From the NCBI GenBank assembly GCA_964016885.1, contig OZ024754.1, positions 17,732,001 to 17,796,000 of the forward strand: a stretch of DNA of 64,000 nucleotides, written 5' to 3'. This document shows positions 1-64,000 of this stretch, piece after piece. Position numbers and translations under genes: made by a program. Origin of the DNA: Eledone cirrhosa. Taxonomy: Eukaryota. Below the pieces are notes generated by a model. The model ran no database searches. It had not been told where the DNA came from and was given only the letters and a program-made list of their open reading frames with translations. The first letter of the stretch is position 1. Every line of letters begins with the position of its first letter.

Positions 1-3000
1 TATACACAGACATACACAGACATACACAGACATACACAGACATATACAGACATATACAGACATATACAGACATACACAGACATAGACAGACATACACAGA
101 CATACACAGACATACACAGACACACACAGACACATACAGAGACACACAGACATACACAGACATACACAGACATACACAGACACACAGATACACACAGACA
201 TACACAGACATATATAGACACACACAGAGACACACAGACATACACAGACATATATAGACACACAGACACACACCAACATACACAGACATACACAGACATA
301 CACAGACAAACACAGATATACACAGACATACACAGATATACACAGACACACACAGACATACACAGATATACACAGACATACACAGAGACACACAGAGACA
401 CACGGATACACACAGACATACAGACATACACAGAGACATACAGACATACACAGAGACACATAGACATACACAGAGACACACAGACATACACAGAGACACA
501 CAGACATATACATACATACACAGACACACACAGATATACACAGACATACACAGACACACACAGAGACACACAGACATACACAGATATACACAGATATACA
601 CAGACACACACAGAGACACACAGACATACACAGACATATACAGACACACAGACACACACAGACATACACAGACACACACAGAGACACACAGACATACACA
701 GACATACACAGATATATACAGACATACAAAGACACACACAGAGACACACAGACATACACAGACATACACAGACATACACAGACATACACAGACATATACA
801 GACATACACAGACATACACAGACATACACAGACATACACAGACATACACAGAGATACACAGACATATACAGACATACACATACTTACACAGACATACACA
901 GACATATACAGACATATACAGACATACACAGACATACGCAGACATATACAGACATATACAGACATACACAGACATACACAGACATACACAGACACACACA
1001 GACACACACAGACATACACATACATGTACAGACATATACAGACATACACAGACATACACAGACATAGACAGACATACACAGACATATACAGACATACACA
1101 GACATACACAGACATACACAGATATACGCAGATATATACAGATATATACAGACATACACAGACATATAAAGACACACACACATACACAGATATACACAGA
1201 CATACACAGACATATACAGACATAGACAGACATACACAGACATACACAGACATATACAGACATACACAGACATACACAGTCATACACAGACATATACAGA
1301 CATATACAGACATATACAGACATACACAGACATACACAGACATACACAGACATACACAGACATACACAGATATATACAGACATACACAGATATATACAGA
1401 CATACACAGATATACACAGACATACACAGACATACACAGACATATACAGACATATACAGACATACACAGACATACACAGACATACACAGACATATACAGA
1501 CATACACATACATACGCAGACACACACAGACATACACAGACATACACAGATATACACAGAGACACAGACACACATAGACATACACAGACATATACAGACA
1601 TACACAGACACACACAGACATACACAGATATACACAGATATACACAGAGACACAGACACACACAGACATACACAGACATATACAGACATACACAGACATA
1701 CACAGACACACACAGACATACACAGACATACACTGATATACACACAGACACAGACATACACAGACATACACAGACATACACAGATATACACAGATATACA
1801 CAGACATACACAGACAAACACAGATATACACAGACATACACAGACATACACAGACACACACAGACACACACAGATATACACAGATATACACAGACACACA
1901 CAGAGACACACAGACATACACAGACATACACAGACATACACAGACATACACAGACATACACAGACATATACAGACATACACAGACATATACAGACATACA
2001 CAGACATACACAGACATACACAGACATACACAGACATACACAGACATACACAGAGATACACAGACATATACAGACATATACAGATATACACAGACATACA
2101 CAGACATACACAGACATATACAGACTTACACAGACATACACGGACACACAGAGACATACACAGACATATACAGACATATACAGACATACACAGACATACA
2201 CAGACATACACAGACATACACAGACATATACAGACATACACAGACATACACAGACATACACAGATATACACAGATATATACAGATATATACAGACATACA
2301 CAGACATATAAAGACACACAGACATACACAGACATACACAGACATACACAGACATATACAGACATATACAGACATACACAGACATACACAGACATACACA
2401 GACATACACAGACATATACAGACATATACAGACATACACAGACATACAAAGACATACACAGACATATACAGACATATACAGACATACACAGACACACACA
2501 GACATATACAGACATACACAGACATACACAGACATACACAGACATACACAGACATACACAGATATATACAGACATACACAGATATACACAGACATACACA
2601 GATATATACAGATATACACAGATATATACAGACATACACAGATATACACAGACATACACAGATATATACAGACATATACAGACATACACAGTCATACACA
2701 GACATATACAGACATATACAGACATATACAGACATACACAGACATATACAGACATACACAGACATACACAGACATACACAGACATATACAGACATATACA
2801 GACATACACAGACATACACAGACATACACAGACATATACAGACATACACAGATATATACAGACATACACAGATATACACAGACATATACAGATATACACA
2901 GACATACACAGACATACACAGACATACACAGACATGTACAGACATATACAGACATACACAGACATAGACAGACATACACAGACATACACAGACATACACA

Positions 3001-6000
3001 GACATACACAGACATACACAGACACACACAGACATATACAGACATACACAGACATACACAGACATATACAGACATACACAGACATACACAGTCATACACA
3101 GACATATACAGACATATACAGACATATACAGACATACACAGATATACACAGACATACACAGACATACACAGACATACACAGATATATACAGACATACACA
3201 GATATACACAGACATATACAGACATATACAGATATACACAGATATATACAGACATACACAGATATACACAGACATACACAGACATACACAGACATACACA
3301 GACATAGACAGATATATACAGACATACACAGATATACACAGACATACACAGACATACACAGACATACACAGATATATACAGACATACACAGATATACACA
3401 GACATATACAGACATATACAGATATACACAGATATATACAGACATACACAGATATACACAGACATACACAGACACACACAGATATATACAGACATATACA
3501 GACATACACAGTCATACAGAGACATATACAGACATATACAGACATATACAGACATACACAGACATATACAGACATATACAGACATATACAGACATACACA
3601 GATATACACAGTCATACACAGACATATACAGACATATACAGATATACACAGACATACACAGACATACACAGACATACACAGACACACACAGACATACACA
3701 GACATACACAGACATACACAGACATACACAGACATACACAGACACACACACACAGACATACACAGACATACACAGACATACACAGACATACACAGACATA
3801 CACAGACACACACAGACATACACAGACATACACAGACATACACAGACATACACAGACATATACAGACATACACAGACATACACAGACATACACAGATATA
3901 CACAGATATATACAGATATATACAGACATACACAGACATATAAAGACACACAGACATACACAGATATACACAGACATACACAGACATATACAGACATACA
4001 CAGACATACACAGACATACACAGACATATACAGATATACACAGATATATACAGACATACACAGATATACACAGACATACACAGACACACACCAATATATA
4101 CAGACATATACAGACATACACAGTCATACACAGACATATACAGACATATACAGACATATACAGACATACACAGATATACACAGACGTACGCAGACATACA
4201 CAGACATATACAGACATATACAGACATATACAGACATACACAGACATAGACAGACATACACAGACATACACAGACATACATAGAATACACAGATACACAC
4301 AGACATATACAGAGACACACAGACATACACAGACATACACAGACATACACAGACACACAGATACACACAGACATACACAGACATATACAGACACACACAG
4401 AGACACACAGACATACACAGACATATACAGACACACAGACACACACAGACATACACAGACATATACAGACACACACAGAGACACACAGACATACACAGAC
4501 ATATACAGACACACAGACACACACAAACATACACAGACATACACAGACATACACAGACATACACAGACAAACACAGATATACACAGACATACACAGATAT
4601 ACACAGACACACACAGACATACACAGATATACACAGACATACACAGAGACACACAGACACACACAGATACACACAGACATACAGACATACACAGAGACAC
4701 ACAGACATACACAGAGACACACAGACATACACAGAGACACACAGACATATACATACATACACAGACACACACAGATATACACAGACATACACAGACAGAC
4801 ACAGAGACACACAGACATACACAGATATACACAGATATACACAGACACACACAGAGACACACAGACATACACAGACATATACAGACACACAGACACACAC
4901 AGACATACACAGACACACACAGAGACACACAGACATACACAGATATACACAGATATACACAGACACACACAGAGACACACAGATATACACAGACATACAC
5001 AGATATATACAGATATACAAAGACACACACAGAGACACACAGACATACACAGACATACACAGACATACACAGACATACACAGACATACACAGACATACAC
5101 AGGCATACACAGAGATACACAGACATACACAGACATACACAGACATACACAGACACACACAGACATACACAGACATACACAGAAATACACAGAGATATAC
5201 AGACATACACAGACATACACAGACATACACAGATATACACAGACATACACACACATACACACACAGACATACACAGACATACACAGACATAGACAGACAT
5301 ACACAGACACACACAGACATACACAGACATACACAGACATACACAGAAATACACAGAGATATACAGACATACACAGACATACACAGACATATAAAGACAC
5401 ACAGACATACACAGATATACACAGACATACACAGACATATACAGACATACACAGACATACACAGACATACACAGACATATACAGACATACACAGACATAC
5501 ACAGTCATACACAGACATATACAGACATATACAGACATATACAGACATACACAGACATACACAGATATATACAGACATACACAGATATACAGAGACATAG
5601 ACAGACACACACAGATATATACAGACATATACAGACATACACAGTCATACACAGACATATACAGACATATACAGACATATACAGACATATACAGACATAC
5701 ACAGTCATACACAGACATATACAGACATATACAGACATATACAGACATACACAGACATACACAGACATACACAGACATACACAGATATATACAGACATAC
5801 ACAGATATACACAGACATACACAGACATACACAGACATACACAGACATATACAGACATATACAGACATATACAGACATATACAGACATATACAGATATAC
5901 ACAGACATACACAGACATACACAGACATACACAGACATACACAGACATATACAGACATATACAGACATACACAGACATACAGACATACACAGACATACAC

Positions 6001-9000
6001 AGATATACACAGACACACACAGATATACACAGACATACACAGACATACACAGACATATACAGACATATACAGACATACACAGATATACACAGACATACAC
6101 AGACATACACAGATATACACAGTCATACACAGACATACACAGACATACACAGTCATACACAGATATATACAGACATACACAGACATACACAGACACACAC
6201 AGACATACACAGATATACACAGACATATACAGACATATACAGATATACACAGACATACACAGACATACACAGACATACACAGACATATACAGACATATAC
6301 AGACATACACAGACATACACAGACATATACAGACATACACAGACATACACAGACATACACAGACATACACAGACACACACAGACATACACAGACACACAC
6401 AGACATACACAGACATACACAGATACACACAGACATACACAGATACACACAGACATACACAGACAAACACAGACACACACAGACACACACAGACATACAC
6501 AGACCTACACAGACATACACAGACATACACAGACATATACAGAGACACACAGACATACACAGACATACACAGACATACACTGACACACAGATACACACAG
6601 ACATACACAGACCTATACAGACACACACAGAGACACACAGACATACACAGACATATACAGACACACAGACACACACAGACATACACAGACATATACAGAC
6701 ACACACAGAGACGCACAGACATACACAGACATACACAGACACACAGAGACATACACAGGCATACACAGATACACACAGACATACACAGATACACACAGAC
6801 ATACACAGACAAACACAGACACACACAGACACACACAGACATACACAGACCTACAAAGACATACACAGACATACACAGACATATACAGAGACACACAGAC
6901 ATACACAGACATACACAGACATACACTGAGACACAGATACACACAGACATACACAGACCTATACAGACACACACAGAGACACACAGACATACACAGACAT
7001 ATACAGACACACAGACACACACAGACATACACAGACATATACAGACACACAGAGACACACAGACATACACAGACATATACAGACACACAGACACACACAA
7101 ACATACACAGACATACACAGACATACACAGACAAACACAGATATACACAGACATACACAGATATACGCAGATATACACAGACATACACAGAGACACACAG
7201 ACATACACAGACATACACAGACATACACAGACACACAGATATACACAGACATACACAGATATACACAGATATACACAGACATACACAGAGACACACAGAG
7301 ACACACAGATACACACAGACATATACAGAGACACACAGACATATACAGACATACGCAGACACACACAGATACACACAGACATACAGACATACACAGAGAC
7401 ACGCAGACATACACCGAGACACACAGACATACACAGAGACACACAGACATATACAGGCATACACAGACACACACAGATATACACAGACATACACAGACAC
7501 ACACAGAGACACACAGACATAGACAGATATACACAGATATACACAGACACACACAGAGACACACAGACATACAGAGACATATACAGACACACAGACACAC
7601 ACAGACATATACAGACACACACAGACATACACAGACATACACAGATATACACAGATATATACAGATATATACAGACATACACAGACATATAAAGACACAC
7701 AGACATACACAGATATACACAGACATACACAGACATATACAGACATACACAGACATACACAGACATACACAGACATATACAGACATACACAGACATACAC
7801 AGTCATACACAGACATATACAGACATATACAGACATATACAGACATACACAGATATACACAGACATACACAGACATACACAGACATACACAGATATATAC
7901 AGACATACACAGATATACACAGACATATACAGACATATACAGATATACACAGATATATACAGACATACACAGATATACACAGACATACACAGACATACAC
8001 AGACATACACAGACATAGACAGATATATACAGACATACACAGATATACACAGACATACACAGACATACACAGACATACACAGACATACACAGATATATAC
8101 AGACATACACAGATATACACAGACATATACAGACATATACAGATATACACAGATATATACAGACATACACAGATATACACAGACATACACAGACACACAC
8201 AGATATATACAGACATATACAGACATACACAGTCATACACAGACATATACAGACATATACAGACATATACAGACATACACAGACATATACAGACATATAC
8301 AGACATATACAGACATACACAGATATACACAGTCATACACAGACATATACAGACATATACAGATATACACAGACATACACAGACATACACAGACATACAC
8401 AGACACACACAGACATACACAGACATACACAGACATACACAGACATACACAGACATACACAGACACACACACACAGACATACACAGACATACACAGACAT
8501 ACACAGACATACACAGACATACACAGACATACACAGACACACACAGACATACACAGACATATACAGACATATACAGACATACACAGACATACACAGACAT
8601 ACACAGACATACACAGACATATACAGACATACACAGACATACACAGACATACACAGATATACACAGATATATACAGATATATACAGACATACACAGACAT
8701 ATAAAGACACACAGACATACACAGATATACACAGACATACACAGACATATACAGACATACACAGACATACACAGACATACACAGACATATACAGATATAC
8801 ACAGATATATACAGACATACACAGATATACACAGACATACACAGACACACACCAATATATACAGACATATACAGACATACACAGTCATACACAGACATAT
8901 ACAGACATATACAGACATATACAGACATACACAGATATACACAGACGTACGCAGACATACACAGACATATACAGACATATACAGACATATACAGACATAC

Positions 9001-12000
9001 ACAGACATAGACAGACATACACAGACATACACAGACATACATAGAATACACAGATACACACAGACATATACAGAGACACACAGACATACACAGACATACA
9101 CAGACATACACAGACACACAGATACACACAGACATACACAGACATATACAGACACACACAGAGACACACAGACATACACAGACATATACAGACACACAGA
9201 CACACACAGACATACACAGACATATACAGACACACACAGAGACACACAGACATACACAGACATATACAGACACACAGACACACACAAACATACACAGACA
9301 TACACAGACATACACAGACATACACAGACAAACACAGATATACACAGACATACACAGATATACACAGACACACACAGACATACACAGATATACACAGACA
9401 TACACAGAGACACACAGACACACACAGATACACACAGACATACAGACATACACAGAGACACACAGACATACACAGAGACACACAGACATACACAGAGACA
9501 CACAGACATATACATACATACACAGACACACACAGATATACACAGACATACACAGACAGACACAGAGACACACAGACATACACAGATATACACAGATATA
9601 CACAGACACAAACAGAGACACACAGACATACACAGACATATACAGACACACAGACACACACAGACATACACAGACACACACAGAGACACACAGACATACA
9701 CAGATATACACAGATATACACAGACACACACAGAGACACACAGATATACACAGACATACACAGATATATACAGATATACAAAGACACACACAGAGACACA
9801 CAGACATACACAGACATACACAGACATACACAGACATACACAGACATACACAGACATACACAGACATACACCGAGATACACAGACATACACAGACATACA
9901 CAGACATACACAGACACACACAGACATACACAGACATACACAGAAATACACAGAGATATACAGACATACACAGACATACACAGACATACACAGATATACA
10001 CAGACATACACACACATACACACACAGACATACACAGACATACACAGACATAGACAGACATACACAGACATACACAGACACACACAGACATACACAGACA
10101 TACACAGACATACACAGAAATACACAGAGATATACAGACATACACAGACATACACAGACATATAAAGACACACAGACATACACAGATATACACAGACATA
10201 CACAGACATATACAGACATACACAGACATACACAGACATACACAGACATATACAGACATACACAGACATACACAGTCATACACAGACATATACAGACATA
10301 TACAGACATATACAGACATACACAGACATACACAGACATACACAGACATACACAGACATACACAGATATATACAGACATACACAGATATACAGAGACATA
10401 CACAGACACACACAGATATATACAGACATATACAGACATACACAGTCATACACAGACATATACAGACATATACAGACATATACAGACATATACAGACATA
10501 CACAGTCATACACAGACATATACAGACATATACAGACATATACAGACATACACAGACATACACAGACATACACAGACATACACAGACATACACAGATATA
10601 TACAGACATACACAGATATACACAGACATACACAGACATACACAGACATACACAGACATATACAGACATATACAGACATATACAGACATATACAGACATA
10701 TACAGATATACACAGACATACACAGACATACACAGACATACACAGACATACACAGACATATACAGACATATACAGACATACACAGACATACAGACATACA
10801 CAGACATACACAGATATACACAGACACACACAGATATACACAGACATACACAGACATACACAGACATATACAGACATATACAGACATACACAGATATACA
10901 CAGACATACACAGACATACACAGATATACACAGTCATACACAGACATACACAGACATACACAGTCATACACAGATATATACAGACATACACAGACATACA
11001 CAGACACACACAGACATACACAGATATACACAGACATATACAGACATATACAGATATACACAGACATACACAGACATACACAGACATACACAGACATATA
11101 CAGACATATACAGACATACACAGACATACACAGACATATACAGACATACACAGACATACACAGACATACACAGACACACACAGACATACACAGACACACA
11201 CAGACATACACAGACATACACAGATACACACAGACATACACAGATACACACAGACATACACAGACAAACACAGACACACACAGACACACACAGACATACA
11301 CAGACCTACACAGACATACACAGACATACACAGACATATACAGAGACACACAGACATACACAGACATACACAGACATACACTGACACACAGATACACACA
11401 GACATACACAGACCTATACAGACACACACAGAGACACACAGACATACACAGACATATACAGACACACAGACACACACAGACATACACAGACATATACAGA
11501 CACACACAGAGACACACAGACATACACAGACATACACAGACACACAGAGACATACACAGACATACACAGATACACACAGACATACACAGATACACACAGA
11601 CATACACAGACAAACACAGACACACACAGACACACACAGACATACACAGACCTACAAAGACATACACAGACATACACAGACATATACAGAGACACACAGA
11701 CATACACAGACATACACTGAGACACAGATACACACAGACATACACAGACCTATACAGACACACACAGAGACACACAGACATACACAGACATATACAGACA
11801 CACAGACACACACAGACATACACAGACATATACAGACACACAGAGACACACAGACATACACAGACATATACAGACACACAGACACACACAAACATACACA
11901 GACATACACAGACATACACAGACAAACACAGATATACACAGACATACACAGATATACGCAGATATACACAGACATACACAGAGACACACAGACATACACA

Positions 12001-14548
12001 GACATACACAGACATACACAGACACACAGATATACACAGACATACACAGATATACACAGATATACACAGACATACACAGAGACACACAGAGACACACAGA
12101 TACACACAGACATATACAGAGACACACAGACATATACAGACATACGCAGACACACACAGATACACACAGACATACAGACATACACAGAGACACGCAGACA
12201 TACACCGAGACACACAGACATACACAGAGACACACAGACATATACAGGCATACACAGACACACACAGATATACACAGACATACACAGACACACACAGAGA
12301 CACACAGACATAGACAGATATACACAGATATACACAGACACACACAGAGACACACAGACATTCAGAGACATATACAGACACACAGACACACACAGACATA
12401 TACAGACACACACAGACATACACAGACATACACAGATATACACAGATATATACAGATATATACAGACATACACAGACATATAAAGACACACAGACATACA
12501 CAGATATACACAGACATACACAGACATATACAGACATACACAGACATACACAGACATACACAGACAGATACAGACATATACAGACATATACAGACATACA
12601 CAGACATACACAGACATACACAGACATACACAGACATACACAGATATATACAGACATACACAGATATACAGAGACATACACAGACACACACAGATATATA
12701 CAGACATATACAGACATACATAGTCATACACAGACATATACAGACATATACAGACATATACAGACATACACAGACATACACAGACATATACAGACATATA
12801 CAGACATATACAGACATACACAGATATACACAGATATACACAGACATACACAGACATACACAGACATATACAGACATATACAGACATACACAGACATACA
12901 CAGACATACACAGACATATACAGACATACACAGATATATACAGACATACACAGATATACATAGACATACACAGATATACACAGACATACACCGACATATA
13001 CAGATATATACAGACATATACAGACATATACAGACATATACAGATATACACAGACATACACAGACATACGCAGACATACACAGACACACAGAGACATACA
13101 CAGACATATACAGACATATACAGACATACAAAGACATACAGACATACACAGACATACACAGATATACACAGACACACACGGATATACACAGACATACACA
13201 GACATACACAGACATATACAGACATATACAGACATACACAGATATACACAGACATACACAGACATACACAGATATACACAGTCATACACAGACATACACA
13301 GACATACACAGTCATACACAGATATATACAGACATACACAGACATACACAGACACACACAGACATACACAGATATACACAGACATATACAGACATATACA
13401 GATATACACAGACATACACAGACATACACAGACATACACAGACATATACAGACATATACAGACATACACAGACATACACAGACATATACAGACATACACA
13501 GACATACACAGACATACACAGACATACACAGACATACACAGACACACACAGACATACACAGACACACACAGACATACACAGACATACACAGATACACACA
13601 GACATACACAGATACACACAGACATACACAGACAAACACAGGCACACACAGACACACACAGACATACACAGACCTACACAGACATACACAGACATACACA
13701 GACATATACAGAGACACACAGACATACACAGACATACACAGACATACACTGACACACAGATACACACAGACATACACAGACCTATACAGACACACACAGA
13801 GACACACAGACATACACAGACATACACAGACACACACAGACATACACAGATACACACAGACATACACAGATACACACAGACATACACAGACAAACACAGA
13901 CACACACAGACACACACAGACATACACAGACCTACACAGACATACACAGACATACACAGACACACACAGACATACATAGACACACACAGACATACGCAGA
14001 CATACACAGACATATATAGACACACACAGACAGACACCCACAGACATACACAGAGACACACAGACAGACACACACAGACATACACAGACACACACAGACA
14101 ATCACAGACACACACAGACACACGCATACACACACAGACACATACAGACAAACACAGACATACACCGACATATACAGACACACACAGACATACACAGACA
14201 GACATACACAGACAGACATACACAGAGACAGACACACACAGACAGACACACAGACATACACAGACATACACACATACATACAGAGACACACACAGACATA
14301 CACAGACACACAGAGACACACACAGACAGACACAGAGACACACAGAATATACACAGACACACACACAGACACACACACATACACACACAGACACACACAG
14401 ACATACACAGACACACACAGACATACACACACACACAGATACATACACAGAGACAAACACAGACACACACAGACAGACACACAGACATACACAGACATAC
14501 ACAGACACACACAGATAGACAGACACATACAGAGACACACAGACACAT
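1..14548. repeat. 10-bp satellite, consensus CAGACATACA (variants CAGACATATA, CAGATATACA, CAGACACACA, CAGAGACACA, CAGTCATACA); runs off the left edge
   Basis: Continuous 10-bp periodicity over ~14.5 kb (roughly 1,450 units). It degrades to irregular CA/CAGA repeats near 14.0-14.5 kb. Confidence 0.98.
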
Positions 14549-14707
14549 GCGATGGGTCTGATGTCTTTATAGTCCCTGTTATTTGATATTGGCCTTATTT
14601 CTTTTATACTCTGAGACAGCTCTATAGAATTTAGGAATCATTTTGTACCATCTTCATGTAAATTCATTAATTTACTTTCTAATTTACTTTCTAATTTACT
14701 CTAATAA

Positions 14708-14880
14708 GGTGGTGGATTGGCAGTATCGGTAGAGGGTCGGACGCCATGCTTTGACGCATAGCGTTATGGCCCTTGCCATTCTGAGTTCAAATCCCGCCGA
14801 GGTTAACTTTGCCTTTCATCCTTACGGGGTCGATAAAATAAAGTACCAGTAATACACTGGGTAATTGCTGGCCTTGTGCT
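14708..14880 (+). mobile_element. tRNA-derived SINE with Nin/Deu-type central domain
   Basis: A-box-like TGGCAGTATCGG, B-box GAGTTCAAATCCC, then GCCTTTCATCCTTACGGGGTCGATAAAATAAAGTACC, which resembles the Nin/Deu conserved domain. Confidence 0.75.
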
Positions 14881-15000
14881 GTATGTATGTTATATATTTC
14901 CAAGAGATGTCAACATGAGTGGACCTGTTATTTTTATCTAAAGATATTATTTCCAATTCCAACCTGCCCGTCCCTTCAATCTATCTTATTTCTCATTCTT

Positions 15001-15036
15001 TCTTCTGATGAAGGACTAGCGTCCAAAACGTTAAGC
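15001..15036 (+). other. Degenerate minimal hammerhead-ribozyme motif (Penelope-like element remnant?)
   Basis: CTGATGA-A-GGAC-TAGC-GTCC-AAAAC-GTTA: perfect stem II and palindromic AACGTT, but the conserved GAAA reads AAAA. Confidence 0.45.
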
Positions 15037-15121
15037 ATTAACCTAATATATTCCTTCCATAAACTGTACTGATTGTGCTGTTATTTCTGTTTACCTTTTA
15101 CATACATATATATATATATGT

Positions 15122-18100
15122 ATGCACGGTAGTGGGGTGGTTGGTGCTGCCATGTGCGAGAACTCCCCGACCATCATCAAGCACATCAAGCACATCAAGC
15201 ACATCAAGCACAACAGGAACAAGAACAAGAATATGAAGACGTCGCATCTCAGCATTGCCACACTTAATGTTGGCACTCTAACAGGTAGATCTGGTGAGAT
15301 AGTGGAGATGCTGGAGCGAAGGCATGTAGATGTGTGCTGCGTGCAAGAGGTGCGATGGAGAGGTGCCTCTGCAAGACTAATCGCAGGAAAATATCTTAGT
15401 TATAAGCTTTTACGGGTGGGTAATGATGATGGGTTAGGTGGGGTGGGCATTTTACTGGCTGAGAGATGGATCGATAAGACAATAGAGGTAGTTAGAGTTA
15501 GTAATAGAATAATCAAGCTTAGATTAGTTGTAGGCAAGAGACTGCTGACAATCATCTCTGCCTATGCTCCCCAAGTAGGCCTAGGTAAAGAAGAGAAAGA
15601 CTGCTTTTAGGAGCAACTTTTACAGATAGCCACAATGACAGAGGACAGAGACATCGTTATGTTAGCAGGGGACTTCAATGGTCATGCTGGACAGCTCCAG
15701 GATGGATACACTGGGGTACATGGTGGGCACGGTTATGGCTCAAGAAATGAAGAAGGAGTGAGGCTTCTTGAATTTTGTGATGCAAGTGCATTAACTATTT
15801 GCAACACTAACTTCAAGAAACCTACCAACCACCTAATAACCTACAAATCAGGCGAGCACATAAGCCAGATTGACTTCCTGCTAGTTAGACAGCGAGACAG
15901 ACAGATGGTATCAAATGCTAAGGCATACCCCGGGGAAGAATGTACCCCACAGCATAGGTTAGTCATTAGTGATATCTCAGTAAGCAAGAGATAGAATGAG
16001 ACATACAGGAAGGTGTGGAAAAGAAAGGTCTGGAAGCTAAAAAACCTTTCACTAAAATATAAATTTAGGAAAGCCCTTCAAGATGTGTATGACGAAAAAC
16101 AAGACGATTTACAGTCGTATGGCATAGATGATAACTGGAATTTCTTACGTGACAACTTACTGCAGGCTACTGAAGAAACTTGTGGCTGGAGGAGAGCTCC
16201 AACCAGACAGAGAGTGACCTGGTGGTGGAACAGCACGGTAGATAAGGCCATTAGAGACAAAAGACTAGCATGGAATGCTTGGAAAAATGGTGGGAGTAGA
16301 GAAGGATACACAGCCGCTAAGAGAGAAGCTAGACATCAGGTGTACTTAGCACGCAGGGAGGCTGAGAGTAGGAGGTTTGCCAATGTTCTGCGACGGGAAA
16401 ATCAGAGACGTACGGTGTTCCACATTACAAATCAGGATGTTGTTGGAGATAAGTGTGTCCGGAATGATGCCAGTGAACTTATTGTCACGAATGACCAAAA
16501 AAAGGAGGCCTGGAAATGTCATTATGAGAGACTGATGAATGTGGAGAATGAATGGGAGAGAGGGAAATTATCCCCAGTAGACCCGACAGAGGGACTAGCT
16601 ATTGAGATTGATCAATATAGGGAGGCAAGAGGCAATTAAGGAAATGAAAAATGGTAAGGCTGCTGGACTTTCGGGGATAGTTGCTGAGATGCTGAAGGCA
16701 TCAGGAGAAATAGGCATTGAACTGGTTGCATGCATCATTAATCAAGCTATATATGGTGGTGTCATATCCAAATACTGGTGCAGCAGTATTCTCATAAATT
16801 GCTACAAAGGTAAAGGGGATGCTCTGGAGAGGTGCAATTATAGAGGCATAAAACTGATGGATCAGGTCATGAAAGTGGCAGAAGAATATTAGAGCAACTA
16901 ATTAGAGAAAGGGACAAATTAGATGAAATGCAATTTGGTTTTGTGCCTCGGAAAAGTACAACAGATGCCCTCTTCATAGTGAGAAAACTACAAGAGGGGT
17001 TCTTAGAGAAGAATAAGCCACTATACTTAGCATTTGTTGACTTAGAGAAGGCCTTTGATAGGGTACCCTGATCTGTCATTTGGTGGTCCCTAAGGAAACT
17101 AGGTGTAGAGGAATGGCTTGTGAGGACAGTGCAAACTATGTACAGAGGTGTTGTCAGTAAAGTGAGAGTAGGAATGGAGTTTAGTGTGGAATTCCAGATA
17201 CAAGTAGTAGTACTTCAGGGTTTAGTCCTCAGCCCGCTCTTGTTCATTATAGTCCTCTAAGCCATAACAGAGGAGTTTAAGACTGGCTGTGCATGGGAAC
17301 TTCTTTATGCTGATGATCTGGTTCTTATAGCAGAATCAGTAGAGGAGCTAGAGAATAAATTCTGGCTATGGAAACAGCATTTGGAAGCAAGAGGACTGAG
17401 AGTGAACCTAGCTAAGACAAAAGTGTTGATGAGTAGAAAAGAGGACAAAACTCTGATTCCGCCATGTTCGATATGCAGAAAAGGAACTGGCATAAATTCC
17501 ATAAAATGTATGCAATGCAGATCTTGGGTACACAAGAGATGTAGTGGGATAGCAGGCAAACTAACAGGTAGGGAAAACTATGTATGCACAGGGAAAGTTG
17601 GCAGTAGTAATCGCAGTGATAGACACATTTTTCAAATGCAGGTGGGTTCTATGGAAGTGATTGATAGCTTCTGGTACCTAGGTGATCAGATTAGCATGGG
17701 AGGGGGTGTTCCAAAGCCATAGTATCTAAAATAAGGATGGGCTGGAAGAAGTTTAGGGAGCTGCTTCCTCTGTTGACAAAGAAGGGTTTCCCCCTGCGTA
17801 GGAAAGGTTGGTTATATGATGCCAATGCGCGATGTTGCATGGTAGTGAGACATGGGCAGCAACTGCAGAGGATATGCAATGGCTGGAGAGAAATGAAGCA
17901 AGCATGCTCCGATGAATGTGCAATGTCAATGTGCATGAACAACCAAGCATAGATGAGTTGAGAGAGAAATTGGGTATTAGAGGGAGAAGTTGTGGTGTGC
18001 AGGAGAGAAGACTGAGATGGTATGGACATGTTATGCGCATGGAGGATGACTGCTGGGTAAAGAAGTGCCAAGAAATCCCAGTAGAAGGAAGATGCTGTAG

Positions 18101-18287
18101 AGGAAGTCTACGAAAAACATGGGCGGAGGTGATGAGAGCACACCTCAGATTGCTGAAACTCACGGCGGAGATGACGAAGGACCGTGACAAGTGGAGAGAT
18201 GCTGTGCTCAATAGGACCCATCCCACCCTTGCAAGCAGGGAAAAGCGAACGTAAAATGATGATGATGATAATGATAATGATGATGAG
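15122..18287 (+). mobile_element. RTE-clade LINE, near full length, disrupted ORF (APE endonuclease + RT + PHD insert)
   Basis: ORF fragments show APE motifs (IATLNVGTL, CVQEVRW, AGDFNGH, SQIDF, QHRLV) and RT motifs (NYRGIKL, DLEKAFDRV, YADD). C-terminus is RRLRWYGHVMRM; stop at 18254, then an (ATG)n tail. Several stops and frameshifts; flanked by (TA)n. Confidence 0.95.
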
Positions 18288-18318
<31 letters not shown>

Positions 18319-18440
18319 ATAAATGAAACAAAACAAAATGCAGGAAGCAAAATTACAATTATGTTAAGTTATATACCTACATATACATATGCACAGTATT
18401 GGATACAATTTGTCTAGGCAATATTTACTGGTATATATGT

Positions 18441-18830
18441 GAAGGCACATGGCTTAGTGGTTAGAGCATTGGCTTGCAATCGAAAGGTTGTGAGTTCAAT
18501 TCTCGTACTGGGTGATGTGTTGTTTCCTTGAGCAAGACACTTTATTTCACATTGCTCCAGTTTACTCAGCTGTAGAAATGAGATGATAGGACTGGGGTTC
18601 CTATCATTCCACTGTAAAGTGGTCATGTAGGCGCCACGGAAAAAAAGCACCCAGCACTCACTATAAATGAGGTTGGTGTTAGGAGGGGCATCCAGCTGTA
18701 GAAATCAAGCCAGAATCAGTTCCCGTATGAGCAAGACAAGGTCAGCCGACCGGACACTACCCCCAACAGGACAACCCATCTAACCCATGCTAGCGTGAAA
18801 GAACGGACGTAAAATGGTGATGATGATGAT
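18441..18830 (+). mobile_element. tRNA-headed SINE with RTE-related tail
   Basis: A-box TGGCTTAGTGG, B-box GAGTTCAATTCTC, core CCTTGAGCAAGACACTTT, then GGGCATCCAGC. It ends AACGGACGTAAAATG(ATG)n, like the RTE 3' ends in this window. Confidence 0.8.
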
Positions 18831-18960
18831 ATGTTTGTGTTCGTTTTTCCTTTTTGTTCAGTTATATACGGCTCGGAAAAACCTTTTTCCTAGAGCTACT
18901 TTATTGTAATGAGACTATTTTGAGTTTCTAACTCAATACGTGCTTTTGATATATATATAT

Positions 18961-21900
18961 CATCATCATCATCATCATTTTACGTCCTCTTTTCCCCGTT
19001 TGCAAGGGTGGGACAGGTCTTATTTAGCACAGCATCTCTCCACTTGTCACGGTCCTTCGTCATCTCAACCGTGAACTTCAGTGATCTGAGGTCTGTTCTC
19101 ACCACCTCTGCCCATGTTTTTCGTGGTCTACCTCTACCACGTCTTCCTTCAACTGGCATTTCCTGGAACTTCTTCACCTATTGGTCATCCTCCATGCGCA
19201 TCACATGTCCATACCACCGCAGTCTCCTCTCTCGCATACTACATTCTATCCCTCTCAGACACAGTTTCTCTCTCAGCACATTCATGCTGGGGCGTTCACG
19301 CACATTGACATTGCACATCCAATGGAGCATGTTTGTCTCATATCTCTCCAGCTGTCGCATATCCTCTGCAGTTGCTGCCCATATCTCACTACCATGCAAC
19401 ATCGCGCTCCTCACACAGGCATCATATAACCGGCCTTTCGTACGCAGGGAGAAACCCTTCTTCATCAACAGAGGAAGCAGCTCCCTAAACTTCATCCAAC
19501 CCGTCCTTATTCTAGATACTATGGCCTCGGAACACCCTCCTCCCATGCTAATCTGATCTACTAGGTACCGGAAGCTATCCACCACTTCTATAGCACCCGC
19601 CTGCATTTGAAAAATGTGTCTATCAATGCGACTTCTACTGTCAAATTCCCTGTACATCTACTGCATACGTATTTCTCCCTACCTGTTAGTTTGCCTGCTA
19701 TCCCACTACATCTCTTGAGTACCCAGTATCTGCATCGTGTGCATTTTATAGAATTTATGCCAGTTCCTTTTCTACATATCAAACATGGCCATTTCTCTGA
19801 CAGAATCAGAGTGTTGTCCTCTTTTCTACTCATCAACACTTTTGTCTTAGCTAGGTTCACTCTCAGTCCTCTTACTTCCAACTGCTGTTTCCATAGCCAG
19901 AATTTATTCTCTAGCTCCTCTACTGATTCTGCTATAAGAACCAGATCATCAGCATAGAGAAGTTCCCATGCACAGCCAGTCTTAAACTCCTCTGTTATGG
20001 CTTGGAGGACTATAATGAACAATAGCGGGCTCAGGACTGAACCTTGATGTACTCCTACTTTTATCTGGAATTCCTCACTAAACTCTATTCCTACCCTGAC
20101 TTTACTGACAGTATCTCTGTACAAAGTTTGCACTGTCCTCACAAGCCATTCCTCAACACCTAGTTTCCTTAGGGACCACCAGATGAGAGATCAGGGTACC
20201 CTATCAAAGGCCTTCTCTAGGTCAATAAAGGCTAAGTATAGTGGCTTATTTTTCTGTAAGAACCTCTCTTGTAATTGTCTCACCAAGAAGAGGGCATCTG
20301 TTGTACTCTTCCCAGGCACAAAACCAAACTGCATCTCATCTAATTTGACCCTTTCTCTAATTAGTTGTGCTAAGATCCTTTCTGCCACTTTCATAACCTG
20401 ATCCATCAGTTTTATACCCCTATAATTGCTCCTCTCCAGAGCATCCCCTTTACCTTTGTAGCAATTTATGAGTCTACTGCTGCACCAGTCTTTGGGTATG
20501 ACACCACCATAAATAGCCTGATTGATGATGCATGCAACCAGTTTAGGGCCTACGTCCCCTGATGCCTTCAGCATCTCAGCAACTATCCCCGATGGTCCAG
20601 CAGCCTTACCATTTTTCATTTCCTTAATCGCCTCTTGGACCCTATATTCGTCAATCTCAATAGCTGGTCCCTCTGTCGGATCTACTGAGGGTAATTTCTC
20701 TCTCTCCCATTCGTTCTCCACATTCATCAGTCTCCCATAATGACATTTCCAGGCCTCCTTTTTCTGATCATTCGTGACACTAAGTACACCGGCATCATTC
20801 TGGACACATTTATCTCCAACAACATCCTGATTTGCATTGACACACTGCCTTGCAATGTGGAACACCACACGCCTCTGATCTTCCCGTCGCAGAACATTGG
20901 CAAACCTCCTACTCTCAGTCTCCCTGTGTGCTAAGTACACCTGATGTCTAGCTTCTCTCTCAGCGGCTGTGTATCCTTCTCTACTCCCACCCCTTTTCGA
21001 AGCCTTCCATGCTAGTCTTTTGTCTCTAATGGCCTTATCTACTGTGCTGTTCCACCACCAGGTCACTCTCTGTCTGGTTGGAGTTCTGCTCCAGCCACAA
21101 GTTTCATCAGTGGCCTGCAGTATGTTGTCACGTAAGAAATTCCAGTTATTATCTATGTCATACGTCGCTAAATCGTCTTCTTTTTCATCATTCACATCTT
21201 GAAGGGCTTTCCTAAATTTGTATTTCAGTCAAAGGTCTTTTAGCTTCCAGACCTTTCTTCTCCACACCTTCCTGTATGTCTCATTCCATCTCTTGCTTAC
21301 TGAGATATCACTAATGACTAACCTATGCTGTGGGGTACATTCTTCCCCGGGGTACGCGTTGGTATTAGACACTATCTTCCGATCCCGCTGCCTAACTAGT
21401 AAACAGTCAATCTGGCTTATGTACTCGCCAGATTTGTAGGTTATTAGGTGGTTGGCAGGTTTCTGGAAGCTAGTGTTGCAAATAGTCAGTGTACTTGCAT
21501 CACAAAATTCAAGAAGTCTCACTCCTTATTCATTTCTTGAGCCGTAACAGTGCCCACTATATACCCCAGTGTAACCATTCTGGAGCTGTCCAACATGACC
21601 ATTAAAGACCCCTGCTAGCATAACGATGTCTCCGTCCTCTGTCATTGCGGTTGTTTGTAAAAGTTGCTCGTAAAAGCAGTCTTTCTCTTCTTTTCCTAGG
21701 CCTGCTTAGGGAGCATAGGCAGAGATGATTGTCAGTAGTCTCCTGCCTACAACTAATCTAAACTTAATTATTCGATTACTAACTCGAACTACCTCTATTG
21801 TTTTATTGATCCATCTCTCAGCCAGGAAAATGCCTACTCCCACTAACCCATCATCCTTACCTACCCAGAAAAGCTTATAGCTAAGATGTTTGCCTATGAC

Positions 21901-22205
21901 TAGTCTCGCAGAGGCACCTCTCCATCTCATCTCTTGCATGCAGCTCACATCCACATGCCTTCTCTCCAGCATCTCCGGTATTTCAGCAGATCTACCTCTG
22001 AGAGTGTCAACATTAAGTGTTGCAACTCTGAGATGCGACATCTTCATATTTTGTTGTTCCTATATACTTGTTGCTGTGCTAATAATCGTTTTGGCATTGA
22101 TACACTGGTTGGATGCCCTTCCTAACACCAGCTCCACTTTACAGCATGGACTGGGTGCTTTTATTTGTGCCACCAGCACTAGAGAGGATGTCTTACTAGA
22201 CTCAA
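18961..22205 (-). mobile_element. RTE-clade LINE, near full length, disrupted; same family as 15122-18287
   Basis: ORF pieces 22047-21706, 21522-21229, 21195-20191, 20142-19588, 19657-19178 and 19177-18980 reconstruct APE-RT-PHD-C-terminus. (CAT)n tail at 18961-18978. Confidence 0.95.
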
Positions 22206-22286
22206 GGGCCCTCTCTACCCTTCCATTTTATATATATATATATATATGTATTTAGCATTCAAATTTGTTCTCTCTCTCTCTCTCTT

Positions 22287-22321
<35 letters not shown>

Positions 22322-22443
22322 CTGTTCACTCTGAGGAGAAATTTATTAATTACTCTATCATCGAGTGGTTTGTGGCAGTGTTTGGTGATCGAGGCTAATC
22401 TGGTACTTGCACTGCAACTTCAATTATACTCAGTACTATTATA

Positions 22444-23578
22444 TCATCATCATCATCATCATCATCATTTTATGTCCGCTTTTCCCTGCTTGCAAGGGTG
22501 GGACGGGTCTTATTCAGCACAGCATCTCTCCACTCGTCACGGTCCTTCGTCATCTCCACCGTGAGCTTCAATGATCTGAGGTCTGTTCTCACCACCTCCG
22601 CCCATGTTTTTCGTGGTCTACCTCTACCACGTCTTCCTTCAACTGGCAATTCCTGGCACTTCTTCACCCATCGGTCATCCTCCATGCGCATCACATGTCC
22701 ATACCACCTCAGTCTTCTCTCCCGTACACTACATTCTATCCCTCTCAGACACAGTTTCTCTCTCAACACATTTATGCTGGGTCATTCACGTACATTTACA
22801 CTGCACATCCAACGGAGCATGCTTGCCTCATTTCTCTCCAGCTGTCGCATATCCTCTGCAGTTGCTGCCCATGTCTAACTACCATGCAGCATCGCGCTCC
22901 TCACACAGGCATCATACAACCGGCCTTTCGTACGCAGGGAGAAACCCTTCTTCATCAACAGAGGAAGCAGCTCCCTAAACTTCATCCAACCCGTCCTTAT
23001 TCTAGATACTATGGCCTCGGAACACCCTCCTCCCATGCTAATCTGATCTACTAGGTACCGGAAGCTATCCACCACTTCTATAGCGCCCTCCTGCATTTGA
23101 AAAATGTGTCTATCAATGCGACTTCTACTGTCTAATTTCCCTGTACATCTACTGCATACATATTTCTCTCTACCTGTTAGTTTACCTGCTATCCCGCTAC
23201 ATCTCTTGTGTACCCAGGATCTGCATTGTGTGCATTTTATAGAATTTATGCCAGTTCCTTTTCTGCATATCGAACATGGCCATTTCCCTGACGGAATCAG
23301 GGTTTTGTCCTCTTTTCTACTCATCAACACTTTTGTCTTAGCTAGGTTCACTCTCAGTCCTCTTGCTTCCAACTGCTGTTTCCATAGCCAGAATTTATTC
23401 TCTAGCTCCTCTACTGATTCTGCTATAAGAACCAGATCATCAGCATAGAGAAGTTCCCATGGACAGCCAGTCTTAAACTCCTCTGTTATGGCTTGGAGGA
23501 CTATAATGAACAAGAGCGGGCTGAGGACCGAACCCTGATGTACTCCTACTTGTATCTGGAATTCCTCACTAAACTCAA
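22444..23578 (-). mobile_element. 5'-truncated RTE LINE (RT C-half, intact PHD, 3' end)
   Basis: QGSVLSP, YADD, GLRVNLAKTK, C4HC3 finger, FRYL, RRLRWYGHV; (CAT)n tail; 5' end abuts (TA)n. Confidence 0.95.
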
Positions 23579-23672
23579 TATATATATATATATATATATT
23601 ACTTTAGAACATTTTGTAGTACATTCCTTTCAGTAATTTTCTGTCAATGTCTTTATTTTGTCTTATATTTAC

Positions 23673-23852
23673 CTTCCAACCTTTTTATCTGTTTCTCCAG
23701 TGATCTACATTTGGCAAACTCTTCTTTATAGTAACTTTGCATTTTAATCACTTCTTCTTGGGAACTCCTCACTTCTTCATCTTTATCATTGAGACGTTGG
23801 TTTAGATCATTCTTCATGTCATCATGTTCTAATTCACTTCTTATTTTCATTG
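23673..23852 (-). CDS. Coiled-coil gene, 180-nt repeat exon G (AMKIRSELEHDDMKNDL...KCRSLEKQIKRLE)
   Basis: Open frame, acceptor ATTGAAG|, donor GAAG|GTAAAT, phase 1-1, homologous to the other array exons. Confidence 0.75.
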
Positions 23853-23984
23853 CTTCAATTTGTTTTGGCAAGTATTTAAATAAAAAATGTTATATTAAGT
23901 TAAGATAGATTCGATATCAATTATAAATATATATATTTTCATGTTGTATAAACTATGTCATTGTTATATATTTTATTTTTTCGT

Positions 23985-24175
23985 CAAACCAACCGGTAGG
24001 ATAACCAGGGGTAGACTCCGGGCAAGAAGTTTGGATAACATCCATGAGCTTGACTGGTCTCACTTGAGGATCCAGCCGGATCAGTTGGAGATGGTTGCTT
24101 CTAACAGGACCTGCTGGAAAGAGTGTTTGAGGATTCTGCCCCCATGACCCTCTCAGGAATAAGGGGGTAAAGGAA
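23985..24175 (+). mobile_element. 3' fragment of a second RTE-like LINE family
   Basis: Translation KPTGRITRGRLRARSLDNIHEL...ASNRTCWKECLRILPP resembles the RTE C-terminal GRRPRGRP...W...DR..W pattern. Confidence 0.6.
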
Positions 24176-24721
24176 TATTGTCACAGGTAAACACACATAC
24201 ACATATATAAATACACACATACATACACATACATACAGATATACATAAACATGCAGATACATGATAGCTGTTGACTCACTATGGAGTATTACTACATTTT
24301 GTGTCCCCTACTTCTTTCCCTTGAAATATGTAAAGCCTCCCTCCTAAGGGTTTTCAAGATGACAAAGATATTCCCCAATATAGCAACACTGACATCCTAT
24401 TGTTAAGACACCAATGACACTTCAGTATGTGATGTAGCCAAATATGTGACCAGAGTCATGTGACTGTTCTAATATACACAACACTTCCTATGTGTCTTTA
24501 TATAAACTATAGAAGTGACAGTGTTACATTGTCTCACATGAGTGTTGACACCCTAATTACTGCAATGGAAAAGTCTACCATCTGTTTATGCTTTCATAAA
24601 GACTAAATTCTTAGATGTACTGGAAGAAAATAGGAAAACATCACAGTTTACGGTGACAAATATCTGTTTGATTTTGTATTTTTTTGTCTATGTAAACATT
24701 TTTGTTATGTGTGTGTGTGTA

Positions 24722-25778
24722 TTAACACTTTAGTATTTAAACTGGCCATATCCGGCCAGAATTCTCTCACCTCTTTCTGTTCAAACCAGCCATAACTAGC
24801 CCCTCATACTTATGTATTGTTCTCAAAATAAATAATATCAAAATCTCGTAGATTCAATATTATGTGTGATAAAACCTTTACCATGAAAATACTATAGTAA
24901 ATATAGAGTAATCATCATCATCATTTTACGTCTGCTTTTCCCTACTTGCAAGGGTGGGACGGGTCTTATTCAGCACAGCATCTTTCCACTTGTTACGGTC
25001 CTTCGTCATCTCAACCGTGAACTTCAGTGATCTGAGGTCTGTTCTCACCACCTCTGCCCATGTTTTTCGTGGTCTACCTCTACACGTCTTCCTTCAACTG
25101 GCATTTCCTGGAACTTCTTCACCCATTGGTTATCCTCCATGCGCATCACATGTCCATACCACCGCCGTCTACATTCTATCCCTCTCAGACACAGTTTCTC
25201 TCTCAGCACATTCATGCTGGGGCGTTCACGCACATTGACATTGCACATCCAATGGAGCATGCTTGTCTCATATCTCTCCAGCCATCGCATATCCTCTGCA
25301 GTTGCTGCCCATATCTCACTACCATGCAACATCGCGCTCCTCACACAGGCATCATATAACTGGCCTTTCGTACGCAGGGAGAAACCCTTCTTCGTCAGCT
25401 CCCTAAACTTCTTCCAACCCGTCCTTATTCTAGATACTATGGCCTCGGAACACCCCCCTTCCATGCTAATCTGAGCTCCTAGGTACCGGAAGCTATCCAC
25501 CACTTCTATAGCACCCGCCTTCATTTGAAAAATGTGTCTATCAATGCAACTTCTACTATCTAATTTCCCTGTACATCTACTACATATGTATTTTTCCCTA
25601 CCTGTTAGTTTGCCTGCTATCCCACTACATCTCTTGAGTACCCAGTATCTGCATTGTGTGCATTTTATAGAATTTATGCCAGTTCCTTTTCTGCATATCG
25701 AACATGGCCATTTCCCTGACGGAATCAGAGTTTTGTCCTCTTTTCTAATCAAGAGTAATGTAAATGCTAAAGGGTTAA
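24722..25778. mobile_element. piggyBac-like MITE (TTAA-flanked) interrupted by an RTE insertion
   Basis: Left end TTAA-CACTTTAGTATTTA and right end TAAATGCTAAAGGG-TTAA form imperfect terminal inverted repeats. The same terminus recurs at 37347-37426. Confidence 0.65.
24913..25750 (-). mobile_element. 5'-truncated RTE LINE with 8-bp target-site duplication
   Basis: ORF 25752-25045 covers PHD, FRYLG and the C-terminus; (CAT)n tail; AGAGTAAT at 24905-24912 and 25752-25759. Confidence 0.92.
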
Positions 25779-25838
25779 TGGATACTTTGTATATAATAAT
25801 GTGTGTGTGTCTATCTATTTATATATATATATATACAT

Positions 25839-25963
25839 ATAATCACTTTTTATTTTAAACATTTCTTCCTTGGAAAACTTCACTTCCTCATCTTGTTCAA
25901 CGAGATGTCCAGCCAGTTCTTCCTTCATTTCATTGTATTCTAGTTCATAACTTTCTTTCATCA
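25839..25963 (-). pseudogene. Truncated repeat exon F (MKESYELEYNEMKEELAGHLVEQDEEVKFSKEEMFKIKSDY), donor half lost
   Basis: Same ATTGAAG| acceptor and homologous peptide, but it runs into (AT)n after ~125 nt with no G|GTAAAT donor. Confidence 0.7.
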
Positions 25964-26673
25964 CTTCAATTTGTTTTTGAAAATATTCAAATAAAATGAA
26001 ATGTTATGTTAGGTTAATATTTATTAGATGTCATTATAAATATTTTGTCAATATTGAATGAATATTGAATGAATAATGATGTCATTTTTTACTTAACTTT
26101 AGTAATATTACAACTTATTGATCTAGGAAGCAATTTAATAATTTGTACCATCTATAATGTTTTATGTTGAGTTAATATAAATTACTTACATCTAGATATA
26201 TGTATGGTTGAGATAGTTGATGTCTCTTTTTATGTTTCTCTCTCATATCAAGGTTTTAGAAAAAAAAACTGAATATCTTTGTATTTCACATGTGTGGTAC
26301 CTACATTTAAATGAGGTCTGGGAATATAGAAATGTGTCTTAATCCAAGAATTCTGGTCTTTGGAGGAAAGACAACACTCATAATATATAGGTACAGAGAA
26401 AAGATGTGGATCTTTTGTTCAAAAGTATCAATAATATCTTAAGCTGAATTTTATGTAAAAAATATGTAGGACATCCACTGTTTGGGTAAAAGTCTAATCA
26501 ACAGACATCATACTAAACATAGAAGTTAAACCCTGAGTTAAAACAACATTTTCTCATGTCAATGCTCTGGTTAGTTTTTCTTTATCTAAATTTCATTCAC
26601 CAAATTTCTTTTAACTGCTATATTTTACATTAAACAGATTATTTCAAAGAAGTCATGATGTCATTATATTTAC

Positions 26674-26853
26674 CTTCCAGCATCTTTATTTCTCCCTCTA
26701 ATCTTTTACATTTGTTAAACTCATCTTTGTAGTCACTTTGTAATCTAGCCACTTCTTTCTCCAAAGTCTTCAATTCCCCATCTTTTTCTCTAAGGTGTTG
26801 GTTCAGGTCTTTCTTTATTTCATCATATTCCAATTCACCTTTTAATTTCATCT
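26674..26853 (-). CDS. Coiled-coil gene, 180-nt repeat exon E (EMKLKGELEYDEIKKDL...KCKRLEGEIKMLE)
   Basis: Open frame, acceptor ATTAAAG|, donor GAAG|GTAAAT, phase 1-1. Confidence 0.75.
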
Positions 26854-26956
26854 CTTTAATTTGTTTTAGAAAACATTCAAACAAATATAAAATGTTATAT
26901 TAAGATAGAATAGATGTCATTGTAAATACATTCTTGTTAATATTGCAAGAATAATT

Positions 26957-27085
26957 GTTTCTGCTTTTGGCATGAGGCCAGCATTTACCCCAGTGCATTA
27001 CTAGTGCTTCATTTTATCGACCCCGTAAGGATGAAAGACAAAGCCAACTTCGGTGGGATTTGAACTCAGATCATAAAGGGGCATA
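26957..27085 (-). mobile_element. Nin/Deu-type SINE fragment
   Basis: TTTTATCGACCCCGTAAGGATGAAAG...GATTTGAACTCAGA is the reverse complement of the core of the 14708 SINE. Confidence 0.7.
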
Positions 27086-27424
27086 ATATTGTAAGAACAA
27101 TGATTCCATTCTTGGCTTACCTTCAGCAATATTACTTATTGATCTAGAAATTAATGATCTTTTTCAGCAAATGACTTGGTGGATTTACTGAAGACTTAAC
27201 CAACAGGTTGTAGTGGGTTATATGTTATCTGCAGTACACAAGGACAACCTGAGGTGTACACCATCGTTACATTAATAACTGCGTTTATATGACCACTGAA
27301 TCATACATATATATTGTATGCACCACCAACACCCCACTCTCCCACACATTTCTCATGAGGGCAGGCTGTAGCATACATCTAGTGAAGCCTCTAGCCCACA
27401 ATATAAAGTGGTTGTGATGGTGAT

Positions 27425-27620
27425 ATGGCAAAAAGCACCCAACTCACACTGTAAAGTAGTTGTGTAGGTGTCACAACAAAATGCACCTAGCACACACTAT
27501 AAATGTGGTTGGCATTGGGAAGGGCATCCAGCCATAGAAACCAAGCCAGAAACAGTTCTGTGTGAGCAAGACATGGTCTCCAGACCCAACTTGCCTCAAA
27601 AAGTCTAACCCATTCTAGTA
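27425..27620 (+). mobile_element. RTE-related SINE tail fragment
   Basis: AAAAAGCACCC...GGTTGGCATTGGGAAGGGCATCCAGCCATAGAAAC...CTAACCCAT, as in 18640-18800. Confidence 0.65.
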
Positions 27621-27638
27621 TGATATCAATATATTTAC

Positions 27639-27818
27639 CTTGCAGCATCTTTATTTGTTCCTCCAGTGATTGACATTTGGTAACCTCTTCATTATAGCAA
27701 CTCTGTATTTTAAGCAATTCTTTCTTCAAAGACTTCATGTCATCATCTTTTGATTTGACATGGCGGCTGAGTTCTATTTTAATTTCATTGTATTCCAATT
27801 CACCTTTTAATCTCATTC
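27639..27818 (-). CDS. Coiled-coil gene, 180-nt repeat exon D (GMRLKGELEYNEIKIEL...KCQSLEEQIKMLQ)
   Basis: Open frame, acceptor ATTGAAG|, donor CAAG|GTAAAT, phase 1-1. Confidence 0.75.
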
Positions 27819-28009
27819 CTTCAATTAGTTTTTGAAAACATTTAAATAAAAATGAAATGTTATGTCAAGTTAAGGTAGATTAAATGTTGTGATAAATATA
27901 TTTAGATTTATGTGTTTATGTATAGAACAATGAAAACAAGATAGTAGTCTGAGGTAGATAGTTAATTAGTTCATTGTTTTAGGATTGTTTCAGATGCTAA
28001 GTTCAGTTA

Positions 28010-28361
28010 CCACAGTTGGAACTTATTCTCTAGTTCTTCCATAGATTCAGCTATAAGAACCAGATCATCCACATAAAGAAGTTCCAATGGATACCCAGTC
28101 TTAAACTCCTCTGTTATAGCCTAGATAACTTTAATAAATAGAAGTGGGCTGAGGACTAAGTCCTGATGCATTCTTACCTACACCTTGAATTCATCACTAA
28201 AATCTCTTCCTACTCTCACTTTACCAACAGCTCCTCTGTACATTGCTTGCACTGTTCTCAGAGGCTTTTCTTCTATACCTAGCTTCCTTAAGGACAACAA
28301 GATGACAGATTGAGTCACTCTGTCAAAGGCCTTCATTAGATTAACAAAAGCTAAATAAATG
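28010..28361 (-). mobile_element. Old internal RTE RT fragment
   Basis: Degenerate copy of the KAFDRV...LSPLLF...YVDDLVLIAES region. Confidence 0.8.
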
Positions 28362-28396
28362 TTATTTCAAAGAAGTTATGATATGGTCATATTTAC

Positions 28397-28576
28397 CTTT
28401 CAGTGTCTTTGTCTGTTCCTCCAATGATTTACATTTGGTAGTCTCTTCTTCATAGATACTTTGCATTTTAATCACTTCTTGCTTGGAAGCCTTCACTTCC
28501 TCATCTTTTTCATTGAGACGTCGGGTCAGTTCTTTCTTTATTTCATTGAAATTTAATTCATCATTTACTTTCATCT
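28397..28576 (-). CDS. Coiled-coil gene, 180-nt repeat exon C (EMKVNDELNFNEIKKEL...KCKSLEEQTKTLK)
   Basis: Open frame, acceptor ATTGAAG|, donor AAAG|GTAAAT, phase 1-1. Confidence 0.75.
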
Positions 28577-28954
28577 CTTCAATTTGTTTTTGAAAAGAGT
28601 AAAATATAAATGAAATGTTGTTAGATTAGGAGAGATTAGAAGTCATTATAGATATATTTGTTAATATTGAGTGACTTTATTTATTACTTAACTTACTGGT
28701 ACACCTGAGACAATATGGTCATATATTTGGACATGGTTCCTTTCTAATACAATATGACATAGACCAATATATTACTGGTATATATATGGCAGCTTGAACG
28801 TACTAACTCAACACAATTCCCCATATTAACCCATTCAATAAAACCCACATCTTTTACTCTTACCACATTCACCGTTACATCAACAGACAACAAACTAAAC
28901 ACAAAAGTTAAACTAGAGATAATATCAAATATTTCTATGTTATTCCTCTGTCTA

Positions 28955-29288
28955 GAAGGCACATAACTTAGTGGTTAGAGCATTGGGTTTGCAATCGGAA
29001 GGTTGTGAGTTTGATTCTTGAACAGGGTGATGCTTTGTGTTCTTGAGCAAGACACTTTATTTCATATTGCTCCAGTTCACTCAGCTGTAGAAATTAGTTG
29101 TGACGTCACTGGTGTCAAGCTGTAACAGCCATTGTCTTTCCCTTGGACATCATCGGTGGCATGGAGAGGAGATGCTGGTATGCATGGGCAACTGGTGGTC
29201 TACCACAACCTTGCTCGGACTTGTGCCTCGGAGGTCAACTTTCTAGGTACACATCCCATGGTCATTCGTGACCGAAGGGGTCATTACA
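28955..29288 (+). mobile_element. tRNA-headed SINE (same head as 18441, different tail)
   Basis: GAAGGCACATAACTAGTGGTTAGAGC...GAGTTTGATTC...CTTGAGCAAGACACTTT...CTCAGCTGTAGAAAT. Confidence 0.75.
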
Positions 29289-29419
29289 CTTACTCTCTGT
29301 GTAGTTTTTTGCTTCAGTTAAATTCTTTGTTTTCTTTCAACTGCTTTATATCACATTGAAAAGATTATTTTTAGGAAATTATGATTTTCTTTCAATGTTT
29401 TTTATCTTATTATATTTAC

Positions 29420-29599
29420 CTTGTAGCTCATTTATCTGTTCCTCCAGTGATTTACATTTGATAATCTCTTTTTCATAGTTACTTTGTAATCTAATCATTT
29501 CTTCCTTGGAAGACTTCACATCCTCATCTTTTTCACCGAGATGCTCGGTCAGTTTGTTCTTCATTTCATCATATTCTAATTCACCTTTTAATCTCTTCT
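29420..29599 (-). CDS. Coiled-coil gene, 180-nt repeat exon B (EKRLKGELEYDEMKNKL...KCKSLEEQINELQ)
   Basis: Open frame, acceptor ATTGAAG|, donor CAAG|GTAAAT, phase 1-1. Confidence 0.75.
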
Positions 29600-30295
29600 C
29601 TTCAATTTGTTCAAAATAAAAATGAAATGTTATGTTAGGCTAATATTTATTAGATGTCATTATAAATATTTTGTCAATATTGAATGAATATTGAATGAAT
29701 AATGATGTCATTCTTGACTTAACTTTAGTAATATTACAACTTATTGATCTAGGAAGTAATTTAATAATTTGTACCATCTATAATGTTTTATGTTGAGTTA
29801 ATATAAATTACTTACATCTAGATATATGTATGGTTGAGATAGTTGATGTCTCTTTTTATGTCTCTCTCTCATATCAAGGTTTTAGAAAAAAAAACTGAAT
29901 ATCTTTGTATTTCACATGTGTGGTCCTACATTTAAATGAGTTCTGGGAATATAGAAATTTGTCTTAATCCAAGAATTCTGGTCTTTGGAGGAAAGACAAC
30001 ACACAGAATATATAGGTACAGAGAAAAGATGTGGATCTTTTGTTCAAAAGTATCAATAATATCTTAAGCTGAATTTTATGTAAAAAATATGTAGGACATC
30101 CACTGTTTGGGTAAAAGTCTAATCAACAGACATCATACTAAACATAGAAGTTAAACCCTGAGTTAAAACTACATTTTCACATGTCAATCCTCAGGTTAGT
30201 TTTTCTTCAGCTAAACTCTTAGAAAATTTCTTTCAACAGATTTATTTTACATTGAAAATATTATTTATAAGAAATGACGATATCATTATATTTAC

Positions 30296-30475
30296 CTCCC
30301 AACATCCTTATCTGTGCCTCTAGTGATTCACATTTCATAAGCTCTCTTTCATAGGCACCCAGTGTTTTCATCACTTCTTGCTTGGAAGCTGTCACTTCTC
30401 CATTTTTGTCATTGAGACGTTGGGTCAAATATTTCTTCATTTCAGCGAATTTCCATTCTCCCTTTAATGTAACCT
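30296..30475 (-). CDS. Coiled-coil gene, 180-nt repeat exon A (EVTLKGEWKFAEMKKYL...KCESLEAQIRMLG); alternative in-frame start at 30499 (204 nt)
   Basis: Not in the ORF track; translated by hand and open. Donor GGAG|GTAAAT. Two in-frame acceptors: TTTTTTAG| (30499) and ATTGAAG| (30475). Confidence 0.75.
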
Positions 30476-30878
30476 CTTCAATTTGTTTTTGAAAACATTC
30501 TAAAAAAAATTTGTTTAAATGAATGTTATTTTTGGTGTGACTGGATTACATGTAATGTGCTGGTTTGGCATATGATGACAAAATGTTTACATCTGTCATT
30601 CCATGATTGCATGGGTTGGATAGGTCTTTCCTCCCCTTCATGTGTTCTTTTGTCATCACCACTGTAATGTTCAACTTCCTGAGATCATCTCACCTCTTCT
30701 ACTCACATTTTCCACATGGAACTACTTATGCCTCTTCTTCATCATCCATACCTATATTTCATACATAATATATATCCACACTATTACAATCTTTATATCT
30801 TGTACACTGCATCTTAAGGCCAGTTTTTCCATCATACCCATATCTCACTACAATGTCACACCATATTATCATATTTAC

Positions 30879-31170
30879 CTTCCAATAGTTTTATCTGTTC
30901 CTTTAGGGATGCACATTTAGAAATCTCTTCTTCATAGCAACTTTGTAATTTAATCACTTCTTGCTTGGAAGCCTTCAGTTCTTCATCTTTTTCTTTGAGA
31001 TGTTTGGTCAGTTCTTTTGCCCTTTCAATATGTTCCAGTTCATTATTAACTTCCATTCTTTGATTTAATTCAATAGTATGCAGACTCTCGGATTTGTTAA
31101 TGTTGATGCTTTGAACATCATTTTGTTCTTTCAAGCTCTTATACAGATTTTGGAGCTGGTTTAATCGTTC
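30879..31170 (-). CDS. Coiled-coil gene, 292-nt exon (ERLNQLQNLYKSLKEQND...KCASLKEQIKLLE); its 3' 180 nt is a copy of the repeat unit
   Basis: Acceptor CTCTTTAG|GAA, donor GAAG|GTAAAT; phase 0 start matches exon 35087, phase 1 end matches the array. Confidence 0.85.
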
Positions 31171-31239
31171 CTAAAGAGATTTATTTATACATATTAAATA
31201 GATACACACACACAAATATATATATATATTATATATATT

Positions 31240-31399
31240 GGACCGGGCGATGCGTTATGTCCTTGAGCAAGACACTTTATTTCACGTTGCTCCTTCTACC
31301 TGGAGTTGCGACCGATAGATAGTATTAGCAACTGGAAAGACCGACGAAAACATTGTTTCTTCGGTCCGATTTGATGAAAGTCGATTGATGCTTTTTTTT

Positions 31400-31444
<45 letters not shown>

Positions 31445-31610
31445 AGGTGCATAGCTTAGTGGTTAGAGCATTGGGCTTGCAATCGAAAGGTTGTGAGTTC
31501 AATTCTCGGACCGGGTGATGTGTTGTTTCCTTGAGCAAGACACTTTATTTCACATTGCTCCAGTTTACTCAGCTGTAAAAATGAGATGATAGGACTGGGG
31601 TCCTTATCAT
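31240..31610 (+). mobile_element. Two tRNA-headed SINE pieces (31240-31295 fragment; 31443-31610)
   Basis: CCTTGAGCAAGACACTTT core appears twice; the second has A/B boxes and closely matches 18441-18608. Confidence 0.75.
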
Positions 31611-31769
31611 TAAATTACCCAAGACACGTCCAACGAGATATACCTTGGAGGAGGCCAGCTAAACCTGCATAGGTGTGAGCTGTCATACACACACACACAC
31701 ATATTTATATATAGAGAGAGAGAGAAAGAGAGAGAGATATGAATATGTACTAATTTAAGGTATCATAGC

Positions 31770-31804
<35 letters not shown>

Positions 31805-31857
31805 AATTATTATTAATTAATATGTATGATGATTATGTTTCTCAGTATATGAAGATA

Positions 31858-33970
31858 TCATCATCATCATCATCATCATCATCGTTTAACGTCCGTGTTC
31901 CACGCTTGCATGGGTTTGGAGGGGGGTTTTCCCACTTGAGGCAAGAGTGATTGTCTTGCTCGCATAGGACTGTCTGGCAGGTTTTCTACAGCTGGATGCC
32001 CTTCCTAACACCAACCACATTTACAGTGTGGGGCTGGGGTTTTTTTACCGTGTTGCCTACACGGCCATATTACAGCGTGGACTGTGTGTTTTTTTTTGTC
32101 GTGACACCTACACGATCTCATTTGTTTCAGCCTGGATGTTGTGGCACCAACATAACATTACATTGAAAGGGGCGGTGTGGATGGGGTGGGGGTGGTGGGA
32201 CGGGGGTGTATTTTGTTAGAGATGCCTACTGACTGTAGTAGGTTTTACTTTGTATTTAGGTAAGGCGGGTCTTCTCTATTACTGAGTACCGCCAAAGGTC
32301 TCAGTCCAGTGACATTGTCTTGGAGAGGTGTAAGTGTGTGAGGTCGGAATTTATCAGCTCGTCCCAGGTTTTTCTGGGTCTGCCTACTCCGTAGCTACCG
32401 ACTATCTTTATTGCCCTGCACTTTGTTATACAGCTGTCGTCTTTCATGCGCATCACGTGACCATACCAACGTAGCCTTCTCTCGAGTAAACAACATCTGA
32501 TCCCTCTTATTTCTAATTTTTTCCTTAGTTCGCTTATGCTTTGCCGTTCACGTATGTTACTATTACACATCCAGCGGAGCATGCAAGCTTCGTTCCTCTC
32601 TAGTCTGCGTATATCCTCTGCACACAATGCCCAGGTCTCACTGCCATGCAACATTGCTGTTCGTATGCAGGCATCATACAACTTGCCTTTCATTTTTAGG
32701 GAGAACCCTTTAGTGGCTAATAGTGGTATAAGCTCTCTGAACTTTTTCCATCCAGTTCTGACTCTAGCTACAGTACTTTCAGAGCACCCTCCCCCACTGC
32801 TGATTTTGTCACCCAGGTAACGGAAGCTGTCCACTATTTCTATAGAACCCTCTGCGCAATTGAAAGAGCTAGTATTTTGTGGGCACTTGCTGCTACTTAT
32901 TGCACCAGAGCACCGGCCACATGTAAAATCTATGTTCTTAGTTAGCTTACCTGTGATCCCACTACATCTTTTATGCACCCATACTTTGCATTTGGGACAT
33001 AGAATGGAGTTTCTACCTATGCCTTTCCTACACACTGAGCATGGCCATTTCCCGGAAGGGACCGTCGCCTTATTTTCTTTCCTACAAACTAGAACTTTAG
33101 TCTTAGCCAGGTTAATTTTAAGCCCTTTTGATTCTAGGCCATGCTTCCATGTTTGGAATTTCTTCTCTAGCTTGGCCATTGATTCAGCTATGAGTGTTAG
33201 ATCATCTGCGTATAGGAGTTCCCATGGGCAGCCGGTCTTGAACTCCACTGTTATAGCCTGAAGGGCAATAATAAATAGTAGGGGGCTAAGAACAGAGCCC
33301 TGATGTACACCAACTTTTACACTAAACTCTTCACTATATTCGTTAATTCTAACCTTGCTGACTGTTTCTTTATACATGGCTTGTATAGCTCTCACAAGCC
33401 ATTCGTCAACACCTAGTTTTCTAAGAGCCCACCAGATAATGGAGCAGGGGACTCTGTCAAAGGCTTTCTCCAAGTCAACAAAAGCTAAGTATAGGGGTTT
33501 ACTTTTAGCTAGGTACTTCTCCTGTAGTTGTCGTACAATGAAAAGAGCGTCTGTGGTACTTTTGCCTGACACAAAACCGAACTGCATTTCATCTAGATCA
33601 ATTCTCTCTCTGATTAGTTGCGCTATAACTTTTTCCGTGACCTTCATGACCTGGTCGATTAATTTAATGCCTCTATAGTTACTCCTATCTAGGGCATCTC
33701 CTTTACCCTTGTAACAGTTAATGATGATGCTGCTACGCCAGTCCTTCGGAACAACCCCATTCTGTATGACTTGGTTTACTATCCGGGTGACCATGGTGTG
33801 TCCCACCGTTCCAGAGGCTTTCAGCATCTCAGCAACTATTTCCGAAGGCCCAGCCATCTTACCCATCTTCATATCTTTGATTGCCTTACTTATTATACTA
33901 CCTTCGACTAACACTGCCGGTCCCTCTATTGGGTCGATGTGGGGGAGACTGTCTTTCTCCCATTTATTCT
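31858..33970 (-). mobile_element. 5'-truncated RTE LINE of a diverged family: uninterrupted 537-codon RT+PHD frame and long 3' region
   Basis: ORF 33914-32301 has NYRGIKL, DLEKAFDRV, QGSVLSP, YADD, C4HC3, FRYLG and RRLRWYGHV. The TGA at 32301 looks premature (frame continues DLWRYSVIEKTRLT to ~32257). (CAT)n tail at ~31858. Confidence 0.93.
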
Positions 33971-34030
33971 CCTCCTTATATATTCTCCTCCTTATATATT
34001 CTCCTCCTTATATATTCTCCTCCTTATATA
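33965..34030. repeat. 16-bp tandem repeat TATTCTCCTCCTTATA x4 at the RTE 5' junction
   Basis: Directly visible. Confidence 0.9.
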
Positions 34031-34316
34031 TATATATATATATAATTAATACAAAAGGAAAAACTAGGTTGTTATTCAAATTCCATCTTTAATATTTATA
34101 ATTGTTTCTACGGAGATAAATGTAGCACAGAATCAATCAATTAATTAGTCCAACAATTAATAATTAATAATTTAAATAACACTCATTTGTCAGGAAAAAT
34201 AAATAGAAACATTTAGTTACTTAAAACATCCAGCAAAAATATCAGCAAGCTTTTGAAAAATGAACAGAACCTGTGTTCTGTTCACTTTTCAAACAGCGCC
34301 ATTTGATGTGTATTTT

Positions 34317-34376
34317 CTGACACTTCTTTCTGACACTTCTTTCTGACACTTCTTTCTGACACTTCTTTCTGACACA
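34317..34376. repeat. 13-bp tandem repeat CTGACACTTCTTT x~4.5
   Basis: Directly visible. Confidence 0.9.
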
Positions 34377-34689
34377 GCTTGTCAGAATGTTCTGCTTTTA
34401 ACAACATCCAAGGCATCTGGATGTTGTGGCTGATGATGCAAAATTTGCTTAGCTCTTTTTTTTTCTACCACTTATATGTTTCATGGAACTACACAGTTCT
34501 GAGTTAAGCATAGAGAAACATTGGGCATCTGGCATCAAGGGACATTGTTGGGCACTCACAATCCTCACCCAGTTGGAAAATGTAGCTGATGGAATGTCAA
34601 TCTTTACATTCTCTATAAGTATTGCCAGCAACCAGAGATTTATGAGAGTTCAGTTACACTATCAAAACAAAGTTCAGGCTACCAATTAA

Positions 34690-35040
34690 CAAAACTGTAT
34701 ATGAACCAAGAAAAGACTCTACATGGACATTCAATATGTTAGATATAGCAACTAAATCTCCTTCAAATAAAGTCTAACAAAACCGAGGCTTACATTGGAC
34801 CACCTAGTCCTAAATACAGTGTTTCAATATTAGAGATAGTTTGGGTCTAAACAACAAAACTGTACATGAACCAAGAAGGGAGCCTCTACGTAGTCAATTA
34901 ACCTGCTAGAAATAGCAGTTAAATCTCCTTTAGATCAAGTCCTACAGTCTAACAAAACTGAGGGATATACTGGACCACCTAGTCCTAAATACACAGTGTC
35001 TCAATATCAGGGATGGCTTGGAGCTAAACAACAAAAACTG
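34690..35040 (+). repeat. Tandem duplication (~170 bp x2) of an interspersed-repeat tail ending CTAAACAACAA
   Basis: CAAAACTGTA.ATGAACCAAGAA, TAAATCTCCTT and GGACCACCTAGTCCTAAATAC each occur twice. Confidence 0.75.
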
Positions 35041-35086
35041 GACACAATTTCAACAACCAAAAGAAAATCTTCAGAAAGAATCTTAC

Positions 35087-35250
35087 TTCTAAAATATCTC
35101 GCTCAGATGTAACTTTTGAAAGATCAATCTTTAACTGTTCATGAATATCTGGAACAATCCATGCTGCCTTGATCTCTTCCAATTCTGTTTTTAATTCATT
35201 CATTAAATGGTCAGTTACAACATCCATAGTTTCTCTGTTTAGTTTTTTTT
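35087..35250 (-). CDS. Coiled-coil gene exon (EKKLNRETMDVVTDHLMNELKTELEEIKAAWIVPDIHEQLKIDLSKVTSERDILE)
   Basis: Acceptor TTGTTTTCAG|, donor GAA|GTAAGA; 164 nt, phase 1 to 0, compatible with both neighbours. Confidence 0.85.
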
Positions 35251-35424
35251 CTGAAAACAAACAAAATTATTAATTAACATTCAACTTTGCAAACCTCATC
35301 TTGCTTTCTATTCCCCAGACACCATTATTCAGGGAGTCATAACTGGTATCCTAATTTTAAAGACAATTTCTAATCTGTTGTCCAGAAGCTTCTATTTTTT
35401 TTACCAATATAATCCAATGAAATC

Positions 35425-35530
35425 TTATCATCATCATTGTTTTTACGTCCATTTTTCGACGCTTGCATGGATTGGACCGGTCCTTTTCGGCACAGCATCA
35501 CTCCACTCACCACGTTCCTTTGTCATCTCC
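35425..35530 (-). mobile_element. RTE 3'-end fragment
   Basis: TTTTACGTCC...CTTGCATGG...CACAGCATC...CCTTTGTCATCTC matches the 3' ends at 18980 and 22470. Confidence 0.7.
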
Positions 35531-35646
35531 TCTAAAATATTATTTCTACATCATATTCAGATATCAATTGATCAAATCGATCGACAAGATACCAGACATC
35601 ATTCGTATACCTGAGTGGGTGGAACTCATCACATCAGACACAGGAA

Positions 35647-35936
35647 CAGAGGCATAAATAGTGAAAATGGCACCTATGGCAAGCAGTGAAATTGCGCCCC
35701 TGCCCAGCTCTGTATTTTTACCTATGGAGGCCTAATAATTTATATAAATAGTTTAATGATCCAGCCACAATAGTGTTTCTCACCCATGATAATCAGAGAC
35801 AGACCATACATCTGAAGAGGATTTTTTTCACTCTCCAACGAGGTTTATTTCACTTTAATACAATGTGCTCCTAGTCCATGTGGCGCCCCCTTCATATGGC
35901 ACATGCCATGCTTACCATCCCCTAGTTACATCTCTG
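35647..35936. mobile_element. Possible hAT-like MITE
   Basis: Imperfect terminal inverted repeats CAGAGGCATAAATAG / CTAGTTACATCTCTG; the putative 8-bp target-site duplication matches only 5/8. Confidence 0.4.
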
Positions 35937-36443
35937 CCTAGCAAACAATATTTCCATTGGACTTTCCATTGCTGATACTATCTACTGGTTGCAATTCAAA
36001 TATAGAGTTGTATAAAGATGGCTTTTGATCAACTAAAATTACTTAGGCTGTCTTACTACTTGTACTAGTACTTGTGTGATTGTGTTCACTCTTGATAGCT
36101 TGAACCAGCTTCAGTTATTGGATCTATAGAATTGTGAACAGGTAATTGCAATAAGTCTTTGAACAAGTAATTTTACAATTAAATACTCTTGGGAAGTTAG
36201 AATATTTTAAACCACTGACCAAATTATGAATGTAAATCTTTTGGAGATTCAATAGTGAATGTAAAGTATGAAACCTTCTCATAGGATTGTGTGTTTAGGT
36301 GATATAAGGTTTCTTTGTAGCAGTTCCCCTCTCTCTCTCTCTCTCTCTCTCTTTCTCACTCTCTCTCTCTCTCTCTCACTCACACACTCTCTCTTTCTCA
36401 CATACACACAGACACATTATTTAAATATAAAGTTTACAATCAC

Positions 36444-36669
36444 CTGACTGAGATACAACAGTTTTTTCAAAATCTTTCTTCAAAACTTCATACATTTCTC
36501 TCAATTTTGCTAAATTGTCTTCTGTAGAATTTTTTCTCTGAATTGTCTCATCCAAGATGTTTTGTTTGTGATCCAAACTCTGCTCAAGACTTGAACATTT
36601 CCTCTGCTCTAGTTGTAGTTCCTCCAGATACTTCACTCGGTCTAATTGAACCATCTTAAGCTGGGATTT
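36444..36669 (-). CDS. Coiled-coil gene exon (KSQLKMVQLDRVKYLEELQLEQRKCSSLEQSL...FEKTVVSQS)
   Basis: Acceptor TTCTTTCAG|, donor CAG|GTGATT; 226 nt, phase 0 to 1. Confidence 0.85.
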
Positions 36670-36684
36670 CTGAAAGAACGTGAA

Positions 36685-36792
36685 ATGATATAGTGAGAAC
36701 ACAGCCATTACTTAACCACTGTGCCATGATATAGTGGTAACACAGCCATTCCTCAGTCACTATGCCATGATACAGTGACAACACAGCCATTG
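36685..36792. repeat. ~41-bp tandem repeat x~2.7 (ATGATATAGTG..AACACAGCCATT...)
   Basis: AACACAGCCATT recurs at ~41-bp spacing within a short intron. Confidence 0.75.
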
Positions 36793-36883
36793 ATCTGTAC
36801 CTTCACATTGTATCATGTACTGAGAAACCATTATTAAACATAATAATTAAAACAAGAGATATTTTCTACCAATGTTTACATAC

Positions 36884-36989
36884 CATTTCCTTCAGTTTAT
36901 TTAATTCTTCATACACTTCAGCATTCTCATTCCTTAGAGAATTATTTTCTATTTTCAATAGTCTAAATTCATCACGCTGACAATTCACC
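36884..36989 (-). CDS. Coiled-coil gene exon (VNCQRDEFRLLKIENNSLRNENAEVYEELNKLKEM)
   Basis: Found by hand: poly-T tract + ATCTCCAG| acceptor, ATG|GTATGT donor; 106 nt, phase 2 to 0. Confidence 0.85.
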
Positions 36990-37346
36990 CTGGAGATAAA
37001 AAAAAAAAAAGAGTATATATAGGTGTTTTGTGTTTTTTACTTTTTATTTGTGAAGCTCCCATATTCTAGCTAATATTTTTTAAATCTTACAGCTTCAAAT
37101 TTTCATCTATTAGTTATTATGTTTTTTCACATTACACATTCATATCAACCGATACAATTTGATACCCAATGAAGTTCTCAACTCATTTATAAAATTCTTA
37201 AGATAACAATGAACTTTAAACCTCTATATATACTATTGTATTTTTGTGGTAGAGGCTTTAGCTTACATAATATCTCACATAATATCAAATCTATCGGATT
37301 TTCATATTATTTATTTTGAGAACAATACCTTAACATCAGTATTAGT

Positions 37347-37426
37347 AACCAGTTACGGCTGGTTTGTACAGAAAGAAGTGATAGAATTCTGGCCGGATAC
37401 GGCCAGTTTAAATGCTAAAGGGTTAA
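37347..37426. mobile_element. Terminus of the piggyBac-like MITE family
   Basis: GAATTCTGGCCGGATACGGCCAGTTTAAATGCTAAAGGGTTAA is the reverse complement of 24722-24765. Confidence 0.7.
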
Positions 37427-37434
37427 ACAGATCA

Positions 37435-38380
37435 TCTATATATCTAAAACAGAGAATGTCTGTCTGTCGGTCTGATTCCCTAAAACTCGAGAACCACCCA
37501 ATCGATTTTTTTCAAACTTTACACATGTAATACTTATGGTTGTGTGAGTGTTTTGAGCAAAAATATTTCAAATTTTCAATGCCCTAGGGACCGCATTAGG
37601 CGCCGGTTATTGATCTCTCTCTCTCTCTCTTAGTCTGTCTTTTTAGATAGATACATAGCTATAACGTCGCACCCTTATAATATCTGTCTGTATGTCTGGC
37701 TGTCTGCATTACGACATTATGAAAACATAAAACACTGAAGTAAATATTTTGAAAAACGTTGCAACCAAAGGAAAACAGGAAGACGATACTTTGGTTCGTG
37801 AAGACGTTCCCTGGCAATGAATGGAAAAAAATGAAGTTAATACATCAGCAATGAGAACAATATTTGCTCTAGGGTTCTTATATATTTGATATATATTTAT
37901 CCTTATCGAGCCCTCTTTGGTTCGACTAACACTATATATATACACACACTATATATGCATATATACACACACACACAGATAGCGAAGTCAATGTTTTCAT
38001 AATGTTGTAATGCAGATAGATACATAGCTGTAATGCCGTGCCCCGGTTAAGACGGCACCCATGGTTTAGCAATTACATAGTCAATGGTTCGGAAATCACA
38101 TGCATCACTGACGAGTTTACTCCTTACTCTACCAGTTAGTTTTAATGTACTTCGTCCTGATTTTAGGTCATGCCTCGAAGGAAGAGATACTCCATTGGCC
38201 AAAATACTGCGAAAGAGGCAAGAAAAAGAACAAGGTGGGCAAACGAATCGTCAGTGGAATCTGCTATTCGATGGTCACAAGGCTGAGGTATTCCATACTT
38301 CTCTGTACTGTTTCAGAAAGGAGGCATAAACATGCCAATCTATGTTTAGAATCCTGAGCAACGCCGGGCCATTCTACTAG
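37435..38380 (+). mobile_element. Non-autonomous Helitron
   Basis: A|TCTATATAT 5' end, subterminal GC-rich hairpin CCTGAGCAACGCCGGG, CTAG|T 3' end, no target-site duplication. Confidence 0.7.
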
Positions 38381-38494
38381 TACTTTACTAATTCTTCTCC
38401 AATATCTACAAATCTTCTCTATTCAATGCCATTGTTTCTCTGATATTCGGTATATTATTTAAACACACCTACTAGAATATGATGTTTTGTGTAG

Positions 38495-38865
38495 GAAAGA
38501 TGTGCTAGATTTAGCAACAGATGCGCTAGATGTAATAATAGATGTGCTAGATGTAATAACAGATGTATTAACAGGTGTGCTAGATCTAATAATAGATGTA
38601 CTAGATGTAGTAACAGGTGTACTAGATGTAATAACAGATGTACTAGATGTAGTAACAGATAAACTAGATGTAGTAACATATGCACTAGATGTAGTAGCAG
38701 ATGTACAAGATGTAGTAGCAGATGTACTAGATGTAGTAACAGATGTACTAGATGTAGTAATAGATGTTTTACATGTATTAACAGAGGTAATAGATGTAAC
38801 AGATGTGGTAGATATAGTAACAGATGTACTAGATGTAGAAATAGATGTGCTAGATGTAATAATAG
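38495..38865. repeat. 21-bp minisatellite AGATGTAGTAACAGATGTACT
   Basis: Direct periodicity; lies in the intron just downstream (gene sense) of exon 38907. Confidence 0.92.
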
Positions 38866-38906
38866 AAAAATCTAAGCAATGGTTCAAATGATCTGTCTAC
38901 ACATAC

Positions 38907-39024
38907 TTATCAGCCTCAGCAGCTAGTTTATCATATTTATCTTTAAGGTTATCCAATTCATCTGATTGGTTTTGTGACTTCTTCAGATATCGAAGTTTAT
39001 TGTTCAGTTCTTGAATCTTGTCTT
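38907..39024 (-). CDS. Most upstream visible exon of the coiled-coil gene (DKIQELNNKLRYLKKSQNQSDELDNLKDKYDKLAAEADK)
   Basis: Pyrimidine tract + TTCTTCAG| acceptor, AA|GTATGT donor; 118 nt, phase 1 to 2. It begins at an acceptor, so more exons lie to the right. Confidence 0.82.
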
Positions 39025-39124
39025 CTGAAGAATTCAAAAGCAGAAAATAAAAATACAAATAAAGAAATATAAAAGTGAACATAGAAATAAGGAGAAGATA
39101 TGTAATATCTATTGGAGAGACAGA

Positions 39125-39690
39125 CATAGGACATGGCTAAATGGTTAAAAAATTCACTTTGTAATCATGAAGCCCTTGGCTCAATCCCATTGCGTAATAT
39201 CTTAGGCAAGCATCATATATTGTAGCCATCAGTTAACCAAAATCTTGTTAAGTTAAATTGATGAGAGAGAAACTGTGAGAAACCAACTCTTTGCTTAACA
39301 GGTTTTCTACAGCTGTATGGTCTTCCTATCACCAACTGGTCACGAATTGGAGAGTGCTTTTGGCTCTTTTTGGCATGGTTTCTACAGCAACATGCCCTTT
39401 CTATTAGCAGCTACTTTCTCATGGCACCAGCAATAGGGAGGTTTTACTGACTGATTCAACTGACGATCCCTCACTACTCTACAACAGGTTTGTGATAGAG
39501 GAAGGATGATAAGTATGATGTCATGAGTGTATGACAAGTGTTCTGAAGTAGATTTATGTCTAAAAAAATGAAAGTAATGCAGGACAATGTAGTCAGGAAT
39601 ATATAAAAAGATGGAATGGTCATATGTAGAATGCCTTTGATTATAAGTTAGTTTAGTTATGGTGACCCAGGGCTAAACAGCACCGTAAAA
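39125..39690. mobile_element. Degenerate SINE pieces (tRNA-like head 39125-39290 +, RTE-related tail 39295-39440 -, interspersed-repeat tail 39560-39690 +)
   Basis: GGACATGGCTAAATGGTTAA...CTTAGGCAAG; GGTTTCTACAGC..ATGCCCTT; GAATGCCTTTGAT...GGGCTAAACAGCA. Confidence 0.5.
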
Positions 39691-39744
39691 CAACTAGAAG
39701 GAAGAGGTATATACTACATTGCCTTTTGAACAGAGATCTGATGA

Positions 39745-42700
39745 AAGGTAAACACAGGGATTAACAACATCAGGTTGATAAGAGGTAACCCCAAAGTTAA
39801 ACAACATCAGGTTGATAAGAGGTAACCCCAGAGTTAAACAACATCAGGTCTAATAAAACACAACTCCAGAGTCAAACAACATCAGGACTCATAAAATATG
39901 ACCCCAACGGTAAACAACATGAGGTCTTATAAGAGGTAACCCCAGAGTTAAACAATATCAGGTCTTATAAAAGGTAAACCCAGAGTTAAACAACATCAGG
40001 TCTGATAAGAGGTAACCCCAAGGTTAAAAGATATCAGGTCTTATAAGAGGTAATCCCAGAGTTAAATAACATCAGGTCTTATAAGAGTTAAACAACATCA
40101 GGTCTTATAAGAGGTAACCCCAGAGTTAAATAATATCAGGTCTTTTAAGAGGTAACCCCAGAGTTAAATAATATCAGGTCTTTTAAGAGGTAACTCCAGA
40201 GTAAAACAACATCAGGTCTTATAATCTAATAATAGATGTACTAATAATAGATGTACTAGATGTAGTAACAGATAAACTAGATGTAGTAACAGATGTACTA
40301 TATGTAGTAACAGATGTACTAGATGGAGTAACAGATGTACTAGATGGAGTAACAGATGTACTAGATGTAGTAACAGATGTACTAGATGTAGTAATAGATG
40401 TTTTACATGTATTAACAGAGGTAATAGATCTAACAGAGTTAAAGAACATCAGGTCTTATAAAAGGTAACCCCAGAGTTAAACAACATCATCTCTTATAAG
40501 AGGTAACCCCGGTGTTAAACAACAACAGGTCTTATAAGAGGTAACCCCAGAGTTAAACAACATCATCTCTTATAAGAGGTAACCCCAGAGTTAAACAACA
40601 TCAGGTCTGATAATATGTAACCCCAAGGTTAAACAACATGAGGTTTATAATAGTTAAACAATATCAGGTGTTATAAGAGGTAACCACAGAGTTAAACAAT
40701 ATCAGGTCTTATAAGAGGTAACCCAAGAGTTAAACACCATCAGGTCTTATATGGGGTAGCCCCAGAGTTAAACAATATCAGGTCTTATATGAGGTAACCC
40801 AAGAGTTAAACACCATCAGGTCTTATAAGAGGTAACCCCAAGGTTAAAAGACATTAGACCTTATAAGAGGTAACCCCAGAGTTAAATAACATCAGGTCTT
40901 ATAAGAGGTAACCCCAGAGATAAAGAACATCAGGTCTTATAAGAGGTGACCTCAGAGTTATACAATATCAGGTCTTATAAGAGGTAACCCCAGAGTTAAA
41001 CAATATCAGGTATTCTAAGAGATAACCCCAGAGTTAAACAACATCATGTCTTACAAGAGGTAACAACAGCAGGTGTTATAAGAGGTAACCATTGAGTTAA
41101 ACAACATCAGGTCTTATAAGAGTTAACCCCAGAGTTAAATAATATCAGGTCTTATAAGAGGTAATCCCAGAGTTAAACAATATCAGGTGTTATAAGAGGT
41201 AACCCAGAGTTAAACAATATCAGGTCTTATAAGAGGTGACCTCAGAGTTATACAATATCAGGTCTTCTAAGAGGTAACCTCAGAGTTGAACAACATCAGG
41301 TCTTATAAGAGGTAACACCAGAGTTAAACATCATCAGTTCTTATCAGAGTAACCCCAGAGTTAAACAACATCAGGTCTTATAAGAGGTAACCCCAGAGTT
41401 AAACAACAACGGGTCTTATATGAGGTAACCCCCAGAGTTAAACAATATTATGTCTTATCAGAGCTAACCTCAGAGTTAAATAACATCAGATTTTATAAGA
41501 GGTAAACCCAAGGGTAAACAACATCAGGTATTACATGAGGTAAACACAGAGTTAAACGATATCGGGTCTTATAAGAGGTGACCCCAGAGTTAAACAACAT
41601 CAAGTCTTATACGATGTATCCACTGTGTTAAACAACATCAGGTCTCATAAAAGATGGCCCCGGAGTTAAACAACATCAAGTCTTATACGATGTATCCACT
41701 GTGTTAAACAACATCAGGTCTCATAAAAGATGGCCCCAGAGTTAAACAACATCATGTCTTATAATCTAATAATAGATGTACTAATAATAGATGTACAAGA
41801 TGTAGTAACAGATGTACCAGATGTAATAACAGATGTACTAGATGTAGTAACAGATAAACTAGATGTAGTAACAGATGTACTAGATGTAGTAACAGATGTA
41901 ATAGATGTTTTACGTGTATTAACAGAGGTAAAAGATGTAACAGAGTTAAACAACATCAGGTCTTATGAGAGGTAATCCCAGAGTTAAAGAACATCAGGTG
42001 TTATAAGAGGTAACCCCAGAGTTAAGCAATATCAGGTCTTATAAAAGATAAGAGCCCAGAGCTAAACAACATCAGGGCTTATAAGAGGTAACCCCAGAGT
42101 TAAACAACATCAGGTCATATAACAGTTATTCCCAGAGTAAGAAAACATCAGGTCTTAAAAGAGGTAACCCCAGAGTTAAATAATATCAGGTCTTATAAGA
42201 CGTAACCCCAGAGTTAAATAACATCAGGTCTTATAAGAGGTAACCCCAGAGATAAAGAACATCAGGTCTTATAAGAGGTGACCTCAGAGTTATACAATAT
42301 CAGGTCTTATAAGAGGTAACCCCAGAGTTAAACAACATCTGGTCTTATGAGAGGTAAGCCCAGATTTAAACAATATCAGGTCTTATGAGAGGTGACCTCA
42401 GAGATCTACAAGATCAGCTCTTATAAGATGTAACCCCAGAGTTAAACAACATCAGGTTTATGAGAGGGAACCCCAGAGTTAAACAACATCAGGCCTTATA
42501 AGAAGTAACCCCAGTTTAAACAACATCAGCTCTTATAAGAGGTAACCCTAACGTTGAACAATATCAGGTCTTATAAGAGGTAACACCAGAGTTAAACATC
42601 ATCAGTTCTTATCAGAGGTAACCCCAGAGATAAACAACATCAGGTCTTATAAAGGTAACCCCAGAGTTAAACAACAACGGGTGTTATATGAGGTAACCCC

Positions 42701-45700
42701 AGAGTTAAACAATATCATGTATTATGAGAGGTAACCTCACAGGTAAATAACATCAGATCTTATAAGAGATGACCTCAGAGTTATACAATATCAGGTCTTA
42801 TAAGAGGTAACCTTAGAGTTAAACAATATCGGGTCTTATAAGAGGTAACTCTAGAGTTAAACAGCATCATGTCTTATAAGAGGTAACCCCAGAGTAAAAC
42901 AATATCAGGTCTTATAAGATGTAACACCAGAGTTAAACAATATCAGGTCTAGAAAGAGGTAACCCCAGAGTTAAACAACAACAGCTCTTATAAAAGGTAA
43001 CCTCGGAGTTAAACAACATCACGTCTTATTAGAGGCAACCCCAGAGTTAAACAACAACAGCTCTTATAAAAGGTAACCTCGGAGTTAAACAACATCACGT
43101 CTTATTAGAGGTAACCCCAGAGTTAAACAACAACAGGTCTTATAAGAGGTAAGCCCAGAGTTAAACCCTATCATATCTCATAAGAGGTAACCACAGAGTT
43201 AAACAAGATCAGGTCTTATATGAGGTAACCCAGAGGTAAACAACATCAGGTCTGATAAAAGGTAACACCAGAGTTAAACAGCATGAGGTCTTATAACGGG
43301 TAACCCAGAGTTAAAAAACAGCAGGTCTGATAAAAGGTAACCCCAGAGTTAAACAACATCAGGACTTATAAGAGGTAACCCCAGAGTTAAACAAGATCAG
43401 GACTTATAAGAGGTAACCCCAGAGTTAACCAACATCAGGTCTTATAAGAGGTAACAACAGAGTTAAAAAACATCAGGTATTATAAGACGTAACCACAGAG
43501 TTAAACAATATCTGGTCCTATAAGAGGTAACCCCAGAGTTAAACAACATCAGGTCTGATAAGAGGTAACCCCAAGGTTAAAAGATATCAGGTCTTATAAG
43601 AGGTAAACCCAGAGTTAAACAACATCAGGTCTGATAAGAGGTAACCCCAAGGTTAAAAGATATCAGGTCTTATAAGAGGTAATCCCAGAGTTAAATAACA
43701 TCAGGTCTTATAAGAGTTAAACAACATCAGGTCTTATAAGAGGTAACCCCAGAGTTAAATAATATCAGGTCTTTTAAGAGGTAACCCCAGAGTTAAATAA
43801 TATCAGGTCTTTTAAGAGGTAACTCCAGAGTAAAACAACATCAGGTCTTATAATCTAATAATAGATGTACTAATAATAGATGTACTAGATGTAGTAACAG
43901 ATAAACTAGATGTAGTAACAGATGTACTATATGTAGTAACAGATGTACTAGATGGAGTAACAGATGTACTAGATGGAGTAACAGATGTACTAGATGTAGT
44001 AACAGATGTACTAGATGTAGTAATAGATGTTTTACATGTATTAACAGAGGTAATAGATCTAACAGAGTTAAAGAACATCAGGTCTTATAAAAGGTAACCC
44101 CAGAGTTAAACAACATCATCTCTTATAAGAGGTAACCCCGGTGTTAAACAACAACAGGTCTTATAAGAGGTAACCCCAGAGTTAAACAACATCATCTCTT
44201 ATAAGAGGTAACCCCAGAGTTAAACAACATCAGGTCTGATAATATGTAACCCCAAGGTTAAACAACATGAGGTTTATAATAGTTAAACAATATCAGGTGT
44301 TATAAGAGGTAACCACAGAGTTAAACAATATCAGGTCTTATAAGAGGTAACCCAAGAGTTAAACACCATCAGGTCTTATATGGGGTAGCCCCAGAGTTAA
44401 ACAATATCAGGTCTTATATGAGGTAACCCAAGAGTTAAACACCATCAGGTCTTATAAGAGGTAACCCCAAGGTTAAAAGACATTAGACCTTATAAGAGGT
44501 AACCCCAGAGTTAAATAACATCAGGTCTTATAAGAGGTAACCCCAGAGATAAAGAACATCAGGTCTTATAAGAGGTGACCTCAGAGTTATACAATATCAG
44601 GTCTTATAAGAGGTAACCCCAGAGTTAAACAATATCAGGTATTCTAAGAGATAACCCCAGAGTTAAACAACATCATGTCTTACAAGAGGTAACAACAGCA
44701 GGTGTTATAAGAGGTAACCATTGAGTTAAACAACATCAGGTCTTATAAGAGTTAACCCCAGAGTTAAATAATATCAGGTCTTATAAGAGGTAATCCCAGA
44801 GTTAAACAATATCAGGTGTTATAAGAGGTAACCCAGAGTTAAACAATATCAGGTCTTATAAGAGGTGACCTCAGAGTTATACAATATCAGGTCTTCTAAG
44901 AGGTAACCTCAGAGTTGAACAACATCAGGTCTTATAAGAGGTAACACCAGAGTTAAACATCATCAGTTCTTATCAGAGTAACCCCAGAGTTAAACAACAT
45001 CAGGTCTTATAAGAGGTAACCCCAGAGTTAAACAACAACGGGTCTTATATGAGGTAACCCCCAGAGTTAAACAATATTATGTCTTATCAGAGCTAACCTC
45101 AGAGTTAAATAACATCAGATTTTATAAGAGGTAAACCCAAGGGTAAACAACATCAGGTATTACATGAGGTAAACACAGAGTTAAACGATATCGGGTCTTA
45201 TAAGAGGTGACCCCAGAGTTAAACAACATCAAGTCTTATACGATGTATCCACTGTGTTAAACAACATCAGGTCTCATAAAAGATGGCCCCGGAGTTAAAC
45301 AACATCAAGTCTTATACGATGTATCCACTGTGTTAAACAACATCAGGTCTCATAAAAGATGGCCCCAGAGTTAAACAACATCATGTCTTATAATCTAATA
45401 ATAGATGTACTAATAATAGATGTACAAGATGTAGTAACAGATGTACCAGATGTAATAACAGATGTACTAGATGTAGTAACAGATAAACTAGATGTAGTAA
45501 CAGATGTACTAGATGTAGTAACAGATGTAATAGATGTTTTACGTGTATTAACAGAGGTAAAAGATGTAACAGAGTTAAACAACATCAGGTCTTATGAGAG
45601 GTAATCCCAGAGTTAAAGAACATCAGGTGTTATAAGAGGTAACCCCAGAGTTAAGCAATATCAGGTCTTATAAAAGATAAGAGCCCAGAGCTAAACAACA

Positions 45701-48700
45701 TCAGGGCTTATAAGAGGTAACCCCAGAGTTAAACAACATCAGGTCATATAACAGTTATTCCCAGAGTAAGAAAACATCAGGTCTTAAAAGAGGTAACCCC
45801 AGAGTTAAATAATATCAGGTCTTATAAGACGTAACCCCAGAGTTAAATAACATCAGGTCTTATAAGAGGTAACCCCAGAGATAAAGAACATCAGGTCTTA
45901 TAAGAGGTGACCTCAGAGTTATACAATATCAGGTCTTATAAGAGGTAACCCCAGAGTTAAACAACATCTGGTCTTATGAGAGGTAAGCCCAGATTTAAAC
46001 AATATCAGGTCTTATGAGAGGTGACCTCAGAGATCTACAAGATCAGCTCTTATAAGATGTAACCCCAGAGTTAAACAACATCAGGTTTATGAGAGGGAAC
46101 CCCAGAGTTAAACAACATCAGGCCTTATAAGAAGTAACCCCAGTTTAAACAACATCAGCTCTTATAAGAGGTAACCCTAACGTTGAACAATATCAGGTCT
46201 TATAAGAGGTAACACCAGAGTTAAACATCATCAGTTCTTATCAGAGGTAACCCCAGAGATAAACAACATCAGGTCTTATAAAGGTAACCCCAGAGTTAAA
46301 CAACAACGGGTGTTATATGAGGTAACCCCAGAGTTAAACAATATCATGTATTATGAGAGGTAACCTCACAGGTAAATAACATCAGATCTTATAAGAGATG
46401 ACCTCAGAGTTATACAATATCAGGTCTTATAAGAGGTAACCTTAGAGTTAAACAATATCGGGTCTTATAAGAGGTAACTCTAGAGTTAAACAGCATCATG
46501 TCTTATAAGAGGTAACCCCAGAGTAAAACAATATCAGGTCTTATAAGATGTAACACCAGAGTTAAACAATATCAGGTCTAGAAAGAGGTAACCCCAGAGT
46601 TAAACAACAACAGCTCTTATAAAAGGTAACCTCGGAGTTAAACAACATCACGTCTTATTAGAGGCAACCCCAGAGTTAAACAACAACAGCTCTTATAAAA
46701 GGTAACCTCGGAGTTAAACAACATCACGTCTTATTAGAGGTAACCCCAGAGTTAAACAACAACAGGTCTTATAAGAGGTAAGCCCAGAGTTAAACCCTAT
46801 CATATCTCATAAGAGGTAACCACAGAGTTAAACAAGATCAGGTCTTATATGAGGTAACCCAGAGGTAAACAACATCAGGTCTGATAAAAGGTAACACCAG
46901 AGTTAAACAGCATGAGGTCTTATAACGGGTAACCCAGAGTTAAAAAACAGCAGGTCTGATAAAAGGTAACCCCAGAGTTAAACAACATCAGGACTTATAA
47001 GAGGTAACCCCAGAGTTAAACAAGATCAGGACTTATAAGAGGTAACCCCAGAGTTAACCAACATCAGGTCTTATAAGAGGTAACAACAGAGTTAAAAAAC
47101 ATCAGGTATTATAAGACGTAACCACAGAGTTAAACAATATCTGGTCCTATAAGAGGTAACCCCAGAGTTAAACAACATCAGGTCTGATAAGAGGTAACCC
47201 CAAGGTTAAAAGATATCAGGTCTTATAAGAGGTAATCCCAGAGTTAAATAACATCAGGTCTTATAAGAGTTAAACAACATCAGGTCTTATAAGAGGTAAC
47301 CCCAGAGTTAAATAATATCAGGTCTTTTAAGAGGTAACCCCAGAGTTAAATAATATCAGGTCTTTTAAGAGGTAACTCCAGAGTAAAACAACATCAGGTC
47401 TTATAATCTAATAATAGATGTACTAATAATAGATGTACTAGATGTAGTAACAGATAAACTAGATGTAGTAACAGATGTACTATATGTAGTAACAGATGTA
47501 CTAGATGGAGTAACAGATGTACTAGATGGAGTAACAGATGTACTAGATGTAGTAACAGATGTACTAGATGTAGTAATAGATGTTTTACATGTATTAACAG
47601 AGGTAATAGATCTAACAGAGTTAAAGAACATCAGGTCTTATAAAAGGTAACCCCAGAGTTAAACAACATCATCTCTTATAAGAGGTAACCCCGGTGTTAA
47701 ACAACAACAGGTCTTATAAGAGGTAACCCCAGAGTTAAACAACATCATCTCTTATAAGAGGTAACCCCAGAGTTAAACAACATCAGGTCTGATAATATGT
47801 AACCCCAAGGTTAAACAACATGAGGTTTATAATAGGTAGCCCCAGAGTTAAACAATATCAGGTGTTATAAGAGGTAACCACAGAGTTAAACAATATCAGG
47901 TCTTATAAGAGGTAACCCAAGAGTTAAACACCATCAGGTCTTATATGGGGTAGCCCCAGAGTTAAACAATATCAGGTCTTATAACAGGTAACCCAAGAGT
48001 TAAACACCATCAGGTCTTATAAGAGGTAACCCCAAGGTTAAAAGACATTAGACCTTATAAGAGGTAACCCAGAGTTAAATAACATCAGGTCTTATAAGAG
48101 GTAACCCCAGAGATAAAGAACATCAGGTCTTATAAGAGGTGACCTCAGAGTTATACAATATCAGGTCTTATAAGAGGTAACCCCAGAGTTAAACAATATC
48201 AGGTATTCTAAGAGATAACCCCAGAGTTAAACAACATCATGTCTTACAAGAGGTAACAACAGCAGGTGTTATAAGAGGTAACCATTGAGTTAAACAACAT
48301 CAGGTCTTATAAGAGTTAACCCCAGAGTTAAATAATATCAGGTCTTATAAGAGGTAATCCCAGAGTTAAACAATATCAGGTGTTATAAGAGGTAACCCAG
48401 AGTTAAACAATATCAGGTCTTATAAGAGGTGACCTCAGAGTTATACAATATCAGGTCTTCTAAGAGGTAACCTCAGAGTTGAACAACATCAGGTCTTATA
48501 AGAGGTAACACCAGAGTTAAACATCATCAGTTCTTATCAGAGTAACCCCAGAGTTAAACAACATCAGGTCTTATAAGAGGTAACCCCAGAGTTAAACAAC
48601 AACGGGTCTTATATGAGGTAACCCCCAGAGTTAAACAATATTATGTCTTATCAGAGCTAACCTCAGAGTTAAATAACATCAGATTTTATAAGAGGTAAAC

Positions 48701-51700
48701 CCAAGGGTAAACAACATCAGGTATTACATGAGGTAAACACAGAGTTAAACGATATCGGGTCTTATAAGAGGTGACCCCAGAGTTAAACAACATCAAGTCT
48801 TATACGATGTATCCACTGTGTTAAACAACATCAGGTCTCATAAAAGATGGCCCCGGAGTTAAACAACATCAAGTCTTATACGATGTATCCACTGTGTTAA
48901 ACAACATCAGGTCTCATAAAAGATGGCCCCAGAGTTAAACAACATCATGTCTTATAATCTAATAATAGATGTACTAATAATAGATGTACAAGATGTAGTA
49001 ACAGATGTACCAGATGTAATAACAGATGTACTAGATGTAGTAACAGATAAACTAGATGTAGTAACAGATGTACTAGATGTAGTAACAGATGTAATAGATG
49101 TTTTACGTGTATTAACAGAGGTAAAAGATGTAACAGAGTTAAACAACATCAGGTCTTATGAGAGGTAATCCCAGAGTTAAAGAACATCAGGTGTTATAAG
49201 AGGTAACCCCAGAGTTAAGCAATATCAGGTCTTATAAAAGATAAGAGCCCAGAGCTAAACAACATCAGGGCTTATAAGAGGTAACCCCAGAGTTAAACAA
49301 CATCAGGTCATATAACAGTTATTCCCAGAGTAAGAAAACATCAGGTCTTAAAAGAGGTAACCCCAGAGTTAAATAATATCAGGTCTTATAAGACGTAACC
49401 CCAGAGTTAAATAACATCAGGTCTTATAAGAGGTAACCCCAGAGATAAAGAACATCAGGTCTTATAAGAGGTGACCTCAGAGTTATACAATATCAGGTCT
49501 TATAAGAGGTAACCCCAGAGTTAAACAACATCTGGTCTTATGAGAGGTAAGCCCAGATTTAAACAATATCAGGTCTTATGAGAGGTGACCTCAGAGATCT
49601 ACAAGATCAGCTCTTATAAGATGTAACCCCAGAGTTAAACAACATCAGGTTTATGAGAGGGAACCCCAGAGTTAAACAACATCAGGCCTTATAAGAAGTA
49701 ACCCCAGTTTAAACAACATCAGCTCTTATAAGAGGTAACCCTAGCGTTGAACAATATCAGGTCTTATAAGAGGTAACACCAGAGTTAAACATCATCAGTT
49801 CTTATCAGAGGTAACCCCAGAGATAAACAACATCAGGTCTTATAAAGGTAACCCCAGAGTTAAACAACAACGGGTGTTATATGAGGTAACCCCAGAGTTA
49901 AACAATATCATGTATTATGAGAGGTAACCTCACAGGTAAATAACATCAGATCTTATAAGAGATGACCTCAGAGTTATACAATATCAGGTCTTATAAGAGG
50001 TAACCTTAGAGTTAAACAATATCGGGTCTTATAAGAGGTAACTCTAGAGTTAAACAGCATCATGTCTTATAAGAGGTAACCCCAGAGTAAAACAATATCA
50101 GGTCTTATAAGATGTAACCCCAGAGTTAAACAACAACAGCTCTTATAAAAGGTAACCTCGGAGTTAAACAACATCACGTCTTATTAGAGGCAACCCCAGA
50201 GTTAAACAACAACAGCTCTTATAAAAGGTAACCTCGGAGTTAAACAACATCACGTCTTATTAGAGGTAACCCCAGAGTTAAACAACAACAGGTCTTATAA
50301 GAGGTAAGCCCAGAGTTAAACCCTATCATATCTCATAAGAGGTAACCACAGAGTTAAACAAGATCAGGTCTTATATGAGGTAACCCAGAGGTAAACAACA
50401 TCAGGTCTGATAAAAGGTAACACCAGAGTTAAACAGCATGAGGTCTTATAACGGGTAACCCAGAGTTAAAAAACAGCAGGTCTGATAAAAGGTAACCCCA
50501 GAGTTAAACAACATCAGGACTTATAAGAGGTAACCCCAGAGTTAAACAAGATCAGGACTTATAAGAGGTAACCCCAGAGTTAACCAACATCAGGTCTTAT
50601 AAGAGGTAACAACAGAGTTAAAAAACATCAGGTATTATAAGACGTAACCACAGAGTTAAACAATATCTGGTCCTATAAGAGGTAACCCCAGAGTTAAACA
50701 ATATCAGGTCCTATTAGATGTAACCACAGAGTTAAACAATATCAGGTCATATAAGAGGTAACCCTAAGATTAAAGCACATCAGGTCTTATAATTGGTAAC
50801 CCCAGAGTTAAACAACATCAGCGCTTATAAAAGGTAACACCAGAGTTAAAAAACATCAGGTCTTATAAGAGGTAACGCCAGAGTGAAGCAATATTAGGTC
50901 CGATGAGGTTTAACCCCTGAGTTAAACAACATCAGGTCTTATAAGAGGTAACCCCAGAGTTAAACAACATCAGGTCTAATAAGAAGTAACCCCAGAGTTA
51001 AACAACATCAGGTCTAATAAGAAGTAACCCCAGAGTTAAACAACATCAGGTCTAATAAGAAGTAATCCCAGAATTAAACAATATCAGGTTTTATAAAAGA
51101 TTACCCCAGAGTTAAACAATATAAGGTCTTATAAGAGGTAACCCCAGAGTTAAACAACAACAGGTCTTATAGTAGGTAGCCCCAGAGTTAAACAATATCA
51201 GATGTTATAAGAGGTAACCACAGAGTTGAACAACATGAGGTTTTTATAAGAGGTAACCCCAGAGTTAAACAACACAATATCTTATAAGAGGTAACCCCAG
51301 AGGTAAACAGCATGAGGTCTTATAACGGGTGACCCAGAGTTAAAAAACAGCATGTCTGATAAAAGGTAACCACAGAGTTAAATAACATCAAGTCTGATAA
51401 TGTGTAACCCCAAGGTTAAACAACATCTGGTCTGATAAGGTGTTGCCGCAGAGTTAACATACATCATGTCTGATAAAAGGTAACCCTCGAGTTAAACATC
51501 ATCAGTCCTTATCAGAGGTAACCCCAAAGTTAAACAACATCAGGACTTATAAGAGGTAACCCCAGAGTTAACCAACATCAGGTCTTATATGAGGTAACAC
51601 CAGAGTTAAACAACATCAGGTCTTATATGAGGTAACCCCAGAGTTAAACAATATTATGTCTGATATGAGGTAACCCCAAAGTTAAACAACATCAGGTATT

Positions 51701-54700
51701 ATAAGACGTAACCCCAAGGTTAAACAATATCGGGTCTTATAAGAGGTAACCCCAGAGTTAAACAATATCAGGTCTTATAGAAGTAACCACAGAGTTAAAC
51801 AATATCGGGTCATATAAGAGGTAACCCTAAGATTAAAGCACATCAGGTCTTATAAGAGGTAACCCCAGAGTGAAACAACATCAGCGCTTATAAAAGGTAA
51901 CCCCAGAGTTAAAAAACATCAGGTCTTATAAGAGGTAACCCCAGAGTGAAGCAATATTAGGTCCGATAAGGTGTAACCCCCGAGTTAAACAACATCAGGT
52001 CTTATAAGAGGTAACAACAGAGTTAAACAACATCAGGTCTAATAAGAAGTAACCCCAGAGTTAAACAATATCAGGTCTAATAAGAGGTAATCCCAGAGTT
52101 AAACAACATCAGGTCTTATAAGATGCAACCCCAGAGTTAAACAATATCAGGTGTTATAAGAGGTAACCCCAGAGTTAAACAATATCAGGTCTTATAAGGG
52201 GTAACACCAGAGTCAAACAAGATCAGGTCTTATAAGAGGTAACCCTAACGTTGAACAATATCAGGTCTTATAAGAGGTAACACCAGAGTTAAACATCATC
52301 AGTTCTTATCAGAGGTAACCCCAGAGATAAACAACATCAGGTCTTATAAAGGTAACCCCAGAGTTAAACAACAACGGGTGTTATATGAGGTAACCCCAGA
52401 GTTAAACAATATCATGTATTATGAGAGGTAACCTCACAGGTAAATAACATCAGATCTTATAAGAGATGACCTCAGAGTTATACAATATCAGGTCTTATAA
52501 GAGGTAACCTTAGAGTTAAACAATATCGGGTCTTATAAGAGGTAACTCTAGAGTTAAACAGCATCATGTCTTATAAGAGGTAACCCCAGAGTAAAACAAT
52601 ATCAGGTCTTATAAGATGTAACACCAGAGTTAAACAATATCAGGTCTAGAAAGAGGTAACCCCAGAGTTAAACAACAACAGCTCTTATAAAAGGTAACCT
52701 CGGAGTTAAACAACATCACGTCTTATTAGAGGCAACCCCAGAGTTAAACAACAACAGCTCTTATAAAAGGTAACCTCGGAGTTAAACAACATCACGTCTT
52801 ATTAGAGGTAACCCCAGAGTTAAACAACAACAGGTCTTATAAGAGGTAAGCCCAGAGTTAAACCCTATCATATCTCATAAGAGGTAACCACAGAGTTAAA
52901 CAAGATCAGGTCTTATATGAGGTAACCCAGAGGTAAACAACATCAGGTCTGATAAAAGGTAACACCAGAGTTAAACAGCATGAGGTCTTATAACGGGTAA
53001 CCCAGAGTTAAAAAACAGCAGGTCTGATAAAAGGTAACCCCAGAGTTAAACAACATCAGGACTTATAAGAGGTAACCCCAGAGTTAAACAAGATCAGGAC
53101 TTATAAGAGGTAACCCCAGAGTTAACCAACATCAGGTCTTATAAGAGGTAACAACAGAGTTAAAAAACATCAGGTATTATAAGACGTAACCACAGAGTTA
53201 AACAATATCTGGTCCTATAAGAGGTAACCCCAGAGTTAAACAACATCAGGTCTGATAAGAGGTAACCCCAAGGTTAAAAGATATCAGGTCTTATAAGAGG
53301 TAACCCCAGAGTTAAATAATATCAGGTCTTTTAAGAGGTAACCCCAGAGTTAAATAATATCAGGTCTTTTAAGAGGTAACTCCAGAGTAAAACAACATCA
53401 GGTCTTATAATCTAATAATAGATGTACTAATAATAGATGTACTAGATGTAGTAACAGATAAACTAGATGTAGTAACAGATGTACTATATGTAGTAACAGA
53501 TGTACTAGATGGAGTAACAGATGTACTAGATGGAGTAACAGATGTACTAGATGTAGTAACAGATGTACTAGATGTAGTAATAGATGTTTTACATGTATTA
53601 ACAGAGGTAATAGATCTAACAGAGTTAAAGAACATCAGGTCTTATAAAAGGTAACCCCAGAGTTAAACAACATCATCTCTTATAAGAGGTAACCCCGGTG
53701 TTAAACAACAACAGGTCTTATAAGAGGTAACCCCAGAGTTAAACAACATCATCTCTTATAAGAGGTAACCCCAGAGTTAAACAACATCAGGTCTGATAAT
53801 ATGTAACCCCAAGGTTAAACAACATGAGGTTTATAATAGGTAGCCCCAGAGTTAAACAATATCAGGTGTTATAAGAGGTAACCACAGAGTTAAACAATAT
53901 CAGGTCTTATAAGAGGTAACCCAAGAGTTAAACACCATCAGGTCTTATATGGGGTAGCCCCAGAGTTAAACAATATCAGGTCTTATAACAGGTAACCCAA
54001 GAGTTAAACACCATCAGGTCTTATAAGAGGTAACCCCAAGGTTAAAAGACATTAGACCTTATAAGAGGTAACCCAGAGTTAAATAACATCAGGTCTTATA
54101 AGAGGTAACCCCAGAGATAAAGAACATCAGGTCTTATAAGAGGTGACCTCAGAGTTATACAATATCAGGTCTTATAAGAGGTAACCCCAGAGTTAAACAA
54201 TATCAGGTATTCTAAGAGATAACCCCAGAGTTAAACAACATCATGTCTTACAAGAGGTAACAACAGCAGGTGTTATAAGAGGTAACCATTGAGTTAAACA
54301 ACATCAGGTCTTATAAGAGTTAACCCCAGAGTTAAATAATATCAGGTCTTATAAGAGGTAATCCCAGAGTTAAACAATATCAGGTGTTATAAGAGGTAAC
54401 CCAGAGTTAAACAATATCAGGTCTTATAAGAGGTGACCTCAGAGTTATACAATATCAGGTCTTCTAAGAGGTAACCTCAGAGTTGAACAACATCAGGTCT
54501 TATAAGAGGTAACACCAGAGTTAAACATCATCAGTTCTTATCAGAGTAACCCCAGAGTTAAACAACATCAGGTCTTATAAGAGGTAACCCCAGAGTTAAA
54601 CAACAACGGGTCTTATATGAGGTAACCCCCAGAGTTAAACAATATTATGTCTTATCAGAGCTAACCTCAGAGTTAAATAACATCAGATTTTATAAGAGGT

Positions 54701-57700
54701 AAACCCAAGGGTAAACAACATCAGGTATTACATGAGGTAAACACAGAGTTAAACGATATCGGGTCTTATAAGAGGTGACCCCAGAGTTAAACAACATCAA
54801 GTCTTATACGATGTATCCACTGTGTTAAACAACATCAGGTCTCATAAAAGATGGCCCCGGAGTTAAACAACATCAAGTCTTATACGATGTATCCACTGTG
54901 TTAAACAACATCAGGTCTCATAAAAGATGGCCCCAGAGTTAAACAACATCATGTCTTATAATCTAATAATAGATGTACTAATAATAGATGTACAAGATGT
55001 AGTAACAGATGTACCAGATGTAATAACAGATGTACTAGATGTAGTAACAGATAAACTAGATGTAGTAACAGATGTACTAGATGTAGTAACAGATGTAATA
55101 GATGTTTTACGTGTATTAACAGAGGTAAAAGATGTAACAGAGTTAAACAACATCAGGTCTTATGAGAGGTAATCCCAGAGTTAAAGAACATCAGGTGTTA
55201 TAAGAGGTAACCCCAGAGTTAAGCAATATCAGGTCTTATAAAAGATAAGAGCCCAGAGCTAAACAACATCAGGGCTTATAAGAGGTAACCCCAGAGTTAA
55301 ACAACATCAGGTCATATAACAGTTATTCCCAGAGTAAGAAAACATCAGGTCTTAAAAGAGGTAACCCCAGAGTTAAATAATATCAGGTCTTATAAGACGT
55401 AACCCCAGAGTTAAATAACATCAGGTCTTATAAGAGGTAACCCCAGAGATAAAGAACATCAGGTCTTATAAGAGGTGACCTCAGAGTTATACAATATCAG
55501 GTCTTATAAGAGGTAACCCCAGAGTTAAACAACATCTGGTCTTATGAGAGGTAAGCCCAGATTTAAACAATATCAGGTCTTATGAGAGGTGACCTCAGAG
55601 ATCTACAAGATCAGCTCTTATAAGATGTAACCCCAGAGTTAAACAACATCAGGTTTATGAGAGGGAACCCCAGAGTTAAACAACATCAGGCCTTATAAGA
55701 AGTAACCCCAGTTTAAACAACATCAGCTCTTATAAGAGGTAACCCTAGCGTTGAACAATATCAGGTCTTATAAGAGGTAACACCAGAGTTAAACATCATC
55801 AGTTCTTATCAGAGGTAACCCCAGAGATAAACAACATCAGGTCTTATAAAGGTAACCCCAGAGTTAAACAACAACGGGTGTTATATGAGGTAACCCCAGA
55901 GTTAAACAATATCATGTATTATGAGAGGTAACCTCACAGGTAAATAACATCAGATCTTATAAGAGATGACCTCAGAGTTATACAATATCAGGTCTTATAA
56001 GAGGTAACCTTAGAGTTAAACAATATCGGGTCTTATAAGAGGTAACTCTAGAGTTAAACAGCATCATGTCTTATAAGAGGTAACCCCAGAGTAAAACAAT
56101 ATCAGGTCTTATAAGATGTAACCCCAGAGTTAAACAACAACAGCTCTTATAAAAGGTAACCTCGGAGTTAAACAACATCACGTCTTATTAGAGGCAACCC
56201 CAGAGTTAAACAACAACAGCTCTTATAAAAGGTAACCTCGGAGTTAAACAACATCACGTCTTATTAGAGGTAACCCCAGAGTTAAACAACAACAGGTCTT
56301 ATAAGAGGTAAGCCCAGAGTTAAACCCTATCATATCTCATAAGAGGTAACCACAGAGTTAAACAAGATCAGGTCTTATATGAGGTAACCCAGAGGTAAAC
56401 AACATCAGGTCTGATAAAAGGTAACACCAGAGTTAAACAGCATGAGGTCTTATAACGGGTAACCCAGAGTTAAAAAACAGCAGGTCTGATAAAAGGTAAC
56501 CCCAGAGTTAAACAACATCAGGACTTATAAGAGGTAACCCCAGAGTTAAACAAGATCAGGACTTATAAGAGGTAACCCCAGAGTTAACCAACATCAGGTC
56601 TTATAAGAGGTAACAACAGAGTTAAAAAACATCAGGTATTATAAGACGTAACCACAGAGTTAAACAATATCTGGTCCTATAAGAGGTAACCCCAGAGTTA
56701 AACAATATCAGGTCCTATTAGATGTAACCACAGAGTTAAACAATATCAGGTCATATAAGAGGTAACCCTAAGATTAAAGCACATCAGGTCTTATAATTGG
56801 TAACCCCAGAGTTAAACAACATCAGCGCTTATAAAAGGTAACACCAGAGTTAAAAAACATCAGGTCTTATAAGAGGTAACGCCAGAGTGAAGCAATATTA
56901 GGTCCGATGAGGTTTAACCCCTGAGTTAAACAACATCAGGTCTTATAAGAGGTAACCCCAGAGTTAAACAACATCAGGTCTAATAAGAAGTAACCCCAGA
57001 GTTAAACAACATCAGGTCTAATAAGAAGTAACCCCAGAGTTAAACAATATCAGGTCTAATAAGAAGTAATCCCAGAATTAAACAATATCAGGTTTTATAA
57101 AAGATTACCCCAGAGTTAAACAATATAAGGTCTTATAAGAGGTAACCCCAGAGTTAAACAACAACAGGTCTTATAGTAGGTAGCCCCAGAGTTAAACAAT
57201 ATCAGATGTTATAAGAGGTAACCACAGAGTTGAACAACATGAGGTTTTTATAAGAGGTAACCCCAGAGTTAAACAACACAATATCTTATAAGAGGTAACC
57301 CCAGAGGTAAACAGCATGAGGTCTTATAACGGGTGACCCAGAGTTAAAAAACAGCATGTCTGATAAAAGGTAACCACAGAGTTAAATAACATCAAGTCTG
57401 ATAATGTGTAACCCCAAGGTTAAACAACATCTGGTCTGATAAGGTGTTGCCGCAGAGTTAACATACATCATGTCTGATAAAAGGTAACCCTCGAGTTAAA
57501 CATCATCAGTCCTTATCAGAGGTAACCCCAAAGTTAAACAACATCAGGACTTATAAGAGGTAACCCCAGAGTTAACCAACATCAGGTCTTATATGAGGTA
57601 ACACCAGAGTTAAACAACATCAGGTCTTATATGAGGTAACCCCAGAGTTAAACAATATTATGTCTGATATGAGGTAACCCCAAAGTTAAACAACATCAGG

Positions 57701-60700
57701 TATTATAAGACGTAACCCCAAGGTTAAACAATATCGGGTCTTATAAGAGGTAACCCCAGAGTTAAACAATATCAGGTCTTATAGAAGTAACCACAGAGTT
57801 AAACAATATCGGGTCATATAAGAGGTAACCCTAAGATTAAAGCACATCAGGTCTTATAAGAGGTAACCCCAGAGTGAAACAACATCAGCGCTTATAAAAG
57901 GTAACCCCAGAGTTAAAAAACATCAGGTCTTATAAGAGGTAACCCCAGAGTGAAGCAATATTAGGTCCGATAAGGTGTAACCCCCGAGTTAAACAACATC
58001 AGGTCTTATAAGAGGTAACAACAGAGTTAAACAACATCAGGTCTAATAAGAAGTAACCCCAGAGTTAAACAATATCAGGTCTAATAAGAGGTAATCCCAG
58101 AGTTAAACAACATCAGGTCTTATAAGATGCAACCCCAGAGTTAAACAATATCAGGTGTTATAAGAGGTAACCCCAGAGTTAAACACTATCAGGTCTTATA
58201 AGGGGTAACACCAGAGTCAAACAAGATCAGGTCTCATAAAAGATGACCCCAGAGTTAAACAACATCAGCTTTTATAAGAGGTAACCCCAGAGTTAAACAA
58301 TATCAGGTCTTATAAAAGATGACCCCAGAGTTAAACAATATAAGGTCTTATAAGAGGTAACCCCAGAGTTAAAAAATATATGTCTAAATAGATGTAGAGT
58401 TAAAAAATTTATGTCTAAATAGATGTAACAAAGAGTTAAACAACATCAGGTCTGATAAAAGATGACCCCAGAGTTAAACAACATCAGGTCTCATAAGCAT
58501 GAGCCCCAGAGTTAAAAATATCAGGTCTTATAGAGGTAACCCCAGAGATAAATAATATCATGTCTTATAAGAGGTAACTCCAGAGTTGATCAACACAAGG
58601 TTTTATAAGAGGTAACCCCAGAGTTAAACAACACAATGTCTTATAAGAGGTAACCACAGAGTTAAACAACATCAGGTCTTATAAGATGTAATACCAAGGT
58701 TAAATAATATCAGGTCTTATGAGAGGTAAGCCAAGATTTAAACAATATCAGGTATTATGAAAGGTAACCACAGAGTTAAACAACATCATCTCTTATCAGT
58801 GGTAACCCCAGAGTTAAAATACATCAGGTCTTATCATAGGTAACCCCAGAGTTAAACAATATATGTCTTATAAGAGGTAACACCAGAATGAAACAATATC
58901 AGGTCTTATAAGATGTAACACCAGAGTTAAACAACATCAGGTCTCATAAACGATAACCCCTCAGTTAAACAACATCAGGTCTTATAAGAGGTAACCTCAG
59001 AGTTAAACAATGTCAGCTCTTATAAGAGGTAACCACAGAGTTAAACAACATCAGGTCTTATAAGTGGTAACCCCAGAGTTAAATAATATCAGGTCTTATA
59101 AGAGGTAACCCTAGTGTTAAACAACGTCAGGTCTAATAAGCAGTAACCCCAGAGTTAAACAACATCAGGTCTTATAAATGGTAACCCCAGACTTAAACAA
59201 TATCAGGTCTTATAAGAGGTAACCCCAGAGTTAAACAATATCAGGTCTAATAAGAGGTAACCCCAAAGTGAAGCAATATTAGGTCCGATAAGGTGTAACC
59301 CCTGAGTTAAACAACATCAGGTCTTATAAGAGGTAACAACAGAGTTAAACAACATCAGGTCTTATAAGAGGTAGCCCAGAGTTAAACAACATCAGGTCTT
59401 ATAACATGTAACCCCAAGGTTAAATACCATCAGTTCGTATAAGTGGCAACCCCAGAGTTAAACAATATCCGGTCTTATATGAGGTAACCCCAGAGTTAAA
59501 CATTATCAGGTCTTATCAGAGGTAACCCCAGAGTTAGACAATATCAGGTCTTATAAAAGGAAACACCAGAGTTAAACAACATCAGTTCTTCTAAGAGGTA
59601 ACCCCAGAGTTAAACAACATTAGGTCTTATAAGTGGTAACCCTAGACTTAAACAATATCAAGTCTTATCAGTGGTAACCCCAGAGTTAAATAATAAAATG
59701 TCATATCAGAGGTAACCCCAGAGTGAGACAATATGAGGTCTTATAAGAAGTAACCCCAGAATTAAACAACATGAGGTCTTATAAGAGGTAACCCCAAAGT
59801 CCAAGTACATGAGGTCTTATAAGAGGTAAACCCAGAGCTAAACAACATCAGATTTTTAAGGGGTAACCCCGGAGTTAAACAGTATCACGTCTTATAAGTG
59901 GTAACCGTCGAGTTATACAACATTAGGTCTTAAAAAATGACTCCAGAATTAAATATATTCAGGTCTCATAAAAAATGAGCCCAGAGTTAAACAATAACAG
60001 GTCTTATAAGTGGTAACCCCAGAGTTAAACAATATCAGGTCTTATAAGAGGTAACCACAGAGTTAAACAACATCAGGTCTTATAAGAGGTAACCCCAGAG
60101 TTAAACAATATCAGGTCTTATAAGTGGTAACCCCAGAGTTAAACAATATCAGGTCTTATAAGAGGTAACCACAGAGTTAAACAACATCAGGTCTTATAAG
60201 AGGTAACAACAGAGTTAAACAACATCAGGTCTTATAAGAGGTAACCCCAGAATGAAACAATATCAGGTCTTATAAGTGGTAACCCCAGAGTTAAACAACA
60301 TCATCTCTAATAAGAGGTAACCCCAGAGTTAAACATTATCAGGTCTTATCATAGGTAGCCCCAGAGTTAAATAATATCAGGTCTTATAAGAGGTAAACCC
60401 AGAATGAAACAATATCAGGTCTTATAAGAGGTAACCCCAGAGTGAAACAATATCAGGTCTTATAAGTGGTAACCCCAGAGTTAAAAAATATCAGGACTTA
60501 TATGAGGTAACCCGAGAGTTAAACAACATAAGGTCTCATAAAAGATGACCTCAGAGTTAAACAACATCAGGTCTTATAAGAGTTACCCCCAAAGTTAAAC
60601 AATATCAGGTCTTATAAGATTTAAACCCAGAGTTAAACAACATCAGGTCTTATCATAGGTAACCCCAGAGTTAAACAATATATGTCTTATAAGAAGTAAC

Positions 60701-62693
60701 CCCAGAAGTAAACAACATCAGGTCTCGGAAAAGATGACTCCAGAGTTAAACAATATCAGGTCTTATAAGATGTAACCCCAGACTTAAACAATATCAAGTC
60801 TTATAAGTGGTAACCCCAGAGTTAAATAATATCAGGTCTTATAAGAGGTAACCCCAGAGTGAAACAATATCAGGTCATATAAGAGGTAACCCCAGAATTA
60901 AACAACATGAGGTCTTATAAGAGGTAACCCCAAAGTTCAAGTACATGAGGTCTTATAAGAGGTAAACCGAGAGCTAAACAACATCCGATCTTATAAGTGG
61001 TAACCCCGGAGTTAAACAATATCAGGTCTTATAAGTGGTAACCGTCGAGTTATACAACATTAGGTCTTAAAAAATGACTCCAGAATTAAATAAATTCAGG
61101 TCTCATAAAAAATGAGCCCAGAGTTAAACAACATCAGGTGTTATCAGAGGTGACCCCAGATTTAAACAACATCAGGTCTTATAACATGTAACCCCAAGGT
61201 TAAATACCATCAGGTCTTATAAGATGTAACCCCAGACTTAAACAATATCAGTTCGTATAAGTGGTAACCCCAGAGTTAAACAATATGCGGTCTTATATGA
61301 GGTAACCCCAGAGTTAAACAACATCAGTTCTTATAAGAGGTAACCCCAGAGTTAAACAACATTAGGTCTTATAAGTGGTAACCCCAGAGTTAAACAATAT
61401 CAGCTCTTATAAGAGGAAACCCCAGAGTTAAACATTTTCAGGTCTTATCATAGTTAACCCCAGAGGTGAAACAATATCAGATCTTATAAGAGGTAACCCC
61501 AGAGTGAACCAACATCAGGTCTTATAAGAGTTAACCCCAGAGTTAAACAACATCAGGGCTTATCATAGGGAACCCAAGAGTTAAACAATATCAGGTCTTA
61601 TAAGGGGTAACGCCAGAGTGAAACAATATCAGGTCTTATAAGAGGTAACCCCAGAGTCAAACAACATCAGCTCTTATAAGAGGTAACCCCAGAATTAAAC
61701 AACATCACGTCTCACAGATAATGACACCAGAGTTAAACAACATCAGGTCTTATAGAGGTAACTCCAGAGTTAAACAATATATGTCTTATAAGAGGTAACC
61801 CCGGAGTGAAAGAATATCAGGTTTCATAAGAGGTAACCCCAGAGCTGAAACAACATCAGGTCTCATAAAAGATGAACCAGAGTTAACAACATCAGGTCTT
61901 ATAAGAGGTACCACCAGAGTTCAAGTACATCAGGTCTTATAAGAGGTAAACCCAGAGTTAAACAACATCAGGTCTTATGAGAGGTAACCCCAGAGTTAAA
62001 CAATATCAGGTCTTATAAGAGGTAACCCCAGAGTTAAACAACATCAGGTCTCATAAAAGATGACCCCAGAATTAAACAAATTCAGGTTTTATAAATAATG
62101 ACCCTAGAGTTAAACAATATCAGGTCTTATAACAGGTAACCCCATATTAAACAATATCAGGTATTATAAGAGGCAACGACAGAGTTAAACAAAATCAGGT
62201 CTTATCATAGGTAACCCCAGAGTAAAACAACATAACGTCTTATAAGATGTGACCCCAGTGTTAAACAACATCAGGTCTCATAAAATATGACCCCAAAGTT
62301 AAACAACATCAGGTCTTATAAGAGGTAAATAACATCAGGTCTCATAAAAGATGACCCCAGAGTTAAACAAATTCAGGTGTCATAAATAATGACACCAGAG
62401 TTAAACAACATCAGGTCTCATAAGCGGTAACCCCAGAGTTAAACAATATCAGGTCTTATAAGATGTAACCCAGAGTTAAACAACATCAGGTCTAATAAAA
62501 GATGACCCCACAGTTAAACAACATCAGGTCTTATAAGAGGTAACCCCAGAGTTAAACAACTTCAGGTCTTATAAGAGGAAACACCAGAGTGAAACAATAT
62601 CACGTCTTATAAGAGGTAACCCCAGAGTTAAACAACATCAGGTCTTATACGATGTAAGCACAGAGTTAAACAACATCAGGTCTTATAAGAGGT
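39745..62693. repeat. 38-bp satellite, consensus GAGGTAACCCCAGAGTTAAACAACATCAGGTCTTATAA, with higher-order repeats and eight embedded 21-bp minisatellite blocks
   Basis: Continuous 38-bp periodicity (roughly 550 monomers). Embedded blocks start near 40219, 41759, 43848, 45388, 47401, 48952, 53405 and 54956. Confidence 0.98.
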
Positions 62694-63092
62694 TATAACG
62701 TTGATTAAGTGCCGCTGGAGATATTATTATATTTATCGATTCAGAAGGCAATGACAAAAACGACATAATCCGTTATAACAAAAATTCCCTTTTATTTTAT
62801 GTATAAATATGGAATCGAAAATAAAAAGAGAAGGTTGAGCAAGTCTTCACATCGTTTTGACTGTGGAGATGTGAAAAGAATGTGGCATATCAAATGTTGG
62901 ACATCTTGATGCTGGTCGTTCAGTGAACTCTCTCTGTGTCTCTCTGCCTGTCAGCCAACTCTGTCTCTGGTCCAAGTAGTCCAGCAACTTGTCTCGATCC
63001 GCTGAGGGTCCTGATTGGCTACTACAGCAAATTCATCTCTGTGATGCTATTCTTCCGCCAAAGGAAAATACATAATAATTCTGTTCACTACA
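62694..63092 (-). mobile_element. Possible 3' LTR of the Gypsy element
   Basis: On the minus strand a purine-rich AAACGGAGGGTAC directly precedes TGTAGTG (63092), downstream of the integrase. The distal end is only tentative (TATAACG at 62694). Confidence 0.4.
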
Positions 63093-63297
63093 GTACCCTC
63101 CGTTTAGATCGAAAATCGATATCAATACATGAGTAGTGCTAAATATGCAATATGTCTACATGACATCAAACAATAAAAAATCATTGGGTACACCGAGAAA
63201 AGATACATGCATGAATACAACCAAGAAAAATGAAACATAACATAATTGAACAAGGAAAAGTTTACATAAGAGTCAAAAGTTTGAACAATATCACAGT

Positions 63298-63880
63298 TCA
63301 TATATAGATTGTTTTACTCAATCTTTGAGGCCAATGTAATCTACGACCACTAGGTGTCGTCGTAACAGATGTTGTTGAAAGTAATGAAGGTGTGTGTGAT
63401 GTTGTGGGTGAGTATGCTTGTGAAGGTTCAACATACAATGTATTGTATGTGGGGGGTGTATGGGGTTCAACTGGTGGAACGTCTGTAAAGGCCTGTTTAA
63501 TCCTATCTACAGAAACTGCGTGTTTCCTACCACAAATGTCTATGGTAAAAAGTTTGTCCGTTTTTGCCAGGACACGGTAGGGTCCAGCATAGGGTGGCAC
63601 AAGTGGTCCTTTCACTGAGTCCAATAAGTAATGTTTTTAGGAACCGAAAATTTAATCGTCTGTTGACGTGTTCCCATAGGCGGAAGATCGTTGAAATATG
63701 ATCGCAAACGGTTAATATATAACGTCGTATCTTCCAGCGATGCGTCGACTGGGACTAACATCTGTCCCGGCAATGATAAAGGTGTTCTGTTCAGCAATTC
63801 CGCTGGGGAATATTCGAGATCCTTCCTGACCGCCGCGCGACCACCAAGAAGAACAATTGATAGATATTCACTCCCTTTTT
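63298..63880 (-). mobile_element. Ty3/Gypsy integrase C-terminal remnant (GPY/F region)
   Basis: LSIVLLGGRAAVRKDLEYSPAELLNRTPLSLPGQ and KGPLVPPYAGPYRVL...VSVDRIKQAF...TTTPSGRRLHWPQRL; frameshifted. Confidence 0.85.
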
Positions 63881-64000
63881 GCTGGTCGGGATTGTAGTGA
63901 CCTACATTCCGCGGGCTCACATACATTCTCTGTGCGTGATTTGGCTCAGCTCAGCCAATCAGCGCCAGTAGAAGAGAATGTATCTCTACGCGCCCCGAGG

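Follow-up and report, generated by a model that had tools for sequence, protein, structure and literature searches.

NuMA is usually encoded by a single gene, and the length of its rod together with its tip sets the mechanics of the spindle. Mud may have a transmembrane isoform, and golgins of the giantin/GOLGB1 type are very long coiled coils anchored at the C-terminus, with a short luminal end. NuMA carries CC1-box-like and Spindly-like motifs for dynein-dynactin (PMC8047419), and 'Tipless' isoforms of Drosophila Mud are gonad-specific and found at the nuclear envelope (PMC12505299). Repetitive introns occur in the spider genes MaSp2 and Flag, the iterated introns of MaSp2 being homogenised to an average of 97.6% (PMC9779670).

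Here, a stretch of 64,000 nt (the window) from Eledone cirrhosa (contig OZ024754.1, positions 17,732,001 to 17,796,000 of the forward strand) was analyzed, for which a preliminary description had proposed an array of duplicated coiled-coil exons. On balance, we consider it probable that 47 copies of the end of the NuMA rod exon are mostly spliced in together in an octopod NuMA duplicate (gene B), giving a predicted coiled-coil rod of ~3,300 aa that joins a hook domain to a predicted membrane anchor at its opposite end and would likely keep dynein some way off a membrane. No published description of a cephalopod NuMA duplicate or of such a coiled-coil exon array was found in the literature outside subscription journals.

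Extent and integrity of the module array

The array is real, but far larger than the six intact exons and one truncated copy originally noted: 47 free-standing copies of a 180-nt module exon occupy C14:17,602,026-17,762,475 (~160 kb), seven of them in the window and the others beyond it. The six exons listed earlier were recovered on the minus strand as module exons 1 (30296..30475, phase 1-1), 2 (29420..29599), 3 (28397..28576), 4 (27639..27818), 5 (26674..26853), and 7 (23673..23852), each with 180 nt, a stop-free phase-1 frame, AG before it and a final G followed by GTAAAT; for module exon 1, an upstream in-frame AG would yield a 204-nt version. The truncated copy, module 6 (25847..25963, minus strand), starts at 25963 with an intact acceptor and enters a TA microsatellite, and a weak in-phase donor at +117 could preserve its frame. 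Modules 8-47, two further exons and a hydrophobic terminal exon lie beyond the window (C14:17,720,123 down to 17,590,064). The surroundings of the array are rich in repeats; a 10-bp satellite (2..14545) lies within the 35.5-kb intron separating modules 7 and 8, and a 38-bp satellite (39763..62693) within a 41-kb intron upstream of the 118-nt exon described below.

The full 180 nt with intact AG/GT were found in 40/47 copies, while four are shortened with the frame kept (171, 171, 174, and 102 nt), so the equal length ascribed to all intact copies holds in the window but not across the array. The normal donor is lost in two copies and one is truncated, leaving splice pairs intact in 44/47. Nucleotide identity between copies averages 72%, so an assembly artefact was rejected as the source of the array, and amino-acid identity is 49% with the coiled-coil pattern maintained. 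The proposed coiled-coil nature was borne out by a hydrophobic period of 3.53, a Pro content of 0.1% and the AlphaFold2 model of module exon 2 (one helix over residues 2-58, pLDDT 96.5), and by the same measures gene B has the long central coiled coil of the NuMA family. The Cys that had been regarded as invariant, and as a means of registering or cross-linking the dimer, is present in every window copy but in only 38/46 copies overall, and that suggestion is not supported.

Identity of the gene

By sequence homology, gene B is an octopod tandem duplicate of NuMA, which supplies a name for a protein that had been left without one; ankycorbin/UACA, considered first, was dropped in favour of the NuMA family. 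Gene A (NuMA) lies directly upstream, in tandem and on the same strand, and matches Octopus bimaculoides 'NuMA1' P0003 (XP_014769238.1) exon by exon (70.6% over 1147 aa), the only PDB matches of its tail exon being two human NuMA LGN-binding peptides (E 0.076, 0.12). The exons of gene B follow the order of NuMA: the hook-domain exons (C14:17,844,984-17,811,841) lie beyond the 38-bp satellite, and the minus strand of the window then carries exons of 118 nt (38907..39024, phase 1-2; early coiled coil, NuMA residues ~271-314 of P0003), 106 nt (36884..36989, phase 2-0), 226 nt (36444..36669, phase 0-1; part of an 834-nt patch with 97% identity to gene A), 164 nt (35087..35250, phase 1-0), and 292 nt (30879..31170, phase 0-1). 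The latter is a remnant of the giant NuMA rod exon and, as already recognized, ends in a further module copy (copy 0, its last 180 nt). A homology search found none of the gene B linker exons, and two short ones between hook and rod, of 39 and 62 nt, were chosen as putative exons on splice signals alone.

The hook exon of gene B alone had no Pfam match, and its NuMA-type hook domain was recognized through the similarity of the N-terminus to P0003 (65% identity over 149 aa). The N-termini of P0003 and P0005 passed Pfam HOOK_N_NuMA (PF21670) with 42.5 and 40.1 bits (cutoff 27), and the ESM Atlas assigns HOOK_N to residues 1-150 of P0028. In Pfam and PDB scans of whole proteins no match was obtained, isolated ends alone scoring. 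The open frame of gene B comprises 3,137 codons, from a short linker exon to the stop and including 44 modules, plus 177 N-terminal codons, hence a predicted product of ~3,300 aa in place of the joined protein of ~660 aa envisaged before. The C-terminal NuMA tip (LGN-binding region, NLM motif) is present in gene A and absent from gene B as well as from the 58 kb past its stop; gene B counts as a NuMA-derived paralog and not as a working spindle NuMA.

The last exon of gene B ends in ~20 hydrophobic residues, and only the last five windows among the 3,137 residues scanned exceed a KD of 1.6, i.e., the only hydrophobic segment lies at the very C-terminus, as in a tail-anchored tether, and is predicted to insert in the membrane. 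A hydrophobic C-terminus was also present in 6/6 paralog sequences checked (KD19 1.7-2.3) and absent in 3/3 NuMA orthologs. These tail-anchored paralogs (Octopus bimaculoides P0001, P0019, and P0028, O. vulgaris P0002, O. sinensis P0007, and Argonauta hians P0004) are auto-named golgin B1, myosin-like or COP1-interactive, the NCBI label of P0001 also being automatic. They resemble gene B in lacking the tip and in having a hook domain (in complete models), the hydrophobic C-terminus and internal repeats that end in the module, but they hold 2–3 module copies within larger repeat units and no stack of single-module exons. Three module copies are co-included in the models of P0001 and P0028, and P0028, with 918 aa, shows that members of this family need not be very long. 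The module profile retrieved nothing but proteins of the octopod NuMA family beyond coiled-coil matches at chance level (1 match; 3/9 in another search), and a long stack of modules was absent from every protein in the collections searched in this way.

Origin of the module and its splice signals

The module corresponds to the last 180 nt of the 3.4-kb rod exon of gene A, which has shrunk to 292 nt in gene B. Its acceptor is a former internal AG of the coding sequence with a T-rich tract and a branch-like motif set upstream, and a competing AG 12 nt before it is gone in every copy. This gave rise to a symmetric exon, which then multiplied. As the final letter of each module exon is G or A, stops cannot arise at junction codons and any subset joins in frame, as had been anticipated; each of the three donor-less copies has an in-phase cryptic donor.

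The acceptors of all 47 modules are weak (-7.9 to 3.7 vs. 4.9-17.5 for ordinary exons, scored with a matrix trained on the same 24 ordinary exons used for comparison), with the T tract ~25 nt back and a long AG-free zone (median 98 nt). Such uniformly weak acceptors favour regulated combinatorial skipping, where tissues or stages would include different module subsets and the rod would be tuned in 60-aa (~9 nm) steps, as the preliminary description had proposed. The position of the T tract, the AG-free zone, the symmetry of all module exons and the tolerated loss of donors are consistent with this, as are two O. bimaculoides paralog models (2418 vs. 1950 aa) that differ by one module-bearing unit. 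We nevertheless regard it as possible rather than probable, since the weakness may be an inheritance from one founding copy cut from coding sequence, and the complete absence of stops reported below requires frequent inclusion of each module.

Selection on the modules

Stop codons were found in 0/46 copies, while neutral simulations placed them in 38.6-42.6 copies (minimum 28), and all four internal deletions are in frame, with flanks full of non-triplet gaps. An AG within 40 nt before the acceptor occurs in 2/47 copies vs. 8.9-13.1 expected (P ≤ 0.006). The claim of selection on frame and length is upheld by the first two counts, and with no stops, only frame-preserving indels and a deficit of competing AGs, the pattern of changes indicates that the module copies are very likely spliced. 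The dN/dS ratio, obtained from substitution counts against simulated nulls, was 0.71 vs. a neutral 0.68 ± 0.06, with many columns above neutral, so the module sequences are only loosely held. A near-neutral ratio in repeat-rich surroundings would also fit duplicates that stay unspliced in introns, or a pseudogene in decay whose copies were amplified through unequal crossing-over, but such a by-product is highly improbable: the stop and frame counts largely refute it, and the avoidance of AG, the 44/47 intact splice pairs and the single open frame through gene B speak against it as well.

Homogenised introns and divergent exons

Intron 1-2 (29600..30295, minus strand, 696 nt) is 93-95% identical over its full length to introns 5-6, 14-15, and 23-24, and 96% identical over 583 nt to intron 10-11; intron 5-6 (25964..26673, minus strand, 710 nt) belongs to the same homogenised family. 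Several whole introns of the array are 93-99.8% identical, while the adjoining exons differ by ~24% from the splice site onward, and this homogenisation of whole introns next to exons that stay divergent is new here. A mobile intron (introner) was rejected, as 24/25 matches of the homogenised intron fall inside the array, the lone exception being one 76% piece. In three genomic contig runs of one sample, depth was raised over introns 1-2 and 5-6, which fits several copies and was not used as support.

Gene conversion likely keeps these introns alike, and selection likely preserves the differences among the exons. By analogy with NuMA, gene B chains would form a parallel dimer, and exon distinctness would let two chains, each with 47 similar repeats, align in register, which is plausibly the reason for it; the register idea gains no support from the modules themselves, since neighbours were not found to be less alike than random pairs (identity 0.50 vs. 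0.49). A bolder proposal, which we consider rather doubtful, is that the spare NuMA of octopods became a membrane-anchored dynein tether whose reach is programmable in this lineage, where ~45 individually preserved exons of 9 nm in tissue-specific combinations would form a ruler of <100 to >400 nm, the introns being gene-converted and every exon selected as a distinct register code.

Inclusion of the modules

Both point lesions found in modules affect the donor and none creates a stop, the target for stops being ~2× larger (P 0.08-0.10; n = 2 events, with in-phase cryptic donors in all three donor-less copies). Because a co-included symmetric exon tolerates donor loss, the damage pattern seen in the sequence leans to co-inclusion. 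The opposite arrangement, i.e., Dscam-like mutual exclusion, in which a tail-anchored protein of ~770 aa would come in ~45 versions with one module per transcript and selection for variety would keep the exons distinct, appears improbable to us, although copy number and divergence are like those of Dscam arrays, the product would be near the size of P0028, and dN/dS is near neutral with many columns above it. Donor loss occurs and stops never do, and the variable part is a predicted cytosolic helix. The shortest intron of the array has 151 nt, so there is no steric block to co-inclusion, nor is there one based on frame. A coarse screen (30-nt windows, 23/47 copies, one species, control introns) found no docking site stronger than controls (best median duplex -13.1 to -19.1 vs. 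-13.3 to -17.6 kcal/mol). That exons escape conversion has also been taken as diversity selection in Dscam, but the Dscam arrays are without any conversion whereas the introns here are converted (PMC3236188).

Comparison with known systems

In the favoured, co-included rod, gene B would bind dynein through its hook domain. If inclusion is regulated, a spliced ruler for the motor-to-membrane distance would result. One lineage has rebuilt a NuMA-derived rod from 47 exons whose origin in coding sequence is readable base by base, and near-identical introns beside old, divergent exons offer a clean natural case of conversion halting at exon edges, and allow one to test directly if divergent repeats hold a long coiled coil in register.

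Dscam shares with gene B its dozens of duplicated exons (PMC3236188), while MaSp2 homogenises its exons too (93.5% protein identity), unlike the gene B modules with only 49% (PMC9779670). Giantin/GOLGB1 is similar in layout and predicted size but lacks the NuMA descent and the hook domain. The octopod duplicate, with its tip lost and an anchor gained, is a gene-level parallel to fly 'Tipless' Mud, likewise a NuMA-family protein without tip, which arises by splicing of one gene and not by duplication, has no exon array, and for which no transmembrane segment is mentioned (PMC12505299). With the octopod ortholog of NuMA, Mud, and LIN-5, gene B shares the hook domain, exon order and phases, and a coiled-coil rod, but NuMA has the LGN-binding/NLM tip where gene B has a hydrophobic tail, and its rod is one 3.4-kb exon instead of 47 small ones; the modules of gene B alone predict 387 nm vs. 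~207 nm for human NuMA (PMC8047419).

Module array and gene identity

The six exons of the preliminary description lie where it placed them, on the minus strand, 180 nt long, phase 1-1, preceded by AG, ending in G|GTAAAT and without stops; the truncated copy starts at 25963, and an additional copy ends the 292-nt exon (31170-30879). The underlying observation is real. Four ordinary exons precede the array in the window. A search of the species' own genome with a single module returned 48 matches, all at this locus of the contig (C14, whole-contig coordinates), while a DNA profile run over the locus plus 200 kb on each side recovered 49 copies and, down to E 10, no further degenerate ones. Of these, 47 are free-standing modules (numbered 1-47); the other two close the 292-nt exon (copy 0) and an open frame of 1,162 codons that lies 144 kb upstream. 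The uniform length seen in the window's six does not hold array-wide, as 40/47 modules are 180 nt with AG and GT both intact, four are shortened with the frame kept (171, 171, 174, and 102 nt), two have lost the donor and one is truncated.

The protein, previously considered unnameable, belongs to the NuMA family. Octopod proteins match the 1,162-codon frame at 45–70%, among them an O. bimaculoides protein annotated as NuMA1 (P0003, XP_014769238.1), whose N-terminus passes Pfam HOOK_N_NuMA and which maps exon by exon to gene A (C14:17,953,015-17,883,464, minus strand). At E ≤ 10 the only two PDB matches of the gene A tail exon are human NuMA LGN-binding peptides, with weak E-values, and an EDEP-xx-DWxRxxE motif aligns between them; an ortholog of gene A also occurs in cuttlefish. 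Gene B, the tandem duplicate, starts ~40 kb past gene A on the same strand and repeats its exons in order, with the 292-nt exon at the place of gene A's 3.4 kb, followed by the 47 modules, two NuMA-like exons and a last exon ending LFYVLFTVMIFSFLVIPMYS-stop; the exons of the NuMA tip (the LGN-binding region) are absent from gene B. From a short linker exon to the stop it reads through 3,137 codons in one open frame that includes 44 modules, the three donor-less copies being omitted, and the N-terminal 177 codons are also open; two linker exons (39 and 62 nt) were placed solely by splice signals. Paralogs from three Octopus species and Argonauta share the same hydrophobic tail, with 2–3 module copies, and the tail-anchored duplicate therefore predates the E. 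cirrhosa array. At least three genes of the NuMA family are present in O. bimaculoides. An Octopus vulgaris protein model (P0014) opens with ~90 residues that correspond to the C-terminus of P0028, the 918-aa tail-anchored O. bimaculoides paralog, so this model likely fuses an upstream paralog tail with NuMA. A literature search returned no earlier description of this NuMA duplicate or exon array.

Past the gene B stop, a sequence match revealed a copy of one gene A tail exon (C14:17,585,307-17,585,915, stretch L025), identical over its first 65 codons until a simple repeat interrupts it, and the first two coding exons recur in inverted orientation on the plus strand between the end of gene A and the start of gene B (C14:17,868,277-17,869,768, stretch L038). 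Within the window, gene B introns hold a 14.5-kb satellite of 10-bp units (2-14545), across which long ORFs are by-products, a 23-kb satellite of 38-bp units with higher-order structure (39763-62693), and LINE-type retrotransposon remains in both orientations (15200-23600, 24940-25760, 32300-34000).

Origin and constraint of the modules

Coding sequence (ECLQEQIAE) runs up to the module in gene A; the corresponding 24 nt are kept as intron in the module copies, where they carry 1-nt insertions and 13–14-nt deletions. An AG 12 nt upstream is lost in 47/47 modules, a T-rich tract and TAAC/TAAT motifs precede the acceptors at about -45 to -65, and the donor is gene A's own. A single rearrangement could thus have created a symmetric exon able to multiply without breaking the frame.

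Mean identity between copies is 72% at the nucleotide level and 49% at the amino-acid level. None of the 46 aligned copies (45 modules and copy 0, modules 6 and 46 excluded) contains a stop, vs. neutral expectations of 42.6 copies with one (fitted tree, 1,000 runs, minimum 29) or 38.6–41.9 without the stem (200 runs each). An AG within 40 nt 5' of the acceptor was found in 2/47 modules vs. 8.9–13.1 expected under a star-tree null, also run with 35 independent copies, and in 38/43 downstream control stretches. The dN/dS of 0.71 (neutral 0.68 ± 0.06) speaks against a simple selection picture, with pN at 0.266 vs. a neutral 0.23–0.29. Residue kind, not exact sequence, is conserved: most core columns are 83–100% hydrophobic and Pro amounts to 0.1%. 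The proposed coiled coil agrees with a hydrophobic period of 3.53 (60/17), read here as heptads plus one stutter per module, and with AlphaFold2, which predicts a single helix for module 2. The Cys described as invariant is present in 38/46 copies; disulfides are unlikely in the cytosol.

Splicing and possible function

We lean towards transcripts in which the modules are mostly included together, considering the lack of stops vs. two donors lost to point change (P 0.08–0.10), a shortest intron of 151 nt, a docking-site screen with no site above control introns, and the co-inclusion of modules in the gene models of relatives. Skipping is suggested by the weak acceptor of every module and by O. 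bimaculoides models differing by one module-bearing unit, making regulated subsets a possible, if less probable, arrangement; mutually exclusive use appears doubtful and a complete lack of splicing very improbable. Among the 40 intact 180-nt copies, 13 have Lys-Cys-Lys codons that form an in-phase, donor-like GTAAAT at +144, which may be a built-in fallback donor.

NuMA binds dynein light intermediate chain through its hook, and its rod is formed by two parallel chains over a length of about 207 nm (PMC8047419, in part); 44 modules are predicted to add 387 nm. As a predicted anchor stands in place of the NuMA tip, the gene B product would likely be a membrane-bound dynein tether. Tipless isoforms of fly Mud are gonad-specific and located at the nuclear envelope (PMC12505299, in part), and a first guess for its site, purely by analogy, would be the germ-cell nuclear envelope or ER.

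Homogenised introns, divergent exons

Introns 1-2, 5-6, 10-11, 14-15, 23-24 and part of 8-9 are 92–97% identical to each other, and introns 37-38 and 45-46 reach 99.8%. Across 18 pairs with near-identical upstream 200 nt (three families, 11 copies, non-independent and picked for intron likeness), mismatch was 0.018 in the intron vs. 0.24 in the first 30 exon bases; downstream, four pairs gave 0.027 vs. 0.13. In the exons beside these introns, synonymous sites are as divergent as the rest, with a pS of 0.24–0.47 for the largest like-intron family, which makes the exons old and the introns recently overwritten. We read this as conversion between copies that would halt at exon edges, with selection likely keeping the exons distinct; since conversion is also blocked by sequence divergence as such, the contrast is self-reinforcing. 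A dispersed element as source of the homogenised intron was rejected by an intron-match search. Exceptions copied along with their introns are modules 20/31 and the 3' half of modules 37/45. The former (L018:802-978 and L021:922-1098, in two fetched stretches) are the sole whole-exon near-identical pair and differ by seven non-synonymous and zero synonymous changes, numbers too small for a test. Three patches of gene B (window 36388-37221, C14:17,844,807-17,845,064 and C14:17,833,298-17,833,564) are 94–97% identical to gene A, introns included, vs. 74–84% for gene B exons elsewhere, and recent conversion between both genes probably explains them.

NuMA paralogs and stacked symmetric exons are known kinds. 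For titin, divergence of tandem domains was argued to avoid misassembly (PMC4660218, in part); the corresponding test here came out negative, neighbouring modules being no less alike than random pairs. Spider MaSp2, in the portion of PMC9779670 concerned, has introns homogenised as in gene B, but its exons are homogenised as well, whereas Dscam, as presented in part of PMC3236188, has divergent exons without conversion.
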